Positions 1-60,396 of a stretch of DNA of 60,396 bases are shown here, piece after piece. Where the stretch lies: contig DASSJN010000039.1 of the NCBI GenBank assembly GCA_035691185.1, positions 1 through 60,396 on the forward strand. Direction: 5' to 3'. Both the position numbers and the translations under genes were made by a program. Position 1 is the first letter of the stretch. Every line of letters starts with the position of its first letter. Origin of the DNA: Steroidobacteraceae bacterium. GTDB lineage: Bacteria; Pseudomonadota; Gammaproteobacteria; Steroidobacterales; Steroidobacteraceae. The notes under the pieces were generated by a model, which was given only the letters and a program-made list of their open reading frames with translations, did not search any database and was not told where the DNA came from.

Positions 1-363
1 CTGCTCGACGTGCCATGCTCGGCCACGGGCGTGATCCGGCGCCACCCGGACATCAAGATCCTGAGGCGCGCCAAGGACATACCGGCCCTCGCCCGGCGCC
101 AGGCGCTCCTGCTCGAGGCGGCGTGGAGCGTGCTCCGGCCGGGCGGTTGCCTGCTCTACACGAGCTGTTCGGTGCTCGCTGCCGAGAACGAGCGGGTGAT
201 CGACGCGTTCCTGCGCCGCACCGAGGCGGCCCGGGACGTGACCCCCGGACTAACGACTGAATGGCCGAGGCGGGCCCCCGAGCAGGGGCCGGGGTACCAA
301 GTCCTGCCGGGCGAAGCCGGCATGGACGGCTTCTATTATGCTTGCCTGAACAAGTCGTTATGA
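1..363 (+). CDS. rsmB: 16S rRNA (cytosine967-C5)-methyltransferase RsmB/Sun, C-terminal fragment (5' end outside window)
   Basis: Frame-1 reading frame is open from nt 1. [19 protein letters not shown]...[10 protein letters not shown]...[10 protein letters not shown] matches the catalytic Cys-containing SAM-methyltransferase core and C-terminus of RsmB. The track ORF 10..363 is the same frame. Confidence 0.8.
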
Positions 364-978
364 TTGTTGGCAATGCGCTACAGCCGGTTCGTCGTCGCAT
401 CCAAACCGTCGTTTTTGGCGCGCTGGGCCGTGCGCGTGCTGCTGTGCGTAATTGCAACGGCTGGCGCCCCGGCTGCGAGCGCGGCGGAGGCCCGGCTGGG
501 GCTGCGTGACGTCGCCGTCCGGCTGGACGACGGCGTCTACGAACTCGACGCGCGACTCGACCTCGATCTGCCTGCCGCCGGGCGCAGGGCCGTCGAATCC
601 GGACTCACCCTGCGACTGAACTACGAGATCGTGATCGACCGCGAGCGACGCTACATGCTCGACGCGGAGGTGGCGTCGCTCGAGCAGCGCTACGAGGTCA
701 ACTACCACGCGCTCAGCCAGCGCTGGCTCGTGCGCAATCTCAACACGGGCGAGCAGTCCGACTTCGGCTCGCTCGAAACGGCGCTCGCGCGCATCTCGGA
801 ACTGCGCGGCCTGCCGATCCTCGACGCCGCACTCCTGCCCCCCGGACCGGTCTACCGGGGGCGCATCCGCGCCGTGCTCGACCTCAGCACGGCGCCCGAC
901 GCCTTCGGGTGGCTGCTGTTCTGGGCCGACGACTGGAGCGCCGAGAGCGACTGGAAGACATGGACGCTCCGACCCTGA
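364..978 (+). CDS. DUF4390-like secreted protein
   Basis: 204-aa ORF with an N-terminal hydrophobic signal-like segment (ATG at 373 is an alternative start). It sits between rsmB and an NtrY-like kinase, which is the usual position of DUF4390 genes. The family assignment is from memory and synteny only. Confidence 0.55.
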   Translation: MLAMRYSRFVVASKPSFLARWAVRVLLCVIATAGAPAASAAEARLGLRDVAVRLDDGVYELDARLDLDLPAAGRRAVESGLTLRLNYEIVIDRERRYMLDAEVASLEQRYEVNYHALSQRWLVRNLNTGEQSDFGSLETALARISELRGLPILDAALLPPGPVYRGRIRAVLDLSTAPDAFGWLLFWADDWSAESDWKTWTLRP

Positions 979-3200
979 AGCGTGCCGCGTCCGCGGTGAC
1001 GATGGGCATCGGCGGCCTCCTGTGGCTCGCCGCGATCCTGTTCATGGCGCAGACGGCGCAGAACTCCGAGCAGTTCAGCCGCCTGCATCCGTGGATCCTG
1101 ATGATCAACATCGCGGGCCTTGCCGTGCTGGTCGGGCTGCTCGCGACCAAGCTCGCGCAACTGATCCGCGACTGGCGCGGCCACGTGATCGGATCGCGCC
1201 TGAAGGCACGCATGGTCTGGATCTTCGGCGTGCTGGCGACGCTGCCGATCCTGCTCGTCTATTTCTTCGCCGTGCAGTTCCTCAGCAAGGGCATCGACAG
1301 CTGGTTCAACGTCGAGATCCGGCGCAGCCTCGACGACGCACTGGTGCTGTCGCGTTCGGCGCTCGAAGTGCGCATGCGCGAGCACCTCGCGGACTCCGCG
1401 CTGGTCGCGGACGAACTGGCGCTCATGCGCGGCACGACCATGCCGGGACTGCTCGAGTCGCTGCGGCGGCAGGTGGGGGCGCTCGAACTGATCGTGGCGA
1501 CCGACACCGGTTCGATCATCGCCGTCAGCAAGGGCCTCTCGGACGACTTCGTCCCCGAGGCGGTGCCGGACGAAGTGTTGCTGCAGGTGCGGCAGGGCCA
1601 GCCGTTCGTGAGCCTTGAGCCGCAGCAGGAGGGCGGCTACCTGATCCGCACGGCCGTGCGGGTCGGCGTGAGCCTGCCCGGCGAGGAGCGGCTCATCGTC
1701 CAGGGGATCTTTCCGGTGGCCGAGAGGCTCGGCGCCCTCGCGGACACGGTGCAGGCCGCATACAAGCAGTTCGGCGAAAAGGATTACCTGCGCCAGCCGC
1801 TGAAGGCGAGCTTCATCCTGACCCTGACCGTCGTGCTGCTGCTCTCGCTGCTCGCCGCCTGGTACGGCGCGATCTTCACGGCCCAGCGGCTCGTGCAGCC
1901 GATCCAGGACCTGGTGCAGGGCACGCGCGCCGTCGCGCAGGGCGACCTCGACACGAAGCTGCCGCTCACCTCGCACGACGAGATGGGCTTCCTGGTCCAC
2001 TCGTTCAACGACATGATCAAGCGGCTGCGACGGGCGCGCGAGGAGTCGCGGCGTGCGCAGCAGGCGGCCGAGACCGAGCGCGCGAACCTCGCCGTGATCC
2101 TGGCGCGCCTGTCGACCGGCGTGATCTCGCTCGAGCGCGACTGGCGCGTCCGCACCGCGAACCGCGCCGCGAGCATGATTCTCGGCGAGGACATCGAGTC
2201 GCGCGTCGGCACGGAGTTCGACACGATCGGCGCGGATCCCGGCGGGCTTGCGCGCCAGTTCGCCGAGTCGTGCCGGCAACGGTTCTCGGCCGGCGCCACC
2301 GAGTGGCGCGAACAGTTCGCGTTCATGGCGGGCATGAGTCGACGCATATTGATGTGCGCGTGCACGCCGCTGCCGGGCGAAGGCGATGCCCCCGGCGGGT
2401 ACGTGCTGGTGTTCGACGACATCACCGTGATGCTGCAGGCGCAACGCGAGGCCGCCTGGGGCGAGGTGGCGCGACGTCTCGCGCACGAGATCAAGAATCC
2501 GCTCACCCCGATCCGGCTCTCCGCGGAGCGGCTGCGGCACAAACTGCTGCCGGCCATGGCCGACCCGAAGGACGTGCAGATGCTCGAGCGCGCCACCGAG
2601 ACGATCGTGCAGCAGGTCGAGGCGATGAAGGAGATGGTCAATGCCTTCAGCGAGTACGCGCGTGCGCCGCGACTCGAAATGTCGGCGGTCGACCTGAACC
2701 GGATGGTGACGGAGGTCAGCGACCTCTATCGAGCACAGGGCGCCATGCGTGGCGTCAAGCTCCGGGTGCATCTCGACCCGGCGATCGACTCGGTCGTGGC
2801 GGATCCGGGGCGCCTGCGACAGCTGCTCAACAACCTGCTGACGAATTCCGTCGAGGCGCTCGAGGGACAGGGACAGGGATCGATCTCGGTGACGACCCAG
2901 CGCGCCATGCGCGGCGACACCGAAGTGGTGGAGATCGCCGTCGAGGACGACGGACCCGGCTTCCAGCGCGAGGTCATCGGGCAGGTGTTCGACCCGTACG
3001 TCACGACCAAGGCCAAGGGCACCGGGCTCGGCCTCGCGATCGTGCGCAAGATCGTCGAGGAGCACGGCGGCCACGTCGAGGCCGACAATCGCGCCGGCGG
3101 CGGCGCGCGCGTCTGCATCGACCTGCCGCTGCACGACACCGGGACCGACAGCAATGCCCGCGGCCGCGGGTCATACGAGCCAAGGAGAGAACGCGCATGA
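960..3200 (+). CDS. PAS/HAMP sensor histidine kinase (NtrY-like)
   Basis: N-terminal TM helices and a HAMP-like segment (FNDMIKRL). H-box LAHEIKNPLTPI, N-box LLTNSVEAL, and G-boxes DDGPGF and GTGLGLAIVRKIV. ATG at 960 within track ORF 909..3200; overlaps the upstream stop. Confidence 0.85.
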   Translation: MDAPTLKRAASAVTMGIGGLLWLAAILFMAQTAQNSEQFSRLHPWILMINIAGLAVLVGLLATKLAQLIRDWRGHVIGSRLKARMVWIFGVLATLPILLVYFFAVQFLSKGIDSWFNVEIRRSLDDALVLSRSALEVRMREHLADSALVADELALMRGTTMPGLLESLRRQVGALELIVATDTGSIIAVSKGLSDDFVPEAVPDEVLLQVRQGQPFVSLEPQQEGGYLIRTAVRVGVSLPGEERLIVQGIFPVAERLGALADTVQAAYKQFGEKDYLRQPLKASFILTLTVVLLLSLLAAWYGAIFTAQRLVQPIQDLVQGTRAVAQGDLDTKLPLTSHDEMGFLVHSFNDMIKRLRRAREESRRAQQAAETERANLAVILARLSTGVISLERDWRVRTANRAASMILGEDIESRVGTEFDTIGADPGGLARQFAESCRQRFSAGATEWREQFAFMAGMSRRILMCACTPLPGEGDAPGGYVLVFDDITVMLQAQREAAWGEVARRLAHEIKNPLTPIRLSAERLRHKLLPAMADPKDVQMLERATETIVQQVEAMKEMVNAFSEYARAPRLEMSAVDLNRMVTEVSDLYRAQGAMRGVKLRVHLDPAIDSVVADPGRLRQLLNNLLTNSVEALEGQGQGSISVTTQRAMRGDTEVVEIAVEDDGPGFQREVIGQVFDPYVTTKAKGTGLGLAIVRKIVEEHGGHVEADNRAGGGARVCIDLPLHDTGTDSNARGRGSYEPRRERA

Positions 3201-4567
3201 CAAACGCGCGCATCCTCGTCGTCGACGACGAGAACGACATTCGCGAACTCGTCAGGGACATCCTGTCGGAGGAAGGTTACGTCGTCGAGACTGCCGCCAA
3301 CGCCATCGAGGCGCGTGCCGCGTGCGGGCGCCAGGCGCCCGACCTGGTGCTGCTCGACATCTGGATGCCCGACACGGACGGCATCAGCCTGCTGCGGGAA
3401 TGGCAGCAGTCGCAAGGGCTCACGGCTCCCGTCGTCATGATGTCCGGCCACGGGACGGTCGAGACCGCGGTCGAGGCGACACGGCTGGGCGCCGTCGACT
3501 ATGTCGAGAAGCCGCTGTCGCTCGCAAAGCTGTTGCGTACGGTCCAGCGCGCGCTGGACGAAGGAAAGCGGCGGACTCGCGCGACGCGCACGCTCGTGCC
3601 GCCGTTGATCGCGCCGGTGGGGCGCAGTCGGCTCATGCGCGACCTGCGCGAACAGGTGAAGCAGATCGCGCCGCACGATGCGTCGGTCCTCGTGCTCGGG
3701 GAGCCCGGCACCGGTCGCGAGGCGTTCGCACGCTACATCCACGCCTTGAGCTCCCGCTCGGCGGGGCCGTTCGTCGGTGTCGTCGCGGGCTCGATCACCG
3801 ACGGCAACGCCGAGGAAGTGCTGCTCGGCAACACCGAGTCGGCCGCGTCCGGCGGCGCCAGCACGCCGGGTGTGCTCGAGCAGGCGCAGGGCGGCGTGCT
3901 GTTCATCAACGGACTCGAGGACCTGTTGCCCGGCGCGCAGCGCCTGCTGCTCGCGGCGCTCGAGACGGGCACGTTCATGCGCAAAGGCGGGCTCGTCCCG
4001 ATAGCGTTCGACGTGCGCATCCTGTCGTCGGCGCAACCCGGGTTCGAGACGCGCGGCACCGTGCCGTTTCGCCTGGACCTGCTCTCGAACCTCAACGTGC
4101 TGACGTTGCGCATCCCGCCGCTGCGCGAGTACGCGGAGGACGTCCCGGAACTGCTGCGCTACTACGTCGACCGGCTGGTCGACGACGAGCACCTGCCGTT
4201 CCGGCGCTTCGGCGTCGCTGCGCAGAACCGCCTGCGCAACTACCCCTGGCCCGGCAACATCCGCGAGCTGAAGAACCTCGTGCACCGGCTCCTGATCCAG
4301 GGCGGCCCCGAGGAGATCCGGCTCGAGGAAATCGAGCAGCAGATTGCGTCGCAGGCACCCGTCGACGAGCCGCTCGTGAAGCAGGATCTGCTGGCCCTGC
4401 CGCTGCGCGAGGCCCGCGAGCATTTCGAGCGCGCCTACCTGACGCAGCAGCTGCAGCTGTGCAACGGCAAGGTCGGCCAGCTCGCCAAGCGCGTCGGCAT
4501 GGAACGTACGCACCTGTACCGGAAGCTCCGCAGCCTCGGGGTGGACTTTCGTCAGTCCGAGGACTGA
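3197..4567 (+). CDS. Response regulator with degenerate sigma54-type AAA+ domain and Fis-type HTH (NtrX-like)
   Basis: Receiver domain ILVVDDENDIREL...LVLLDIWMPDTDG. Central AAA+-like domain ending in PWPGNIRELKN. C-terminal HTH VGQLAKRVGMERTHLYRKLR. The ATG overlaps the kinase stop (ATGA). Confidence 0.85.
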   Translation: MTNARILVVDDENDIRELVRDILSEEGYVVETAANAIEARAACGRQAPDLVLLDIWMPDTDGISLLREWQQSQGLTAPVVMMSGHGTVETAVEATRLGAVDYVEKPLSLAKLLRTVQRALDEGKRRTRATRTLVPPLIAPVGRSRLMRDLREQVKQIAPHDASVLVLGEPGTGREAFARYIHALSSRSAGPFVGVVAGSITDGNAEEVLLGNTESAASGGASTPGVLEQAQGGVLFINGLEDLLPGAQRLLLAALETGTFMRKGGLVPIAFDVRILSSAQPGFETRGTVPFRLDLLSNLNVLTLRIPPLREYAEDVPELLRYYVDRLVDDEHLPFRRFGVAAQNRLRNYPWPGNIRELKNLVHRLLIQGGPEEIRLEEIEQQIASQAPVDEPLVKQDLLALPLREAREHFERAYLTQQLQLCNGKVGQLAKRVGMERTHLYRKLRSLGVDFRQSED

Positions 4568-4571
4568 CGGA

Positions 4572-4672
4572 GTGTCTAGTGCCTAGTGTCCAGTGTCTGG
4601 TCGGAAGCGGCTTCGCCGTGCGCCGACAGCGTCGGCCTCCGACTAACCGCTGGACACTGAACACCGGACACT
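4572..4672. repeat. Heptamer-armed palindromic intergenic element, copy 1
   Basis: Left arm GTGTCTAGTGCCTAGTGTCCAGTGTCTGGTCGGAAG, a GC-rich core, and right arm CTCCGACTAACCGCTGGACACTGAACACCGGACAC, which is an imperfect reverse complement. It fills the gap between two convergent genes. Confidence 0.85.
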
Positions 4673-4681
4673 TCCCGGGCG

Positions 4682-5287
4682 CTATCGCGCCGGAAAATCC
4701 TTCATCGCCGCGCTCACCGCGGCCGCGATCGCCGCGGGTTCCGTGCTGCCCCCGGTGATCTTTTTCGAGACGCGCCCCTGCCAGACTTCGGCGTTGCGCG
4801 CCGAGTCGATCGCGTGCACGACGAGCGTGCCTTCCTTGTAGTTGCGGATGCTCGGGCTGCCGACGTTGACCGAGCCGCCGACGTTGCCGCCCCAGGAGCC
4901 CACGCCGATCCCGACGCGCACGGGGTTGTTCTCGATCTTGTCGGCGCTCGCGGTCTCGTACGCGATGCGCAGGTCGGGCGTGTCGCCGGCGGGGGCCTCG
5001 GCGTAGCCGCGCTTGCGGAGCTCCGTCGCGATCGCCGCGCGGATGTTCGCATCGAGCAGCCTGAGCGGCGCGTCGCTCGTCTCGACGGTGCCGCCCGCGC
5101 TCCAGCCGAACGTGCGGTACGCCGCGAAGTTCGCCTGCGGGTCCCGCATCGACTCCGGTTGCGGCGCCGGGGACGTCGCGCAGCCGGAGCAGACCGACGC
5201 GGCGACGAAGACCAGGAGCCAGGCGGTCACGCCAGGACGCTTGCGCATCCGGAGCGGTTGGGTCGCGCGAGGATTCGATTCGTGCAT
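4682..5287 (-). CDS. DUF4136-like lipoprotein
   Basis: Lipobox VCSGC after a signal peptide; GGAGG lies 7 nt upstream of the ATG at 5287. The overall sequence style (YRTFGW..., RIAYE...) resembles DUF4136 lipoproteins. Confidence 0.6.
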   Translation of the reverse strand: MHESNPRATQPLRMRKRPGVTAWLLVFVAASVCSGCATSPAPQPESMRDPQANFAAYRTFGWSAGGTVETSDAPLRLLDANIRAAIATELRKRGYAEAPAGDTPDLRIAYETASADKIENNPVRVGIGVGSWGGNVGGSVNVGSPSIRNYKEGTLVVHAIDSARNAEVWQGRVSKKITGGSTEPAAIAAAVSAAMKDFPAR

Positions 5288-5345
5288 GGTTCGCCTCCGA
5301 GTCGCGCGAGAACCGCCGCCTGCGTTGCGCCGGCGGCGGCGGCGG

Positions 5346-5855
5346 CTATTTCGCCTGCGCGACCATGTATTCGACCGCGTTGATCACCGATTGATCCGTC
5401 AGGTCGATGCGTCCGCCCTTCGGCGGCATGAACCCGGCCTTGCCCTGGAAGCCTTCGATCGCATGTTTGTTCAGCGTGTCGGCGCCCTGTGCGAGACGCG
5501 GGGCCCACGCGGCCTTGTCGCCCGTCTTGGGCGCACCGGCCACGCCCGCGCCGTGACACACTGTGCAGACCTGCTGGTAGACCTGCTCGCCCGGCATGTC
5601 CACGGCGGCGGCAGTCACAGCCGCGGCGGGCGGCGCGAGCGCTGCGTTGTCCTGACCGGCCACGGCGACGCGCGCCACGGGCTTGATGCGCTCGGCCGTC
5701 TCCTGCCTCCGCAGCGGGTCTTCTTCGTGAACCCGTTTCGCCGTGCGGTCGGAGAGGATGCCCGACAGCACCATCAGGCCGATGGTCACCGCGGCGAGGA
5801 TGCCGAGGACCAGCATGAAAGTGTCGAAAAACTTGCGGTCGTGCGACGCACTCAC
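5346..5855 (-). CDS. Membrane-anchored cytochrome c5 family protein
   Basis: N-terminal TM anchor and a single heme motif CTVCHG followed by FMPPKGG (Met ligand). GTG start with GGAGG 8 nt upstream. Confidence 0.8.
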   Translation of the reverse strand: MSASHDRKFFDTFMLVLGILAAVTIGLMVLSGILSDRTAKRVHEEDPLRRQETAERIKPVARVAVAGQDNAALAPPAAAVTAAAVDMPGEQVYQQVCTVCHGAGVAGAPKTGDKAAWAPRLAQGADTLNKHAIEGFQGKAGFMPPKGGRIDLTDQSVINAVEYMVAQAK

Positions 5856-5982
5856 GTGACGGCCTCCGGCGACGTGTCGGTGGGACGGGGCCGCGCAGTA
5901 TACCCGCTGGTCGCGCCGGGCGCGCCCGGGTCCGAGGCGCTGGCGACGGTCGCGAAATGGACGGCCACCGGGCCCGGGGCTA

Positions 5983-6775
<793 letters not shown>

Positions 6776-6803
6776 CCATGAATCTCCGGAGAAGTGCCTG
6801 GCG

Positions 6804-6893
6804 GACAGTGTCTAGCGGTAGTCGGAGCGCACACATGCAGTGCGGCGCGAACGCGCCTCCGACTGAACACTAGACACTAAACACTGGACACTG
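6804..6893. repeat. Heptamer-armed palindromic intergenic element, copy 2 (short left arm, opposite orientation)
   Basis: CAGTGTCTAGCGGTAGTCGGAG ... CCTCCGACTGAACACTAGACACTAAACACTGGACACTG. The right arm supplies the last codons and the stop of the NYN gene. Confidence 0.8.
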
Positions 6894-7821
6894 CCTTCAC
6901 GACGTACCCGCCCGACTTCTCGTCCTTTTCCAGTTCGATCAGCCGGCGGGCCTTCGCTTCCTCGAGCAGCTGGTTGAAGCTGCGGAAGCCGTGGTAGCTC
7001 TCGTTGAAGCCCGGGCGCTGGCGCTTGAGCGTCTGCTTGATCATCGAACCCCAGATCTTGTCGCCCTCGTCGCGCTCGTCGCCGAGCGCCTCGATCGTCG
7101 CGAGCACGAGGTCGAACGCCTCCTGTTTCTTCTCGTCGTCGGTCTTCTTGCGCGTCGAGTGCCGGCGGCCCTGCGACGTCTCGGCGACCTCGGAGGGCGA
7201 CGACAGGGGAGGCGCCGGCGTCTCGGCGCCGGCGGTGACCGGAGGCAGTTCCACCTCAGCCGCGTGCGCCGTCGCCGGGCGCGCGCTGGTCGTGGCGGCC
7301 TTCGGCGGCGCCGCGACCGGCTTGCGCCGTCCACGTCGCTGTTCTTCCTTGCGCACGAGGTCGTCGTAATAGATGAATTCGTCGCAGTTGGCGATCAGCA
7401 GGTCGGAGGTCGAGCTCTTCACGCCGACGCCGATCACGATCTTGTTGTTCTCCCGCAGCTTGCTCACCAGCGGCGAGAAGTCTGAGTCGCCGCTCACGAT
7501 CACGAACGTGTCGACGTGCGACTTGGTGTAGCAGAGGTCGAGCGCATCGACGACGAGCCTGATGTCGGCCGAGTTCTTGCCGGACATGCGCACGTGCGGG
7601 ATCTCGATCAGCTCGAACGACGCCTCGTGCATCGGCGCCTTGAACTCCTTGTAGCGTTCCCAGTCGCAGTACGCCTTCTTGACGACGATGCTGCCCTTCA
7701 GCAGCAGGCGCTCGAGGACCTTGTCGATGTCGAACTTCGAGTAGCGCGCGTCGCGGACGCCGAGCGCGACGTTCTCGAAGTCGCAGAACACCGCCATGTT
7801 GTTGATTGCGGGCTTGGCCAT
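6877..7821 (-). CDS. NYN (LabA-like) domain protein with C-terminal OST-HTH/LOTUS-like domain
   Basis: MAVFCDFENV...IVSGDSDFSPLVSKLRENNKIVIGVG is a NYN/PIN-like nuclease core. A low-complexity linker follows, then a C-terminal helical domain (WGSMIKQTLKRQRPGFNESYHGFRSFNQLLEEA). Confidence 0.75.
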   Translation of the reverse strand: MAKPAINNMAVFCDFENVALGVRDARYSKFDIDKVLERLLLKGSIVVKKAYCDWERYKEFKAPMHEASFELIEIPHVRMSGKNSADIRLVVDALDLCYTKSHVDTFVIVSGDSDFSPLVSKLRENNKIVIGVGVKSSTSDLLIANCDEFIYYDDLVRKEEQRRGRRKPVAAPPKAATTSARPATAHAAEVELPPVTAGAETPAPPLSSPSEVAETSQGRRHSTRKKTDDEKKQEAFDLVLATIEALGDERDEGDKIWGSMIKQTLKRQRPGFNESYHGFRSFNQLLEEAKARRLIELEKDEKSGGYVVKAVSSV

Positions 7822-7838
7822 GCCGGAATCCTACACCG

Positions 7839-8852
7839 CTACAGCCAGCCCTTGCGCCGGAAGTAGAGGTAGGGAATCACTGCGGAGACGGCCATCGCCA
7901 GCAATGCCATCGGGTAGCCCCAGTGCTTGTCGAGTTCGGGCATGAAGTGGAAGTTCATGCCGTAGATGCTCGCGACGAGCGTCGGCGGCAGGAACATGAC
8001 GGCCGCCACCGAGAAGATCTTGATGATGTTGTTCTGCTCGAGGTTGATGAGCCCCAGCACCGCGTCGAGCAGGAACTGGATCTTGGAGTTCAGGAACGAG
8101 GCGTGGTCGGACAGGGACTGCACGTCGCGCAGCGCCGACTTGAAACGGCCGCGCTGGTCCTGGGACAGCGAGATCACCGGGCTCTGCTGCACGTACATCA
8201 GGATGCGCTGGAAGCTCACGAGGCTCTCGCGCGCCTTCGACACTAGGTCGCCGTCGGCGCCGATCTGCTTGATGTGGGCGTGCAGGTCGGTGCCGCGCGG
8301 CGACTTGCCGCCGCTGCGCTGGAAGATCGACATCGAGACGCCGTCGAGTTCCGTCTGTACCCGCTCGAGCAGGTCGGCGATGCGCTCGACGAAGCCCTCG
8401 AGCAACCCGGCGAGCAGCGTCGGTGCGGACGTGCACGCAGCCGGCGAGCGTTCGACGTATTGCATGAAACGCCGCACGGGCGTGGGGTCCACGTAGCGGT
8501 TCGTGATCATGCGGCCGTTGGCCAGGATGAAAGTGATCGCGCTGCTCTCCGGCCGCTCGGTGTCGAGTTTCGAGCCGACCGTCGCCGTCATGTAGACGGC
8601 GTTACCTTCTTCGTAGAGGCGGTTCGAGGTCTCGATCTCCTTCATCTCGTCGCGCGTCGGCACGTCGACGGTGAGCAGCGCCTCGACGGCACGCTCCTCG
8701 GCCGGTGTCGGCTCGAAGAGGTCTGCCCAGAGGAACTCGTCGGGGAACGGCGCAGGCGGGGCGTGCTCGACCCAGGTGTAGCCGCTGCCGGTCGGGATGA
8801 GGAGTCGAAGCATGCGAACTACCGCCCTGCGAGGTGCGGTGCTTTGTAGCAC
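7839..8852 (-). CDS. corA: Magnesium/cobalt transporter CorA
   Basis: C-terminal YGMNF motif followed by two TM helices and a basic tail. An alternative start at 8813 is possible. Confidence 0.85.
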   Translation of the reverse strand: MLQSTAPRRAVVRMLRLLIPTGSGYTWVEHAPPAPFPDEFLWADLFEPTPAEERAVEALLTVDVPTRDEMKEIETSNRLYEEGNAVYMTATVGSKLDTERPESSAITFILANGRMITNRYVDPTPVRRFMQYVERSPAACTSAPTLLAGLLEGFVERIADLLERVQTELDGVSMSIFQRSGGKSPRGTDLHAHIKQIGADGDLVSKARESLVSFQRILMYVQQSPVISLSQDQRGRFKSALRDVQSLSDHASFLNSKIQFLLDAVLGLINLEQNNIIKIFSVAAVMFLPPTLVASIYGMNFHFMPELDKHWGYPMALLAMAVSAVIPYLYFRRKGWL

Positions 8853-8924
8853 AGACGCGTGGCGCCGCGTCAGTTCGGTTCTTCGGGACGGCTACGGCGG
8901 CACGTGCCGCGCGAATCGGCCCGG

Positions 8925-9572
8925 TCAGCGCGTTTCCTTCGCGACCAGGGCGTTGATCACCTCGAAGAGCTTGTCTTCACCGCCGGCCATGCCGACGTCG
9001 GTCACGTACTTGCCGTTCACGACCACGGTGGGTGTGCCGGTGATCCTGTAGCGACGATTCAGGTCTTCGGCTTTGGCGATCTTGGTGTCGATCGCGAAGC
9101 CCGCGAACGCCTTCTGGAAATCGGCCTTGCCGACTCCGCGCGACGTGAAGAACGACTCGATCGCGGCGGGAGTGTCGAGCCGGTTGCCCTTCATGTTGAT
9201 CTCGCGCCAGATCTCGGGATTCAGGTCCTGCTTGCCGAGCAGCTCCATCGTGTAGAAGACGCGCGCGTGGGTCTTGAGCACGTTGTTCCACGTCGCGGGC
9301 AGCCGCACCAGTTCGGCATTGGCCGGCCGGCCCTTGCGGTTCCACGCTTCGAGCTTCGGCTCGAGCAGGTAGCAATGGCCGCAGGCGTACCAGAACACCT
9401 CGACGACCTCGACCTTGCCCGGGGCCACGCTCGTCGGCTGTGCCGGCTGCAGCAGCTTGTAGTTGACGCCCTGCTTGAGCTCGATGGCGGCGGACGCCGA
9501 CGCTGCGGCGAGCAGCAGCACGCCGGCAATGAGCGCACGTCGGAACCGGGAAACGACCGTTTGCGTATTCAT
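8925..9572 (-). CDS. dsbA: Thiol:disulfide interchange protein DsbA
   Basis: Signal peptide, active site FWYACGHCY, and C-terminal ITGTPTVVVNGKY. The ATG at 9572 lies inside the longer track ORF 8925..10310. Confidence 0.9.
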   Translation of the reverse strand: MNTQTVVSRFRRALIAGVLLLAAASASAAIELKQGVNYKLLQPAQPTSVAPGKVEVVEVFWYACGHCYLLEPKLEAWNRKGRPANAELVRLPATWNNVLKTHARVFYTMELLGKQDLNPEIWREINMKGNRLDTPAAIESFFTSRGVGKADFQKAFAGFAIDTKIAKAEDLNRRYRITGTPTVVVNGKYVTDVGMAGGEDKLFEVINALVAKETR

Positions 9573-9604
9573 GGAGCCTTCTGACTTGCCCTGCCTGGCT
9601 TGGT

Positions 9605-10219
9605 TCAACGCAGGCCCTGCAGATACGATGACACCGCGTCGATCTCCTCTTCGGTCAGCTTGCCGGCCACGGCGCGCATCATCGAGTTCGGGTCGGTCGC
9701 GCGAGCGCCACTCTTGTAGGCGCGCAGCTGGATCGCGGCGTACGTGCCGTGCTGGCCGCCGATGCGCGGGTAGTTCGCACCGGCGATGCCGGCCCCGGAC
9801 GGGCCGTGGCAGCCGGCGCAGGCCGGCACGCCGTTCTCGACGTTGCCGGCGCGGTATACGCGCTCGCCGAGCCTGAGCTTGGACGGCTCGGTCTCGCCGG
9901 TCGGCCGCGGCGTCTGGGTCGAGAAATACACGCTGAGATCCTCCATGTCCTGGTCGGAGAGGATCATCGCCATCGGCATCATGAGCGGGTTGTTGCGCTC
10001 GGCGGCCTTGAAGTGCTTCAACTGCTTGACGACGTAGCCTGCGTGCTGGCCGGCGAGGTGCGGCCATTCCGGGTTCGCGCTGTTGCCGTCTGCGCCGTGA
10101 CAGGCCATGCAGGTCGCGGACTTGGCCTGCCCGGCCTCGAGGTTGCCGGCGGCAGCGGCGGTGCCGCCCCAGGCGAGCGCGGCGACTAGACCCAGGGCAG
10201 CGACGAACTTCGCGGTCAT
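9605..10219 (-). CDS. Dihaem cytochrome c4
   Basis: Two heme motifs, CMACHG and CAGCHG, each with a downstream Met ligand region. Signal peptide present. Lies in the conserved cc4-dsbA arrangement. Confidence 0.85.
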   Translation of the reverse strand: MTAKFVAALGLVAALAWGGTAAAAGNLEAGQAKSATCMACHGADGNSANPEWPHLAGQHAGYVVKQLKHFKAAERNNPLMMPMAMILSDQDMEDLSVYFSTQTPRPTGETEPSKLRLGERVYRAGNVENGVPACAGCHGPSGAGIAGANYPRIGGQHGTYAAIQLRAYKSGARATDPNSMMRAVAGKLTEEEIDAVSSYLQGLR

Positions 10220-10377
10220 GTCTGAAACCACTCCAGGAGAAACCGAAGGGCACCGGCGCGGGCCGGACGCAGAAATGCCCGGGGCGTGTTCTCTGCGGCC
10301 TGCCGGGCAAGCCGCAAATTGTACACTAAGCCCCCGCCGCGCATGGACGGGCGGGCCCGCCCGCCGAGTAAAACCAG

Positions 10378-11037
10378 ATGGGTGCGTACACGCACGTCCG
10401 CTTCCTCACGAGCGTCAACAAGCTCGTCCAGCTTCCGCCCGATACGGGCGCGGAGGTTGCAATCGCGGGCCGCTCGAATGCGGGCAAGTCCAGCGCCATC
10501 AACGCCATCACGCAGCGCAAGGGGCTCGCTCGCACCAGCAAGAGCCCCGGCGCGACGCGCCTGCTCAACTTCTTCGAGCTCGAGTCGCAGCGGCGCCTGG
10601 TCGACCTGCCGGGGTACGGCTTCGCCAAGGTGTCGGGCGACATGCGGGCGCACTGGGGCGCGCTGCTGCAGGGATATTTTGCGAAACGCGAATCGCTGCG
10701 CGGCACGGTCGTCGTGATGGACGTGCGTCATCCGCTCACCGAGCACGACTGGAGCATGCTCGAACTCGCGTCGACACGAGGGCTCCCGGTGCACGTGCTG
10801 CTTACGAAAGCGGACAAGCTCGGACGCGGGGCGGCCGCGAATGCCCTGCAGGCCGTACGTCGGCAATTGCCACGGGACGCCGAGGTCACGGCCCAGCTTT
10901 TTTCCGCGCACGCAGGTACCGGCGTGCCCGAAGCGCGCGCTGCGTTGGAGAAACTGCTGGACGGACGTCGGATAAAAGAAACCCCGGCGGGACCAGCGGA
11001 TCCGGCCGGGGCAAATAAACCCGGTATTGGGGGATGA
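10378..11037 (+). CDS. engB: Ribosome biogenesis GTP-binding protein YihA/EngB
   Basis: G1 motif GRSNAGKSS, then LARTSKSPGATR, DLPGYGF and LLTKADK (G4). Divergent from cytochrome c4, as in Pseudomonas. Confidence 0.9.
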   Translation: MGAYTHVRFLTSVNKLVQLPPDTGAEVAIAGRSNAGKSSAINAITQRKGLARTSKSPGATRLLNFFELESQRRLVDLPGYGFAKVSGDMRAHWGALLQGYFAKRESLRGTVVVMDVRHPLTEHDWSMLELASTRGLPVHVLLTKADKLGRGAAANALQAVRRQLPRDAEVTAQLFSAHAGTGVPEARAALEKLLDGRRIKETPAGPADPAGANKPGIGG

Positions 11038-11110
11038 CCGGGCACACGTCGCGCCCAGGGAGGTAGGCCGACGCGGAGCGTCGTGGACGCTCGAAAAGTT
11101 AGAGCAGAGG

Positions 11111-11137
11111 CCCCCGCGAAAGTTCCCACCGCGGGGG
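11111..11137. terminator. GC hairpin downstream of engB
   Basis: CCCCCGCG-(11 nt)-CGCGGGGG. Confidence 0.35.
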
Positions 11138-11170
11138 CGTCACGCCGACCCTGTTGCCCGGACCGTTCCG

Positions 11171-11191
11171 AGCCCTTTCAGGTCAAGGGCT
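11171..11191 (-). terminator. Hairpin directly after the stop of the OMP gene at 11196
   Basis: AGCCCTT-TCAGGTC-AAGGGCT, 4 nt from the TAA stop. Confidence 0.35.
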
Positions 11192-11195
11192 TAGG

Positions 11196-11750
11196 TTACA
11201 GGAACGTCCAGGTCACCCCGAGCGAGATCATGTCCACCGTGTCGGCGTCCGAGATGTCGAAGCGCTCGTACTCGCCACGCAGGCTCAGGCTCCAGACCCG
11301 GAACTGCGCACCGATCCCGTACGCCAGGTCCGTGCCGTCGTCGCTCGCATCCAAACCGAAGTCGGGCGCGGTCACATCCGCTTCCCAGTCGATCACGCCG
11401 ACCCGGGCGAACAGGTCGACCGGGCCGACCGGCAGGAAACCCACCGCCGACAGGGAGATGCCGCTGACGTCCGTCTCGATCTTGGTGCCCGCTACGCGGT
11501 CGTCACCCGAGCCCAGGTCGACGTAGTTCGCCTCCACGGCAAGCCAGTCGACGAATCGCCAGCCGAGGATGGCCTTGAAGCCCGTGCTGTCGACGTCGTA
11601 GTCGACGTCCTGGCCTTCGATCGTGTCCTCGAAGCTGACGCCGCTCTGCCCGACGCTGGCGCCGAGGTAGATGCCGTTGTCCGCCGCGAAGGCGGGGCCC
11701 GTGACCAGACCCAGGGCCGCCAAGGCGGCCAATGTCGGAACCTTGCGCAT
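11196..11750 (-). CDS. Small outer-membrane beta-barrel protein (OmpA-like TM / OMP_b-brl family), paralog 1
   Basis: Signal peptide ...GPAFA, alternating amphipathic beta strands, and a C-terminal ...GVTWTF aromatic terminus. Confidence 0.75.
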   Translation of the reverse strand: MRKVPTLAALAALGLVTGPAFAADNGIYLGASVGQSGVSFEDTIEGQDVDYDVDSTGFKAILGWRFVDWLAVEANYVDLGSGDDRVAGTKIETDVSGISLSAVGFLPVGPVDLFARVGVIDWEADVTAPDFGLDASDDGTDLAYGIGAQFRVWSLSLRGEYERFDISDADTVDMISLGVTWTFL

Positions 11751-11773
11751 GGAAGGACTCCTTTTTCGCGAGG

Positions 11774-12376
11774 TCAGTTGCCGAACTGCCAGCGGAAGCC
11801 GATGCCGAGGGTGTCGGCGTCGTCGGCGAATTCGCCTTCGACCCCGAGCGCGATGGCGTCGCTGATGAACCAGCGCGCCGCAACGCCGAGCGAGGTGTCG
11901 TCGCCAGAGTCGGAGAGGTCGACGTAGTTGATCGCCCCCTCGAGCTCGAGCATGTCGACTGGCCGCGCACGGATGCCGACGCCGAGCTCGTAGCCGTCGT
12001 CGTCCACGTCGGCGTCGCCGAAGCCGAAATTCTCCACGTCCACTTCGGCCTTGGTGTAGCCCAGCTTGCCGTAGAGGTCCATGTTCTCCGCGAACGACCA
12101 GGCATAGCCGCCGCCGACGGCGTATTGCTGGAAGTCGAAATCGACACCGCGGAACGTCACGCTTTCATCGAGATAGCGCGCATAGAGGAACCAGTTGTCG
12201 GCGATCTCGAGCGAGCCGCGCAGCAGGAAGCCGTCCAGGTCCTTGTCGAGGCCGTCGATGTCCGTCTCGACGTAGGCGAGGTCGGCGTAGGTATAGCCAA
12301 TGCCTTCCGCGTGGGCGGCGAGCAGCGGGCAAGAGGCGAGCGTGGCGGCAACGAGGCCGAGCATGGGTTTCCGCAT
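11774..12376 (-). CDS. Small outer-membrane beta-barrel protein, paralog 2
   Basis: Signal peptide ...LLAAHA, beta-strand periodicity, and C-terminal GIGFRWQF. Confidence 0.75.
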   Translation of the reverse strand: MRKPMLGLVAATLASCPLLAAHAEGIGYTYADLAYVETDIDGLDKDLDGFLLRGSLEIADNWFLYARYLDESVTFRGVDFDFQQYAVGGGYAWSFAENMDLYGKLGYTKAEVDVENFGFGDADVDDDGYELGVGIRARPVDMLELEGAINYVDLSDSGDDTSLGVAARWFISDAIALGVEGEFADDADTLGIGFRWQFGN

Positions 12377-12506
12377 TCAAGAACTCCTTGTGTGACAGAC
12401 AATTGCGACCAATCGAGCCATGGGGGGCGCTCTGGTCCGCAGCGCTTGGAACGGGTGGGAGGCGCCGAAGTTCAGGGTTGACGGCGGCGCTTTCAAAAAA
12501 TGACGA

Positions 12507-12524
12507 GCCCGCCACAAGGCGGGC
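12507..12524 (-). terminator. Rho-independent terminator of OMP paralog 3
   Basis: On the minus strand, GCCCGCC-TTGT-GGCGGGC is followed by TCGTCATTTTTTGAAA. Confidence 0.6.
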
Positions 12525-12546
12525 CCGTCCCGGTTGACTGAAAGGT

Positions 12547-13062
12547 TCAGAACTTCCAGACGAGGCTGGCCGAAATCATGTCGACCGTGTCGGTGTCTTC
12601 GACCTCGAAGCCCTGGTACTCGACCGTCATGCCGAGGGTCTCGGTGAAGTCGAAGCCTGCGCCGACGCCCCAGGAGAAATCCTCGCCGTCGTCGCTGCCC
12701 GTGAGTCCGCCACCGAAGTCGAAGTCGGCGTCCCAGAACAGCATGCCGAGCTTGGCGTAGACGCTGAACTGTTCGCCGACCGGGTAGGCGCCGCGCAACG
12801 AGGCGTTGAAACCGCTCATGTCGATCTCGACGCCGCGGTCTTCGGCCGTGCCGCCATCGATGTACTCGAGTTCTGCGCCGATGTACGGATTGAACATCCA
12901 GCCGCCGAGCACCTTGAACCCGACGTCGTCGCCGCCGAAGCCGCCGACGTCGACGCCGAAACTGCCGACGCCCGCGCCCAGGTAAAAGCCGCCGTCATCG
13001 GCCGCCATGGCCGGGGTTGCCAGGCAAAGACCGGCAACCGCTGCGAAGATGATTTTCTTCAT
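12547..13062 (-). CDS. Small outer-membrane beta-barrel protein, paralog 3
   Basis: MKKIIFAAVAGLCLATPAMA signal peptide and C-terminal ISASLVWKF. The ATG at 13062 lies inside the longer track ORF. Confidence 0.8.
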   Translation of the reverse strand: MKKIIFAAVAGLCLATPAMAADDGGFYLGAGVGSFGVDVGGFGGDDVGFKVLGGWMFNPYIGAELEYIDGGTAEDRGVEIDMSGFNASLRGAYPVGEQFSVYAKLGMLFWDADFDFGGGLTGSDDGEDFSWGVGAGFDFTETLGMTVEYQGFEVEDTDTVDMISASLVWKF

Positions 13063-13301
13063 GTTCCACTCCTGAAAACGGGGGCGACCAGCGGGATTGA
13101 GTCGGCTCCAGCCGCGGTCACGCCTTCCCGATGGCAAAAATACTACAGGTCGGAGTCCAGCAAACCCAGAGGGGAAATGCATAGACTGCGAACGCGGTAG
13201 CATTCTAGCAACATAGACTTGAAATCGCTCGAGTTCTTGCTGCATTGCAGCGAGCGAATGGACCGACGCGATGGCATGAGCACCCCGCGCTGGCCGGTCC
13301 G

Positions 13302-16139
13302 TCAGTGTGCCTCGTCCCAGTTGCGACCGATTCCCACCTCGACTTTGAGCGGCACGTTGAGCTGGGCGGCCGTCGTCATGTGGCCGCGCAGGTGGGCCAC
13401 GACGTCCGGGGCGCGGTCCTCGGCCACTTCCAGTACCAGCTCGTCATGCACCTGCATGAGCAGCCGGGCGTGCGGAATGCCGGCGAGCCAGCGGTGCACT
13501 TCGATCATGGCGCGCTTGATGATGTCCGCCGCCGTGCCCTGCATGGGCGCGTTGATCGCGCTTCGCTCGGCATAGGAACGCAAGGCCTGGTTGCGCGACC
13601 GGATCTCGGGCAGGTACAGCCGACGCCCGAAGACCGTCTCGACGAACCCCTGTTCGCGGGCCATCTGCCGGGTTTCGTCCATGTAGCGCCTGACACCCGG
13701 GTAGCGCTTGAAGTACAGCTCGACGTACTGCTGCGCCGCCCCGCGCTCGATGCCGAGCTGCCGGGCGAGCCCGAAGGCGGACATGCCGTAGATGAGGCCG
13801 AAATTGATCGCCTTGGCGGCGCGGCGCTGGTCGGCCGTCACTCGCTCGAGCGAGCCGACGCCGAAGACCTCGGCAGCCGTCGCCTGGTGGATGTCGCGGT
13901 CCGACGCAAAGGCCTCCAGGAGCCCGGCGTCGCCGGAGAGGTGGGCCATGATCCGCAGCTCGATCTGCGAATAATCCGCGGCAATCAGCACGTGTCCGGA
14001 CGGCGCCAGGAACGCCTGGCGGATCCGCCGGCCTTCGGGCGTGCGGATCGGGATGTTCTGCAGGTTCGGGTCCGTCGACGACAGTCGGCCGGTCGCAGCG
14101 ACGGCCTGGTGGTACGAAGTGTGGACGCGGCCGGTACGCGGATTGATCTGCTCCGGCAGCCGGTCCGTGTAGGTCGAGCGCAGCTTGGCGAGCCCGCGGT
14201 AATCCATGATCACCCGCGGCAGTTCGAACTCCTCGGCCAGTTCCTCCAGCACGTCCTCGGCCGTCGATGGATCGCCGGACGGCGTCTTGCGCTTGACGGG
14301 CAGCCCGAGTTCGCCGAACAGGACTTCACGCAACTGCTTGGGCGATTCGACGTTGAACGGATGGCCCGCGATCTCGTGCGCGCGTTTTTCCAGCTCGACC
14401 AGTCCCCTCGACAGCTCCTGGCTCTGGCGCTTGAGCATCTGGGCATCGACCAGTACGCCGCAGTGCTCCATGTCGAGCAGCACCGGCACGAGCGGTTGCT
14501 CGATCTCCGTGTACAGGCGCACGAGACCCGGCGTGCGCTCGAGTCGTGGCCAGAGCGCACGGTGCAGCCGCAGCGCGACGTCGGCATCCTCGGCGGAATA
14601 CTCCGCGGCGCCCTCCACCGGCACGTCGTTGAACGCGAGTTGGCGCGTTCCCTTGCCGACCAGGTCCTCGTAATGGATCGTCTGGACGCCGAGATAGAGT
14701 CGCGCCGTCGAATCGAGGTCGTGACGGGTCGCGACGCTGTTGAGCACGTACGACTCGAGCATCGCGTCGAAACGCATGCCGCGCAGCTCGATGCCGTGGT
14801 TGCGCAGCACGTGTGCGTCGTACTTGAGGTGATGGCCGACCTTGGCACGAACGGGGTCCTCGAGCAGCGGTGTGAGCAGCCGCAGCACTTCCGCGCGGTT
14901 CAGCTGCTCGGGCGCACCGGGGTAGGTGTGCGCGAGCGGGACGTACGCCGCGTGCCCCACCTCGACGGCGAACGAGACCCCGACGATCTCCGCCTGCATG
15001 TAATCGAGCGAACTGGTCTCGGTGTCGAACGAGACCAGCTCGGCGTTGCGCAACACCTCGAGCCAGCGGTTGAAATGGTCCGGCGCCAGGACGATCTCGT
15101 AGTTGCGCCCCGGCGCCCACCCCGCTGAGGTCGGCGCGACCGCTCCGGGCACGTCTGCCGCGCCGGCAGGAGAGGCCGGCGGAAAGCCGGGTGAGGGGTG
15201 TCCCTCCCGAGGGAACTCACCGCGCGAAAGGTCAACCCCGATACCCTCACCCGGACTCCGTCCGACCGCGGCCGTCTCCGTGGGAGAGGTGTCGAGGCCC
15301 TTGAGCAGGGAACGCAGCTCGAGCCGCATGTAGAGCTCGCGCAGTCGGGCGGTGTCGGGCGGGCGGCGTTGCAGATCCTGCGGGCCGATCGGCAGCTCGC
15401 AGTCGCAGCGGATCCTCGCCAGCTGGCGTGAAAGCGCGAGGTCCGCCTGCGAGACGCGCAGGCTCTCGCCGACCTTGCCTTCGATCTCGTGCTGGTGCGC
15501 GAGCAGGTTGTCGAGCGTGACGTAGTGGTCCAGCCACCTGGCCGCCGTCTTGGGCCCGACCTTCGGCACGCCCGGGATGTTGTCGGAGCTGTCGCCGACG
15601 AGCGCGAGGTAGTCGACGATCTGCTCCGGGTAGACGTCGAACTTGATCTTCACGCCTGCCCGGTCGAGCGACGAGTTCGTCATCGTGTTGACCAGCGTGA
15701 TGCGCGCCGTGACGAGCTGCGCCATGTCCTTGTCGCCGGTCGAGATCAGCACGCGCTGGCCGCCCGCGGCTGCGCGCTGCGCGAGCGTGCCGATCACGTC
15801 GTCGGCTTCGACGCCCGGGATACGCAGCAGCGGCAGCCCGAGCGCCTCCACCGCCGCGATCAGGGGCTCGATCTGCGCACGCAGGTCGTCGGGCATCGCC
15901 GGGCGGTGGGCCTTGTACTCGGCGAACAGGTCGTCGCGGAACGTCTTGCCGGGCGCATCGAACACCACCGCGACGTGCTGGGGGTTCTGCTCGCGCAGCA
16001 TGCGATGGAGCATGTTGAGCACGCCGAGCACGGCACCCGTGGGTTCGCCCCGCGAGTTCGTCAGGGGCGGCAGGGCGTGGAAGGCCCGGTACAGGTACGA
16101 CGAGCCGTCGACGAGGACGAGCGTGTCCTGTTCAACCAC
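13302..16139 (-). CDS. polA: DNA polymerase I
   Basis: 945 aa. 5'-nuclease N-terminus LVLVDGSSYLYRAF, a 3'-5' exonuclease domain (SFDTETSSLD), and polymerase motifs DYSQIELR, RRAAKAINFGLIYG and QVHDELV. GTG start. Confidence 0.95.
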   Translation of the reverse strand: MVEQDTLVLVDGSSYLYRAFHALPPLTNSRGEPTGAVLGVLNMLHRMLREQNPQHVAVVFDAPGKTFRDDLFAEYKAHRPAMPDDLRAQIEPLIAAVEALGLPLLRIPGVEADDVIGTLAQRAAAGGQRVLISTGDKDMAQLVTARITLVNTMTNSSLDRAGVKIKFDVYPEQIVDYLALVGDSSDNIPGVPKVGPKTAARWLDHYVTLDNLLAHQHEIEGKVGESLRVSQADLALSRQLARIRCDCELPIGPQDLQRRPPDTARLRELYMRLELRSLLKGLDTSPTETAAVGRSPGEGIGVDLSRGEFPREGHPSPGFPPASPAGAADVPGAVAPTSAGWAPGRNYEIVLAPDHFNRWLEVLRNAELVSFDTETSSLDYMQAEIVGVSFAVEVGHAAYVPLAHTYPGAPEQLNRAEVLRLLTPLLEDPVRAKVGHHLKYDAHVLRNHGIELRGMRFDAMLESYVLNSVATRHDLDSTARLYLGVQTIHYEDLVGKGTRQLAFNDVPVEGAAEYSAEDADVALRLHRALWPRLERTPGLVRLYTEIEQPLVPVLLDMEHCGVLVDAQMLKRQSQELSRGLVELEKRAHEIAGHPFNVESPKQLREVLFGELGLPVKRKTPSGDPSTAEDVLEELAEEFELPRVIMDYRGLAKLRSTYTDRLPEQINPRTGRVHTSYHQAVAATGRLSSTDPNLQNIPIRTPEGRRIRQAFLAPSGHVLIAADYSQIELRIMAHLSGDAGLLEAFASDRDIHQATAAEVFGVGSLERVTADQRRAAKAINFGLIYGMSAFGLARQLGIERGAAQQYVELYFKRYPGVRRYMDETRQMAREQGFVETVFGRRLYLPEIRSRNQALRSYAERSAINAPMQGTAADIIKRAMIEVHRWLAGIPHARLLMQVHDELVLEVAEDRAPDVVAHLRGHMTTAAQLNVPLKVEVGIGRNWDEAH

Positions 16140-16425
16140 CGCGTGCGGACCCCGGGTTACCGCCGGGCAGTGGCGGTGGCGGCAGGCGATCGTCCGTCGG
16201 CGCCCTGGTGGTCGACGGCTCAGCGGGTTTTGTCGGCTCCTCAGGCGCCGGTGTGGGCTCCGCCGGCGCAGCCGTACCCGTCCCGGCCGGGGGCTGTTGC
16301 GGTCCGCGGATCACGACGTTGGTGGATTTCTCCGGCATCTCGAGCGCACCCTTGAGTCCGCAGCCAGTCACGCCGGCCGCCAGCACGCCGAGAGCCGCGA
16401 GGCTCCAGGCCGCCCGGCAGCTCAT
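16132..16425 (-). CDS. LptM (YifL)-like small lipoprotein
   Basis: 97 aa. Signal peptide plus lipobox followed by GCGLKGALEMP, which matches the E. coli YifL/LptM signature GCGLKGPLY. Pro/Thr-rich tail. Its ATG overlaps the thioesterase stop (ATGA) and its stop overlaps the polA GTG. Confidence 0.6.
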   Translation of the reverse strand: MSCRAAWSLAALGVLAAGVTGCGLKGALEMPEKSTNVVIRGPQQPPAGTGTAAPAEPTPAPEEPTKPAEPSTTRAPTDDRLPPPPLPGGNPGSARGG

Positions 16426-16898
16426 GCGCCCTTCCTCAGGGTCTCGATCAGGTGGTCGGCGCCACTGCCCGGCGCTTCGATCACGGACATCGTCAGGCGC
16501 GATACACAGGTGAGCCGCCCGGCCGCGTCTTCGATCCGGATGTCCCAGACGTGGGAACGGCTCCCCAGGTGGATTGGGCGGGCCGTGCCGGTCACGTGAC
16601 CAGACCTGGCCGAGCGCACGTGGTTCGCGTTGATCTCCTGGCCGACGCAATAGAACTTCGTCGTGTCGACACAGAAGTTCGCGGCCATGCTGCCGAGCGT
16701 TTCGGCGAGTGTGACGCTGGCGCCGCCGTGCAGCAGGCCGAACGGCTGGCGGGTTCGCTCGTCGACGGGCAGGGTCCCGCGCAGGTAGTCGGAGCCGATT
16801 TCGGTCAGGGCGATGCCGAGATGATGGGCCAGGTCGCCACCGCCGCCGAACGTGCGCTGGGCGTCCTCCAGCGTGAGGGGTCGAAACCAGATGCTCAT
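16422..16898 (-). CDS. PaaI/YbdB-type hotdog-fold thioesterase
   Basis: 158 aa. LLHGGASVTLAETLGS...GQEINANHVRS...WDIRI is typical of PaaI-family thioesterases. The ATG at 16898 lies inside track ORF 16422..16991. Confidence 0.75.
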   Translation of the reverse strand: MSIWFRPLTLEDAQRTFGGGGDLAHHLGIALTEIGSDYLRGTLPVDERTRQPFGLLHGGASVTLAETLGSMAANFCVDTTKFYCVGQEINANHVRSARSGHVTGTARPIHLGSRSHVWDIRIEDAAGRLTCVSRLTMSVIEAPGSGADHLIETLRKGA

Positions 16899-17017
16899 GT
16901 GGGCCTCGCGAGAAGGCCGGCATTGTAAAGGCGGAAAATTCGGAGTGTCCCTATTTTCGCGCGCAGTGCAGAATTGAATGTTGCAGAGCACAAAACCGAC
17001 GGATGCCGGAGAGGACC

Positions 17018-18805
17018 ATGGCTGACTATCGCGCCCCGCTGCAGCAGATGCGCTTCACGATCGAGCATCTGTCCGATTTCGATGACGTGGCGGCGCTGCA
17101 GGCGTTTTCGGGCGTGGATGTGGACGTGGTCGAGGCAATCCTCGAGGAAGCCGGCAAGTTCGCCGCGTCGGTGCTCGCACCGACCAACGTGCTCGCCGAC
17201 AGGCAGGGCGTCAAGGTGGTCGATCGGGGCGTGCAGGTCCCCGACGAAATCAAGGCGGCTTACCACATGTTTCGCGAGGGCGGCTGGCCCGGCATCGCCG
17301 CGACCCCGGACTTCGGCGGCCAGGGCCTGCCCAAGACGCTCTCGATCGCGTGCGACGAGATGTGGGCGGCAGCAAACGTCTCCTTCGCGCTGTGTCCCGA
17401 ACTGTCGCAGGGCGCCATCCTGGCGCTCGACCGTCACGGATCGGACGAATTGAAGCAGCGTTACCTCGGCAAACTCGTCGCCGGCGAGTGGACCGGCACG
17501 ATGTGCCTGACCGAGCCGCAGGCCGGCTCGGACCTTTCCTCGCTGACGACCAGGGCCGAGCCACAGCCTGACGGCAGCTTTCTGCTGACCGGGCGCAAGA
17601 TCTTCATCACCTGGGGCGATCACGGCATGACGGACAACGTCCTTCACCTCGTGCTCGCGCGTCAGCCCGGCGCGCCGCAGGGCACGAAAGGCATCTCGCT
17701 GTTTCTGGTGCCGAAATACAAAGTGAACCCCGACGGGTCGATCGGCGACCGCAACGACGTCTACGCCGTCTCGGTCGAGCACAAACTGGGCATTCACGGC
17801 AGCCCGACCTGCGTGATGGCCTTCGGCGACGGCGGCGGCGCACAGGGTTTCCTCGTCGGCACCGAGAACGAAGGTCTCGCCGCGATGTTCACGATGATGA
17901 ACTACATGCGGCTCGGCGTCGGTGCGCAGGGCGTCGGCCTCGCGGACCGGGCATACCAGGCCGCCGCGCAGTACGCGCGCGAGCGCGTGCAGGGTCGCGC
18001 GGCGGGTGAAAAAGGCCGCGTCGCGATCATCCGCCACCCGGACGTCCGGCGCACGCTGCTGCTGATGCGCTCCCTGACGCAGGCCGCGCGCTCGATCTGC
18101 TACTACACCGCCTCGTGCCTCGATCGCGGCAACCACGGCGATACGCCGGAGACCTCTGCCGCCTGGCTCGCCCGCGGCGACCTGATGACGCCGATCGCAA
18201 AGGCCTTCGGATCCGAGGTCGGCCAGCAGGTCACCGAACTCGGCATCCAGGTCCACGGCGGCATGGGATACGTCGAGGAGACCGGCGTCGCGCAGTATTA
18301 CCGCGACGTACGCATCGCCTCGATCTACGAGGGCACGAACGCGATCCAGGCGATCGACCTCGTCGGCCGCAAGCTGCTGCGCGATGGCGGCACGACCGTC
18401 TCGGCGTTCGTCTCGGAGATGCGTGCGCAGGATGCGCCGCTCGCGAACGCAGGCGAGGAGATGGCGAGCGTGCGGTTGTGGCTTGCGAAGGGCCTCGACG
18501 AGATCGTGCAGTGCTCGACGCACCTGCTCACGGGCGAGCGTAAGGATCCCGAACTCCTGGGGGCCGCGGCCTTCAACTACCTGATGCTGGTCGGCACCGT
18601 CATCGGCGGCTGGCAATTTGCGCGCGGTGCGCTCGCGGCGGTCCGGAAGCTCGAGACGGAGTCGGCGGACGCAGTCTTTCTCAGGACGCAGGTGATCCTC
18701 GCGAAGTTCTATGCCGAGCACGTCATGCCGCGTGCGCTCACGTACGGGACGGCCGTGCGCGCGAGCACGAGCACGCTGATGGCGCTCACCGCCGACCAGT
18801 TCTGA
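17018..18805 (+). CDS. Long-form acyl-CoA dehydrogenase (about 595 aa, FadE-like)
   Basis: ACAD N-terminal, middle and C-terminal signatures (CLTEPQAGSD, GIHGSPT, QVHGGMGYVEE, IYEGTNAIQAIDLVGRK) plus a C-terminal extension. GGAGAGG lies upstream of the ATG at 17018. Confidence 0.85.
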   Translation: MADYRAPLQQMRFTIEHLSDFDDVAALQAFSGVDVDVVEAILEEAGKFAASVLAPTNVLADRQGVKVVDRGVQVPDEIKAAYHMFREGGWPGIAATPDFGGQGLPKTLSIACDEMWAAANVSFALCPELSQGAILALDRHGSDELKQRYLGKLVAGEWTGTMCLTEPQAGSDLSSLTTRAEPQPDGSFLLTGRKIFITWGDHGMTDNVLHLVLARQPGAPQGTKGISLFLVPKYKVNPDGSIGDRNDVYAVSVEHKLGIHGSPTCVMAFGDGGGAQGFLVGTENEGLAAMFTMMNYMRLGVGAQGVGLADRAYQAAAQYARERVQGRAAGEKGRVAIIRHPDVRRTLLLMRSLTQAARSICYYTASCLDRGNHGDTPETSAAWLARGDLMTPIAKAFGSEVGQQVTELGIQVHGGMGYVEETGVAQYYRDVRIASIYEGTNAIQAIDLVGRKLLRDGGTTVSAFVSEMRAQDAPLANAGEEMASVRLWLAKGLDEIVQCSTHLLTGERKDPELLGAAAFNYLMLVGTVIGGWQFARGALAAVRKLETESADAVFLRTQVILAKFYAEHVMPRALTYGTAVRASTSTLMALTADQF

Positions 18806-18822
18806 GCGGACGCGCAGCGGAC

Positions 18823-19398
18823 TTGGACGTCCTGGCACAGTGGGGGCCGCTCGAGCGTGTCGAGCGGCATGCGCCGCCCGCCCTGCGGAGCTGGCTCGCC
18901 GAGCCCGGGCTGCTGACGGCGCGCATCCGGGCGTTGTGCGGAGACGCGATGCGGTTCCGCATGCTGGGCCCGTTGCGCAGCGCACGGCTGTCCGATGAGC
19001 TGCAGGCGCGGCTCGCGGTCTACGACGCGCGCTGCCTGCTGCGCGAGATCGAGTTCTGCTGCGAAGGCGAGCGCGTCCTGTACGCGCAGACGGTGCTGCC
19101 GGAGCCGACGCTGCAGCGTTATCCGTGGCTGCGCGAGCTCGGCGATTCACCCCTCGGCGAGTCGCTGCGGCAGGCCACCGAGCCGCTCGAGCGCGAGCCG
19201 CTGGAGTACGCCGCATTGCCGCCCGACAGCGCGCTCGCGATTGCCGCGAGCGACGCGACACCGGACGCGCAGCAGGCCACGCTCTGGGCCCGGCGCGCCG
19301 TGTACCGCCTGGGCGGCCGGCCCATACTGGTTCAGGAAGTCTTTCTGCCGGCGTTGCTGCGCGCGCAGGACGAGGCCGGCGAAGATCGATCGAGGTGA
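18823..19398 (+). CDS. ubiC: Chorismate--pyruvate lyase
   Basis: WLAEPGLLTARIRALCG...LREIEFCCEGERVLYAQTVLP...LGESL fits the UbiC family. Inferred TTG start. Confidence 0.65.
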   Translation: MDVLAQWGPLERVERHAPPALRSWLAEPGLLTARIRALCGDAMRFRMLGPLRSARLSDELQARLAVYDARCLLREIEFCCEGERVLYAQTVLPEPTLQRYPWLRELGDSPLGESLRQATEPLEREPLEYAALPPDSALAIAASDATPDAQQATLWARRAVYRLGGRPILVQEVFLPALLRAQDEAGEDRSR

Positions 19399-19401
19399 CT
19401 C

Positions 19402-20094
19402 ATGACCACCCACGCCGCGCCCTTCGCCGTCGCCTCCCCCTCCGTCGAGATCCAGGGCCAGACGGCACGCTTCCCGGTGCACCGGATCTACTGCGTGGGG
19501 CGCAATTACGCCGCGCACGTGCGCGAGATGGGGGCGAACCCCGAGCGTGAGGCGCCGTGCTTTTTCATGAAGCCGGCCGACGCGGTGGTGCCGAACGGCG
19601 CTGCCGTGCCGTACCCGCCGCGCACGACGAACCTGCACCACGAGATCGAACTCGTCGTCGCCATCGGCGTCGGCGGACGCAACATCGCGCCGGCGACCGC
19701 GCTCGAGCACGTCTTCGGTTATGCAGTCGGCAACGACCTGACGCGCCGCGACCTGCAGGCCGCCGCCAGGGGAGCGGGCCTGCCCTGGGACGTCGCGAAG
19801 GGCTTCGACCACTCGGCGCCGCTCTCGGCCATCCGTTCGGTCGGCGAGGGCGGCCACGTCGCGTCGGGCCGCATCTGGCTCGAGGTCAACGGTCAGCCGC
19901 GACAGGACGCCAACGTCGCCGAGATGATCTGGAGCGTGCCCGAAATCATCGCCGAACTCTCGACGCTCTACGAACTGCAACCGGGCGACCTGATCTTCAC
20001 CGGCACGCCGGCGGGGGTCGGACCGGTGCAGCGCGGCGACAGCATCGTCGGCGGCATCGACAGCCTCGAAACGCTGCGCACGACGATTGTGTGA
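19402..20094 (+). CDS. Fumarylacetoacetate hydrolase (FAH) family protein
   Basis: 230 aa. RIYCVGRNYAAHVREMG, HHEIELVVAIG, NDLTRRDLQ and GDLIFTGTPAGVG are FAH-fold motifs. Adjacent to maiA. Confidence 0.85.
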   Translation: MTTHAAPFAVASPSVEIQGQTARFPVHRIYCVGRNYAAHVREMGANPEREAPCFFMKPADAVVPNGAAVPYPPRTTNLHHEIELVVAIGVGGRNIAPATALEHVFGYAVGNDLTRRDLQAAARGAGLPWDVAKGFDHSAPLSAIRSVGEGGHVASGRIWLEVNGQPRQDANVAEMIWSVPEIIAELSTLYELQPGDLIFTGTPAGVGPVQRGDSIVGGIDSLETLRTTIV

Positions 20095-20097
20095 GAC

Positions 20098-20198
20098 GTG
20101 TCCAGTGTTTAGTGTCTAGTGTTCAGTCGGAGCGGCTGCCCGCGGGCCGACACCGGCGGCCCCTCCGACTATCCGCTGGACACTGAACACTGGACACT
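20098..20198. repeat. Heptamer-armed palindromic intergenic element, copy 3
   Basis: GTGTCCAGTGTTTAGTGTCTAGTGTTCAGTCGGAGC ... CCTCCGACTATCCGCTGGACACTGAACACTGGACACT. It starts 4 nt after the FAH stop and ends 3 nt before the maiA ATG. Confidence 0.9.
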
Positions 20199-20201
20199 CC
20201 C

Positions 20202-20870
20202 ATGTCCCTGACGCTCTACACCTACTGGCGCAGCTCGGCTGCCTACCGCGTGCGAATCGCGCTGAACCTCAAGGGGCTCGCGTACCAGGCCGTGCCCAAG
20301 CACCTGGTGCGTGACGGCGGCGAACAGAAGAAACCGGACTACCTGGCGCTGAATCCGCAGGGTCTCGTGCCGGCGCTGGCCGACGACGGGTTCGTCGTTC
20401 CGCAGTCGCTCGCAATCTGCGAGTACCTCGAGGAAATCCATCCCGAGCCGCGCCTGCTGCCCGGTTCCGCACGCGACCGCGCCATCGTGCGCGGCATGGC
20501 GCTCGCGATCGCGTGCGACACGCATCCGCTCAACAACGTGCCGATCGTCGGTTACCTGCGCCGCGAGTTCGGGGCGGACGATGCGGCCGTGAACCGCTGG
20601 ATGGCGCACTGGATACACCGCGGTTTCTCCGCGCTCGAGCGTTGGGTGGGCGCAGCCGGCGGCAGCCCCGTGCCCGCCGACGGCCAGCTCTACTGCTACG
20701 GCTCGCAGGTCACCCTCGCCGACGTCTGCGTCGTGCCTCAGATGTACAACGCACGCCGATTCCAGGTCGACGTGTCGGCGTACCCCCGGCTCGTGTCGAT
20801 CTGCCGGCACCTCGAAGCGCTGCCCGCGTTCGCGGCCGCCCGGCCGGAGGCGCAGCCGGACGCAGAGTGA
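20202..20870 (+). CDS. maiA: Maleylacetoacetate isomerase (GST zeta)
   Basis: MSLTLYTYWRSSAAYRVRIALNLKGL... is the canonical zeta-class GST N-terminus (SSAAYRVRIALN). Confidence 0.9.
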   Translation: MSLTLYTYWRSSAAYRVRIALNLKGLAYQAVPKHLVRDGGEQKKPDYLALNPQGLVPALADDGFVVPQSLAICEYLEEIHPEPRLLPGSARDRAIVRGMALAIACDTHPLNNVPIVGYLRREFGADDAAVNRWMAHWIHRGFSALERWVGAAGGSPVPADGQLYCYGSQVTLADVCVVPQMYNARRFQVDVSAYPRLVSICRHLEALPAFAAARPEAQPDAE

Positions 20871-20871
20871 G

Positions 20872-20972
20872 GAGTGTTCAGCGGACAGCGTCGAACGGAT
20901 GGTCGGAAGGCGGCGGCGCGCCGCGCTGCCTGGCGCTTCGGACTGGACACTGAACACCAACCGCTAGACACT
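20872..20972. repeat. Heptamer-armed palindromic intergenic element, copy 4 (degenerate left arm)
   Basis: GAGTGTTCAGCGGACAGCGTCGAACGGATGGTCGGAAGG ... CTTCGGACTGGACACTGAACACCAACCGCTAGACACT. It starts 2 nt after the maiA stop and ends 6 nt before the next ATG. Confidence 0.8.
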
Positions 20973-20978
20973 TCCCCC

Positions 20979-21257
20979 ATGGTCACCGCCGTCGTCCTGA
21001 TCAAGGCCGAAACCGACAAGGTGCCGGAACTCGCCCAGACCATGGCCGAGCTCGAGGGCGTGCGCGAGGTGTTCTCGGTGGCGGGTCAGTACGACCTCGT
21101 TGCGCTCGTGAAAGTCCGCGAGAACGAGGACCTCGCCCGGGTCATCAGCGAGAAGATGCGCAAGCTGCCAGGCATTACGAGTTCGGAGACGCTGATCTCC
21201 TTCAAGGTCTATTCGAAAAAGGACATCGAGGCGGCGTTCCAGCTCGGCCTCGACTGA
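20979..21257 (+). CDS. Stand-alone Lrp/AsnC ligand-binding (RAM) domain protein
   Basis: 92 aa. VVLIKAETDKVPELAQTMAELEGVREVFSVAGQYDLVALVKV... resembles an AsnC-type effector domain without an HTH. Confidence 0.6.
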   Translation: MVTAVVLIKAETDKVPELAQTMAELEGVREVFSVAGQYDLVALVKVRENEDLARVISEKMRKLPGITSSETLISFKVYSKKDIEAAFQLGLD

Positions 21258-21408
21258 CCGTCGAACGGCGCACCCGCCCCGGTCACTCTCGACAACCCGG
21301 CGGAGTCAGACCGGCCGGCTCCGAGCGAAAGCGCAGCGTGCGGCCGCGCCGTGCGACGAGTCGAGGCCTGCGCGAGGTGAGTCGCCGTCCAGATCCCTTG
21401 CCCAATTG

Positions 21409-21426
21409 AGAATGACCGTTCATTCT
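21409..21426. promoter_or_regulatory. Candidate TetR-type operator overlapping a TTGAC -35-like hexamer, upstream of the RND operon
   Basis: AGAATGACCGTTCATTCT is a 16/18 palindrome in an otherwise GC-rich leader, 62 nt upstream of the adaptor ATG. A TetR gene ends the operon. Confidence 0.35.
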
Positions 21427-21487
21427 TGACCCGTCCCGCTCGCCCGCGACCCGCGCGCAGCGTTCGTTCCAGGTCTCGAGGTTTGCC

Positions 21488-22660
21488 ATGACATCGCTTT
21501 CGCGCGCGAAGACGGCCGGCTTTTCCATCGTTCTGGCTGCCCTGGCTGCGCTGACGGCGGCCTGTGGAGATCAGCAGGACACGCCCGAGGGCGGGGCACC
21601 GGTGCCGGTCACCATCGTCACGCTCAGGTCGGAGAAGGTGACGCTCACGCGCGAGCTGCCCGGTCGTTCGACGGCGTACCTCGTGGCCGAGGTTCGACCG
21701 CAAGTGGACGGCATCGTCCTCAAGCGTCTGTTCACGGAGGGCGGCCTGGTGAAGCAGGGTCAGCCGCTGTACCAGATCGACGACGCCACGTACCGCGCGG
21801 ACCTCAACAGCGCCCGCGCCAACGTCGTGCGCGCACAGGCGACGCTCGAGACGGCGGACCTCGACGCTAAACGCAGCGCGCAGCTCGTCCGGGTCGATGC
21901 CGTTAGCCAGCAGGACGACGAAAATGCCGCCGCGGCGCTGCGCCACGCGCAGGCGGACCTCAAGGCGGCGCAGGCGGCGGCGGACCGTGCCGCGACCGTC
22001 CTCGGGTACGCACGGATCGTTGCGCCGATCAGCGGCCGCATCGGCAGGTCGTCGGTCACGCAGGGTGCGCTCGTGACCGCCAACCAGGCCGAACCGCTCG
22101 CCACCGTGCAGCAGCTCGATCCGATCTACGTCGACCTCACGCAGTCGAGCGCGGAATGGCTGCAGCTGCGCCGGGAACTGGCCTCCGGTCGCCTCGCGGG
22201 CGCGTCCGACCTGCCCGTGACCATCGTGCTCGAGGACGGCTCTCCGTACGAGCACACCGGCAAGCTCGCCTTTTCCGAGGTCAGCGTCGACCCCACCACG
22301 GGCAGCTTCGCGTTGCGCGTCGTCGTGCCGAACCCGGACCACGTGCTGCTCCCCGGCATGTACGTGCGGGCAGTCATCGGCCGGGGTGTGCGCGAAAACG
22401 GCGTGCTCGTGCCGCAGCAGGGCATCGCGCGCGATCCGAAGGGCGGCACCACGGCGATGATCGTCGGCGCGGACGAAAAGGTCGAAGTCCGCGAGGTCCG
22501 CGTGAGTCAGACCATCGGCGACAAGTGGCTCGTCGAAGAGGGTCTCGCCCCGGGCGACAGGGTGGTCGTCGAAGGCCTGCAGAAGATCAGGCCCGGCGCA
22601 CTGGTGCAGGCCACGGAGGCCGCGACGCCGGCCGCCACTCGAACCGCGGCGCAGAAGTAA
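21488..22660 (+). CDS. RND efflux periplasmic adaptor (MexA/AcrA family)
   Basis: Lipoprotein signal LTAACG, then RPQVDGIV, GQPLYQIDDATY, a coiled-coil hairpin and ITGRIG-like motifs. Confidence 0.9.
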   Translation: MTSLSRAKTAGFSIVLAALAALTAACGDQQDTPEGGAPVPVTIVTLRSEKVTLTRELPGRSTAYLVAEVRPQVDGIVLKRLFTEGGLVKQGQPLYQIDDATYRADLNSARANVVRAQATLETADLDAKRSAQLVRVDAVSQQDDENAAAALRHAQADLKAAQAAADRAATVLGYARIVAPISGRIGRSSVTQGALVTANQAEPLATVQQLDPIYVDLTQSSAEWLQLRRELASGRLAGASDLPVTIVLEDGSPYEHTGKLAFSEVSVDPTTGSFALRVVVPNPDHVLLPGMYVRAVIGRGVRENGVLVPQQGIARDPKGGTTAMIVGADEKVEVREVRVSQTIGDKWLVEEGLAPGDRVVVEGLQKIRPGALVQATEAATPAATRTAAQK

Positions 22661-22669
22661 GGCCCGCCC

Positions 22670-25600
22670 ATGGCACGTTTCTTCATCGACCGACCCATTT
22701 TCGCGTGGGTCATCGCGATCATCATCATGATCGCGGGCGGCCTCTCGATCACGCAGCTGCCCATCTCGATGTATCCGACGATCGCACCACCGGCCGTGAC
22801 GATCAGTGCCAGCTACCCGGGCGCGTCCGCCGAGGCCGTCGAGAACGCGGTTACCCAGATCATCGAGCAGAACATGAAAGGCCTCGACGGCCTGATCTAC
22901 ATGTCTGCGACGAGCCAGGCCTCGGGCCAGGCGCAGGTCTCGCTGACGTTCCAGTCCGGCACGAATCCCGACATCGCGCAGGTACAGGTGCAGAACAAGC
23001 TGCAGCTCGCGATGCCGCTGCTGCCGCAGGAAGTGCAGCGCCAGGGCGTCAGCGTGACCAAGTCGCGCACGGGCTTCCTGCTGATCATCGGCTTCGTGTC
23101 GAAGGACGGCAGCATGAAGCGCGAGGACCTTGCCGATTACGTCGGCGCCAACCTCCTCGACCCCCTGAGCCGCGTCGAAGGTGTCGGCACCGTGCAGCTC
23201 TTCGGCGCTCCGTATGCGATGCGCATCTGGCTCGACCCGCACAAGCTCGAGACCTATCGGCTGGCCGTGTCCGACATCACCGCCGCGGTGCGGGCGCAGA
23301 ACGCGCAGGTTACGGTGGGGCAGCTCGGCGGCACGCCGGCGGTGGACGGACAGCAGCTCAACGCCACCATCAGCTCCCAGTCCCGGCTGCAGACGCCCGA
23401 GCAGTTTCGCGACATCGTCGTACGCAGCAACCCGGACGGCTCGGCGCTGCGACTCGGGGAGGTCGCCCGCGTCGAACTCGGCGCCGAGAACTACAGCGTC
23501 ATCACGCGCTTCAACGGCCAGCCGGCCGTCGGCATGGCGATCTCGCTCGCGACCGGCGCCAACGCGCTCGCGACCTCGACCGCCGTGCGCGAACGGCTGG
23601 ACGAGTTGCGGCCGTTCTTCCCGGCCGGCCTCGCGACGGTCATTCCGTTCGACACGACGCCTTTCGTGCGCGCGGCCATCATCGAGGTCGTGAAGACGCT
23701 CGTCGAGGCGATCGTCCTGGTGTTCCTGGTCATTTACCTGTTCCTGCAGAACTTCCGGGCGACGCTGATCCCGACCATCGCGGTGCCGGTGGTGCTGCTC
23801 GGCACGTTCGGCGTGCTCGCGGCGCTCGGCTTCTCGATCAACGTGCTCACGATGTTCGCGATGGTGCTCGCGATCGGCCTGCTCGTGGACGATGCGATCG
23901 TCGTGGTCGAGAACGTGGAGCGCCTGATGCGGGAGGAGGGCCTCTCGCCGCTGGAGGCGACGCGCAAGTCGATGGACCAGATCACCGGCGCGCTGGTCGC
24001 CATCGGCCTCGTGCTCGCCGCAGTGTTCATCCCGATGGCGTTCCTGGCGGGCTCCGTCGGTGTGATCTACCGGCAGTTCTCCGCGACGATCGTCTCGGCG
24101 ATGGCGCTCTCGGTGCTGGTCGCGATCGTGTTGACGCCCGCGCTCTGCGCCACGCTGCTCGAGCCCGTCCGCAAGGGCGAGCAACACGAATCGCGCGGCT
24201 TCTTCCGCTGGTTCAACCGCAACTTCGATCGCGGCACGCGCAGCTACGAGGGTGCGGTGCGCACCGTGCTCGCCCGCACCGGTCGCTTCCTGCTGGTGTT
24301 CCTCGGGCTCGCGGCCGTCATGCTGTTCCTGTTCCTGCGGTTGCCGAGCGCATTCCTGCCCGACGAGGACCAGGGCTCCCTGATCTCGATGGTGTCCGCG
24401 CCCGTCGGGTCGACCCAGCAGCGAACGCTGCAGTCGATCGAGAAGGTCGAGCAGCACTTCCTCGAGAACGAACCCGCGATCAGGTCGATCTTCGCCATCG
24501 TCGGGTTCAGTTTCGCCGGCGGCGGCCAGAACGCGGGCATGGCGTTCGTCAACCTGAAGCCGTGGGACGAACGCGATTCGGCCGACCTGCACGTCAAGGC
24601 GGTCGCACGCCGTGCGATGGGCGCGCTCATGCAGATCAAGGACGCGATGGCCTTCGCGTTCGCCCCGCCGCCGGTGACCGAACTCGGCGTCGCCACGGGC
24701 TTCACGTTCTACCTGCAGGACAACGCCGGCCACGGCCATGCGGCGCTGGTCGCCGCGCGGAACCAGCTGCTCGGACTGGCGACGCAGAGCAAGCTGCTGA
24801 CGAACGTGCGCCCGAACGGCCAGGACGACACGCCGCAGTTCAAGCTGAACATCGACACCGCCAAGGCCGCGGCGCTCGGCGTCGAGATCGCGAACGTCAA
24901 CTCGACGCTGTCAGCGGCGTGGGGCGGCAGCTACATCGACGACTTCATCGACCGCGGGCGCGTCAAGCGCGTGTACGTGCAGGCCGACGCGCCGTACCGC
25001 ATGACGCCCGAGGACTTCCGCCTCTGGTCGGTGCGCAATGCCGAGGGCGGCATGGTGCCGGTGTCATCGTTCGCGACCTCGGAGTGGAGCTACGGCTCGC
25101 CGCGACTCGAGCGCTACAACGGCGTCTCGGCCATGGAAATCCAGGGCGAGGCGGCCGCGGGCGTCAGCACCGGCCAGGCCATGGCGGAGATCGAGGCGCT
25201 CATGCGGCAGCTGCCGCCCGGGTTCGGGATCGAGTGGAGCGGCGCCTCGTACCAGGAGCGGCAGGCGGGAGCGCAGACGCCGCTCCTCTACGCGCTGTCG
25301 TTCGCGATCGTCTTCCTCTGCCTCGCGGCGCTGTACGAGAGCTGGTCGATTCCGACGGCGGTGCTCATGGTCGCGCCGCTGGGCATCCTGGGCGCGACGC
25401 TCGGCAGCACGCTGCTCGGCATGCAGCGCGACGTCTACTTCCAGGTCGCGATGCTGACGACGCTGGGCCTCACGAGCAAGAACGCCATCCTGATCATCGA
25501 GTTCGCCAAGGCGAACTACGAGAAGGGGATGGACCTCGTCGAAGCGGCGATGCAGGCCGCGAAGATCCGGCTGCGGCCGATCCTGATGACCTCACTCGCG

Positions 25601-25831
25601 TTCGGGTTCGGCGTGTTGCCGCTCGCGATCGCGACCGGCGCCGGGTCGGGTGCGCAGCGTGCGATCGGGACCGGCGTCCTGGGCGGCATGATCGTCGGCA
25701 CGAGCCTCGGCTTGATCTTCATCCCGCTGTTCTTCGTCGTCGTCGAGCGCTGGCTCGTGCGCAAGAAGCCGCATGCACCGCAAGCGTCTGCCGGCGAACC
25801 GGTGCCGGCCGGAGGTGCCGCCCATGAGTAA
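22670..25831 (+). CDS. RND multidrug efflux permease (AcrB/MexB family)
   Basis: 1053 aa. [20 protein letters not shown], 12-TM topology, and [19 protein letters not shown]. Confidence 0.95.
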
Positions 25832-27254
25832 GTCCATCGCCACTGCCGTCACGCTGGCGCTCGTCTGCGCCACGAGCGCCTGTGGCGTGCTCGAGCCGCG
25901 GCTGCCGGACGCCCAGCCGTCGATCCCGGCGCAGTGGCCATTGCCGCCGATGACGGCCACGGCGCCCGTCGCGCCGGCCGCCGCTGCAGGGGAGGCCGAG
26001 GCCGCGGCGGCCGACATCGGCTGGCGCGACTTTTTCGTCGACCCCCGCCTCGAGGACCTGATCGACCGAGCGCTCAGGAACAATCGGGACCTGCGCGTGG
26101 CCGTGCTCAACGTGGAGCGTGCCCGGCAGTCCTACCGCATCCAGCGCGCCGATCGCGTCCCCTCCGTCGGCGCCGCCGGCACGATGGTCCGCCAGGGCGG
26201 TGACGGCCAGCGCACGACCGAAACCTATGCGGCCGACCTCGCCGTCACGGCCTTCGAACTCGACCTCTTCGGTCGCGTGCGCAACCTGAGCGAGACAGCG
26301 CTGCAGCGATATTTCGCCCAGGAGGAAGCGCGTCGCAGCGCGCAGCTGAGCCTGGTCGCCGAGGTCGCAAGCGTCTACCTGACGCTCGCGGCGGACCAGG
26401 AGCAATTGGAACTCGCGCGCGAGACGCTGCGCACGTGGGACGACAACTTCGCAATCACGCAGAAGCGACACGAATTCGGCGCGGTCTCCGCGCTGGACGT
26501 GCACCAGGCGCGCACGCAGGTGGAAGCCGCGCGCGCCGACCTCGCACGCTACGCAGGCCAGATCGCGCAGGACGTGAACGCGCTGAACCTGCTCGTCGGC
26601 GGGACGGTGGACCCGGGCGTGCTGCCGACCGGATTCGACCCCGACGTCACGGGCCTCGACGCGCTGCCGGTGGGGCTGCCGTCGGACGTGTTGCTGCGAC
26701 GCCCGGACGTGCTCGAGGCGGAGCGCCAGCTGCGGGGCGCCAATGCGAACATCGGCGCGGCGCGAGCCGCGTTCTTTCCGTCCATCACGCTGACCGGCGC
26801 GGTCGGCTCGGCCAGCGACGAGTTGTCGGGCCTGTTGGGCAGCGGCACGAATACCTGGAGCTTCGTCCCGCGCGTCAACGTGCCGATCTTCGAGGGTGGC
26901 CGGCTGCGCGCGAATCTAGGTGCGGCGCGCGCCGACCGCGACATCGCGCTCGCGCAGTACGAAGGCACGATCCAGCGCGGCTTCCGCGAGGTGGCCGACG
27001 CCCTCGCGCTGACCTCGACGCTCGCCTCGCAGCGGCAGGCGCTCGAGCAGCTGGTCGAGGCAGCCACGAAGGCCGAGGAGTTGTCGATCGCCCGCTACGA
27101 AGCGGGCCGCGACAGCTACCTGATCCGGCTCGAGGCGCAGCGGACGCTGTACGTCTCGCAGCAGGCACTGATCACGACACGGCTGGCCGAGCAGACGAAC
27201 CGCGTGACGCTGTACCAGGTGCTCGGCGGCGGCTGGCGCGAGGCGACACGATGA
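25824..27254 (+). CDS. Outer-membrane efflux lipoprotein (OprM/NodT family)
   Basis: Lipobox ATSACG, then [27 protein letters not shown] and FFPSITLTG. Overlaps the permease stop. Confidence 0.9.
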
Positions 27255-27856
27255 ACGACGTTCCGGCGGTGGCCGGCAGCCGTGCCGACGCGCAGCGCGA
27301 CCGGATCCTCTGTGCGGCGCTCGGGTGCTTCATCGAGCATGGCTTCCACGCGGCGAGCATGGCGAGCATCGCCGAGGCCGCGCAGATGAGCGCGGGCCTG
27401 ATCTACCGCTATTTCGAAAGCAAGAATGCGATCGTGCTAGCGATCGTCCAGCGCCAGCTGGACGAAAAGCGGTCGCTCATCCGGCAGCTGCAGTCGTCCG
27501 TGCAGATCGTCGACGGCCTGGTCGACGCCTTCGAACAGTGGTGCCGCCACGACCCCGCGATCATGAGCGTCGCACTGCTGCTCGAGATGAGCGCAGAGGC
27601 CACTCGCAATCCCGAGATCGCGCAGGCCCTGCGCGCTTCGGACGAGGCGACGCGCGCGACGTTCGAGGCGTGGTTGCGCCGGCCCCGCGAGCAGGGCGGC
27701 GCCGGCATGTCCGCCGGGCAGGCGCGCTCGCGCGCGCTCGGGATGCGTTTCGTCGTCGATGGCCTCGCGCTGCGCGCCGCGCGCGAGCCGGGGCTCGACA
27801 GGGCCGAACTCCGCACCGCGGTCGAGAAGCTGATCCGCACCCTGCTGGAGCCGTGA
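27251..27856 (+). CDS. TetR/AcrR family transcriptional regulator
   Basis: N-terminal HTH RDRILCAALGCFIEHGFHAASMASIAEAAQMSAGLIYRYFESK. ATGA overlap with the OMF gene. Confidence 0.9.
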   Translation: MNDVPAVAGSRADAQRDRILCAALGCFIEHGFHAASMASIAEAAQMSAGLIYRYFESKNAIVLAIVQRQLDEKRSLIRQLQSSVQIVDGLVDAFEQWCRHDPAIMSVALLLEMSAEATRNPEIAQALRASDEATRATFEAWLRRPREQGGAGMSAGQARSRALGMRFVVDGLALRAAREPGLDRAELRTAVEKLIRTLLEP

Positions 27857-27871
27857 GCGGCGACCGCTACC

Positions 27872-29230
27872 TCAAAGCGCGCCGCCCAGCCGTCGCAGCG
27901 CGTCCGGCTGGAAGTCGGTGATCCGCGCCTTCGCGTCGAACTGGATCGGTTCCTTGACCTCGCTGTCGAGGCCGCCGACGAGGTAGCCGCCGCTGTTCAG
28001 GTCGTGGTAGATGCCGAAGCGATAGAACGGCACCCGTGCGTCGTAGGCGTGCACGAGGCCGTGCAGAGACGCGCGCCACAGCTGGCCACGCGTGTCGTAC
28101 ACGTCTTCCGCGAGTACCGACCAGCTGTCCTCGTCGAGGTAGAACGTGCGCTTGCCGTAGATGTGCCGCTGCCCGGTCCGTAGCGTGCCCTCGACCACCC
28201 AGACGCGATGCAGTTCGTACCGCACGTACTCCGGATCGATCGACTTCGGCTTGATCACGTCCTTGTACCGGAGCGTCTTGTCCGATAGCCGGTACGAGTT
28301 GTAGGGAACGTAGACTTCGCGCTTGCCGAGCAGCTTCCAATCGTAGCGGTCGGGTGCGCCGTTATAGCCGTCCACCTGGTCGGTTGTCAGCATGCCTTCC
28401 GACCCGTCGTTGATGCCGTCGTACGCCAGGTCCGGGGCGCGCCGAACGCGCCGTGCACCCGAGTTGTAGATCCACGCCGAGCGTTGCTCGGCCACCTGGT
28501 CGACGGGTTCGTGCACGAGGAAGATCGTGCCACGCAGCGTGGCCGGCTCGGTGAAATAGCCGAGCGCATAGAACAGCCGATTGGGCTCGGCACCCTCGAC
28601 GTTCTGCGCGTAGATGCGTTGTGCCCGGAAGCCGATCTTGAAGTAGTCGCCGCTGGGCCGTACCGGGAACGAGTGCCCGGTGCGCACGATGCCGCCGCCG
28701 AGGTAACGCACGAGGTGGTTCCAGATCGCCTCGAGACCGTTCTGCGGGATCGGAAACGGCGTCGTCGAGCCGCCGAGGTCCTTGAGCCCGAAGCCTTGCA
28801 GCGAGACCTTGCCGGCTCGCGCGGCCACCTTGTCGGTGACGGCCTCGGGATACCCCACCGTGCGCCGCGTCGGATAAACGTTCATGCGGAAGTTCTGCGG
28901 AAATTTCTGCAGCAGCGCGAGCTGTCCGCGGGTCAGCTTCGCTTCGTATTGCGCTGCATTGGTCCCGGTGATCGTGAACAAGCGCTGGTCGCCCGGGAAC
29001 GGATCGACATAACCCTGCTGGGGCGTCCACCCGGGGGGCGGCTCCCGGAGACCGCCGTCCCAGGCGGGGATCGTGCCGTCCGCAGTGCCCGCGCGCTCGG
29101 CGCCGACCGGCGTGAGGTCCCGGCCGAGGCGCGAGTAGTCGGCCTGCGCCAGCGCTTCGCCCGAGGCGGCGACGAGCGCGAGCGTCAGGAACAGAGCCCG
29201 AAGCCCCGTGGTGGCGGACAGTGGCGTCAT
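27872..29230 (-). CDS. DUF1329 family protein (outer-membrane lipoprotein-sorting-like)
   Basis: 452 aa, secreted. LTPVGAERAGTADGTIPAWDGG and the later W/Y-rich beta-rich sequence are characteristic of DUF1329. No DUF1302 partner is in the window. Confidence 0.65.
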   Translation of the reverse strand: MTPLSATTGLRALFLTLALVAASGEALAQADYSRLGRDLTPVGAERAGTADGTIPAWDGGLREPPPGWTPQQGYVDPFPGDQRLFTITGTNAAQYEAKLTRGQLALLQKFPQNFRMNVYPTRRTVGYPEAVTDKVAARAGKVSLQGFGLKDLGGSTTPFPIPQNGLEAIWNHLVRYLGGGIVRTGHSFPVRPSGDYFKIGFRAQRIYAQNVEGAEPNRLFYALGYFTEPATLRGTIFLVHEPVDQVAEQRSAWIYNSGARRVRRAPDLAYDGINDGSEGMLTTDQVDGYNGAPDRYDWKLLGKREVYVPYNSYRLSDKTLRYKDVIKPKSIDPEYVRYELHRVWVVEGTLRTGQRHIYGKRTFYLDEDSWSVLAEDVYDTRGQLWRASLHGLVHAYDARVPFYRFGIYHDLNSGGYLVGGLDSEVKEPIQFDAKARITDFQPDALRRLGGAL

Positions 29231-29290
29231 CCCGAGTCCCCGCAGCGATGGCGATGCGGCGGGGATGCTATCGCGTCCCGCGTGGTCGCG

Positions 29291-30481
29291 TTACTCCCCA
29301 GCGCGATATTTCGCGCCGACCCGCTTGTATGCCTCGCGAAACGGGATGCCTTCGCTGGCGACGAGGGCGTTGGCCTCGGCCGCAGCATGGATGTCGGCGT
29401 CGAGCCGGATGCGGTCGGTCCGGAAGCGCACCTGCGGAATCGCGGCCGTCATGATGTCGAGCGACTCGAGACAGACGTCGATCGACCGGAACAGCGGCGC
29501 TTTGATGAGCTGCAGGTCCCGCTGGTAGCCCGAAGGCAGTTTCGCGGTGACGGCGAGCACCTCCACGAGGCAGGCCTGCGCCGTGGCCGTGCGTCCACGC
29601 ACCAGCTCGAACACGTCGGGGTTGCGCTTCTGCGGCATGATCGAGGAGCCGGTCGTGAAGGCGTCCGGCAGTTCCACGAAACCGAACTCGCGTGTGTAGA
29701 AGAGGAGCAGGTCGGCGGCGAGTCGACCCAGGTCCTGCATCAGCAGCGTGATCTCGAACAGCACCTCCGCCTCGGCTTTGCCGCGCGACAGCTGTACGGC
29801 CGTCACTGGATCGTGATTCGTGGGAAAGTCGAGGCGCCTGCGTGTCCCCTCCCGGTCGATGGGCAGGTTGGGCGTGCCGTAACCGGCCGCCGAGCCGAGC
29901 GGATTCCTCGAAATCCGGCGATGGGCCTGACGCAGGCCCTCGACGTCGTCGTTCAGCTCGGCCGCGAAACCCCCGGCCCACAGCGCGACCGAACTGGGCA
30001 TCGCCTGCTGCATGTGCGTGTAGCCGGGCAGCGCGACCATGCCCTGGTCGGTTGCCAGCGTTTCGAGCGCCCCGACGACCGCGCGCGCGTTGGCGGCGAT
30101 GGCTTCGATCGCGTCGCGCAGGTAGAGGCGCAGCGCGACGAGCACCTGGTCGTTGCGCGACCGGCCGGCGTGGAGACGCGCCCCGGCTTCGCCGATCCGG
30201 CGAGTGAGCAGCGTCTCGAGCGCGGTCTGGCCATCTTCGAGGTCGAGGGTGATCGACCAATCGCCGCGCGCGTGCGCCGCGGCGATTTCGGTGAGGCCTC
30301 CCCGGATCGCGTCGAGTTCCTCGAACGAGAGCAGGCCGCAGTCGTGCAGCATCTCGGCGTGCGCGATCGAAGCGCGCACGTCGTACGGCACGAGCCGGTT
30401 GTCTAGCGCGTGGTCCTCGCCCGCCGTGAAGCGCAGTACGCGCTCGTCGAGCGGTGCGCCTTTGTCCCAGAGTCGGGTCAT
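29291..30481 (-). CDS. argH: Argininosuccinate lyase (short form, 396 aa)
   Basis: RLHAGRSRNDQV, GYTHMQQAMP and the signature GSSIMPQKRNPD. It ends shortly after FREAY, so the usual C-terminal roughly 50-60 aa are absent. Confidence 0.9.
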   Translation of the reverse strand: MTRLWDKGAPLDERVLRFTAGEDHALDNRLVPYDVRASIAHAEMLHDCGLLSFEELDAIRGGLTEIAAAHARGDWSITLDLEDGQTALETLLTRRIGEAGARLHAGRSRNDQVLVALRLYLRDAIEAIAANARAVVGALETLATDQGMVALPGYTHMQQAMPSSVALWAGGFAAELNDDVEGLRQAHRRISRNPLGSAAGYGTPNLPIDREGTRRRLDFPTNHDPVTAVQLSRGKAEAEVLFEITLLMQDLGRLAADLLLFYTREFGFVELPDAFTTGSSIMPQKRNPDVFELVRGRTATAQACLVEVLAVTAKLPSGYQRDLQLIKAPLFRSIDVCLESLDIMTAAIPQVRFRTDRIRLDADIHAAAEANALVASEGIPFREAYKRVGAKYRAGE

Positions 30482-30493
30482 GCAGATCTCCGA

Positions 30494-30610
30494 GTGGCTA
30501 GCGGATTGTGTCTAGTGTTCAGTGTCCAGCGGTCAGTAGGAAGGCGGCTTCGCCGCCGCGCCGACGCAGGCGGGCTCCGACTGACCACTGGACACTGGAC
30601 ACTGGACACT
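30494..30610. repeat. Heptamer-armed palindromic intergenic element, copy 5 (fills the argB-argH spacer)
   Basis: GTGGCTAGCGGATTGTGTCTAGTGTTCAGTGTCCAGCGGTCAGTAGGAAGG ... GCTCCGACTGACCACTGGACACTGGACACTGGACACT. Confidence 0.9.
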
Positions 30611-30611
30611 C

Positions 30612-31538
30612 CTACTTCCCCTGTTCCGCCGCCGTCAGCGCCTTCGTGTCGGCCACGACCAGCGTGCCCTTGCCTTCGTTGGTGAAGATCTCCGCGAGCA
30701 GGGCGTCGGTCTCGGCGTACGAGATCACGTGCACGCGACGTACGCCGCCGCGAATCGCCGCTTCGATCGCACTCGACTTGGGCAGCATGCCGTCGCTGAT
30801 AGCGCCTTCCTCGCGCAGCCGCCGCAACCCGGCCAGGTCGGTGTACGAAATCAGCGACTGCGGGTCGTCGAGGCGCTCGAGGATGCCGGGCGCGCCCGTG
30901 CAGAGGATCAGCTTTTCGGCGACGAGCGCGCCGCCGATTGCGGCCGCGACCGTGTCTGCGTTGACGTTGAGCAGCTGCCCGGCGGCGTCGCAGGAGAGCG
31001 GGCTGATCACCGGCAGGAAACCCGCGTCGAGCAGCCGCGTGATCACCGAGCCGTCGATCGCGTCGATGTCGCCGACCATGCCGTAGTCGACGACTTCGCC
31101 GTTCGCGAGCGTGACCGGCGCGCGACGGTGAGCCTGCACGAGGCCGCCGTCGACGCCGCTCAGGCCGACCGCGGCGATGCCGAAACTGCGGCACAGCGCG
31201 AGCAGTTGCGTGTTGATCAGGCCGTTCAGGACCATGCTGGTCGCGTCGATCGCGGCCGCCGTCGTGACGCGACGGCCCTGCACCATGCGCGTCTCCACGC
31301 CGAGCCTGGCGGTCACGTCGTCGAGTTGCGGGCCGCCGCCGTGTACGAGCACGCAGCGGATGCCAAGGTGGTGCAGGATCGCGACCTGCTCGACGAACGC
31401 GCGCATGGTCGCGGCGTCGCGGAAAGCCCCGCCGCCGGTCTTGATCACGAAGACCTTGCCCTTGTACATGTGGATGTACGGAGCAGCGCCCCGCAGTGCC
31501 CGCACCGTGACGGCCTGTTCTCCCTTGTGTCCGATCAT
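30612..31538 (-). CDS. argB: Acetylglutamate kinase (kinase-only, 308 aa)
   Basis: VFVIKTGGGA, LVHGGGPQ and NVNADTVAAAIGGAL. There is no fused GNAT/NAGS domain. Confidence 0.9.
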   Translation of the reverse strand: MIGHKGEQAVTVRALRGAAPYIHMYKGKVFVIKTGGGAFRDAATMRAFVEQVAILHHLGIRCVLVHGGGPQLDDVTARLGVETRMVQGRRVTTAAAIDATSMVLNGLINTQLLALCRSFGIAAVGLSGVDGGLVQAHRRAPVTLANGEVVDYGMVGDIDAIDGSVITRLLDAGFLPVISPLSCDAAGQLLNVNADTVAAAIGGALVAEKLILCTGAPGILERLDDPQSLISYTDLAGLRRLREEGAISDGMLPKSSAIEAAIRGGVRRVHVISYAETDALLAEIFTNEGKGTLVVADTKALTAAEQGK

Positions 31539-31543
31539 CGTGT

Positions 31544-32542
31544 TCACCCCTTGAGCAGTCGATAGAGCACGGCCATCTGCACGACCATGCGATTGGCCGC
31601 CTCTGCGATCACGCGGCTGCGCGGCCCGTCCAGAACCTCGTCGGCGACAGCGACGTTGCGGCGTACCGGCAGGCAATGCATGAAGTGGCAACCGGGGCGC
31701 GCGCGTGCGAACCAGTCCTCGCGCACGCACCAGTCGACCAGAGGCTGTCGCACGCGCGCCTCGGCCTCCGCGTCGCCGTAGTGCAGCGGCGAGCCCCACT
31801 CCTTGGCATAGACGACGTGCGCACCGGACAGCGCGGCCGTGCGATCGCTCGTCTCGGTCAGCGCGCCGCCCGAGGCGGCCGCGGCCGCGCGCGCCTTCTG
31901 CATGATGGCCTCCGGCAAGGCATAGCCGTCGGGGCGCAGCACGACGACGTCCATGCCGCGGTGCGCGGCCATGTGCACCGTGGCGGCGGGCACCGCGAGG
32001 GGCAGTGCTCGCGGGTGATGGACCCAGCTCAGCACGAACTTGCCCGTCCGCGGCACGCCCAGGTCGTCCATGGTCTTCCAGTCGGCCAGGGCCTGGCACG
32101 GGTGGTTGACCGCCGATTCCAGGTTGACGAGCGGCCTGTCGCACAGCGCGGCCATTTGCAGGAACTGCTTTTCGGCGAGGTCGGCCGCGAGGTCCCTGCC
32201 TTCGGCGAACGAGCGGATGCCGAGCGCGTCGCAGTAGGAGGCCAGCACCGGGATCGCCTCGCGCACGTGCTCCGCGGCCGCGCCGTTCATGACGGCGCCG
32301 TCACGCGTCTCGACGTTCCAGGTGCCGGAACCGGGCGTGACGACGAACGCGCTGCCGCCGAGCCGCATCATGCCGGCCTGGAATGAGGACAGCGTGCGCA
32401 GCGAGGGGTTCAGGAACAGCAGCCCGAGGATCCTGCCCGCGAGCGCCTGCGGCTCGGGGCGCTCCTTGAGCCGCTGCGCGAGCGCGAGCAGGTCGACGAT
32501 GTCGTCGCGTGGGAAGTCGGCGAGGTCGAGGAAGCGGCGCAT
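31544..32542 (-). CDS. argF': N-acyl-L-ornithine carbamoyltransferase (AOTCase-like ArgF')
   Basis: FLNPSLRTLSSFQ replaces the OTCase STRTR motif. TWNVETRDGAVMNG..EH, NHPCQ and HCLPVRRNV parallel the Xanthomonas N-acetylornithine transcarbamylase (comparison from memory). Confidence 0.8.
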   Translation of the reverse strand: MRRFLDLADFPRDDIVDLLALAQRLKERPEPQALAGRILGLLFLNPSLRTLSSFQAGMMRLGGSAFVVTPGSGTWNVETRDGAVMNGAAAEHVREAIPVLASYCDALGIRSFAEGRDLAADLAEKQFLQMAALCDRPLVNLESAVNHPCQALADWKTMDDLGVPRTGKFVLSWVHHPRALPLAVPAATVHMAAHRGMDVVVLRPDGYALPEAIMQKARAAAAASGGALTETSDRTAALSGAHVVYAKEWGSPLHYGDAEAEARVRQPLVDWCVREDWFARARPGCHFMHCLPVRRNVAVADEVLDGPRSRVIAEAANRMVVQMAVLYRLLKG

Positions 32543-32554
32543 CGGCAGGAACCA

Positions 32555-32601
32555 GGGGATAGGGGATAGGGGATAGGAGTTAGCGGAATTCGCTTCGGGC
32601 G
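32555..32601. repeat. (GGGGATA)3 heptamer element, solo arm
   Basis: GGGGATAGGGGATAGGGGATAGGAGTTAGCGGAATTCGCTTCGGGCGGC lies between the argD stop and the argF' start. No inverted partner is present. Confidence 0.8.
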
Positions 32602-32602
32602 G

Positions 32603-33760
32603 CTAGGCCGGAAGGGAGGCGAGAGCGGCGCGCAGCGACTCGACGTGATCGGCCTCCAGCACGAACGGCGCGAGGACGCGCACGACGTTAGGATCCGCAC
32701 TGGTGCCGGTCAGGATGTCGTGCTGCTCGAGCAGTTCACGCTGCACGTCCCTGGCGGGTCGGCGCGTGCGCAGCCCGAGCAGGAACCCGGCGCCCTGGGT
32801 GCCGACGACGGGCCCGACGACGCACGTCCCGCGGATCTGCTGCGAGAGCCTGCGCACGTTGGCGAGCAGGCCTTCCGTCTCGATGACGTCCACCACCGTC
32901 TCGATCATCGCGCAGGCCATCGGGCCGCCGCCGAACGTCGTGCCCAGGTCGTCGGTCCTCAGGTGCTGCGCGACGTGGTTGGCCATCAGCAGCGCGGCGC
33001 ACGGGAAGCCTGCGCCGAGCGCCTTCGCGGTCGTGAGCATGTCCGGTGCGACGCCGTGCATGGTCGCGGCGAACGGATAACCGGTGCGACCCATGCCGCA
33101 CTGGACCTCGTCGAAGATCAGCAGCGTCCGGGCGTCGCTGCAGCGCGAGCGCAGCGCGCCGAGGAATTCGGCGCCGAGGTCCACGGCCCCGCCGACGCCC
33201 TGCACCGGCTCGACGATCGCGGCGGCCGTGTCGCTCCCGACCGCGCGCTCGACGGCATCGATGTCGTCGCGCGCGATGAACTCGACGTCGAAGGGCGCCT
33301 GCGGGAAACCGTACCACTTCCTCATGGCGCCCCAGGTCACGGCGCCCGCCGCCGCGGTGCGGCCGTGGAAGCTGCCTTCGACCGCGACGACCTTGCGTCG
33401 ACCGGTGATCCTCAGCGCGAGCTTGAGCGCATTCTCGTTCGCCTCGGCACCGGTGCTGATGAAGAACGCCGTGTTGAGCCCGAGACCCGCGAACCGCGTC
33501 AATCGCGTCGCGGCGCGTGCACGCACGTCGAGCGGCACGGCATTGCTCTGGAAAATCAGCGAGCGCGCCTGCTCCCCGAGCGCGGCGAGCAGCCGCGGAT
33601 GCGAATAGCCCAGCGCCGCGACGGCGTGACCGCCGTAGAGGTCGAGCACCTTGCGCCCGTCGCGTGTGTGCAGGTAGACGCCCTCGCCGCCGACGACGTC
33701 GAGGGCCCACTGGGCATAGACCGGGGCGAGGTGGTCGGGGGGAGGAGTCCAGGCAACCAT
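32603..33760 (-). CDS. argD: Acetylornithine aminotransferase (class-III PLP aminotransferase)
   Basis: 385 aa. SGAEANENALKLA, LIFDEVQCGMGRTG and TTAKALGAGFP (PLP Lys). Confidence 0.85.
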   Translation of the reverse strand: MVAWTPPPDHLAPVYAQWALDVVGGEGVYLHTRDGRKVLDLYGGHAVAALGYSHPRLLAALGEQARSLIFQSNAVPLDVRARAATRLTRFAGLGLNTAFFISTGAEANENALKLALRITGRRKVVAVEGSFHGRTAAAGAVTWGAMRKWYGFPQAPFDVEFIARDDIDAVERAVGSDTAAAIVEPVQGVGGAVDLGAEFLGALRSRCSDARTLLIFDEVQCGMGRTGYPFAATMHGVAPDMLTTAKALGAGFPCAALLMANHVAQHLRTDDLGTTFGGGPMACAMIETVVDVIETEGLLANVRRLSQQIRGTCVVGPVVGTQGAGFLLGLRTRRPARDVQRELLEQHDILTGTSADPNVVRVLAPFVLEADHVESLRAALASLPA

Positions 33761-33881
33761 GGGGATAGGGGATAGGGGATAGTGGATGGTGACGGCGCGT
33801 GCTGAAAGTGAGTCTGTCGTGAAAGCGGAGATAATCGAGGAGAAGGCGCGAAGTGCTCCTATCCCCTATTCCCTATCCCCT
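33761..33881. repeat. (GGGGATA)3 heptamer-armed palindromic element, full copy
   Basis: Left arm GGGGATAGGGGATAGGGGATAGTGGATGG, a roughly 67-nt core, and right arm CTCCTATCCCCTATTCCCTATCCCC. It abuts the argD ATG and lies 7 nt from the argC stop. Confidence 0.85.
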
Positions 33882-33887
33882 TCCTCC

Positions 33888-34949
33888 TCAGGTCCAGCCC
33901 GGCGCGGAGGCCATCAGGCCCGCCGTCTCCTCGTGGCCGAACATGCGGTTCATCCACTGCACGGCGCCGCCGGCGGCACCCTTGGTCAGGTTGTCGATGA
34001 CGCACATCACCGCGATCGACCGGCCGTTGCTGACGCCCGAGAGCTCCGCGAAGTTGCTCGCGACGACGTCCTTGAGCCGCGGCATCTCCCCGCTCACCCG
34101 CACGAACGGCGACTGTTCGTAGAACTCACGCAGCGCGTGGACCAGCTCGTGGCTGTTCACGCTTTCCTGCGCGACTGCCTGCACCGTCACGTGGATCCCG
34201 CGTGCGAACGGACCCGAGTGCGGCACGAAGTTGAATTCCGCGGCGACGTCCGACGCGGCCTGGGCCAGTGCGGCGACTTCCGGAGTGTGCCGGTGCGCGA
34301 GGGCGTTGTAAGAATAGAGATCGCTGTGCCGTTGCGGGTGATGGGTGCCTGCGGTGGGACTGCGGCCCGAGCCCGTGCTGCCCGTCACGCCCGAGACGAA
34401 CAGGCGCGGCTCGACGAGACCGAGCGACAGCAGCGGCACGCTCGCGAGCAGCACCGCCGTGGCGAAGCATCCCGGGTGCGCGACGTGCGGCGTCGACAAC
34501 GCGTTCAGGTGCTCGGGCACGGCGCACGTGAACTCGCCGATCCGGGACGGCGCGCCGTGCTCGTGCTTGTAGACGGCCTCGTAGGCTTCCGCGCTCGAAT
34601 AGCGGAAGTCGGCCGAGATGTCGACCACGCGCGGCTGCGTGCCGGCCTGCTCGCCGGCGACGAGCAGGCGATCGATCAGCGCCGCGGACACGCCGTGCGG
34701 CGCGGCGGAAAACACTGCCGTGGTCGGGTTGGCCGCGACGTATTCGAGCACTTCGTCGTGGTCCGCGAACCGCAGGTGCGGCAGCACCGGCTGCAGGTGC
34801 CTGAAGAACTGGGCGATCGGTTCGTCGGGCTGGCTGTCCGAGGCCACCGCGGCCAGGTCGAAATAGGGGTGTGCGGCGAGCAGTCGCAGCAGTTCACCTG
34901 CGACGTAGCCGGTGCCACCGAGAACGATGGCCGGCGTGCGGGCGTTCAC
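33888..34949 (-). CDS. argC: N-acetyl-gamma-glutamyl-phosphate reductase
   Basis: 353 aa. GGTGYVAGELLRLL and the active-site region AHPGCFATA. The GTG start overlaps the upstream stop (GTGA). Confidence 0.85.
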   Translation of the reverse strand: MNARTPAIVLGGTGYVAGELLRLLAAHPYFDLAAVASDSQPDEPIAQFFRHLQPVLPHLRFADHDEVLEYVAANPTTAVFSAAPHGVSAALIDRLLVAGEQAGTQPRVVDISADFRYSSAEAYEAVYKHEHGAPSRIGEFTCAVPEHLNALSTPHVAHPGCFATAVLLASVPLLSLGLVEPRLFVSGVTGSTGSGRSPTAGTHHPQRHSDLYSYNALAHRHTPEVAALAQAASDVAAEFNFVPHSGPFARGIHVTVQAVAQESVNSHELVHALREFYEQSPFVRVSGEMPRLKDVVASNFAELSGVSNGRSIAVMCVIDNLTKGAAGGAVQWMNRMFGHEETAGLMASAPGWT

Positions 34950-36034
34950 TGGTTCACCGCCGTGGCCGGCTGGGCGGACGCGATGCCGAGCGAATCGATG
35001 ATGTGGTCGCCGAGCGCGGCGCCCGAGGTCATCGCGTTGATCGCGCGCACGTTCATCTGCCGCTCGATGATGTCCACCCCGACCGCGTTGTCCGTCGACG
35101 GACCGGTCACCGCGCACGGCTCGATGCCGAAGCGTTCGCGCAACAGCTTGACGCCTCCCCAGGCCGCCACCGGGTCGTTGGCGGACAGGATCACGGCGCT
35201 GAGCGATCGGGCGATGTCGGGTGCGGAGAGGATCGCCTCGACGCCGTACGCGCCGAGGATGCCGTCGCCGAGTTCGAATACGACGACGTCCGGACGGCCC
35301 TGCGTCATTTCGGTCAGCATCGTCCGGGTGAGCGCGGGGCCCGATGTCGCCGTCGTCGTCACGATGCCGAAATCCGTGAAGATCTGGCTGCGGCGCGCAC
35401 CGGCATCCTCCATCGCGAGGATGTCGCGACGCAACGAGACACCCGTGGCCTTGAACGCGTGCACCGAGAGCCCGCGATGGCGCATGCGGGCGACGATCGC
35501 GCACGCGGCGGCCGTCTTGCCCGCCTCCATGCAGGTGCCCGCCAGCGCGACGACGGGCACGGCGTGCGTGTCGAGCGCCGACGCGGGATCGAGCTGCTTG
35601 TAACCGACGCGGGCCGGTACGCCGATCCGTTCGCCGAGGAACGGGAACTGCAGCACGCAGCCGAGCACTCGCGCGTCGAACGGCTTGCCCTTGTCCGGGT
35701 TGACCGAATCGCAGATCCCGAGCACGCCGCCGATGTTGAGCACCTGGAGGATGTCGCCGGCCTGCACCGTCTCCGGGATGTGGCCCGAGTAGCCGAACAG
35801 CGCCTGGCGATGACCCAGGGCGCCGACGACGACGTCGCCGCGCGAGACCTTGGCCATGCGTCCACTCGTGAGTTCGAGCGTGTTGTAGGTCGACTTGTTG
35901 TTGAGCACCTCGACGACCAGCACGACGCCTTCCTCGCAGGGAATGTCGGTGGTGGCGATGCGCAGCTCGCGCCCGAGCCCGCAGGCCTGCGCGATCGAAG
36001 CGATCTTGTCGACGACGACGGTCTTCTGTTGCAT
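34946..36034 (-). CDS. Uncharacterised protein with N-terminal beta-rich domain and BioD/CobQ/DUF1611-like GTxxxxGKT P-loop domain
   Basis: 362-aa ORF with high GC3 and AGGGGA 8 nt upstream of the ATG. Motif VVALAGTCMEAGKTAAACAIV. Lies between argG and argC, and its stop overlaps the argC start. Confidence 0.7.
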   Translation of the reverse strand: MQQKTVVVDKIASIAQACGLGRELRIATTDIPCEEGVVLVVEVLNNKSTYNTLELTSGRMAKVSRGDVVVGALGHRQALFGYSGHIPETVQAGDILQVLNIGGVLGICDSVNPDKGKPFDARVLGCVLQFPFLGERIGVPARVGYKQLDPASALDTHAVPVVALAGTCMEAGKTAAACAIVARMRHRGLSVHAFKATGVSLRRDILAMEDAGARRSQIFTDFGIVTTTATSGPALTRTMLTEMTQGRPDVVVFELGDGILGAYGVEAILSAPDIARSLSAVILSANDPVAAWGGVKLLRERFGIEPCAVTGPSTDNAVGVDIIERQMNVRAINAMTSGAALGDHIIDSLGIASAQPATAVNQ

Positions 36035-36070
36035 CGAATGTTCCCCTGCGACGTCCCGCGACCGGCGAGC

Positions 36071-37291
36071 TCAGTCGCGGCCGGCGCGCGTGTAGAAAAT
36101 GCCCGGCAGGGCCAGCATCTTGGAGAACCCGTGCGCGTCCTCCGGCGTCCATTCGCCGGCCGACTCGCCGTAGGCGCCCTTCGACGCCTTCATGAGCGAG
36201 TACCGCGACGACGTGCCTTCGACGAAGACCGTCCCCGGCCGGAACAGCAGGCGCACCTCGCCCGTGACGCGCTTCTGCGTCGAGACGAAGAAGGCCTCCA
36301 TGTCGCGGCAGACCGGATCGAGGTGCTGGCCTTCGTGCACGAGGTCGCCGTACGGGCCGGCGAGGACGTCCTTGGTGCGCTGCTGGCGCGCCGACAGCAC
36401 GAGCTTCTCGAGTTCGCGATGCGCGGTGAGCAGCACTTCCGCCGCCGGCGCCTCGAACGCGACGCGGCCCTTGAAGCCGATGATCGTGTCACCGAGGTGG
36501 ATGCCCCGGCCGACACCGAACTTCGCGCCGATCACCTCGACTTGTTCGATCAGCGTGACCGGGTCGAGCGTCCTGCCGTCGAGCGAGCAGGGGACCCCTG
36601 CCTCGAAGCCGACCGTGTGGCGCTCCGTCGGTTGCGGGTGGGTGAAGGCGTCGCGCGTGAGGACCCACGCCTCGTCCGGTATGCAGGTCTCGGAGACCAG
36701 CGTCTCCTTGCCTCCGATCGTGACGCCCCAGAGCCCGCGATTGACCGAGTAGGCCGCGCCGAAGGGCGGGACCGGCAGGTTGCGTGCCTCGAGGTACGCA
36801 AGCTGTTCCGGCCGCTTGAACGCCTCGTCGCGCACGGGTGCGAGGATCTCGAGTTCCGGAGCGAGCGTGCGCAGCGCGACCTCGAACCGCACCTGGTCAT
36901 TGCCCGCCGCGGTCGAGCCGTGCGCGGTGACGTCGGTGCCCAGTTCACGGGCGAACTGCGCGACCGTCTGGGCCTGCAGGACGCGCTCGGCGCCCACGCA
37001 GAGCGGGTAGAGATTCCCGCGACGAACGTTGCCCATGATCAGGTACTTGAGCACCTGCTCGAAGTAGGCGGGCCGCGCGTCGACCAGGTGATGGGCCACG
37101 GCGCCGAGCGCCTTCGACCGTTGCTCCAGGGTCGCCGCGGCATCGGCGTCGATACCGCCGGTGTTGACCGTGAGCGTGACGATGGGGCGGCCATAGGTCT
37201 CCGCGAGCCACGGGACGCAGAACGAAGTGTCGAGTCCGCCTGAAAAAGCGAGCAGGATGGGCTTCTTGTCGCCCCGGGCAGTCGTGGTCAT
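36071..37291 (-). CDS. argG: Argininosuccinate synthase
   Basis: ILLAFSGGLDTS (PP-loop), then AHGSTAAGNDQVRFE and GRGIHLGDTIIG. Confidence 0.9.
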   Translation of the reverse strand: MTTTARGDKKPILLAFSGGLDTSFCVPWLAETYGRPIVTLTVNTGGIDADAAATLEQRSKALGAVAHHLVDARPAYFEQVLKYLIMGNVRRGNLYPLCVGAERVLQAQTVAQFARELGTDVTAHGSTAAGNDQVRFEVALRTLAPELEILAPVRDEAFKRPEQLAYLEARNLPVPPFGAAYSVNRGLWGVTIGGKETLVSETCIPDEAWVLTRDAFTHPQPTERHTVGFEAGVPCSLDGRTLDPVTLIEQVEVIGAKFGVGRGIHLGDTIIGFKGRVAFEAPAAEVLLTAHRELEKLVLSARQQRTKDVLAGPYGDLVHEGQHLDPVCRDMEAFFVSTQKRVTGEVRLLFRPGTVFVEGTSSRYSLMKASKGAYGESAGEWTPEDAHGFSKMLALPGIFYTRAGRD

Positions 37292-37301
37292 CGAGGGAAT
37301 C

Positions 37302-37814
37302 TCAGCGTCCGAAGGTGGTACGGAGGTGCTCGTGCAGCCGACGCTGCGCGCGCGCGCTCTCCGTGGCGATGAAAATCGTGTCGTCGCCGGCGATGGTGCC
37401 GACGATTTCGGGCCAGCGCGCCTTGTCGAGGGCGATGGCGACGCTCTGTGCGGTGCCCGCCGACGTGCGCAGCACCGTGAGCGTGGGCCCCGCGGCGCGG
37501 TAACCCTTCACGAACGCGCGCACGGTCTCGAAGTGGCTCGGCGTGAGCGCGTCCTCGACCGCGGGCAGCAGGTAACGATCCGCGCCCTTGACGACGCCGA
37601 GTTCGCGCAGGTCCCGGCTCACGCTCGACTGCGTCGCGTCGAGCCCCTCGCGCGCGAGCAGGGCAACCAGTTCGGCCTGACGCGCGACCGCGCCGTGCCG
37701 CAGGATGCGGACGATCGCTTCGCGGCGCAGGCTCTGGGCGTTCAAGTCGGTGGCCAAGGCGACGTCGTCCGGTCCGGATGAATAAAAGACGACCAAATGT
37801 GCATAATTATGCAC
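37302..37814 (-). CDS. argR: Arginine repressor ArgR (true start probably downstream, about 37757)
   Basis: Winged-helix region RREAIVRILRHGAVARQAELVALLAREGLDATQSSVSRDLRELGVV. C-terminal oligomerisation/arginine-binding region GTIAGDDTIFI. The first GTG of the ORF lies inside the ARG-box palindrome. Confidence 0.8.
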   Translation of the reverse strand: MHNYAHLVVFYSSGPDDVALATDLNAQSLRREAIVRILRHGAVARQAELVALLAREGLDATQSSVSRDLRELGVVKGADRYLLPAVEDALTPSHFETVRAFVKGYRAAGPTLTVLRTSAGTAQSVAIALDKARWPEIVGTIAGDDTIFIATESARAQRRLHEHLRTTFGR

Positions 37815-37815
37815 A
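37778..37815. promoter_or_regulatory. Tandem ARG boxes (ArgR operator)
   Basis: ATGAATAAAAGACGACCA is followed after 2 nt by the perfect 18-bp palindrome TGTGCATAATTATGCACA. Compare the E. coli ARG box wnTGAATwwwwATTCAnw. This is an AT-rich patch between divergent genes. Confidence 0.6.
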
Positions 37816-37843
37816 CGCTGTCAATACCGCTGCAGGTGCGACC

Positions 37844-38482
37844 ATGAGCGATCCGCAGGACGAGCGACGCCGGCTGGAACTGTTCCGGAGCCTGCACGGG
37901 CTGGCGCGGACGGGTCTGCACTTCTGCCGCGATGTCTACGACCGCGAACGCTACGAGCAGATCGAGCAGATCGCGGCCGAACTGCTCGCGGGCGGTGCGG
38001 GGCTCACGCCCGGCGAGCTCAGGCGCGAATGGGCGCACGAGACCGGCTACGTGACGCCCAAGATCGAGGTGCGCGGTGCGGTCTTCCGCGCTGCGGACGG
38101 CAAGGTCCTGCTCGTGCGGGAGGCGTCGGACGGTCTCTGGACGTTGCCCGGCGGCTGGGCCGACATCAACGACACGCCGTCGGGAGCGGTCCGTCGCGAG
38201 ATCGAGCAGGAGGCGGGCTTCCGCACGCGAGTGCTCAAGCTTGCGGCGCTCTACGATCGCAATGCCCACGGGCACACGCGGTCGATCTTCCACAGCTGGA
38301 AGGCTTTCTTCATCTGCGAGGTCGAGGGCGGCGCCGCGCGCGGAAGCTACGAGACCGATGCCGTCGATTTCTTCGACCCGCACGCGCTGCCGCCGATGTC
38401 GCTCGGTCGCTGCACGCCGCAGCAGGTGCTGCGCATGCGGCAGCACTGGCTCGACCCCGACCTCCCCACCGACTTCGACTGA
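37844..38482 (+). CDS. NUDIX hydrolase with N-terminal helical (Nudix_N_2-like) domain
   Basis: Nudix box GGWADINDTPSGAVRREIEQEAGF. The ATG at 37844 lies inside track ORF 37778..38482. Confidence 0.8.
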   Translation: MSDPQDERRRLELFRSLHGLARTGLHFCRDVYDRERYEQIEQIAAELLAGGAGLTPGELRREWAHETGYVTPKIEVRGAVFRAADGKVLLVREASDGLWTLPGGWADINDTPSGAVRREIEQEAGFRTRVLKLAALYDRNAHGHTRSIFHSWKAFFICEVEGGAARGSYETDAVDFFDPHALPPMSLGRCTPQQVLRMRQHWLDPDLPTDFD

Positions 38483-38537
38483 TGGCCTCTCCCGCGCGCG
38501 CGAGAGGTCGGCCGCGAGCGGGGTGACGGCCGCGGCC

Positions 38538-41500
38538 TCAGCGTTCGATGCGGTACTCGAAATCGGCGCTCTGCTCGAGGCCCGACTCGGCCTTGATCGA
38601 CCAGTGGTCGTTCAACGTGTAGCGGAGCTTGATCGTGTTGATCGCCTCGGCGATCGAAATGCCGTAGCTCACGAACAGCTTGGGCGAGAGCGCCTTGCCC
38701 AGCACGACGGCCGTGTCGTCCTCGCCGCTCTTCTCGAGGCTGACCTCGTCGAGCCCCAGCCGGGTGCCCAGGCCGCCCAGCAGCAGGCCGCCGCCGCTGA
38801 CCGCCAGGCTTTCGGCGGCCTGGTTGACGTTGGCCGCCTCGCCCGACTGCAGCGTGTCGATCGAGCGCCCGGTCAGCAGGTAGGAGAGTGCCTCGTTGCT
38901 GGGCATCGACGGCGTCGACGTGATCGCGATGTACGGGTTGTCGATCGTGCCGCGCACGTTCACGGCGACGGTGATGTCGGTGTCCTTGATCTTGCGCTCC
39001 GCGACGATCTCGAGCTGGGGCTCGCTGAGCGGCGTGTTCCGGTACGTGAGCAGCCCCTTGGTGATACGCACGTCCTGGCCGAACGCCCGGTACTCACCCT
39101 CGGCCACGCGGATCGTGCCGTTGCCGCGCGCGACGTCGTCCGGCACGGTCGAGACCGTGACGTCACCGGCGAGTCGCGCCTTGAGGCCGTAGGCCTCGAC
39201 GCGCACGGACTCGCCGAGCAACACCATGACGCTCGAGGTCATGCGCCGCGTGGTCGACGGCCCGTCGTCCTCGACGTCCGGCAGGCCCACGACCCGCTCG
39301 TCGGGGGAGGTGCTCACCGAACTCGTGAATTCCCGCGGCGATATCCGCGCTGTCGGGATGAGCACTTCTCCCTCGACGCGGTAACCCTCCGGCCCGGCGC
39401 GCAGCACGATGTCCGGCGACGCGAGCACGCGATACTCCGGAGTGTCCGCGACGAGGAGCTGCTCGCCTCGCAGTCGCATCGAGCCCGTCATCACGCCCTG
39501 CGGCCAGCGGAAGTCGCCGTTGATCGTGAGGTTGCCCTTCGCGGTCTGCCCCTGGGCGGTGAACCGGAACTCGTCGCCCGCGAACGAGCCGTCGGCCTGC
39601 AGCGCAGACACGATCAGGTTGGTTCGGTAGAGCTCGAGCCGCCCCTCGCGCAACGCGAAATCACCCGTGAACTCCGGCTGGCCGAGCGTGCCGCCGATCG
39701 TGACCTGGCCGTTGAGCTTGCCGGCCGCGCGATCGATCTCCGGTACCAGCAGCGGCAACACCTTGATCGCCTCGGAACGCCCGACCACCTGTCCCCGGAC
39801 CGGCGATGCGAGCACGTCGCCGCGCCGGTCGACGATGGCTTCGCCGCGGAGGCTGGTGGACTCGTCCACCTCGAAATTCAGCTCGGCGCGCATCTCGCGC
39901 GGCTCGACGTAGAGATCGACCCGGCTGCTGCCGAGCTGGATGCGTTCCGTGCGGAACTTGTTGCGCGGCATGTCGAACGCGGGCTCGTGCACGAGCACGG
40001 TGCTGCCGCCGACCCACGGCTTGCCGGGCTCCTGCTCCGCCCAGCCGCTCGCCTGCAGTCGCCCGTCGAACTCGCGCCAGCCGAGGAGCGTGCGCAGCAG
40101 GCGCTTGAGCGGCCAGTCCTGCGCGCTGTAGATCACGCGCCAGGACGGCCGGGGCGCTCGACGATGCTCGCCTTCCACGCACAGGCGCGCATCGTCCGCC
40201 GTGCGCAGGCACAGCGGCGAGGAGCGCTGCAGGCCCGGGCCGACGGTGAGCGCCGCGGGCTGGATCAGCCGCGCTTCACCGTCGAGGAACACGACGTCGG
40301 CCTGCGTCAGGTTGCCCGTCCAGGTCGCCTGCGTGACATCGAATCCGCCCGCGGCTCGCACTTCCCCCTGGAACTCGGCGATCTTGCGCTCGGGATTGCC
40401 CGGGGAAGCGAACGCGAGCAGCAGGTCGTGCTCTGCCAGGAACCCGTCGAGCCCGGCGTGGATCGAGTCGAAATCGACCACGCCCGTGGCGACGTAGTTG
40501 GCCGTGAGGGCCACGCTGGATCGATGCCGGTCGCTGCCGTCGACGTCGACGTCTGCCGCGGCGCCGGAGATCGTCACCCCCTGGAACGTGAAACGCTGCA
40601 GGCGCGCCGTCGCCTGTACCCGCGGCCGTTTCGGCGAGCCGCGCGCGGTGCCGCGCGAGACGAGCTGCCCGTTCATGCCCGTCGCGACGAACGCGAGCGA
40701 GCGCAAGTCGAGGTTCCATTCCAGGTCCAGGGTCTCGGCGCCCACCCGACCCTGCACGTCGACGAAGGACGGGCCGTTCGCGATCCGCACGTCCCGCAGG
40801 TCGAACACGCCACTGCGATGCGCAACCTCGCCGCGGCCGGTCAGCGGTCGACCGAACACCGTGCCGGAGAGCGACGTGAGCCGCGCGGTCCATGGTGCGG
40901 AGGCCGTGAGCCCCGCGCCGGCGATCGTGCCTCGTGCGCTGATCGTCCCGTTCACGCCGGGGCGCAGTTCGTGGATCGCGAGCGACCGCGCATCGACGTC
41001 GAACGCCCAGCGCTGCGCCCCGATCCACTGGAGCTTGCCGCGTGCGCCGATCCGACCGCGCAGCGTATAGCCGTCGAACCGGTCGAGCGTGAGACCGTTC
41101 TTGTCGACCGCGGCTGTCGCCTCGAAGCTGACCTTGGGCAGCGCGGCGCCCTGGACTTCCGCGCGGGCGACGACCTCGTACGGCGCCGAGCCCTCGATCG
41201 AATAGACGCCCCGGGGGCTCAGGACCACGGGCTCCGCGCGTTCGTCGAGCGGCCAACGCAGCGCCGTCCACTCCCCGGACAGTGCGAGCCGGGGCAGCGT
41301 GCCTTCGGGTGCGTCGCGCGGCGCGAGTTCGACGCGACCGCTCGAAGCGAAGGCGAGTCCGGTGCGCGGCAACCATGCGCGGAAGCTCGCGACCTCGATC
41401 GCGCGGTCGGCGTCGGCGTACCGGCCGCTGCCCTGCAGCCGCACCTGCTGTCCGGGGAGCGACGCCGAGGTCAGCGTGCCGTCGAAGCCGAGCCCGTTCC

Positions 41501-42347
41501 GGCCCGCCGCCAGTGACACGGTCCCGCTCAGGCGCGGGATCCGATCGGGCGGCAGCCACGGCGAGCCGTCGAAATCGACGAGCCGCAACGTACCGCGCGC
41601 GCGAGGGCTCCCCGTCAGGTCGAGCAGGGTGCCCGAGAAGCTGAGCTGGGTCGGCGCGTCGAGGTACAGCTCGGCGCCGAGTCGATCGAGCTTGCCGCGC
41701 GTCTCGATTCGGAACCGGTAGTCGTAGGCATCCTCCGGGAAGCGCCATTCGCCGTGCAGGTTCGTGCGCAAACCGAGCGGCTCGGTCGCCCGCAGCACGA
41801 GCGAACCCGTGGCGAGCCCCTGCGGTCCGCGCACGTCGAGCGAATCCAGATCGAGACGCCAGCGCGTGAGTTTCAGCGACCCGGTTGCCCGGCTCCCGAC
41901 GATTTTCTGGCCGCCCTGCGTGTACACCTGTGCCGGCCCGACGCGGAACGACGGCGCGACGATGCTGAGACCCGCCGGGAGGAAATGCGGCGCCGTCTTC
42001 GGCCGCTCGGGTCGCGGCTTGAGCCGCACCGAGACCTGCCCGATCGAGAAATCCCGCAGATGCACCGTGCCGGCCAGCAACGCGCGCGACTGCATTGCGA
42101 CGTGGACGTCGCTCGCCTCGAGGTAGACCGCTTCGTGGTCGACGACGATACGTTCGGCATCGAGCGGACCTGCGAGCGTGCCGCGCGCGCCGGAGACGTC
42201 GATGCGCAGACCCGGCAGCCGGTCGAGCTGTCGAATTGCGAAGTCGAGCCCCGCTTGCGTGTACAGCAGGCGATGCGCGAGCAGGCCGAACGTCCCGAGC
42301 AGCAGGAGCAGCACGGCCCCGGCGATGATCCAGCCGCGACGCCGCAT
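38538..42347 (-). CDS. tamB: Translocation and assembly module subunit TamB
   Basis: 1269 aa. N-terminal signal anchor, a long beta-helical repeat-like sequence, and a C-terminal DUF490-type ending ...LRYTLNDHWSIKAESGLEQSADFEYRIER. Confidence 0.85.
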   Translation of the reverse strand: MRRRGWIIAGAVLLLLLGTFGLLAHRLLYTQAGLDFAIRQLDRLPGLRIDVSGARGTLAGPLDAERIVVDHEAVYLEASDVHVAMQSRALLAGTVHLRDFSIGQVSVRLKPRPERPKTAPHFLPAGLSIVAPSFRVGPAQVYTQGGQKIVGSRATGSLKLTRWRLDLDSLDVRGPQGLATGSLVLRATEPLGLRTNLHGEWRFPEDAYDYRFRIETRGKLDRLGAELYLDAPTQLSFSGTLLDLTGSPRARGTLRLVDFDGSPWLPPDRIPRLSGTVSLAAGRNGLGFDGTLTSASLPGQQVRLQGSGRYADADRAIEVASFRAWLPRTGLAFASSGRVELAPRDAPEGTLPRLALSGEWTALRWPLDERAEPVVLSPRGVYSIEGSAPYEVVARAEVQGAALPKVSFEATAAVDKNGLTLDRFDGYTLRGRIGARGKLQWIGAQRWAFDVDARSLAIHELRPGVNGTISARGTIAGAGLTASAPWTARLTSLSGTVFGRPLTGRGEVAHRSGVFDLRDVRIANGPSFVDVQGRVGAETLDLEWNLDLRSLAFVATGMNGQLVSRGTARGSPKRPRVQATARLQRFTFQGVTISGAAADVDVDGSDRHRSSVALTANYVATGVVDFDSIHAGLDGFLAEHDLLLAFASPGNPERKIAEFQGEVRAAGGFDVTQATWTGNLTQADVVFLDGEARLIQPAALTVGPGLQRSSPLCLRTADDARLCVEGEHRRAPRPSWRVIYSAQDWPLKRLLRTLLGWREFDGRLQASGWAEQEPGKPWVGGSTVLVHEPAFDMPRNKFRTERIQLGSSRVDLYVEPREMRAELNFEVDESTSLRGEAIVDRRGDVLASPVRGQVVGRSEAIKVLPLLVPEIDRAAGKLNGQVTIGGTLGQPEFTGDFALREGRLELYRTNLIVSALQADGSFAGDEFRFTAQGQTAKGNLTINGDFRWPQGVMTGSMRLRGEQLLVADTPEYRVLASPDIVLRAGPEGYRVEGEVLIPTARISPREFTSSVSTSPDERVVGLPDVEDDGPSTTRRMTSSVMVLLGESVRVEAYGLKARLAGDVTVSTVPDDVARGNGTIRVAEGEYRAFGQDVRITKGLLTYRNTPLSEPQLEIVAERKIKDTDITVAVNVRGTIDNPYIAITSTPSMPSNEALSYLLTGRSIDTLQSGEAANVNQAAESLAVSGGGLLLGGLGTRLGLDEVSLEKSGEDDTAVVLGKALSPKLFVSYGISIAEAINTIKLRYTLNDHWSIKAESGLEQSADFEYRIER

Positions 42348-42348
42348 G

Positions 42349-44142
42349 CTAGAGCACCTGGGTGATGTTCAGATGTAACCGGGGGCTCATGTCGTCTTGC
42401 GACAGCGCCTGCGCGACGTCCAGCCCGATCATGAGCATCGGCAGCTTCCAGCGGACGCCGATGCCGACCGAGTACTCGAGCGGCGTGTCCCAGTCGTTGA
42501 AGGCGTTGCCGAAGTCGAAGAAGACCGCGCCGCGGAAATTCCGTGGAAGATCGCGCTCGAGTTCGAGGCTACCCACGATCTTGTGCTCGCCACCGCCGCT
42601 CTTCGTCGTCGACTCGCCGTCGGCGGGGTCCACCGGCGGACTCAGCTCGTTGATGCCGAACCCGCGCACGCTGCGGTCGCCGCCGGCGAAGAAGCGCTGC
42701 GACGCCGGCAGCTCGGAGAACTCGTCGATCCAGCTCGTGCCGAATTCGGCGCGCGTGCGCAGGTACCACGGGCCGCTGATCTTCCAGACGCGTTCCGCCC
42801 GGCCGTAGAAGCGCAGGTACGACGCGTCCGAGCCGAGCGTCTGCGGGCTGCCGGACAGCTCGGCGTAGTACGCGGCGTCCCGCACCCAGCCCGTCAGGAA
42901 ATTGGGCGGCAGGCTCGCATAGCTGATGCCCGGGACCAGCAGCAGCGCGTCGTCCTCGGTGCCGTCTGCGAAGCCCGTGATTTCGCGGCTCAGTCGCAGG
43001 AACAGGACCTGCTGCCAGCGGCCGAACACCTGCGTGACTCCCCCGGTCAGCTCGACGCGTTCGCTGTCGAGGTCGCCGATCTCCTCGTCGATGTAGGCGA
43101 CGGAGAACTCCAGCTTCTCGAGGCTCGGGTCACCGACGGGGATCACGTATCGTCCCGCCGCCTCGTAGCCCAGCTCCGACGCGGTCAGCTCGGCCCGCAT
43201 GCGGTGGCCACGCCTGTTCACGCGCCGGTTGTCCCACGTGAACTGGCCACGCACGCCCGTGTCGGTGCCGTACCCCAGGTTGACCCCGTAGCGATTGCGC
43301 TTGATCGGCTCGGCGTGGATGCGCACCGGGACGATGAGCTTCCCGGGGTCGCGCTCGCCGGGCGCGACGACCACCGACGAAAAGTAATTGCTGTCCTCCA
43401 GCGCATACTGGGTATTGGTGACCTCGGTCGGCGAGTACGGCTGCCCCTCCGAGAAGCGCAGGAAGCCGCGCAGCAGGTCGTCCTCGATGACGTCCTGCTC
43501 GATCGTGAGCGGGCCGAACTCGTAGCGTCCGCCGGTCTCGAGCGTCAGCCTCGCATCGGCCGTCAGCTCCGTCGGGTTGACGACGAGTTCGCGGCGCGTG
43601 AGCGTCGCGTCGAGGTAGCCGCGGTCGCGGGCCGCGCGCATGAGCGAGGCCTTGAGCGACTCGTACGCGGTGTGGTCCAGCCGCGTGCCGCGCTTCAGCG
43701 TCGAGGTCGCGGTGACGGCCGCGAGTTCGCGGTCTTTCGCGCCCGGCCCTTCGACGACCACCTCCACCGTCTTCATGCGCACCGGTTCGCCCGGATCGAT
43801 GCGCAGGCGCACGATCCAGTTCGGCTCGTCGCGGGTGGTGCGGCTGCGGATCTTCGGCGCGTAGTAGCCGAACGGCCGCAACGCGTCGGCGGCCTCGTCG
43901 ACCGCACGATCGGCGAGCCGGCGCACTTGCGGGTCCGTCAGGTCCTGGCGCGTGGCATAGCGGGTCAGTGTCAGGTACGCGCGAACGTTCTCGGCGACCT
44001 CGTCCTCGACGCCCGAGATGCTCAGTACGATCCGCTCGCGCGGGGCGCCGTGCCCGGCCCCCGGCCAGGCAAGCGCGACCGCCAGCGCACAGAGGCTGGC
44101 CAGGCGGGTGACATGCAGGACGTTACGCGACCGGACGCTCAT
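42349..44142 (-). CDS. tamA: Translocation and assembly module subunit TamA (Omp85 family)
   Basis: 597 aa. POTRA repeats, an Omp85 barrel (FFAGGDRSVRGF), and a terminal aromatic-rich strand. Lies 1 nt upstream of tamB. Confidence 0.85.
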   Translation of the reverse strand: MSVRSRNVLHVTRLASLCALAVALAWPGAGHGAPRERIVLSISGVEDEVAENVRAYLTLTRYATRQDLTDPQVRRLADRAVDEAADALRPFGYYAPKIRSRTTRDEPNWIVRLRIDPGEPVRMKTVEVVVEGPGAKDRELAAVTATSTLKRGTRLDHTAYESLKASLMRAARDRGYLDATLTRRELVVNPTELTADARLTLETGGRYEFGPLTIEQDVIEDDLLRGFLRFSEGQPYSPTEVTNTQYALEDSNYFSSVVVAPGERDPGKLIVPVRIHAEPIKRNRYGVNLGYGTDTGVRGQFTWDNRRVNRRGHRMRAELTASELGYEAAGRYVIPVGDPSLEKLEFSVAYIDEEIGDLDSERVELTGGVTQVFGRWQQVLFLRLSREITGFADGTEDDALLLVPGISYASLPPNFLTGWVRDAAYYAELSGSPQTLGSDASYLRFYGRAERVWKISGPWYLRTRAEFGTSWIDEFSELPASQRFFAGGDRSVRGFGINELSPPVDPADGESTTKSGGGEHKIVGSLELERDLPRNFRGAVFFDFGNAFNDWDTPLEYSVGIGVRWKLPMLMIGLDVAQALSQDDMSPRLHLNITQVL

Positions 44143-44996
44143 TCGGGGGAAGCGTCGAGCTTCTCGTGCAGCGCGTTCGTCTGCGCCGCGCCTTCGCCAT
44201 CATGATCGACCCAGCGAGCCGGCACGGCTTCGCTGTCGAATTGCATCCGCGTGGCGCCTGTCAGCTCGCCCGCCGCGTCGAAACGACGTTCATGCATCGT
44301 CGACCGACCGTCGTGTTCGACCAGCAGCAACGTCGAGGAGCGTGTGCCGTATCGGCCGTGCGCGACGAAGGGCGCCGAGAGCGCGCGTTCCCAGTCGGGC
44401 GGCAGGCCCGTGTCGGGGATTTCTTCCTCGGCGGCCGGTTCCCGGTCGGCGAGCAGTGCGAACAGGCGATCGGGCTCGAGATCGTCCTGCGCGACGAGGT
44501 TCGCGAGGGCCTGTCGCGTGCGCAGCAGTTTCGGCCACGGCGAATCGAGCAGATGGTTGCTGAGCCCGTATGTGCCGGGCGCGAGTGCAGCGGCCGGCTG
44601 CCCGTTGCGGTTGGTGAAGTAACGCAGCGTCCGCGCATCGCCGACGAGCAGGCTGAACCCCGCGTAGCGGACGGCACGACCGCGCAGCGCGTCCAGGTAT
44701 CGCTCCGGCGACACCTCGTCCGCGAGGAAGCCGGTGACCAGCTCACCGCGCGAGGGCGCGTCGGGGGATGGCGGCGGCTCGAGGTCGCGGTAATTGGTCA
44801 CGACCCCGAACCGTCCCGACCGCGACACGCCCATCCAGGTCCCGCCGCCGCGCAGGTCGCGCCCTGCCAGGACGTCCGGCTCATCGAGCCACCATCCGAG
44901 CGGCGCCGATGGGCGGTCGTGGAACTCGTCCCGGTTCGCGGCGATGACCAGCCGGTACCGCGGGTGCGTTTTCCAGGCGAGCACGAGGAGACACAT
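44139..44996 (-). CDS. NRDE (TANGO2/DUF833) family protein
   Basis: MCLLVLAWKTHPRYRLVIAANRDEF... contains the eponymous N-terminal Cys and the NRDE motif. ATGA overlap with tamA. Confidence 0.8.
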   Translation of the reverse strand: MCLLVLAWKTHPRYRLVIAANRDEFHDRPSAPLGWWLDEPDVLAGRDLRGGGTWMGVSRSGRFGVVTNYRDLEPPPSPDAPSRGELVTGFLADEVSPERYLDALRGRAVRYAGFSLLVGDARTLRYFTNRNGQPAAALAPGTYGLSNHLLDSPWPKLLRTRQALANLVAQDDLEPDRLFALLADREPAAEEEIPDTGLPPDWERALSAPFVAHGRYGTRSSTLLLVEHDGRSTMHERRFDAAGELTGATRMQFDSEAVPARWVDHDGEGAAQTNALHEKLDASPE

Positions 44997-45066
44997 AGGT
45001 CGGCGATTGTAGGGGTGGGTTGCGGCTTGCGTCGCTGCGCGGGGCGCGGTCGGGGCCTGCCGCGCG

Positions 45067-45678
45067 TCAGCGCTTCGGCTCGACCGGTGCGACGCCGCGG
45101 TCCGCCGGGGCGCGGCGTCCGAGCAGGCGTCGCGTCTTTCGCCAGGCCCAGGCGAGCAGGACGACGACCAGCAGCAGCGCGAGGACCGGCAGGACGATCG
45201 CGAACAGCGCGAGCCCGGTCGCGCCGATCGTCTCGGCAGTCGACACGACTGGGTTGGCCAGTCCGCCCGTCATGAGGCCCGACTTGGCACGCACGAGCGC
45301 CGTGCCGCCTTTGGTCAGGGTGGCGATGCCGCCGCCGCCGATGACCGCCACCGGCCACAGGATGCCCGGCGGCAGGTCCGTCATGACCGCCGCGCTCGCG
45401 ACGATGCCCGCGACCAGCGCTGCGGGGCTCGCGATCACGTCCAGCGCGTGATCGACGCCCGGCACGTAGTACGCGAGCGTCTCCGCGGCCGCCGCCGTGC
45501 CGAGCATCACCAGCGCCGGCGTGCTTGCGAGCCATTCGAAGTGCTCGGACAACGGCAGGTGCCCGTAGTGCGCCGCCAGGCCGGCGACCAGCAAAGGCAC
45601 GAACACGCGGAATCCCGTCGCTGCAGCCAGGCCGATGCCGAGCGCGACGCCGGCGAAGGTGGTCCAGGAGACATCCAT
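45067..45678 (-). CDS. DUF4126-like integral membrane protein
   Basis: 203 aa, Gly/Ala-rich with multiple TM segments and a basic tail. The family call is from memory. Confidence 0.55.
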   Translation of the reverse strand: MDVSWTTFAGVALGIGLAAATGFRVFVPLLVAGLAAHYGHLPLSEHFEWLASTPALVMLGTAAAAETLAYYVPGVDHALDVIASPAALVAGIVASAAVMTDLPPGILWPVAVIGGGGIATLTKGGTALVRAKSGLMTGGLANPVVSTAETIGATGLALFAIVLPVLALLLVVVLLAWAWRKTRRLLGRRAPADRGVAPVEPKR

Positions 45679-45763
45679 CGTCGGAATCCTTCAGGTTCCC
45701 CAGTACAGCCACCCCCGCCGGCATTCTATCGGGAGGCGACGGCCGCGTCGGGGGCTCGTTCGT

Positions 45764-46534
45764 TCACAGTTGCAGTCGGACGGCGTCCCACGCGGTCTTG
45801 GCGATCAGCGCACCGACGACGCCGAGGAACACCTTGCGCACGAGTCCGCTGCCGCGGCGAATCGCGAGATGGCTGCCGAACTGTGCTCCGGCCACGTTGC
45901 ACGCCGCCATCGCGAGTCCGAGCAGCCAGTAGAGCTCGCCGGTGAGCCCGAACAGGATGACCGCGGCGACGTTGGTCGACGCATTGACGATCTTGGCCGA
46001 CGCCGAAGCGTGCAGGAAATCGAGCCCGAACGCCCGGACGAACAGGAAGACGAGGAAGCTGCCGGTGCCGGGGCCGAAGAAGCCGTCGTAGAGACCGATC
46101 GCCCCCGCGCTGGCCGCCGCGAGCCACGGGCCCTGCCGGCCGTAGCGCCGGGGCCGGTGCTCCCGCCCGAGATCGCGATGCAGCAGCGTATAGAACAACA
46201 CTGCCAGCAGCAGCACGGGCACGAGCGTCCGGAAATGCTCCGGCGAGAACATCGTCGCGATCCAGGCGCCCGCGAGCGAAGCGACGAAGGCGCCGCCCGC
46301 CGCCGGGAGCACGAGCCCCCAGTCGATACGCACGTGGCGGATGAACCGCGCGATGGCGCTGCTCGTGCCGGCGAGGCCGGCGAGCTTGCCCGTCCCGAGC
46401 AACGTCGTGTGCGGCGCGCCCGGATACGCGGCGAACAGCGCCGGCAGTTACACGAGCCCGCCGCCGCCCGCCATGGCGTCGATGAAGCCCGCGCCGAAGG
46501 CGGCGACGAGTACGAACGCGGTCTCGAACGTCAC
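45764..46534 (-). pseudogene. TauE/SafE family anion exporter interrupted by an in-frame TAA
   Basis: The minus-strand frame reads VTFETAFVLVAAFGAGFIDAMAGGGGLV*LPALFAAYPG...TLLGTGKLAGL and continues into track ORF 45764..46402. The stop (about 46448..46450) falls inside the conserved GGGGL-x-x-x-PAL motif. Confidence 0.6.
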
Positions 46535-46562
46535 GGGCGGCGCAATCGTCGCAACGATCGCG

Positions 46563-47534
46563 TCAGCGAGGTGTCGGAACCCAGAGCTTCACGCCGGGCG
46601 TCTGACGCAGCGGCACGCTCGCGCCGGCGTCGTACCAGTGCTCGATCAACCGATACGACACCGACTGCGGGGGCGACAGCCCGGGAAAACCGGATGCGAT
46701 GTCCGCGCGCGTGAACCAGCGTACGTCCTCGAGTTCCTCGTCCGCCTTCGGCACCTGGTCGGCGCCGGCAGTGGCCATGAATCCGATCATCAGCGACGAC
46801 GGGAACGGCCAGGGCTGCGAGGAGTGGTAGTCGGCCTCGGCGATCCGTACGCCCGTCTCTTCGAACACCTCGCGCGCGACGGCGTCCTCGAGGCTTTCGC
46901 CGGGCTCGACGAACCCGGCGATGGTCGAGTAACGGCCTTCCGGCCAGGACGCCTGTCGACCGAGCAGCGCACGTTCGCCGTCGGTCACGAGCACGATGAT
47001 CGCGGGGTCGAGCCGGGGGAAATGGTCGATGGCGCAGTCGGCGTTGGTGCACTTCATGAGGTGTCCCGCGCTCGCGCTCGACGTCGGCGCGCCGCAGGCG
47101 CCGCAGAACCTGTGCCGCTGGCGCCAGTACAGCATTGCCCTCGCATAGGCGAGCACGCCTGCCTCGCTCGGGTCGAGCAACCCGCCCGCAAGACGCAGGT
47201 CCTCGAACTTCACTTCGGCGTCCCCGAAGTGTCGCAGCGCCGGTTCCGGTTGCTCGAACTCGACGGCGAAGTATGTTCTCGACCCCGCACACCCGAGCAG
47301 CACGGGCTCCCGCGCGGGCGTCTGCCGCTGGAATTGCGTGGCCGGGATGAAAGCGGCCGCGGGCCCTGTCGGTTCGCGTCGCAGGAGGTTGCGTGCTCGC
47401 CAGACGGGCACGATCCAGGTGTCGTCGCCGGCGAGTCGCGCCGCGATCCACGCGTCGTCTCGGCGCAGGTGCGCGATGCGATCGAGGTACGGGCCTGAAA
47501 AGACGTTCGGTGGGCGGGGCACGGCGGCGCGCAT
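46563..47534 (-). CDS. nudC: NAD(+) diphosphatase NudC
   Basis: Zinc ribbon CGACGAPTSSASAGHLMKCTNADC. Nudix box GFVEPGESLEDAVAREVFEETGV followed by SQPWPFPSSLM. ATG at 47534 within the longer track ORF. Confidence 0.85.
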   Translation of the reverse strand: MRAAVPRPPNVFSGPYLDRIAHLRRDDAWIAARLAGDDTWIVPVWRARNLLRREPTGPAAAFIPATQFQRQTPAREPVLLGCAGSRTYFAVEFEQPEPALRHFGDAEVKFEDLRLAGGLLDPSEAGVLAYARAMLYWRQRHRFCGACGAPTSSASAGHLMKCTNADCAIDHFPRLDPAIIVLVTDGERALLGRQASWPEGRYSTIAGFVEPGESLEDAVAREVFEETGVRIAEADYHSSQPWPFPSSLMIGFMATAGADQVPKADEELEDVRWFTRADIASGFPGLSPPQSVSYRLIEHWYDAGASVPLRQTPGVKLWVPTPR

Positions 47535-47605
47535 GACGGCAGAACACGCAGTGTAGCCAACTTCTGCAGGGTCGCGCGGACCCCCGGGGCGCCGCGGGCA
47601 GTCCG

Positions 47606-48154
47606 CTAGAAACCTCCGTCGAACAGCCCGCGCCTGCACGTCGGGCAGCTGTCCGGCAGGATCTCGAGCGTGTCGCGGACCCAGAGCGCGTTGCAGCCCG
47701 GGCAGTTGGCGAGCACGTATTCGTCGTCGCGGCAGAACACCTGCCAGAGGTGCCAGGCATGCTCGACGCTCACGTGCGGCTTCGGCCAGAGGCCGAGGAA
47801 CGTTTCGTAGACGTCGCAGAAGAGCGAGACCTCGACGATGTCGGGACGAAAGCCGTGCAGATGGGGGTGCAGAAGCCCGCACCGGAGCAGCAACGAGCCG
47901 AGCGTGGCGGCCTCCTGTTCGTGCTCGAGCGAGCGGCGGAAGAACGCCATCTGGCGCGGTGACTTGCCGCGGTGCCGGCGTACGGTATTCGTGGCGTTCG
48001 CACCGAAATAATCGCGGTATATGCGCCGGATCCGGTCGTCGGATAATTGCGTCGCATCCCGGATGGTGCGCGTGCGGGCCTCCAGTCCGATCAGTCGGTG
48101 GGCCAGACCCAGCCGGAGCCGATCCCGGTCGTAGCGGCTGTCCGTGATCCGCAT
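47606..48154 (-). CDS. FlhC-like zinc-ribbon transcriptional regulator
   Basis: LIGLEARTRTIRDATQLSDDRIRRIYRDYFG parallels the FlhC sequence [31 protein letters not shown]. C-terminal Cys4 (CPGC...CPTC). The likely start is MRITDS at 48154, with AGGGA upstream; the track ORF extends to 48205. Confidence 0.65.
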   Translation of the reverse strand: MRITDSRYDRDRLRLGLAHRLIGLEARTRTIRDATQLSDDRIRRIYRDYFGANATNTVRRHRGKSPRQMAFFRRSLEHEQEAATLGSLLLRCGLLHPHLHGFRPDIVEVSLFCDVYETFLGLWPKPHVSVEHAWHLWQVFCRDDEYVLANCPGCNALWVRDTLEILPDSCPTCRRGLFDGGF

Positions 48155-48182
48155 GACGCCGTCCCTAATTTGGCCTCTTCGG

Positions 48183-48250
48183 CATATATGGTCTAACTGG
48201 ACCATATATGGCAGTCTATAACTATATTTGGTCCGTCAGGACCATATATG
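48183..48250. promoter_or_regulatory. Two 28-bp palindromic operator-like units in an AT-rich divergent promoter
   Basis: Unit A is CATATATGGTC-TAACTG-GACCATATATG (48183..48210). Unit B is TATATTTGGTC-CGTCAG-GACCATATATG (48223..48250). The offset is exactly 40 bp. Confidence 0.6.
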
Positions 48251-48973
48251 AACGAGGTGTCCGCCATGGCCGACCGACCGTCCGCAGCCCTGCACCCCGG
48301 CTTCCATCAAGGGAATCTGCTTAACGTCGCGGTGCGACGAGAAATCGCCGACCTCAACCGCCTGTTCCTCGAACGAGCGCTCGACCCGGACGAAGGCCTC
48401 CACGACTGGTTTCGCCTGCCCTGCCGGGCGCTGGAGCGGTTGGCGGCGGCCGGCTCCGAGACCTGGGAACGGGCGGCGCAATGGCCCATGGCGCTGTTCG
48501 AGCTTCGGTTGCCGGGGGCCGGCCTCGGAGACAGCGACGTTCACACCGTCGCCGATCGGCCGCTCCCCGTCGTGGGCGAAGGGTCGCGGACCGAGGCACG
48601 GCGGGCCTTCGGCGTGACCGCGCTCGGCGTGGTCCGTCGGCTCGCGGAGGGGGTCCCGCTCGCCTCGCGCATCGCATTCGGCCTGGAAGGCCGTGTCGAG
48701 GCGCGGCTCTCGGCCATGACCTTGTCCGAGTCCTACCGTGTCGCGGCCTGGCCGGGCCTCATACGGCCTCGCTGGAGCGAGGACGATCGTTACTGGATGC
48801 TGCTGGCCGAAGCCGCCACGCGCGGCGACGGTGTGCACTGGGCATACACGGCCGGCCTGTGCCTGCTGGCCAGGTGCGAACGCCAGCCCCCGGCCGTGGC
48901 CTACAGCGTGCGGCGCGCGCCGCGGTCCGCACATCGCCGGTCCGGGGCTGCGGGCCCGGAGGTTCCTTGCTGA
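48248..48973 (+). CDS. Hypothetical protein with FlhD-like N-terminal region
   Basis: IADLNRLFLERALDPDEGLHDWFRLPCRALERLAAAGSETWERAAQWPMALFELRL aligns by eye with FlhD IYDINLSYLLLAQRL...MFRLG...[24 protein letters not shown]. An alternative ATG at 48266 has GAGG upstream. The C-terminal roughly 140 aa are unassigned. Confidence 0.4.
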   Translation: MNEVSAMADRPSAALHPGFHQGNLLNVAVRREIADLNRLFLERALDPDEGLHDWFRLPCRALERLAAAGSETWERAAQWPMALFELRLPGAGLGDSDVHTVADRPLPVVGEGSRTEARRAFGVTALGVVRRLAEGVPLASRIAFGLEGRVEARLSAMTLSESYRVAAWPGLIRPRWSEDDRYWMLLAEAATRGDGVHWAYTAGLCLLARCERQPPAVAYSVRRAPRSAHRRSGAAGPEVPC

Positions 48974-49027
48974 CGCGGGGGGCGCAGCTTACCCTTTGCG
49001 CCCCTTGTTGCCCGGTCCACATCGTCC

Positions 49028-49987
49028 ATGAAGGCCCTGTCGCTGCGCCAGCTGACCAAGAGGTACCGCAACGGCGTGCAGGCCTTGAAGGGCATCGACC
49101 TCGACGTCGAGGACGGCGATTTCTTCGCGCTGCTCGGGCCCAACGGTGCCGGCAAGTCGACGACGATCGGGATCGTGTCGTCACTGGTCAACAAGACCGG
49201 GGGCACGGTCAGCGTGTTCGGGCACGACATCGACCGCGACCTCGAGGCCGCGAAGTCGTGCCTCGGCGTCGTACCGCAGGAAATCAATTTCAACCAGTTC
49301 GAGAAGGTCTCGACCATCCTGCTGAACCAGGCGGGGTTCTACGGCATTCCGCGGGGCGTGGCACGCGGCCGCGTCGAGCACTGGCTCCGGCAGCTGCAGC
49401 TGTGGGACAAGCGTGACGCCGTTTCGCGCACGCTGTCGGGCGGCATGAAGCGTCGCCTGATGATCGCGCGCGCGCACGTGCACGAGCCGCAACTGCTGAT
49501 CCTCGACGAGCCGACCGCAGGCGTCGACATCGAAGTGCGCCGCTCGATGTGGGAGTTCCTGCGACGGATCAACGAACAGGGCACGACCATCATTCTGACC
49601 ACGCACTACCTCGAGGAGGCCGAGAGCCTCTGCCGACACATCGCGATCATCGACGAGGGACGCATCATCGAGAACGACCGGATGTCGACCGTGCTGCGCA
49701 AGCTGCACACCGAGATTTTCGTTCTGAACCTGCGCGAGCCGCTGCACCAGGTGCCGGCGCTGCCCGGGTACCGGCTCGCGCAGGTCGACGAGACGACGCT
49801 CGAGATCGAGGTCAACAAGGAGCAGAACCTCAACGGCATCTTCGCCGCGCTGTCGGCCGCGGGCGTCGAGGTGCTGAGCATGCGCAACAAGGCGAACCGA
49901 CTCGAGGAACTGTTCCTGCGCCTGGTGGAGGGCCGCGACGTGGGCAGCGGCCAGGCCCTGCGCGCGGACGGAACGGTCCGGCCATGA
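49028..49987 (+). CDS. ABC transporter ATP-binding protein (ABC-2/YadG-like)
   Basis: Walker A GPNGAGKST, signature LSGGMKRR, and Walker B LLILDEPT. Confidence 0.9.
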   Translation: MKALSLRQLTKRYRNGVQALKGIDLDVEDGDFFALLGPNGAGKSTTIGIVSSLVNKTGGTVSVFGHDIDRDLEAAKSCLGVVPQEINFNQFEKVSTILLNQAGFYGIPRGVARGRVEHWLRQLQLWDKRDAVSRTLSGGMKRRLMIARAHVHEPQLLILDEPTAGVDIEVRRSMWEFLRRINEQGTTIILTTHYLEEAESLCRHIAIIDEGRIIENDRMSTVLRKLHTEIFVLNLREPLHQVPALPGYRLAQVDETTLEIEVNKEQNLNGIFAALSAAGVEVLSMRNKANRLEELFLRLVEGRDVGSGQALRADGTVRP

Positions 49988-50832
49988 ACGATTCACCGCA
50001 TTCGACCGCGACGCCCGGGGTGTCGGCCGGTGGCCACGCCGCCGCGACGAGCCGCAGCCAGATGCGACGCGCGCGGCGCATCGGCTTCACGACGATCGTG
50101 CTGCGCGAGTTCAGCCGGATCATCCGCATCTGGGGTCAGACGATCGTCCCGCCCGCGATCACGGCGACGCTGTACTTCATCATCTTCGGCAGCCTGATCG
50201 GCCAGCGCATCGGCCAGATGGGCGGCTTCAGCTACATGCAGTACATCGCGCCGGGGCTGATCATGATGTCGGTGATCACGAACAGCTACGGCAACGTGGT
50301 CTCGTCGTTCTTCGGCGCGAAATTCGGCCGCCACATCGAGGAACTGCTCGTTTCGCCGCTGCCGAACTGGCTGATCGTGCTCGGCTACGTCGTGGGCGGC
50401 GTGCTGCGCGGGCTGCTCGTCGGGCTCGTCGTGACGATCATCGCGCTGTTCTTCACGCACCTGCACGTCGAGCACCTGTTCTCGGTGATGGCAGCGGTGC
50501 TGCTCACCTCGGTCGTGTTCGCGCTCGGCGGGTTCATCAACGCCGTGTTCGCGAAGAATTTCGACCAGATCTCGTTCGTGCCGACGTTCATCCTGACGCC
50601 GATGACCTACCTCGGCGGCGTCTTCTACTCGATCGCGATGCTGCCCGAGTGGGCGCAGCAGGTGTCGAAGGCGAACCCGATCCTGTACATGGTCAACGCG
50701 TTCCGGTTCGGCTTCCTCGGGCACTCGGACGTCGACGTCGGGTTCTCGTTCGCGATCATGATCGCGGCGACGCTCCTGCTGTTCGCCGTGTGCGTGTGGC
50801 TGATGAACAAGGGAACGGGAACGAGGGAATAG
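49984..50832 (+). CDS. ABC-2 type transporter permease (YadH-like)
   Basis: Six predicted TM segments and typical ABC-2 sequence (REFSRIIRIWGQTIVPP...NPILYMVNAFRFGFLG). ATGA overlap with the ATPase gene. Confidence 0.85.
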   Translation: MNDSPHSTATPGVSAGGHAAATSRSQMRRARRIGFTTIVLREFSRIIRIWGQTIVPPAITATLYFIIFGSLIGQRIGQMGGFSYMQYIAPGLIMMSVITNSYGNVVSSFFGAKFGRHIEELLVSPLPNWLIVLGYVVGGVLRGLLVGLVVTIIALFFTHLHVEHLFSVMAAVLLTSVVFALGGFINAVFAKNFDQISFVPTFILTPMTYLGGVFYSIAMLPEWAQQVSKANPILYMVNAFRFGFLGHSDVDVGFSFAIMIAATLLLFAVCVWLMNKGTGTRE

Positions 50833-50836
50833 GAGA

Positions 50837-50944
50837 GTGACTAGTGTCTAGTGTCCAGTGTCCAGTGTTCAGTAGGATGCGGCTGCGCCGCGCGCCGGCA
50901 ACGCCGGATTCCGACTAACCGCTGGACACTGGGCACTAGGCACT
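50837..50944. repeat. Heptamer-armed palindromic intergenic element, copy 6
   Basis: GTGACTAGTGTCTAGTGTCCAGTGTCCAGTGTTCAGTAGGATGC ... ATTCCGACTAACCGCTGGACACTGGGCACTAGGCACT. It ends 6 nt before the SRAP ATG. Confidence 0.9.
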
Positions 50945-50950
50945 TCTCCC

Positions 50951-51685
50951 ATGTGCGGTCGCTTCGCCTTCTACTCGCCCCACGAAGCCGTCGTCAGGTT
51001 GTTCGGCCTGCCGGACGACACGCCGGAGATCGAACCGCAGTACAACATCGCGCCGACCAGCTTCATTCCGGTCGTCCGCGAGTCGCCCGATGTCGCGGCG
51101 ACGCGCCGTCTGGCAATGATGTATTGGGGCCTCGTGCCGTCGTGGTCGAGCGAAAAGTCGATCGGCGCCCGCATGATCAATGCGCGCGCTGAAACGCTGA
51201 AGGACAAACCTGCGTTCCGTCACGCCTTCCGCCGCCGTCGCGGCCTCGTTCCGGCCGACGGGTACTTCGAGTGGATGAAGGTCGGTGCCCGCGACAAGCA
51301 GCCTTACTTCATCCAGCCGGCGTCCGGCGCGCCGTTTGCGCTCGCGGCCATCTGGGAAACCTGGCGCGACCCGGCCACCGGCGAGCCGCTCGAGTCCTGC
51401 GCCCTGATCACGACCGACGCCAGCCGCCCGGTCGCGCGGATCCACGACCGCATGCCGGTCATCATCCCCGCGACCGCGTTCGCCGAATGGCTGGACCCGA
51501 AGAACCAGCACGTCGAGAGACTGGAACGATTCTTCGCCCCCGACGCGGCGGGCGAACTGATCGCCACGCCCGTGAGCCGACGCGTGAGCGATGCACGCAA
51601 CCAGGGGCCGGAATGCATCGAACCCCTGACCCTGGAAACGCCCGGCCTGCCGCTCGAGGTTCCCGCCTCCGACGACCAGAAATGA
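50951..51685 (+). CDS. SOS response-associated peptidase (SRAP/YedK, abasic-site processing protein)
   Basis: The obligatory N-terminus MCGRFA (Cys2 nucleophile), then YNIAPT, WGLVPSW, NARAET and ITTDA motifs. Confidence 0.9.
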   Translation: MCGRFAFYSPHEAVVRLFGLPDDTPEIEPQYNIAPTSFIPVVRESPDVAATRRLAMMYWGLVPSWSSEKSIGARMINARAETLKDKPAFRHAFRRRRGLVPADGYFEWMKVGARDKQPYFIQPASGAPFALAAIWETWRDPATGEPLESCALITTDASRPVARIHDRMPVIIPATAFAEWLDPKNQHVERLERFFAPDAAGELIATPVSRRVSDARNQGPECIEPLTLETPGLPLEVPASDDQK

Positions 51686-51701
51686 GTACAGAATCGCGGC
51701 C

Positions 51702-52370
51702 ATGAGCGAGACGCCGTGCGCCGGCAAGATCTTCTGCGTCGGCTTCTACAAGACGGGCACCACGACGTTGTTCGAGGCGCTCCGGCTGCTGGGTTATCGT
51801 GCCATCAATGGCGACACGCCCGGCAGCTACCCGGGGGCCGACGACGGCGAGACGCTGGTCCGTCAGATCGAGGCGGGCGACTACCGCCTGCCGACGTTCG
51901 AGCTCTTCGATGCGTTCACCGACAACCCGTACTTCCACATCTGGCGCGAGATCCACGCGCAGTTCCCCGACGCCAGGTACATCCTGACCGTGCGGGACGA
52001 GGCGCGCTGGATCGAGAGCTGCGTACGGTTCTACGCGAACCGGCGCGTGCGCCCGATGCGGCTCTGGATGTTCGGGCCCCACGCCAATCCCGCGCGCAGC
52101 GAGGCCAGCCGGCAGGCATGGCTCGATGCCTACCGCACGCACAATGAGGCCGTCCGGGCGCATTTCGCGAATGCGCCCGCCGGACAGTTCCTCGAGCTGG
52201 ACCTCGTGCGCAACGGGCGGTGGGACGACCTCTGCGGTTTCCTCGGCCAGCCCATTCCCCCGGTGCCATTCCCTCACGCAAACCCGACCAGGCCCGACGC
52301 ACCGTGGCGTCGTGCCTGGCGTGCGGTGCGTCGCCGCCTCGGTCTCGAGTACTCGGTGCCCGAGGACTGA
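51702..52370 (+). CDS. Sulfotransferase family protein
   Basis: The N-terminal PAPS-binding-like loop GFYKTGTTTL and the overall size fit small bacterial sulfotransferases. Confidence 0.55.
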   Translation: MSETPCAGKIFCVGFYKTGTTTLFEALRLLGYRAINGDTPGSYPGADDGETLVRQIEAGDYRLPTFELFDAFTDNPYFHIWREIHAQFPDARYILTVRDEARWIESCVRFYANRRVRPMRLWMFGPHANPARSEASRQAWLDAYRTHNEAVRAHFANAPAGQFLELDLVRNGRWDDLCGFLGQPIPPVPFPHANPTRPDAPWRRAWRAVRRRLGLEYSVPED

Positions 52371-52431
52371 GTCGGGTGGCGCCGGTGCAGCTCGCGGACC
52401 GGGCGTGACCCGCGCGGCCCGCGAGCGCTGC

Positions 52432-54480
52432 TCACTCGGCCTCTTCGTGCGGCTTGAACGCCGCGACGAGTTCCTGCTGCCTGCGTGGCGGCACCGGATC
52501 GTAGTGGCTCAGGTCCATCGTGTACGTGCCTTCGCCGCCGGTGAGCGCCTTGAGCCGTGACAGGTAGTCCTGCAGTTCGGCGAGCGGCACCAGTGCCGTG
52601 ATCTCGGCGCGACCGCCGGCCAGCGAATCCTGCCCGTTGATGCGTGCGCGTCGCGTCGCGAGGTCGCTGGTCACGTCCCCGATCGCCGAGGCCGGCGTGC
52701 TGATCGCCACGCGCACGATCGGCTCGAGCACGATCGGCCCGGCGCCCTTGATCGCCTCGATGAACGCCTTGCGGCCGGCCGAGACGAACGCGACTTCCTT
52801 CGAGTCGACCGGGTGATGTTTGCCGTCGTATACGCTGACCCGGACGTCCTGCAACTCGAAGCCGGCGATGGCGCCTTCGGTCAGGACCTGTCGCACCCCT
52901 TTCTCGACCGCCGGGATGAACTGACCGGGGATCGCGCCGCCGACCACGTCGTCGACGAACTCGAAGCCCGCGCCGCGCTCGAGCGGCTCGATGCGCAGGA
53001 ACACTTCGCCGAACTGGCCGGCGCCGCCGGTCTGCTTCTTGTGGCGGCAGTGGCCTTCGGCCGGCCGGGTGATGGTTTCGCGGTACGGCACGCTCGGCGG
53101 GCTCGTCTTGACGGCCACACCGTAACGCTCGGTGAGCCTCTGCAGCATCATGCGCAGGTGCAGGTCGCCCAGGCCATAGAGCACGGTCTCGTTCTGCGCG
53201 ACGTGGTGCTCGACGCGGACGCACGGGTCCTCCGCCGTCAGCCGGTGCAGGCCTTCCGAGAGTTTCTGCTCGTCGCCGCGCTTCTCGGCGCGGATCGCCA
53301 GGCCGAGCATCGCGGGTGGGAACGACACCGACTTCAGGTGGTAGTTGTCCTCGTCGTGGGAGTCGTGCAGCACCGCGTCGAAGAAGATCTCGTCGATCTT
53401 CGGCACGGCGCAGATGTCGCCGGGCACCGCCTGCTGGACCTCGATGTGCTCCTTGCCCAGCAGCTGGTAGATATGGGCGAGCTTCACCGGCTTGCGCGCG
53501 TCGCCGACGAACAACTGTGCACCGGCCTTCACGGTGCCCTGGTGCACGCGGAAGACGCCGAGCTTGCCGACGAACGGGTCGATCGTGACCTTGAAGACGT
53601 GTGCGATGACGTGCTTCGCCGGGTCGGGGCTCACGACGACGCGCTCGGCCGCCTCGCCTTCACCCTTCAGGAAGGGCGGCGGGTTGCCTTCGGCCGGGTT
53701 GGGTGCCAGCCGCGCGAGCACCTCGAGCAGCTCGGGGATGCCGGCGCCCGTCTCGGCGGAACAGAAACAGATCGGCACGAGGTGGTCCTCGCGCAGGGCC
53801 TTCTCGAACGGATCGTGCAGTTGCTCGGGGTTCAGCTCCTGCCCCTGCTCGAGGTAGAGCGCCATCAACTCCTCGTCGACCTCGACGACCTGGTCGATGA
53901 TCTGCGTGTGTGCGTCCTCGCACGAGGAAAAATCGGTCGGCTTGCCGTGCGGTTGGAAGAAGCAGTCGACGACCGAGGCGCCGCCGTCGGCCGGCAGGTT
54001 GAGCGGCAGGCACGACCTGCCGAAGGCCTCGCGGATTTCCTCGAGCACTTCCTCGGTGCGCGCCTCCCGGCTGTCGATCTTGTTGACGACGATCAGGCGG
54101 CAGAGCCCGCGCTGCTTCGTGAAGTCCATCATGCGCTCGGTCATCGTCTCGACGCCGTTGACGGCGCTCACGACGATCACCGCCGTTTCGACGGCCTCGA
54201 GCGCGCTGAGCGTGCGCCCCATGAAGTCCGGGTATCCCGGCGTGTCGATCACGTTGACGCGCCGGCCCTGCGTCTCGAAGCCGCAGATCGCCGCGTCGAG
54301 CGAGTGAAGCTGTGCCTTTTCCAGCGGATCGAAATCACAGACCGTCGTTCCGCGGGCGAGCGAACCCTTGGTGCGGATCGCTCCGGACTGCGCGAGCAAG
54401 GCTTCGGCCAGAAGCGTCTTGCCCGCGCCTGCCTGGCCCACGAGGGCGACGTTCCTGATGTCTTGGGTCGTGTAGGGCAT
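52432..54480 (-). CDS. Elongation factor G paralog (EF-G-like GTPase)
   Basis: 682 aa. G1 motif GQAGAGKT, G3 motif DTPGYPDF, G4 motif NKID, and EF-G domains II-V (GDLHLRMMLQRL, HPVDSKE). Confidence 0.85.
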   Translation of the reverse strand: MPYTTQDIRNVALVGQAGAGKTLLAEALLAQSGAIRTKGSLARGTTVCDFDPLEKAQLHSLDAAICGFETQGRRVNVIDTPGYPDFMGRTLSALEAVETAVIVVSAVNGVETMTERMMDFTKQRGLCRLIVVNKIDSREARTEEVLEEIREAFGRSCLPLNLPADGGASVVDCFFQPHGKPTDFSSCEDAHTQIIDQVVEVDEELMALYLEQGQELNPEQLHDPFEKALREDHLVPICFCSAETGAGIPELLEVLARLAPNPAEGNPPPFLKGEGEAAERVVVSPDPAKHVIAHVFKVTIDPFVGKLGVFRVHQGTVKAGAQLFVGDARKPVKLAHIYQLLGKEHIEVQQAVPGDICAVPKIDEIFFDAVLHDSHDEDNYHLKSVSFPPAMLGLAIRAEKRGDEQKLSEGLHRLTAEDPCVRVEHHVAQNETVLYGLGDLHLRMMLQRLTERYGVAVKTSPPSVPYRETITRPAEGHCRHKKQTGGAGQFGEVFLRIEPLERGAGFEFVDDVVGGAIPGQFIPAVEKGVRQVLTEGAIAGFELQDVRVSVYDGKHHPVDSKEVAFVSAGRKAFIEAIKGAGPIVLEPIVRVAISTPASAIGDVTSDLATRRARINGQDSLAGGRAEITALVPLAELQDYLSRLKALTGGEGTYTMDLSHYDPVPPRRQQELVAAFKPHEEAE

Positions 54481-54636
54481 CCCGATGCTCCTCGGTCCTG
54501 TTCTTGCAATGGCCGAAGCATACGCCCGGCCTCGGGGCCGGCCACTTCCAATAGCCGGGATTGGCTTCGGCGGTCATTCAAGGTAGAAAGCCGGTACACA
54601 TGGCGCCCGTCGTGGCGTCTCCAAAAGGGACCTGGA

Positions 54637-56118
54637 ATGACCACGGGCAAGCGCGCCCTGATCGTCGACGACTCGCGTTCGGCCAGGGTCATCCTGAGCC
54701 GGATGCTCGAGCAGCACGGCCTGACGGTCGACACGGCGGAGTCCGCCGAGCAGGCGCTCGACTACCTCCAGCGCAACCGGCCGGACGTGATCTTCATGGA
54801 CCACCTGATGCCCGGCATGGACGGGTTCCAGGCGGTCCAGGCGATCAAGGCCGACCCGCTCACCGCCACGATCCCGCTCATGATGTACACCTCGCAGGAA
54901 GGCGAGCTGTACGTGAGCCAGGCTCGGGCGCTCGGGGCGGTCGGCGTGCTGCCCAAGACCGTGCGCCCGGTCGACGTGTCCCGGATTCTTTACCAATTGC
55001 ATCTGCTGCCGGACCGGCGCACGCAGCGAACCGCGCTGTTCCCGGGCCCGGCCGCCGCGGCCGCCCATGCGGCCGAGAACGGCCACGGCCACGAGGCACC
55101 GATCGCAGCGGCCCTGGCGGCGGGACAATACGCCGACGGTTCGGCAGCCACCCCAATGCATCCGGGCGTCGCACCACTGGGCATGCCCTCACCCGCAGAG
55201 GCGATGCCGGCGTCGGGCCTGGCGTTCACGCCTGCGGTCGCCCATGAACTGCAGTCCGGATTGCGCCAGTCGATGCAGCAGCTGGTCAAGGACCAGCTCG
55301 CCGAACAGCGCCGTTTCATGCTCGCCACGTTCGAGGCGTTCGCGCGCCGGATGTCCGGCGAGCTCCGCGAAGGCATCGCGAAGATTCCGCCGCCGTCGCC
55401 GGAGTCGCTGATCGCACCGCCGTCGCCCCGCCAATGGTGGCCGGTCGTCATGACCGCGCTGCTCGCCGTCGTCCCGGCGATCGTGCTCGGCTACATGACG
55501 ATGCAGACGTCGATCACGAACGAGCGCCTGGCACGCGAACTCGTCGAGGCCCGCGCCGTGGCGGATCGAGCCAAGGCCGACGCGATCGCCGCGGCGGCTT
55601 CGGCATCGGCGACGGTCGCGAGCACGGAGCCGATCAGCGGCGCATCGCCGTCCGGGGGCGACGCGGCCATCGCTACCGAGTACGTGCCGTACGGCGAGAC
55701 GCCGTTCTCGGGCAACCGCCTCGACCGCCTGCGCATGCTCGCCACGACGCTCGAGAGCCAGAAATTCAAGGGCAGCATCCGCATCGAGTCGTTCGTGGGC
55801 GACTTCTGCCTGGTCGGCGCGGCCGGCGAAGGTTTCGGCATTGCGCCGGGCGATACTCCGGTCGCCAAGTGCGACCTCGTCGGCAACCCGTTCGACGACA
55901 CGCTCTCGGCGGCGCAACGGCAGTCGCTCGAGTTCGCGAACTTCGTGGCGATGCTGCAGCGGCGCACCGATGGCGACATCCGCGTCGAGGTCGTCAACTC
56001 GGGGCGTCGCCAGCCGATCGCGTATCCGCAGCAGGACGAGAAGATCACGGCCAGCGCCTGGAACGTGATTGCTGCCCAGAACAATCGCGTCGAGTTCCAC
56101 CTCGTCCCGAGCGCATGA
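54637..56118 (+). CDS. Response-regulator receiver protein with TM segment and OmpA/MotB-like C-terminal domain
   Basis: REC domain ALIVDDSRSARV...DVIFMDHLMPGMDG...MYTSQ. An Ala/Pro-rich linker, then TM helix WWPVVMTALLAVVPAIVLGYM. The C-terminus ends in ...NNRVEFHLVP, reminiscent of the OmpA_C NRRVEI ending. Confidence 0.7.
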   Translation: MTTGKRALIVDDSRSARVILSRMLEQHGLTVDTAESAEQALDYLQRNRPDVIFMDHLMPGMDGFQAVQAIKADPLTATIPLMMYTSQEGELYVSQARALGAVGVLPKTVRPVDVSRILYQLHLLPDRRTQRTALFPGPAAAAAHAAENGHGHEAPIAAALAAGQYADGSAATPMHPGVAPLGMPSPAEAMPASGLAFTPAVAHELQSGLRQSMQQLVKDQLAEQRRFMLATFEAFARRMSGELREGIAKIPPPSPESLIAPPSPRQWWPVVMTALLAVVPAIVLGYMTMQTSITNERLARELVEARAVADRAKADAIAAAASASATVASTEPISGASPSGGDAAIATEYVPYGETPFSGNRLDRLRMLATTLESQKFKGSIRIESFVGDFCLVGAAGEGFGIAPGDTPVAKCDLVGNPFDDTLSAAQRQSLEFANFVAMLQRRTDGDIRVEVVNSGRRQPIAYPQQDEKITASAWNVIAAQNNRVEFHLVPSA

Positions 56119-57140
56119 CGCCGGCGAGCGACCTGACGATCGGCGACCCCCCAGACTTCGTGCCGCCCCGCCGGCTGCGGCATCACCACCTGCAGTCGAT
56201 CTACCCGAGCCTGCCGATGCGCCGGCGAGCGGTGGAACGACGCTGTCGCCCGCTCATCGACGCTTCGCGCGACCTGCTCGTCGACTGCGGCGAGGGCGTG
56301 CGGCTGCTGGCACACGTGGCGAGACAGTCGCAGCTCGGGCGGGCGCCGTCCGATCGCCTCGCCGTGCTGCTGCACGGCTGGGAGGGGAGTGCGAATTCGC
56401 TGTACGTGCTGTCGCTCGGCCAGACACTGCTCGAGGCAGGGTACGACGTCGCGCGGCTCAACCTGCGCGACCACGGCGACAGCCATCACCTGAACGAGGA
56501 GATCTTCCACTCGTGCCGGATCGTCGAGGTCGTGGGCGCCGTCAAGCGACTGCAGGCGGCGCACGCAGGCAAGCGCTTGTGCCTCGCGGGGTTTTCGCTG
56601 GGCGGCAATTTCAGCCTGCGCGTGGGTGCGCGTGCCGCCCGGGCAGGCATCGACGTATCACGCGTCGTCGCGGTGTGCCCGGTGCTCGACCCTGAACACA
56701 CGCTCGCGCGGCTCGAATCGGGCTGGATGCTCTATCGCGAGTACTTCGTCTGGAAGTGGCGCCGGTCGCTGCGCAAGAAACAGCGTGCGTGGCCGCAGAT
56801 CTATCGATCACTGGACGAGATCCTGAGGCTCGGCAGCCTGACGGACATGACGGACCAGCTGGCGTGCCGTTACGGCGGCTACCCGTCGTTGCAGGACTAT
56901 CTGCGCGGCTACGCGATCGTCGGTCCCGTGCTCGAATCGCTGGCCGAGTCGCCGCAGGCGCGTGTCCGGATCATCTCGGCGACCGACGACCCGATCATCC
57001 CCGTGAGCGACCTCGATCGCATCGCGCGCCCGCCGAACCTCGAGGTCACCGTCACGCGTTTCGGCGGACATTGCGGGTTCTACGACGGCGCCGCGGGGCC
57101 GAGCTGGATCGAGCGGGAAGTGCTGCGGAGCTTCGGCTAG
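56115..57140 (+). CDS. Alpha/beta hydrolase (YheT-like)
   Basis: HGWEGS oxyanion region, nucleophile elbow GFSLGG, and a C-terminal DDPIIP...GGHCGF. ATGA overlap with the upstream gene. Confidence 0.8.
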   Translation: MTPASDLTIGDPPDFVPPRRLRHHHLQSIYPSLPMRRRAVERRCRPLIDASRDLLVDCGEGVRLLAHVARQSQLGRAPSDRLAVLLHGWEGSANSLYVLSLGQTLLEAGYDVARLNLRDHGDSHHLNEEIFHSCRIVEVVGAVKRLQAAHAGKRLCLAGFSLGGNFSLRVGARAARAGIDVSRVVAVCPVLDPEHTLARLESGWMLYREYFVWKWRRSLRKKQRAWPQIYRSLDEILRLGSLTDMTDQLACRYGGYPSLQDYLRGYAIVGPVLESLAESPQARVRIISATDDPIIPVSDLDRIARPPNLEVTVTRFGGHCGFYDGAAGPSWIEREVLRSFG

Positions 57141-57242
57141 TGTCCAGTGTGCAGTGTCTAGCGGTTAGTCGGAAGCCGACTGTGTGGGCGCGGCGGCGCA
57201 GCCGCCCTCCTACCAAACACTAGACACTGAACACTGGACACT
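57138..57242. repeat. Heptamer-armed palindromic intergenic element, copy 7 (opposite orientation)
   Basis: TAGTGTCCAGTGTGCAGTGTCTAGCGGTTAGTCGGAAGC ... CCTCCTACCAAACACTAGACACTGAACACTGGACACT. The first 3 nt are the YheT stop codon. Confidence 0.9.
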
Positions 57243-57244
57243 TC

Positions 57245-58816
57245 TCACTCGGCTCCCCGCATCGCCATCGCTTCCCGCCAGCGTTTGAACCGCTCGAGCA
57301 CTGCGACGCGTCCCGTCGGGGCGAACGCGCGATCGAGCGGCGCGGGCTGCCAGTCGAGCGGTTGGCCCGCGGCCAGGAACGCGATGCCGCGCGCCGTCGC
57401 CTCGTGCACGGTGGGGCGCTCCACCGCGAGGCCCGTGACGTCGGCGAGCACCTCGCACAGGTAGTCGCAGCTCGCGAGGCCCCCCGTGATGACGAGTCGC
57501 TGCAACGGCGCGGCGCGATGCATGGCGAGCACGTTGACGGCGACCAGGAACGCAATGCTGTCGACCACGGCCGCGATCTGCTGCAGTTCCTGCGGCGGGG
57601 CGTCGCCGAGCGGCCGGCCGTCGAGCCCGACGAACTCCGTCGGGAACGCGGGCAACCAGAACGGGGCGCCGAGGCCACCGATGCCGTTCATGAACAGCAC
57701 GTCGACGCGACCGGAAGGCAACGTCGTGTGCAGCGCGGACAGGATGCGCAGGACGTCGAGCCCGACACGCCCGCGCAGCCATTCGATCGCCGAAAAAGCG
57801 CCGTTGACCGTTCCTTCGTGCACGTACGTCGCGGCCGGCGCTGCGGCGTCGGTTCGCGCGTGGACGACGCTCTTGAGGAGGCCGCGTGGAGGCGGGACGG
57901 TGCCGTCGCGCACGATCCGCTGCACGAACGCGCCGGTGCCGACGTTGACGAAGACCGTGCCGCCGGCCGGCGGTCCGAAGGCGTAGATCGCGGCGGACTG
58001 GTCGCCGCTGCAGGCGCGCAACGGGATGTTGCGTCTCGCGCCGCCGCCCAGCGCGAGAAGCGTGCCGAAGGCGTGCGACGTCCCCACGCACCGCGGCAGC
58101 ACCGCCTTCGGGATGCCGAAGGCGTCGAGCAGAGGCGCCGACCAGTCCAGGATCGCCGGATCGAACAACAGCGTGCGTGACGCATTCGCCGGATCGGCGA
58201 GCAGCGGACGCTCCTCGCAGAGCCGATGCAGCAGGAAGCTGGCGAGGGGTCCCATCGCAAGTCGCTCGTCGCGGGCCGCGAGGCGGACGGCGGGCAGTTC
58301 GTCGAGGCACCAGCGCAGCTTGCTCGCGCCGTAGTGCGGCGAAAGCGGCAGGCCGGTCAGCTCGCGAACCCACTGCGAGCGCTCGCCGAGCGTGCGCTCG
58401 AGCCAGCCGGCGTTGCGCCGGTCCTGCCATGAGATGGCCGCGCTCAATGCCGCGCCGTCGTGCGTGTCCCAGCAGCAGACGGTCGAGCGCTGCGTCGCGA
58501 GCCCGGCTGCGACGATCGGCCGGCCGGCGGCGAGCGGCGATTCGCAGGCGTCGCGCGCGGCGACCAGCAGCGATTCAGCCAGTTCGTCGGCGCTGTGTTC
58601 GATGCGCTCGGCCTCGCGCCGGGTCGCGATCGGCACGTGCGCCATCGACACTGCGCGACCCACGGCGTCGAAGACGACCGCTCGACTCGAGTTGCCCCCC
58701 TGGTCGAGGGCGAGATACAGCGCCCGCGATTCCCCGGCCGGCAACAGCTCCCGCCGGATCGCGCTCAATTCGGTGGCGAGCCAGGCCAGGTCCTCGTCGG
58801 AACCGCCGAGGCTCAC
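57245..58816 (-). CDS. FGGY-family carbohydrate kinase (glycerol-kinase-like)
   Basis: LALDQGGNSSR (N-terminal phosphate loop), NVGTGAF and ITGGLA motifs. The GTG at 58816 overlaps the upstream stop (GTGA); the track ORF extends further 5'. Confidence 0.75.
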   Translation of the reverse strand: MSLGGSDEDLAWLATELSAIRRELLPAGESRALYLALDQGGNSSRAVVFDAVGRAVSMAHVPIATRREAERIEHSADELAESLLVAARDACESPLAAGRPIVAAGLATQRSTVCCWDTHDGAALSAAISWQDRRNAGWLERTLGERSQWVRELTGLPLSPHYGASKLRWCLDELPAVRLAARDERLAMGPLASFLLHRLCEERPLLADPANASRTLLFDPAILDWSAPLLDAFGIPKAVLPRCVGTSHAFGTLLALGGGARRNIPLRACSGDQSAAIYAFGPPAGGTVFVNVGTGAFVQRIVRDGTVPPPRGLLKSVVHARTDAAAPAATYVHEGTVNGAFSAIEWLRGRVGLDVLRILSALHTTLPSGRVDVLFMNGIGGLGAPFWLPAFPTEFVGLDGRPLGDAPPQELQQIAAVVDSIAFLVAVNVLAMHRAAPLQRLVITGGLASCDYLCEVLADVTGLAVERPTVHEATARGIAFLAAGQPLDWQPAPLDRAFAPTGRVAVLERFKRWREAMAMRGAE

Positions 58817-59577
58817 GGCACCGCCGTCCGGACGTAGGCCTCGAGCATCTCGCGCACGTTCATCGTTTCGACGAATTTCGCGCCGAGCCCGGCGCAGTGC
58901 CGCGCGGTGGCAGCATCCCGGATTTCGTAGATGGCCCATTGCCAGCCGCCCGGCCAGAGCTCCGTGGTCGTGACGGGAATGCGCTCGAGGTTCGCGAACA
59001 GGAAGTCGGGGCCGGCTTCGGTCGCGAGCCGGCGAGTGGGCTCGTCGTATTGCTCGATGACCCATCCGATGCGTGCGCCCGTCATCGCACGCAGGAGGCG
59101 CACGCTAGCGAGATCGAACGAGATCAGGACGCAGTGTTCCAGCGCCGGGGCAACGTCGGCAGCGATGCGCTTGAGCACGGCCTCGCGTCCGAAGCGTCGT
59201 ACGCTCGCTCGCTTGACCTCGACGAAACCGGTGACGTCGCGCCATTGCCGGAGCGACTCGACCACGCGCGCGAGTGACGGTGCACGGACGTCGACGAACC
59301 GGTCGCCGAACCGCTGCGGCTCCGTGATCGGAATTCCGGCCAGTGCGGGCCACGCCAGGTCGTGGACGCAGTCGGGCCGCCCGGCGACCCGCTGCAGGTC
59401 GGAATCGTGCAACACGACGGGGACCGCGTCCGCCGTGAGCTGCACGTCGAACTCGACGTGCTTCAGGCCCAGCTCGACCGCGGACTGCAACGCCTCGAGC
59501 GTGTTCTCGGGGAAGTCGGCGGCATTGCCGCGGTGCGCGATCAGGGGTGGCAGTACGTCTGGGTGAGGTCGGGTCAT
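58813..59577 (-). CDS. Glycerophosphodiester phosphodiesterase (GDPD/UgpQ-like)
   Basis: LIAHRGNAADFPENTLEAL...VEFDVQLTADAVPVVLHD is the canonical GDPD catalytic His/Glu/Asp pattern. Confidence 0.85.
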   Translation of the reverse strand: MTRPHPDVLPPLIAHRGNAADFPENTLEALQSAVELGLKHVEFDVQLTADAVPVVLHDSDLQRVAGRPDCVHDLAWPALAGIPITEPQRFGDRFVDVRAPSLARVVESLRQWRDVTGFVEVKRASVRRFGREAVLKRIAADVAPALEHCVLISFDLASVRLLRAMTGARIGWVIEQYDEPTRRLATEAGPDFLFANLERIPVTTTELWPGGWQWAIYEIRDAATARHCAGLGAKFVETMNVREMLEAYVRTAVP

Positions 59578-59855
59578 GGCGTTCTCGAGCCGGTCTGTGT
59601 CGGCCGGACGGCTCGCGATCTTACTTAATTAATCCGGGCATGCGCTCGCTCGCCTGTCGCCGGCCCGTCCGTGGGACCGCGATCACGCCTGGACACGCAA
59701 CGTCCGGCAAGTGACGCGGAATGTCACAGCGAACGCACGAAAATCCCGCCCGGGAGCAATCCAGCGCGCCCCGGGACATGGCATGCGCCTTGCTTCGCTC
59801 GACGGGGACGATCGCTGCACCGCATCCGAAAGAAGGACGGACGGACGGACGAACG

Positions 59856-60116
59856 ATGATGACCGCGCAGATCACGCCCGACGAAATACTGGCGCTCCTG
59901 GTTCCGGAGCCGCCGACGCGGGGCCAGCCTGCGAAGATGGCGACGGCGGTCGTGCGCGATCCCCAAGGCGGGCTCATGCTGCAGTCCGTCGTGCCGAACC
60001 GGGCCCTGCTCAAGCGCGCGCTCATCGCCGTCCGCGCCAATGATGGCACGCCTATCCTGGATCCGGTCACGCGCGAAGTGATCGGCTACGAACTCGCGCC
60101 ACTCGCCGTTGCCTGA
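59856..60116 (+). CDS. Hypothetical small protein (86 aa)
   Basis: ATG-ATG start preceded by a purine-rich AAGAAGGACGGACGG. GC3-rich codon usage resembles neighbouring genes. No recognisable family. Confidence 0.4.
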   Translation: MMTAQITPDEILALLVPEPPTRGQPAKMATAVVRDPQGGLMLQSVVPNRALLKRALIAVRANDGTPILDPVTREVIGYELAPLAVA

Positions 60117-60162
60117 CCGAACCCCGCACTGACCGCGGCGGAGGCTGCGCTATAGTCTCCGC

Positions 60163-60396
60163 ATGCGAAGATCGGGGCGGCTGCGCTTTGGGTGGATCAG
60201 GCGCGCGATGCGGCGCATGCGCGTCGAACGCGGGGACGCCGCACCGTCGATCCTCATGCGCCGGCCCGCGACCCCGCCCGAGGTCACGCTGCTGCTGCGG
60301 GCCGGCCTGGTGCTGCTGCTCGTCGGCTCCGTGTTCGTCGTATTCCTGCTCGACCGCAACGGCCTTCAGGACAACATCGACGGACACGTCTCGCTG
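60163..60396 (+). CDS. Possible potassium/ion-channel family protein, N-terminal fragment (runs off window)
   Basis: The open frame runs from ATG 60163 to the window end. A basic N-terminus is followed by TM helix LLLRAGLVLLLVGSVFVVFLL and DRNGLQDNIDGHVS, which resembles the S1-loop region of bacterial K+ channel proteins. The start codon is uncertain. Confidence 0.35.
   Translation, partial: MRRSGRLRFGWIRRAMRRMRVERGDAAPSILMRRPATPPEVTLLLRAGLVLLLVGSVFVVFLLDRNGLQDNIDGHVSL

Follow-up and report, generated by a model that had tools for sequence, protein, structure and literature searches.

The enzymes known to open arginine biosynthesis by N-acylating glutamate include the GNAT synthases, namely ArgA, the bifunctional synthase-kinase of Xanthomonas, S-NAGS/ArgH(A) and BT3761 of Bacteroides, of which the last is an N-succinylglutamate synthase encoded in an arg operon whose pathway is succinyl-type. 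ArgJ, likewise encoded in arg operons, offers a route to N-acylglutamate outside the GNAT enzymes; it is an ornithine acetyltransferase, bifunctional in some species, that autoprocesses in the manner of Ntn hydrolases and bears no relation to P-loop folds. Steroidobacter denitrificans DSM 18526 grows in minimal medium, yet its complete genome encodes no ArgA homolog (bioRxiv 10.1101/2024.10.14.618325, Appendix 2), and ArgE is reported missing from it as well (bioRxiv 10.1101/2024.10.14.618325). The only hypothetical gene of its arg cluster was proposed to be the ArgA (bioRxiv 10.1101/2024.10.14.618325, Appendix 2), and GapMind 2026 assigns this gene, ACG33_RS14135, as a ‘predicted’ alternative N-succinylglutamate synthase, with whose homologs classical ArgA homologs never co-occur (bioRxiv 10.1101/2024.10.14.618325).

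Here, we consider the ortholog of this gene, denoted X, in a 60,396-nucleotide stretch of DNA (contig DASSJN010000039.1; hereafter the window) from a Steroidobacteraceae bacterium of a different genus-level lineage than S. denitrificans. The prediction of a synthase role for this gene family is already known, GapMind 2026 having reached the same conclusion by the same reasoning. The reaction that we propose for X is that of the GNAT synthases, its operon context is of a like kind, and like ArgJ it would constitute a non-GNAT route to N-acylglutamate.

A conserved gene within the arginine operon

The window carries the operon argR-argG-X-argC-argD-argF'-argB-argH (Table 1), in which Pfam and NCBIfam matches identify the neighbours of X, leaving X as the single gene of unknown function inside it, as an initial annotation of this DNA had stated. 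Direct reading of the sequence agrees with the other particulars given there for the 362-aa frame: it begins 36 nt past the argG stop, has an AGGGGA Shine-Dalgarno of its own and ends in a GTGA overlap with argC, which yields a full ArgC when translated from 34949. The GC3 of the ORF is 0.91. With 6397 homologs among 8000 scored candidates (E<=1e-3), which form 1444 clusters at 50% identity, and an AlphaFold2 model with a pLDDT of 95.7, a chance ORF is ruled out: X is a real and highly conserved gene within the arginine operon. Its homologs are found in MAGs labelled Gemmatimonadota, Myxococcota, Blastocatellia, Thermoanaerobaculia, Planctomycetota and Woeseia.

Table 1. Features of the arginine operon and of gene X in the window
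Feature	Position	Strand	Basis and remarks
ARG-box-like perfect palindrome TGTGCATAATTATGCACA	37798..37815	none	Predicted ArgR operator of the operon
argR	37302..37814	minus	Pfam Arg_repressor and Arg_repressor_C; true start probably downstream of the first-listed GTG
argG, argininosuccinate synthase	36071..37291	minus	TIGR00032, 285 bits, above cut-off
Shine-Dalgarno AGGGGA	36042..36047	minus	Sequence reading; 7 nt 5' of the X ATG
X CDS	34946..36034	minus	ORF call; 362 aa, ATG start; ortholog of S. denitrificans ACG33_14140 (= ACG33_RS14135 in GapMind 2026)
X, N-terminal all-beta domain (~residues 1-150)	35585..36034	minus	AlphaFold2, pLDDT 93 (residues 1-152)
X, C-terminal SIMIBI dethiobiotin-synthetase-like P-loop domain (~residues 156-350)	34985..35569	minus	Foldseek, profile, hhalign
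Walker A G166-T-C-M-E-A-G-K173-T174	35513..35539	minus	Aligns to BioD GTDTEVGKT, residues 8-16 (hhalign)
K195-A-T-G198 motif	35441..35452	minus	Corresponds to BioD K37 in KPVASG (profile, hhalign)
E254-L-G-D-G258 motif	35261..35275	minus	Corresponds to BioD E115 in VEGAGG (hhalign onto BioD residues 115-120)
GTGA overlap	34946..34949	minus	X TGA stop (34948..34946) shares bases with argC GTG (34949..34947)
argC	33888..34949	minus	TIGR01850, 281 bits, above cut-off
argD, N-acylornithine aminotransferase	32603..33760	minus	Aminotran_3, 264 bits
argF', N-acylornithine carbamoyltransferase	31544..32542	minus	NF003384, 352 bits (cut-off 288); predicted N-succinylornithine-specific
ArgF' Ala90 codon	32273..32275	minus	Falls on Glu92 (acyl-specificity position) of the X. 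campestris AOTCase when aligned with its wild-type and E92A chains in the PDB
argB, N-acylglutamate kinase only	30612..31538	minus	308 aa; TIGR00761, 206 bits, above cut-off
argH, short-form argininosuccinate lyase	29291..30481	minus	396 aa; TIGR00838, 316 bits, model positions 12-388 of 455

The window protein is a full-length ortholog of the S. denitrificans one (‘hypothetical protein ACG33_14140 [Steroidobacter denitrificans]’), to which it is 76% identical over 354 aa with no gaps. The two loci have an identical gene order, argR-argG-X-argC-argD-argF'-argB-argH, share the flanking genes TANGO2, TamA, TamB and NUDIX, and differ at the X-argC junction, where the GTGA overlap of the window stands against 134 nt between the gene calls in S. 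denitrificans.

Among the remaining products of the operon, ArgB has AA_kinase as its sole domain in Pfam and NCBIfam searches, with no GNAT domain, which agrees with its earlier description as a kinase-only protein of 308 aa. The best NCBIfam matches of ArgD are acetylornithine transaminase models, every one of them under its cut-off, and the ASL_C2 match of ArgH spans only 25 residues. The start of argR probably lies further downstream than the GTG at 37814, since its domain match starts only at residue 27 and that GTG coincides with part of the ARG box. With up to three mismatches allowed, nothing in the window besides this palindrome, TGTGCATAATTATGCACA, matches the E. coli ARG-box consensus, and none of 100 shuffles gave such a match; the pattern TGCAT(W4)ATGCA, with one mismatch allowed, lies upstream of argR in all 69 of 69 Steroidobacteraceae loci.

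This context is conserved well beyond the window. Of 80 genome loci, 51 keep the same eight-gene order, and all of these carry the label of Steroidobacteraceae or of related or unclassified proteobacteria. The initial annotation had pointed to gene neighbourhoods as a check on its proposal, and across 80 diverse metagenome loci the association with arg genes is indeed evident: the upstream neighbour of X is argG in 45/50 cases and the downstream one argC in 42/48. Several lineages have a block argR-X-argC-argD-argF'-argB with X first after argR, and X homologs of several phyla sit directly upstream of argC. Four contigs of one lineage encode a fusion of X with an amino-acid-kinase domain, paralleling the kinase-like-plus-catalytic architecture of ArgA and the bifunctional synthase-kinases.

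The missing steps and the acyl group of the pathway

The window has 49 high-GC3 ORFs, and a Pfam scan of every one detected no GNAT, ArgJ or M20 protein; operon-encoded M20 and GNAT proteins used as tblastn queries also returned nothing there; the earlier statement that the operon has no argA, argJ or argE nearby thus holds within these 60 kb. M20 genes are likewise absent from the flanks of 80 related genome loci, covered to at most 10 kb per side. This absence, along with the single unassigned gene of the operon and the reported lack of both the ArgA and the ArgE step in the S. denitrificans genome (bioRxiv 10.1101/2024.10.14.618325), would suit an ArgJ-like transacylase that passes the succinyl group of N-succinylcitrulline on to glutamate and so closes both gaps in the Steroidobacteraceae. 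We nevertheless consider such a role for X very unlikely. Where X operons could be followed for at least 1.5 kb beyond argB (24 diverse loci), 18 contain an M20 ArgE-like gene, as expected of a linear pathway, so that X mostly keeps company with a separate deacylase, unlike in the ArgJ scheme. X has no Pfam match to ArgJ, and an energy-neutral transfer would give no role to the invariant phosphoryl-transfer site described below. Further, a cycle run by a recycling enzyme would still have to be primed by another one, and we know of no acyl-enzyme chemistry in the P-loop fold of X.

The same M20 genes bear on the alternative raised in the initial annotation that X performs the final deacylation. 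X occupies the slot between argG and argC in which argE would lie in Xanthomonas clusters. The window encodes no ArgE, and S. denitrificans is likewise reported to lack it (bioRxiv 10.1101/2024.10.14.618325). Nonetheless, that X is an N-acylcitrulline deacylase replacing ArgE appears extremely improbable, because an M20 ArgE-like gene shares its operon at those 18 of 24 loci. Moreover, X has no Peptidase_M20 match in Pfam or NCBIfam, the hydrolysis of an amide has no need of an NTP-binding site, and in several lineages X lies within the early-pathway block that runs from argR to argB. To our knowledge, there is also no hydrolase in this fold class.

The synthase reading has a complication of its own in the survey. 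Only a single X operon contained a GNAT: the distant operon of locus L082 pairs X with a short NAGS-like GNAT, the latter translationally coupled to argH. X is therefore not always the sole candidate synthase. Nor is the logic of one gap and one gene airtight, since Steroidobacter has a second gap, that of ArgE.

The nature of the acyl group is suggested by ArgF'. Its best PDB match is the E92A mutant of the X. campestris AOTCase (3l02), and Ala90 stands where the wild-type enzyme has the glutamate of the acyl-specificity position. Among 102 ArgF' proteins adjoining X homologs, this position is Ala in 71, Val in 21, Thr in 7, Ser in 2 and Gln in 1, with Glu in none; S. denitrificans shares the succinyl-type signature with the window. 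The pathway is therefore probably of the succinyl rather than the acetyl type. The acetylornithine-transcarbamylase-type pathway proposed in the initial annotation stands as far as the identification of an N-acylornithine carbamoyltransferase (NF003384) goes, with the acyl group being probably succinyl on account of Ala90.

Domains and fold of X

The AlphaFold2 model resolves X into a beta domain and a P-loop domain, a fold unrelated to GNAT; in line with this, Pfam and NCBIfam searches gave no Acetyltransf match. The N-terminal half, earlier described as beta-rich, is an all-beta domain with the invariant residues S13, G36, R76, G84, P87, G103, G106 and G125, for which Foldseek found no match in the PDB (best E 1.1, TM <=0.30).

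The C-terminal domain most resembles dethiobiotin synthetase (BioD). Foldseek against the PDB placed BioD 3of5 on top (E 2.4e-6), followed by HypB and SRP/FtsY, and the top BioD matches 3of5, 1dae and 1dts have target-normalised TM-scores of 0.56-0.58. The best match of the X family profile among PDB sequences is the BioD of M. tuberculosis (3fgn, E 3.4e-4), and hhalign of the family against E. coli BioD gave an E of 2e-4 with a probability of 46% at ~15% identity; weak Pfam matches link 19 of 48 members to CbiA and 4 of 48 to AAA_26. The motifs AGTCMEAGKT, FKATG and VVFELGDGILG that had been singled out at the outset are all present and conserved across the family, and their attribution to a GTxxxxGKT SIMIBI P-loop of the BioD type is borne out by all three comparisons. 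The Walker A motif is invariant or nearly so, G172, K173, T174, K195, G198, E254 and G256 do not vary across 48 diverse homologs, and the Walker A, K37 and E115 of BioD align with K173/T174, K195 and E254. K195 and E254 thereby stand for the second catalytic lysine, after strand 2, and the glutamate of the hhhhEGxGG motif in the dethiobiotin-synthetase-like class, which also takes in the P-loop domains of CobB/CobQ and the Pta N-domain. BioD differs in being a single domain of ~225 aa that lacks the 150-aa beta domain of X, and in its setting, with BioD effecting ureido ring closure and encoded in biotin operons, while X belongs to an arginine operon.

A relationship to DUF1611, on which the initial annotation had built its functional proposal and which is also the UniRef label of the S. 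denitrificans ortholog, fared less well. At 17.4 bits, the PF07755 match of X falls short of the gathering threshold of 25 and spans only the 43 residues 156-198, and we reject membership of X in that family; across the X family, 10 of 48 members reach E<=0.01, and for a few members a PF07755 match is on record. The Rossmann-like DUF1611_N (PF17396) has no Pfam match in X, whose N-terminal domain is instead all-beta, unrelated to that of DUF1611 and without a PDB counterpart. In Foldseek, the DUF1611 structure 2obn ranks only 21st (E 6e-5, TM 0.37-0.39), behind BioD, HypB and SRP GTPases, while sequence profiles of the X family retrieve BioD and no DUF1611 structure from the PDB. The DUF1611 member described as a D-glutamate acetyltransferase (PDB 7XRJ) was aligned with the S. 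denitrificans ortholog at E 1.4e-7 and an rmsd of 5.6 A (bioRxiv 10.1101/2024.10.14.618325); 7XRJ is absent from the 50 Foldseek matches listed for X. By sequence profile and by Foldseek, the P-loop domain of X is no closer to DUF1611 than to dethiobiotin synthetase. The analogy with the DUF1611 enzyme DgcN, reportedly found by Yu and colleagues in 2023 to use acetyl-CoA, is hence a weak and unspecific argument. DgcN does share with X, through its C-terminal domain, the broad SIMIBI, BioD-like P-loop class and the GTxxxxGKT loop, and its acylation of the amino group of glutamate is the chemistry proposed for X; however, it acts on D-glutamate in catabolism, whereas X would take L-glutamate in biosynthesis.

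The similarity to NTPases other than BioD raises a further alternative, namely that X is an accessory or non-catalytic NTPase, for instance one that assists ArgC or ArgG in assembly, scaffolding or metal delivery, or one that regulates. In Foldseek, HypB and UreG, both G3E metallochaperones, score as well as BioD, as do the SRP GTPases; the translational coupling to argC, and often argG, suggests stoichiometric production, and the L082 operon has a GNAT synthase candidate of its own. Yet X displays the K-x-T-G and E-x-G-x-G motifs of the BioD type rather than the G-motifs of G3E/SRP proteins, its highly conserved N-terminal domain with an invariant arginine resembles a substrate-binding module, and the fusion to an amino-acid kinase better fits a catalytic partner. 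As an accessory role would also leave the ArgA gap of a prototroph unexplained, we regard it as unlikely.

X as a predicted N-acylglutamate synthase

Taken together, we favour, with somewhat more confidence than doubt, the prediction that X is the first enzyme of arginine synthesis in this bacterium, N-acylating L-glutamate with N-succinyl-L-glutamate as the probable product. This is favoured by the ArgA gap in the prototroph S. denitrificans, where the X ortholog is the only hypothetical gene of the arg cluster; by the conserved position between argG or argR and argC, the lack of a competing synthase in the window and the kinase fusion; by the succinyl-type ArgF' and the conserved ARG box upstream of the operon; and by a fold class that includes both DUF1611 and enzymes forming amide or ureido bonds on amines, such as BioD. 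The non-GNAT N-acetylglutamate synthase first proposed for this gene thus remains the best-supported reading in its synthase part, which matches GapMind 2026, with the transferred acyl group being probably succinyl instead.

In such a pathway, X would replace the absent GNAT-type ArgA. Its P-loop domain may bind the acyl donor, for which the use of acetyl-CoA by DgcN makes succinyl-CoA the favoured candidate by analogy, the alternative being succinate and ATP by way of succinyl phosphate; the N-terminal domain, with the invariant R76, S13 and E54, may help to bind glutamate. N-succinylglutamate would then pass through ArgB, ArgC, ArgD and ArgF', and the resulting N-succinylcitrulline would be desuccinylated by an enzyme encoded outside the window, ahead of ArgG and ArgH.

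The two candidate donors imply different chemistries. The invariance of K173, T174, K195 and E254, which we count as evidence against the synthase reading, points to phosphoryl transfer, for which a plain acyl-CoA transferase has no obvious need; the CoA-dependent version is a possibility to which we accord slightly less than even weight. The other version, likewise a form of the synthase role, is that X is an ATP-dependent succinate:L-glutamate ligase, in which succinyl phosphate formed on the P-loop would be attacked by the alpha-amine of glutamate. Enzymes of the BioD and CobB/CobQ fold class activate a carbamate or a carboxylate and make an amide or ureido bond by way of an acyl phosphate, and BioD is the best PDB match of X by both sequence profile and Foldseek, its phosphoryl-transfer residues K15, T16, K37 and E115 aligning to the four invariant residues of X. 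Against this, all characterised N-acylglutamate synthases that we know of use an acyl-CoA or acetylornithine as the donor, no nucleotide-base recognition motif was found in X, and the conservation of the P-loop residues would not discriminate if DgcN keeps them too. In addition, the one DUF1611 enzyme to which a function has been assigned is described as an acetyltransferase (bioRxiv 10.1101/2024.10.14.618325). We therefore see the ligase as a minority option, though one worth entertaining, and a variant in which X also recycles the succinyl group from N-succinylcitrulline as less likely.

Were the ligase version true, X would be the first N-acylglutamate synthase free of CoA thioesters and a new enzyme class for the arginine entry step, with a previously unseen beta domain as its substrate binder, and the succinylated intermediates of X-bearing lineages would be explained. 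For the synthase role more generally, X presents a tractable target for enzymology, with regard to the acyl donor, the need for ATP, the role of the beta domain and the N-succinylcitrulline desuccinylase of Steroidobacter. If the prediction is true, the entry into arginine synthesis in the Steroidobacteraceae lineage is effected by a protein unrelated to either the GNAT enzymes or ArgJ, and a recurrent ‘missing argA’ gap would be closed in the automated pathway reconstruction and auxotrophy prediction of abundant soil and sediment bacteria.

A conserved P-loop gene within the arginine operon

The gene for the P-loop protein X is a real feature of this stretch of DNA. Its ORF lies in a high-GC3 frame (GC3 0.91), and the long plus-strand ORFs that overlap it are of the kind that 69% G+C commonly produces. 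The coupling signals described in the initial annotation can all be read from the sequence, with AGGGGA 7 nt upstream of the X ATG, 36 nt between the argG stop and the X start, and the TGA stop of X overlapping the argC GTG start as GTGA. Pfam and NCBIfam matches identify the neighbors as ArgR, ArgG, ArgC, ArgD, an N-acylornithine carbamoyltransferase (ArgF'; 352 bits with NF003384, cut-off 288), a 308-aa ArgB with the kinase domain only, and ArgH. The reported lack of argA, argJ and argE also stands, as a statement about the 60-kb window: a Pfam scan of all its 49 high-GC3 ORFs recovered no GNAT, ArgJ or M20 domain, and tblastn searches of the window and of the first 80 related loci, with M20 and GNAT queries taken from X operons, gave no match.

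The window ArgH is a short form (see table), with ASL_C2 matched over only 25 residues; the protein is equally short in the S. denitrificans operon (401 aa) and at locus L082 (404 aa), and has 473 aa with ASL_C2 at locus L083. In ArgB, about 27 residues precede the Pfam AA_kinase match when the protein is read from its first in-frame ATG. An N-terminal extension in hexameric acetylglutamate kinases is typical of the arginine-inhibited forms, and by this analogy feedback control may fall on ArgB, not on X alone.

Coordinates and gene orders of the features discussed
Feature	Location	Strand	Description
X	window 34946..36034	-	362-aa ORF
argH	window 29291..30481	-	short form, 396 aa; TIGR00838 positions 12-388 of 455
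argB	window 30612..31538	-	first in-frame ATG (MIGHK...)
ARG-box-like perfect palindrome TGTGCATAATTATGCACA	window 37798..37815		18 bp; divergent region between argR and a NUDIX gene
argH-thioesterase interval	window 16422-29230		~12 kb
S. denitrificans argH flank	L174 16980-20503		4HBT thioesterase and polA directly after argH
L082 arg operon	L082 14209-15761		argG-X-argC-argD-argF'-argB-M20-GNAT-argH; M20 ArgE-like, short NAGS-like GNAT overlapping argH
L084 operon	L084		argG-X-argC-argF'-argB-M20
Operons without argG upstream of X	L083, L089, P0288 locus		argR-X-argC-argD-argF'-argB
L087 operon	L087 9487-16916		argR-X-argC-argD-argB-argG; argH after argG by tblastn
X-kinase fusion P0218	L090 10001-11881; also L091, L092, L093		X then amino-acid-kinase domain; 626 aa as called
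argC-argD insertion	L136 12173-15694		2.5-3.5 kb, also in L146 and L166
X homolog P0226	L086 8373-9416		full-length, ~30% identity

Over 354 residues and without a gap, X is 76% identical to 'ACG33_14140' (P0431) of S. denitrificans (genome CP011971.1, 3.47 Mb), which lies in an operon of the order argR-argG-X-argC-argD-argF'-argB-argH. Both genomes have TANGO2, TamA, TamB and NUDIX at one flank; at the opposite flank they share a 4HBT thioesterase and PolA. In the window, argH is separated from the thioesterase by genes for a DUF1329 protein, an RND efflux system (HlyD, AcrB, OEP), an AsnC regulator, GST, FAA hydrolase, chorismate lyase and acyl-CoA dehydrogenase. Strain DSM 18526 of S. denitrificans is able to grow on minimal medium, yet it lacks a recognizable ArgA and also lacks ArgE; the arg cluster includes a single hypothetical protein, ACG33_RS14135 (UniProt A0A127FCT3), whose homologs lie ‘virtually always’ within arg operons and never co-occur with classical ArgA homologs (bioRxiv 10.1101/2024.10.14.618325). 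The same preprint describes a weak Foldseek match of this protein to the D-glutamate acetyltransferase structure 7XRJ and a succinyl-type residue in the ArgF' adjoining its homologs, and treats it in GapMind 2026 (version 2 July 2026) as a predicted N-succinyl-L-glutamate synthase (bioRxiv 10.1101/2024.10.14.618325). Since X is the ortholog of ACG33_RS14135 in the same operon, our finding is a rediscovery: the preprint has already put forward the family, its link to arg operons and its proposed ArgA role as a prediction, which GapMind now includes. A literature search for DUF1611 together with arginine found no paper.

Phyletic distribution and gene neighborhoods

The closest homologs of X are labelled Steroidobacteraceae, and 6397 proteins score at E<=1e-3 among 8000 candidates. 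An exhaustive search gave 1444 family clusters at 50% identity (211 at E<=1e-30), with Gemmatimonadota, Myxococcota, Blastocatellia, Pyrinomonadaceae, Thermoanaerobaculia, Planctomycetota and Woeseia among the source names. Of 80 related genome loci, 51 keep the eight-gene order, among them those of Peristeroidobacter agariperforans and Steroidobacter flavus, both of which are in culture. Homologs at 37-45% identity (L082, L084, L083, L089, L087 and the P0288 locus; see table) hold the same position. The 4-nt overlap of X with argC recurs in 6 of 8 gene-called loci. Extending the neighborhood survey that the initial annotation had suggested to 80 further metagenome loci shows the linkage maintained, with argG as the upstream neighbor in 45 of 50 cases and argC as the downstream neighbor in 42 of 48. 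The contig of one family member, P0148, is too short to show gene context. The Gemmatimonadota operon at L087 is without argF', and the immediate upstream neighbor of its argR is an Amidohydro_1 gene. The homolog P0226 sits away from any arg genes, beside fragments of MFS transporters, and may belong to a subfamily of paralogs that acts on another substrate.

These neighborhoods bear on what X might do. Of the 24 loci long enough to show what comes after argB, 18 have a gene of the M20 ArgE/DapE family there. The co-occurrence of such genes with X counts against X being itself the deacylase, which the initial annotation had offered as an alternative, and also against a transacylase; hence, we regard both roles as less likely. 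As a candidate deacylase of the Steroidobacteraceae we suggest an M20 enzyme such as DapE, encoded elsewhere, that would act on N-succinylcitrulline. A GNAT gene was found in just one X operon across ~170 X loci, that of L082, with PRK07757 (the GNAT part of an ArgH-NAGS fusion model) and PRK07922 as its best NCBIfam matches. Within the gene-context evidence, this single NAGS-like GNAT is the chief point against X as the only synthase, and it conflicts with X being the sole synthase at that locus. The rarity of GNATs in the other X operons fits a model in which X stands in place of the GNAT. A hidden GNAT considered between argC and argD at L136, one of the three metagenome operons with an insertion at this place, was rejected, as the insertion there, probably a mobile one, encodes an HNH endonuclease and ORFs without Pfam matches.

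Acyl-group specificity and regulation

The best PDB matches of the window ArgF' are chains of the X. campestris N-acetylornithine transcarbamylase, the top one being the E92A mutant; when wild-type and mutant chains are compared, position 92 corresponds to Ala90 of the window ArgF'. Among ArgF' proteins from the genome and look-up X loci this position is occupied by A (64), T (1), S (1) or V (1), and in those of 35 metagenome X loci by V (20), A (7), T (6), S (1) or Q (1). Glu was encountered in none of these ArgF' proteins adjoining X homologs. In the mutagenesis of Shi et al. 2007, as recounted in the preprint that cites it, A, P, S or V at position 92 gives N-succinylornithine specificity (bioRxiv 10.1101/2024.10.14.618325). 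Therefore, the arginine pathway of the window is probably succinyl-type, not acetylornithine-type as first annotated. Elsewhere, Bacteroides (BT3761) has a pathway of the succinyl type, and the E. coli ArgB and ArgC work on acetylated intermediates.

Upstream of the operon lies the palindrome TGTGCATAATTATGCACA; nothing else in the window fits the ARG-box consensus of E. coli at <=3 mismatches (0 of 100 shuffles matched). Just 1 of 174 loci has the palindrome in its exact form, TGTGCATWWWWATGCACA; a TGCAT(W4)ATGCA core with <=1 mismatch lies upstream of argR in all 69 of the Steroidobacteraceae loci with enough sequence, so that, at the level of sequence, the relaxed core rather than the exact TGTGCATWWWWATGCACA is the conserved element. 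From the conservation of this core we predict that X is repressed by arginine along with the rest of the operon. Since the first-listed GTG of argR and the palindrome overlap, this gene probably starts further downstream.

Domain architecture of X

The AlphaFold2 model of X (48-sequence alignment; pLDDT 95.7, pTM 0.91) predicts an orphan beta domain joined to a dethiobiotin-synthetase-like domain. The N-terminal 150 residues form an all-beta domain (pLDDT 93 in a separate AlphaFold2 model) with invariant S13, G36, R76, G84, P87, G103, G106 and G125, and found no structural match in the PDB with Foldseek (best E 1.1). The C-terminal half retrieves SIMIBI P-loop proteins, namely BioD (3of5, E 2.4e-6), HypB, the SRP/FtsY GTPases, UreG and CTP synthase, with query-normalized TM of 0.31-0.40 throughout. 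The DUF1611 structure 2obn, its TM in the same range, ranks 21st (E 6e-5), and 7XRJ is not among the 50 matches listed, making the proposed analogy to the D-glutamate N-acetyltransferase DgcN a weak one. Against all PDB sequences, the family profile has M. tuberculosis BioD as its best match (E 3.4e-4) and recovers no DUF1611 entry; X alone gives one chance match, EF-1beta, and P0359, a family member with a recorded PF07755 match, gives chance matches only and no DUF1611 structure. X has no NCBIfam match, and its sole Pfam match, to 43 residues of the DUF1611 P-loop domain, reaches 17.4 bits against a cut-off of 25. As it also lacks the DUF1611 N-domain, X does not belong to DUF1611, the family with which it had first been compared; its nearest solved relative is BioD. 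The initial reasoning was otherwise sound, with the succinyl-type pathway, the exclusion from DUF1611 and the weakness of the DgcN analogy as the three corrections needed.

An hhalign comparison of the family with E. coli BioD (E 2e-4, probability 46%) pairs GTCMxxGKT with GTDTEVGKT, K195 with K37 and E254 with E115; K173, T174, K195 and E254 of X are invariant in both the 48- and 32-sequence alignments. The invariance of these BioD-type phosphoryl-transfer residues, along with the closeness to BioD rather than DUF1611, would fit X as an ATP-dependent succinate:glutamate ligase acting via succinyl-phosphate, a real, if rather unlikely, possibility. Precedent argues against it: succinyl-CoA would be the favored acyl donor, because all known synthases use acyl-CoA or acetylornithine, and DgcN, in 2023 work by Yu and colleagues, is said to use acetyl-CoA. 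An accessory NTPase is likewise a less likely role for this P-loop protein.

A further clue comes from P0218, the sole X-kinase fusion of its kind in the database, whose gene is present on four contigs as a standalone unit divergent from an arginase gene; its frame opens ~40 codons further upstream to a Met, completing the X N-terminus. Its kinase domain scores 115 bits with Pfam, 127 bits with the TIGR00761 argB model (cut-off 151) and 95-105 bits with ArgA models. As K-I-A-D replaces the K-x-G-G motif, this domain may be a non-catalytic, ArgA-like regulatory domain. The amino-acid-kinase fold accompanies the synthase domain in ArgA and in bifunctional synthase-kinases; by analogy, the fusion, found in a single lineage, supports a role for X at step 1. 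An apparent X-ArgC fusion (P0176, 687 aa) is a frameshifted assembly artefact with long low-complexity out-of-frame stretches, and its partial ArgC match of only 57 residues counts against a true fusion.

Predicted role of X

We favor, with a fair degree of confidence, the formation by X of N-succinyl-L-glutamate, the substrate of ArgB, as the best-supported reading. A synthase role draws on the pathway gap described in the literature, the conserved position of the gene, the disfavored deacylase role and the near-absence of GNATs from X operons, as well as on the kinase-like fusion, the succinyl-type ArgF' and the predicted fold; the reaction itself and the acyl donor are inferred. The predicted biochemistry of X could still prove unusual.

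Follow-up and report, generated by a model that had tools for sequence, protein, structure and literature searches.

A divergently transcribed pair of distant FlhC and FlhD relatives at a fixed core-chromosome site in Steroidobacteraceae and Woeseiaceae-type genomes

FlhDC-type regulators and layout of the locus

Known FlhDC-family complexes are activators acting at many promoters. To our knowledge, their roles are restricted to two, the control of flagella and the control of transfer of the SXT/R391, IncC, SGI1 and ICEclc elements, and all non-flagellar relatives that we know of are carried by mobile elements. AcaCD from IncA/IncC plasmids is a class II activator of many tra promoters whose own operon is controlled by Acr1/Acr2, and its relatives include SetCD of SXT/R391 and the flhDC homologue of SGI1. 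The flagellar flhDC genes form a D-then-C operon adjoining motAB. AcaC and AcaD (202 aa, 22.8 kDa) show only weak similarity to the Pfam models FlhC and FlhD, co-purify, and are both needed for activity (PMC4207636). AcaCD sites are long and built around a palindromic core, with the core motif GCCCAAAATGGGC (PMC5058578). BisDC of ICEclc is a two-component activator that includes an FlhC-like subunit and exerts positive feedback on its own expression; in BisD, an activator domain is joined to a ParB-like CTP clamp, and BisC has no zinc site and carries an extra N-terminal dimerisation domain (bioRxiv 10.1101/2024.09.16.613209).

The locus analyzed here lies in a 60,396-nt stretch of a Steroidobacteraceae genome (the window) and encompasses two genes, A and B, transcribed divergently and back to back (Table 1). 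In contrast, acaD and acaC are co-directional and share an operon with acr1, carried by a conjugative plasmid, and flhDC is a D-C operon in a flagellar setting. The divergent rather than co-directional order, as described in the initial annotation, was found in the window and at every related locus with upstream DNA. The plus-strand frame ending at 48973 was retained for B, while the length of 241 aa initially given (from an alternative ATG at 48248) was revised. Judged from sequence conservation, the ATG at 48266, where Met was at least 90% conserved and which was preceded by GAGG, is the most likely start, giving 235 aa. The flanking genes were confirmed by Pfam as nudC (46563-47534) and an ABC-2 exporter (49028-50832).

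Table 1. Features of the A/B locus (positions in the window; B module residues in 241-aa numbering)
Feature	Position	Strand	Description
nudC (NADH pyrophosphatase type)	46563..47534	-	conserved neighbour downstream of A; Pfam NUDIX, NUDIX-like, Zn_ribbon_NUD
gene A	47606..48154	-	182-aa distant FlhC homologue (by profiles and model): N-terminal helical region, conserved basic loop RRxRGKSPRQM, C-terminal Cys4 zinc ribbon
Cys4 zinc ribbon of A (putative metal site)	47636..47704	-	C151, C154, C170, C173
putative operator O_A	48186..48207		perfect 22-bp palindrome ATATGGTC-N6-GACCATAT, gene A side
invariant spacer core between operators	48213..48222		A strand GTTATAGACT, containing TAGACT; B strand TATAAC
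putative operator O_B	48226..48247		second copy ATTTGGTC-N6-GACCATAT, 1 mismatch; abuts Shine-Dalgarno sequence of B
gene B	48266..48973	+	putative FlhD-like partner, 235 aa (most likely start); probably two FlhD-like modules, plus Cys/His tail
B N-terminal module	48305..48559	+	residues ~20-104; weaker, truncated FlhD-like repeat
B C-terminal module	48560..48892	+	residues ~105-215; clearer FlhD domain
B C-terminal tail	48893..48970	+	near-invariant H229, terminal [DE][VI]PC-COOH
ABC ATPase	49028..49987	+	conserved neighbour downstream of B; Pfam ABC_tran
ABC-2 permease	49984..50832	+	conserved neighbour downstream of ATPase gene; Pfam ABC2_membrane

Homology and fold of the encoded proteins

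Profile and structure comparisons indicate that A is homologous, though distantly, to FlhC over its full length, the likeness spanning the whole protein and not the N-terminal helices alone, where it had initially been recognized. Pfam FlhC (PF05280) was matched by residues 16-54 only (E=1.7e-4, 21.9 bits), under the gathering score of 27, and the threshold of the NCBIfam FlhC equivalog NF009365 was not reached (21.9 vs a cut-off of 216). Two colinear stretches of FlhC from the PDB (8j56_C) were matched by the A family profile (E=1.2e-5), and hhalign aligned A with E. coli FlhC over 152 columns including the Cys4 site (probability 85%, P=5.7e-6). The AF2 model of A (pLDDT 82) retrieved 2avu_E, 8j56_F and 8j56_C from the PDB with Foldseek (E=1.5e-4 to 6.7e-4, probability 1.00, TM 0.62-0.74, ~167 columns). 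These three matches, all FlhC, were the only ones with E<1e-3, and no further match had E<0.7. The C-terminal Cys4 motif CPGC...CPTC proposed earlier was present (residues 151-154 and 170-173). Its four cysteines were invariant in 34 homologues and were placed by hhalign on the E. coli FlhC Cys cluster, and the MRITD start of A was conserved in 34/34 homologues. A shares with FlhC of the FlhD4C2 complexes (E. coli 2AVU, C. necator 8J56) the fold and, by Cys alignment, the putative zinc site, whose cysteines it retains unlike BisC.

Direct searches of Pfam, NCBIfam and PDB sequences with B gave no match. Pfam FlhD (PF05247) was matched neither by B nor by its 32 close homologues, while 24 of the 59 distant members of the B family did match it (best E=5.5e-7). 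Homology emerged solely after the profile had been widened by an exhaustive HMMER search and after a fold search. The FlhD profile was itself narrow, a large search with E. coli FlhD having returned only near-identical enterobacterial FlhD. Just 214 clusters among 1.84 billion representatives belonged to the B family at E<=1e-3; full-length members were ~190-260 aa long, while shorter entries covered parts of the profile only. The profile of the distant family members (A3) matched C. necator FlhD (8j56_A, E=1.4e-10) and E. coli FlhD (2.7e-6) through the C-half of B. Top Foldseek matches of the AF2 model of B (pLDDT 76, pTM 0.71) in the PDB were all FlhD chains (2avu_B, 1g8e, 8j56, 4es4, 5hxg), with probabilities of 0.94-0.99 and TMt of 0.64-0.80, yet with E of ~0.3. 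Both proteins thus failed the curated thresholds against which they had initially been proposed to be checked, A scoring far under those for FlhC, while profile-profile and fold evidence placed them in the FlhC/FlhD superfamily. On that evidence, B contains an FlhD fold and is a remote FlhD homologue.

The initial annotation had matched the N-terminus of B with FlhD and left ~140 aa without a family. A weaker, probable FlhD-like module lay at the N-terminus (hhalign P=2.2e-4, FlhD residues 1-86), but the strongest likeness lay in the C-half, and the residues left without a family formed the better FlhD domain, homologous to FlhD across nearly its full length (probability 80%, P=1.4e-5, FlhD residues 8-102). 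The N-terminal module also aligned with the C-half of B (P=1.7e-4), while reversed and unrelated controls gave P=0.017-0.87, and the order of secondary-structure elements of the N-half was repeated in the C-half of the AF2 model. B is probably a tandem of two FlhD-like modules; the whole-chain pTM indicates that its halves pack together. FlhD is a single dimerising domain of 116 aa, whereas B would hold two modules and a Cys/His tail in one chain; B also has no ParB part, unlike BisD.

The double length of B, initially regarded as unusual, was not unique because AcaD appears to share its layout. With AcaCD sequences taken from pAR060302, the A3 profile aligned weakly with AcaD over its full length (186 columns, probability 44%, P=2.3e-4); AcaD scored 32.5 bits against the B3.hmm and 22.6 bits against the B.hmm profile, also weak matches, and the halves cross-matched. 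AcaCD resembles the A/B pair in an FlhC-like subunit (~183 aa) whose cysteines cluster near the C-terminus, in the weak similarity of both subunits to Pfam FlhC and FlhD, and, suggestively, in a D subunit of ~200 aa with an apparently identical tandem layout. No similarity of the pair to AcaCD was found at sequence level by tblastn.

Four residues at or near the C-terminal tail of B were nearly invariant among 120 close homologues (C205 in 120, C210 in 116, H229 and C241 in 114 each) and absent from distant family members. The tail had low pLDDT in the AF2 model; C205, C210, H229 and the terminal Cys are a candidate Cys3His site.

Genomic setting, distribution and intergenic palindromes

The A/B site was fixed, and the divergent pair and its neighbours were syntenic, in 80/80 retrieved Steroidobacteraceae/Woeseiaceae-type genomes. 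Wherever upstream DNA was present, A and B were adjacent and divergent (L002-L063 by tblastn, L064-L080 by HMM), as they were in at least 36 metagenome loci and in 3/3 distant members (L203, L208, L210). In the 80 loci, nudC mostly lay next to A (a few contigs stopped short of it), as it also did in distant locus L210, and the ABC ATPase and ABC-2 permease genes were syntenic wherever the B-side flank was present. The order EF-G-like, sulfotransferase, SRAP, ABC / pair / nudC, TauE, DUF4126, TANGO2, tamA was found in nearly all of L002-L063, and its core was retained in a branch of 40-48% identity. No other regulator gene was conserved near the pair in related loci. Relatives were found in 558 species-level genomes.

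As initially claimed, no flagellar, mot, conjugation, integrase, T4SS or plasmid gene was detected among the ~43 ORFs scanned across the 60-kb window, which comprised polA, argG/F/D/H, argR, tamAB, an RND pump, the EF-G-like gene and similar core genes. The sole tRNA of the window (at 6013) was ~41 kb from the pair, none adjoining it, and GC content resembled that of the flanks except for a dip in the intergenic region. No match to the pair was obtained by tblastn in 72,556 plasmids, nor to the locus in PHROG and PADLOC searches. The locus, syntenic in 80/80 related genomes, belongs to the core chromosome and borders neither a flagellar cluster nor an integrative element. That A/B would be an AcaCD/SetCD-like activator left behind by an integrative/conjugative element, of which the locus would be a relic or border, might be suggested by the resemblance of the D subunit to AcaD and by the mobile-element location of the non-flagellar relatives known to us; it is extremely unlikely given the conserved neighbours, the core retained even in the 40-48% identity branch, the flank-like GC content, the window devoid of integrase and T4SS genes and of a tRNA beside the pair, and the negative plasmid, PHROG and PADLOC searches.

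The presence of both subunits, the JGI label 'Flagellar transcriptional activator (FlhC)' on a few homologues and the motility of some Steroidobacter species would suit a diverged flagellar master regulator FlhDC encoded apart from the flagellar genes. Such an identity is very unlikely, however, considering the score of A against the NCBIfam equivalog, a D subunit of the two-module AcaD type, genes that are divergent and not in a D-C operon, the window free of flagellar and mot genes, and an operator that we take to be unlike the FlhD4C2 box consensus. FleQ is used instead in Xanthomonas-type and Pseudomonas-type Gammaproteobacteria (PMC9927559).

Two palindromes were found between A and B. 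The CATATATGGTC-N6-GACCATATATG motif described earlier (48183-48210) was recovered, with the perfect 22-bp palindrome of O_A inside it, and a second copy 40 bp away (O_B, 48226-48247) was added. O_A lay ~54 nt upstream of the A ATG in related loci and was present in 90 unique intergenic sequences, and the spacing between O_A and O_B was exactly 40 bp in 93 pairs. CTCC beside O_B, the reverse complement of GGAG of B, was conserved. The center between the palindromes, TATAGACT, was invariant and matched the palindrome arms in information content. TAGACT in this spacer core is a candidate -10 element of the A promoter (P_A), and TAGACT-type hexamers recurred as a conserved -10-like element before nudC.

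In the window, two palindrome sites were observed vs 0.02 expected, and no further site appeared with up to 3 mismatches. Across 1.38 Mb of related loci (±10 kb per genome), 128 of 129 sites were in A/B intergenic regions, at -54 and -94 from the A ATG, the remaining one being weak. Among the 120 metagenome matches listed, 36 were A/B intergenic regions, and the other 84 were low-GC chance matches, an unrelated high-GC element and isolated sites. One isolated palindrome (L093) lay between VirB11-like and VirD4-like genes. A search for further motif copies had initially been proposed as a way to delineate a regulon; no regulon was definable from scans of the window, the 1.38 Mb of related loci and the metagenome matches listed, the sites in related loci being confined, but for the weak one, to the A/B intergenic region.

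Alternatively, the palindromes may serve some unrelated regulator whose gene lies elsewhere, such as one of GntR/HutC type (GGTC...GACC cores), A and B being mere targets. Among the matches listed, the same 16 specified bases occurred in ~30 high-GC contigs without an A/B family gene, inside another conserved element, so the sequence is not intrinsically tied to FlhC-like proteins. This explanation appears improbable, as the sites found in A/B-bearing lineages (1.38 Mb of related loci) were confined to the A/B intergenic region, the intergenic repeats differed where A/B had diverged (by eye, e.g., AATTTGG...CCAAATT in more diverged pairs), and no other regulator gene was conserved nearby.

Scans for sigma-70 consensus promoters at the locus, for Rfam families in the intergenic region and for terminators between the pair and the flanking genes found nothing. 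GC-rich hairpins 3' of both stop codons were not significant (z ~ -0.9), and a conserved CATTAC[GC]CT element with a hairpin was found between B and the ABC ATPase gene. A -10-like element was conserved before nudC in 98% of loci (vs 1.6% in shuffles) and before the ABC ATPase gene in 66% (vs 0.8%), so both genes probably have their own promoters. Grouping A with nudC and B with the ABC genes as operons was weakened by these elements.

Proposed regulator and its place in the family

The explanation we favor, with moderate confidence, is that A and B form a heteromeric transcription factor of FlhDC/AcaCD type which binds the palindromes and regulates its own genes. A, FlhC-like and with a zinc ribbon, and B, a single-chain tandem FlhD-like protein, would be the two subunits of one regulator that has a fixed core-chromosome location in Steroidobacteraceae, Woeseiaceae and relatives. 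One B chain would take the role of an FlhD dimer, so that an A2B2 particle would mimic FlhD4C2. Complex formation is suggested by the strict co-occurrence of A and B and by the AcaCD and FlhDC precedents, the co-purification of AcaC and AcaD (PMC4207636) setting an example of a heteromer whose D subunit is long.

The complex would occupy both palindromes in the divergent promoter region, long target DNA with two-fold symmetry being a putative likeness to FlhD4C2, and would autoregulate A and B. Action on its own expression would be shared with BisDC, which also has two components including an FlhC-like subunit. The locus motif ATATGGTC-N6-GACCATAT, present twice, differs from the AcaCD core GCCCAAAATGGGC (PMC5058578), and the only sites seen were in the pair's own promoter region, while AcaCD acts on many tra promoters. 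The pair may be a 'master activator', but autoregulation is indicated first because the sole operator copies found lie in its own promoter region; further targets elsewhere in the genome are probable. Operator geometry would favor repression because O_B abuts the ribosome-binding site of B. If TAGACT is the -10 of P_A, O_A would also span about positions +1 to +22 of the transcript from P_A, a repression geometry that depends on a guessed -10, as no sigma-70 consensus promoter was detected. The nudC and ABC-2 exporter genes, having promoter-like elements of their own, would be at most partly co-controlled, via read-through.

A contrasting explanation is that the palindromes are occupied by homodimers of A, a zinc-ribbon regulator, with B not joining it on the DNA but modulating it (e.g., as a sensor or anti-activator through its candidate Cys3His tail), or that both act independently and share only the promoter region. 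Each operator is a dyad that suits a homodimer, B has, within the same loci, evolved much faster (33-63% identity) than A (56-89%) and carries a lineage-specific Cys/His motif, and AF3 of BisD with BisC from ICEclc gave no robust interaction (bioRxiv 10.1101/2024.09.16.613209). We nonetheless consider it unlikely, since B has the FlhD fold, whose sole known role is as partner of FlhC, A and B co-occurred in 100% of cases across deep divergence, and AcaC/AcaD provide a precedent (PMC4207636).

Other observations run against the favored explanation. At each palindromic site a symmetric dimer is to be expected, which does not simply fit an FlhD4C2-like particle; B failed Pfam FlhD and A fell under the FlhC gathering score; and known family members act on many promoters, whereas no site was seen here beyond the pair's own promoter (±10 kb per genome and the metagenome matches listed).

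A and B are named 'hypothetical protein' in public databases and no description of the pair was found in literature searches, in support of the undescribed chromosomal branch initially suggested. The divergent gene order, the fixed syntenic site in the core chromosome and the two 22-bp palindromes exactly 40 bp apart flanking the invariant TATAGACT are new. As relatives of FlhC and FlhD, by profiles and models, at a fixed core-chromosome position with two conserved palindromes, A and B represent a third, uncharacterised branch of the FlhC/FlhD regulator family, one with a fixed place in the core genome of Gammaproteobacteria that are abundant in soil and marine sediment. This branch is set apart by its gene layout, a conserved putative dual operator and an apparently fused FlhD pair as D subunit. 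It overturns nothing, provides names for two protein families so far annotated as hypothetical only, and offers a simple case for DNA recognition by the FlhC/FlhD scaffold and for the build of long AcaD/SetD-type subunits.

More tentatively, and rather doubtfully, A/B may constitute an FlhDC-type regulator that is widespread and inherited vertically, where an FlhD dimer became one chain by gene duplication and fusion, the lineage-specific Cys3His tail (C205, C210, H229, C-terminal Cys) senses metal or redox state, and a chromosomal, non-flagellar and non-conjugative regulon is controlled in Steroidobacteraceae/Woeseiaceae, possibly including the linked nudC-TANGO2 and ABC-2 exporter genes. If this holds true, the pair would add a housekeeping member, the first, to a family whose members are otherwise known as master switches of flagella and mobile elements.

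Conservation and genomic setting of the pair

Genes A (FlhC-like) and B (FlhD-like) were transcribed away from each other, both with coding-type composition (GC3 0.83-0.84), and were separated by an AT-rich gap of 111 nt in a window of 68.6% GC. A 199-aa ORF for A starting from ATG 48205 was rejected, as 34 of 34 homologues started with MRITD or MRLTD. The initial annotation had described B as a divergent ORF of 241 aa; its orientation and end were retained, while the start is better placed at Met 48266, which has a GAGG in front of it and was kept in 90% or more of homologues, so that B is most likely 235 aa long. Residue numbers of B follow the 241-aa numbering.

Table. Coordinates of the features discussed (window positions unless a locus is named)
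Feature	Position	Strand	Remarks
Gene A	48154 down to 47606	-	182 aa
Gene B	48266 (235 aa) or 241-aa version, to 48973	+	conserved Met
A/B gap	48155-48265		AT-rich
O_A (palindrome, A side)	48186-48207		ATATGGTC-N6-GACCATAT, perfect
O_B (palindrome, B side)	48226-48247		ATATGGTC-N6-GACCATAT, one mismatch
Basic loop of A	47954-47992	-	residues 55-67
Cys/His tail of B	48860-48970	+	residues 205-241, AF2 unable to model region
-10-like hexamer after A	47535-47608		TAGACT, TAAACT or TACACT, ~25-40 nt before nudC
B stop-ABC ATPase start gap	48974-49027		GC-rich hairpin (GGGGGGCGCA...TGCGCCCC), then TTGTTG
tRNA gene	6013-6086		Rfam tRNA, 71.4 bits
AcaD	L207 (pAR060302) 13425-14033 = NC_012692 163424-164032		D subunit of IncC master activator; RefSeq 'hypothetical protein'
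Longer palindrome element	L173 6047-6068; L085 1692; L090 2048; L142 2579		~30 others among the matches listed
Lone perfect palindrome	L093 2158-2179		AT-rich gap

Scanning 185,579 species genomes with a degenerate pattern recovered 558 loci encoding a relative of A, the best 80 of which were MAGs labelled Steroidobacteraceae, Woeseiaceae, Nevskiaceae or unclassified Gammaproteobacteria. Nearly all loci from L002 to L063 shared the order EF-G-like, sulfotransferase, SRAP, ABC-2 permease, ABC ATPase, B // A, nudC, TauE, DUF4126, TANGO2, tamA (// marks divergence), single genes being absent now and then. Across L064-L080, A was 40-48% identical and B was missed by tblastn; at each locus an HMM detected a divergent B-family ORF immediately upstream of A (E=1e-21 to 1e-37). 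The divergent arrangement was also seen in three members at a still greater distance (L203, L208 and L210), of which L210 retained A-nudC-TANGO2 and the other two had different neighbours.

The window encoded rsmB, an ntrY-like gene, corA, cytochromes c, polA, an acyl-CoA dehydrogenase, an RND pump, argH/F/D/G, argR, tamAB, an EF-G-like protein, an FGGY kinase and similar genes. In agreement with the initial annotation, which had reported no flagellar, ICE or plasmid genes in the 60 kb, no flagellar, T4SS, integrase or plasmid genes occurred among the ~43 ORFs scanned, and the pair had no match in plasmids, PADLOC or PHROGs. The only tRNA gene of the window lay far from the pair, with no integrase near it. 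The database names recovered for close homologues of A and B were all 'hypothetical protein', except for one stray 'ribosomal protein S27E'; a few more distant A homologues carried an FlhC label from JGI. The family was not found described in the literature.

Relationship of A and B to FlhC, FlhD and AcaCD

Protein A is a distant yet full-length FlhC homologue; the initial annotation had noted the likeness over the N-terminal helix region. In a single-sequence scan, residues 16-54 matched Pfam FlhC (E=1.7e-4), scoring 21.9 bits against a cut-off of 27; the NCBIfam FlhC equivalog gave 21.9 against 216. A profile of 34 homologues matched both solved FlhC structures in two colinear stretches (8j56_C, E=1.2e-5; 2avu_E, E=1.7e-3). 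Alignment with E. coli FlhC by hhalign spanned 152 columns (A 10-180, FlhC 8-167; probability 85%, P=5.7e-6) and placed the four Cys of A on the FlhC zinc ligands. The AF2 model of A (pLDDT 82, pTM 0.80) matched FlhC chains only among 350,542 PDB chains (E=1.5e-4 to 6.7e-4, TM 0.62-0.74, 21-23% identity), the next match having E=0.75. An invariant basic loop, RRxRGKSPRQM, modelled with low pLDDT (51-59), occupied the position of GSPPPKGMLPFS in FlhC and is a possible branch-specific DNA- or partner-contact segment.

Protein B is FlhD-like, probably twice over. Neither B nor its close relatives had any sequence match in Pfam, NCBIfam or PDB. Its AF2 model (pLDDT 76, pTM 0.71) repeated an order of long helix, short helices and strand at residues 27-86 and 111-174, and its best PDB matches were all FlhD chains from five entries (prob 0.94-0.99, TMt 0.64-0.80), with an E of only ~0.3, a value to be expected of a small domain. 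Using a 241-sequence profile, hhalign aligned the C-terminal half (105-215) with FlhD 8-102 (prob 80%, P=1.4e-5), the N-terminal half (20-104) with FlhD 1-86 (prob 45%, P=2.2e-4) and the two halves with each other (prob 50%, P=1.7e-4), against P=0.017-0.87 for reversed-column and unrelated controls. Alignment A3 comprised 59 distant family members; 24 of these matched Pfam FlhD (best E=5.5e-7), and the A3 profile matched C. necator FlhD (E=1.4e-10) via its C-terminal half, which gives a transitive link from B to FlhD. The domain order of the initial annotation, an N-terminal FlhD followed by about 140 aa of no recognisable family, is thus inverted, the better FlhD domain lying in those 140 aa.

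In 1.84 billion representatives searched exhaustively with HMMER, only 214 clusters matched (E<=1e-3). Full-length members were ~190-260 aa long; shorter entries covered parts of the profile only, and none of them corresponded in size and coverage to an FlhD standing alone. In 120 close homologues C205, C210, H229 and a last-residue Cys ([DE][VI]PC-COOH) were near-invariant; they were absent from distant members and are candidates for a metal or redox site specific to this lineage.

The doubled length of the D subunit, first regarded as unusual, was also found in AcaD of the IncC plasmid pAR060302, where acaD is listed as a 202-aa hypothetical protein and acaC as a 183-aa 'FlhC family transcriptional regulator'. 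AcaD (22.8 kDa) co-purifies with AcaC (PMC4207636). Protein A was about as distant from AcaC (hhalign P=1.4e-4, 171 columns) as from FlhC. Scores for AcaD were weak and consistent: the distant B family aligned over 186 columns (P=2.3e-4), the FlhD profile matched residues 102-198, and the B HMM matched with halves swapped, the pattern that marks an internal repeat in each of the two. Judged from these alignments, AcaD resembles a tandem of two FlhD-like modules, an architecture not found stated in the publications consulted.

Intergenic palindromes and probable promoters of the flanking genes

Two copies of ATATGGTC-N6-GACCATAT were observed in the window against 0.02 expected, and 128 of 129 matches (<=3 mismatches) in 1.38 Mb from 80 related loci fell between A and B, at about -54 and -94 relative to the ATG of A. 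In 93 pairs the two copies were spaced by exactly 40 bp. The A-strand consensus of 90 unique sequences read CTCC-A-ATATGGTCC-N4-GGACCATAT-ATGG-TTATAGACT-GCC-ATATGGTCC-N4-AGACCATAT-ATGGC...GGGGA...ATG(A), in which CTCC is the opposite strand of the ribosome-binding site of B and the central TATAGACT was as invariant as the palindrome arms. More diverged pairs had different intergenic sequences, some palindromic by eye (AATTTGGGAAA/TTTCCCAAATT, ATTTGG-N9-CCAAAT), which is consistent with an operator evolving together with the pair.

A metagenome scan for the palindrome returned 36 A/B intergenic regions among the 120 matches listed; the remaining matches listed lacked an A or B gene, and no external regulon was found among them. 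At other loci the palindrome lay within a longer non-coding conserved element (...GGAGCCTGCCGTGGATGTCCC[palindrome]TGCCATCACCAGCGGTGACAAGTCGACCACC...), on contigs of 63-73% GC that lacked FlhC-like and B-family genes; in L173 it occupied a ~1-kb gap beside a Glu/Leu/Phe/Val-dehydrogenase-like ORF. The element had no Rfam match and probably represents an operator or RNA of actinobacteria. In L093 (72% GC, no A or B gene), the lone copy, flanked by genes for a VirB11/TrbB-like ATPase and a VirD4/TraG-like protein, is probably due to chance or another regulator's site.

No canonical terminator followed A or B, and the GC-rich hairpins after their stop codons were not significant (z ~-0.9). A hexamer TA[ACG]A[CA]T occurred within 70 nt past the stop of A in 58 of 59 loci (98%, against 1.6% in shuffles), overlapping the stop codon in 20, and is probably the promoter of nudC itself. 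Downstream of B, CATTAC[GC]CT was found in 66% of loci (0.8% in shuffles); together with the hairpin it could act as a weak terminator, an ABC-gene promoter, or both. Given these elements, nudC and the ABC genes are probably driven by their own promoters, and A and B may together constitute an autonomous unit with further targets elsewhere.

Proposed mechanism and standing of the pair

By analogy with FlhD4C2 and AcaCD, A and B would form a heteromer in which a single B chain stands in for an FlhD dimer. The heteromer would bind both operators cooperatively, as proposed from their fixed spacing of about four helical turns, and would autoregulate A and B. O_B ended 6 nt before the Shine-Dalgarno sequence of B, and so must fall within the B transcript or at its beginning. 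Should the -10 of the A promoter be the invariant TAGACT, of the same TAnnnT type as the hexamer recurring before nudC, O_A would span roughly positions +1 to +22 of the A transcript, with O_B over the -35 region of that promoter. Both arrangements point to repression; as no consensus sigma-70 promoter was detectable for the pair, an activator-dependent design could also apply.

The A/B pair is real, conserved and uncharacterised. It shares fold and zinc site with FlhDC/AcaCD, and apparently the long D subunit of AcaD type. Its gene order, genomic setting and operator are different, and A and B fail the curated cut-offs for membership of FlhC and FlhD. The pair is best classed as a variant of the FlhDC/AcaCD type, of interest to specialists in FlhDC/AcaCD regulation.
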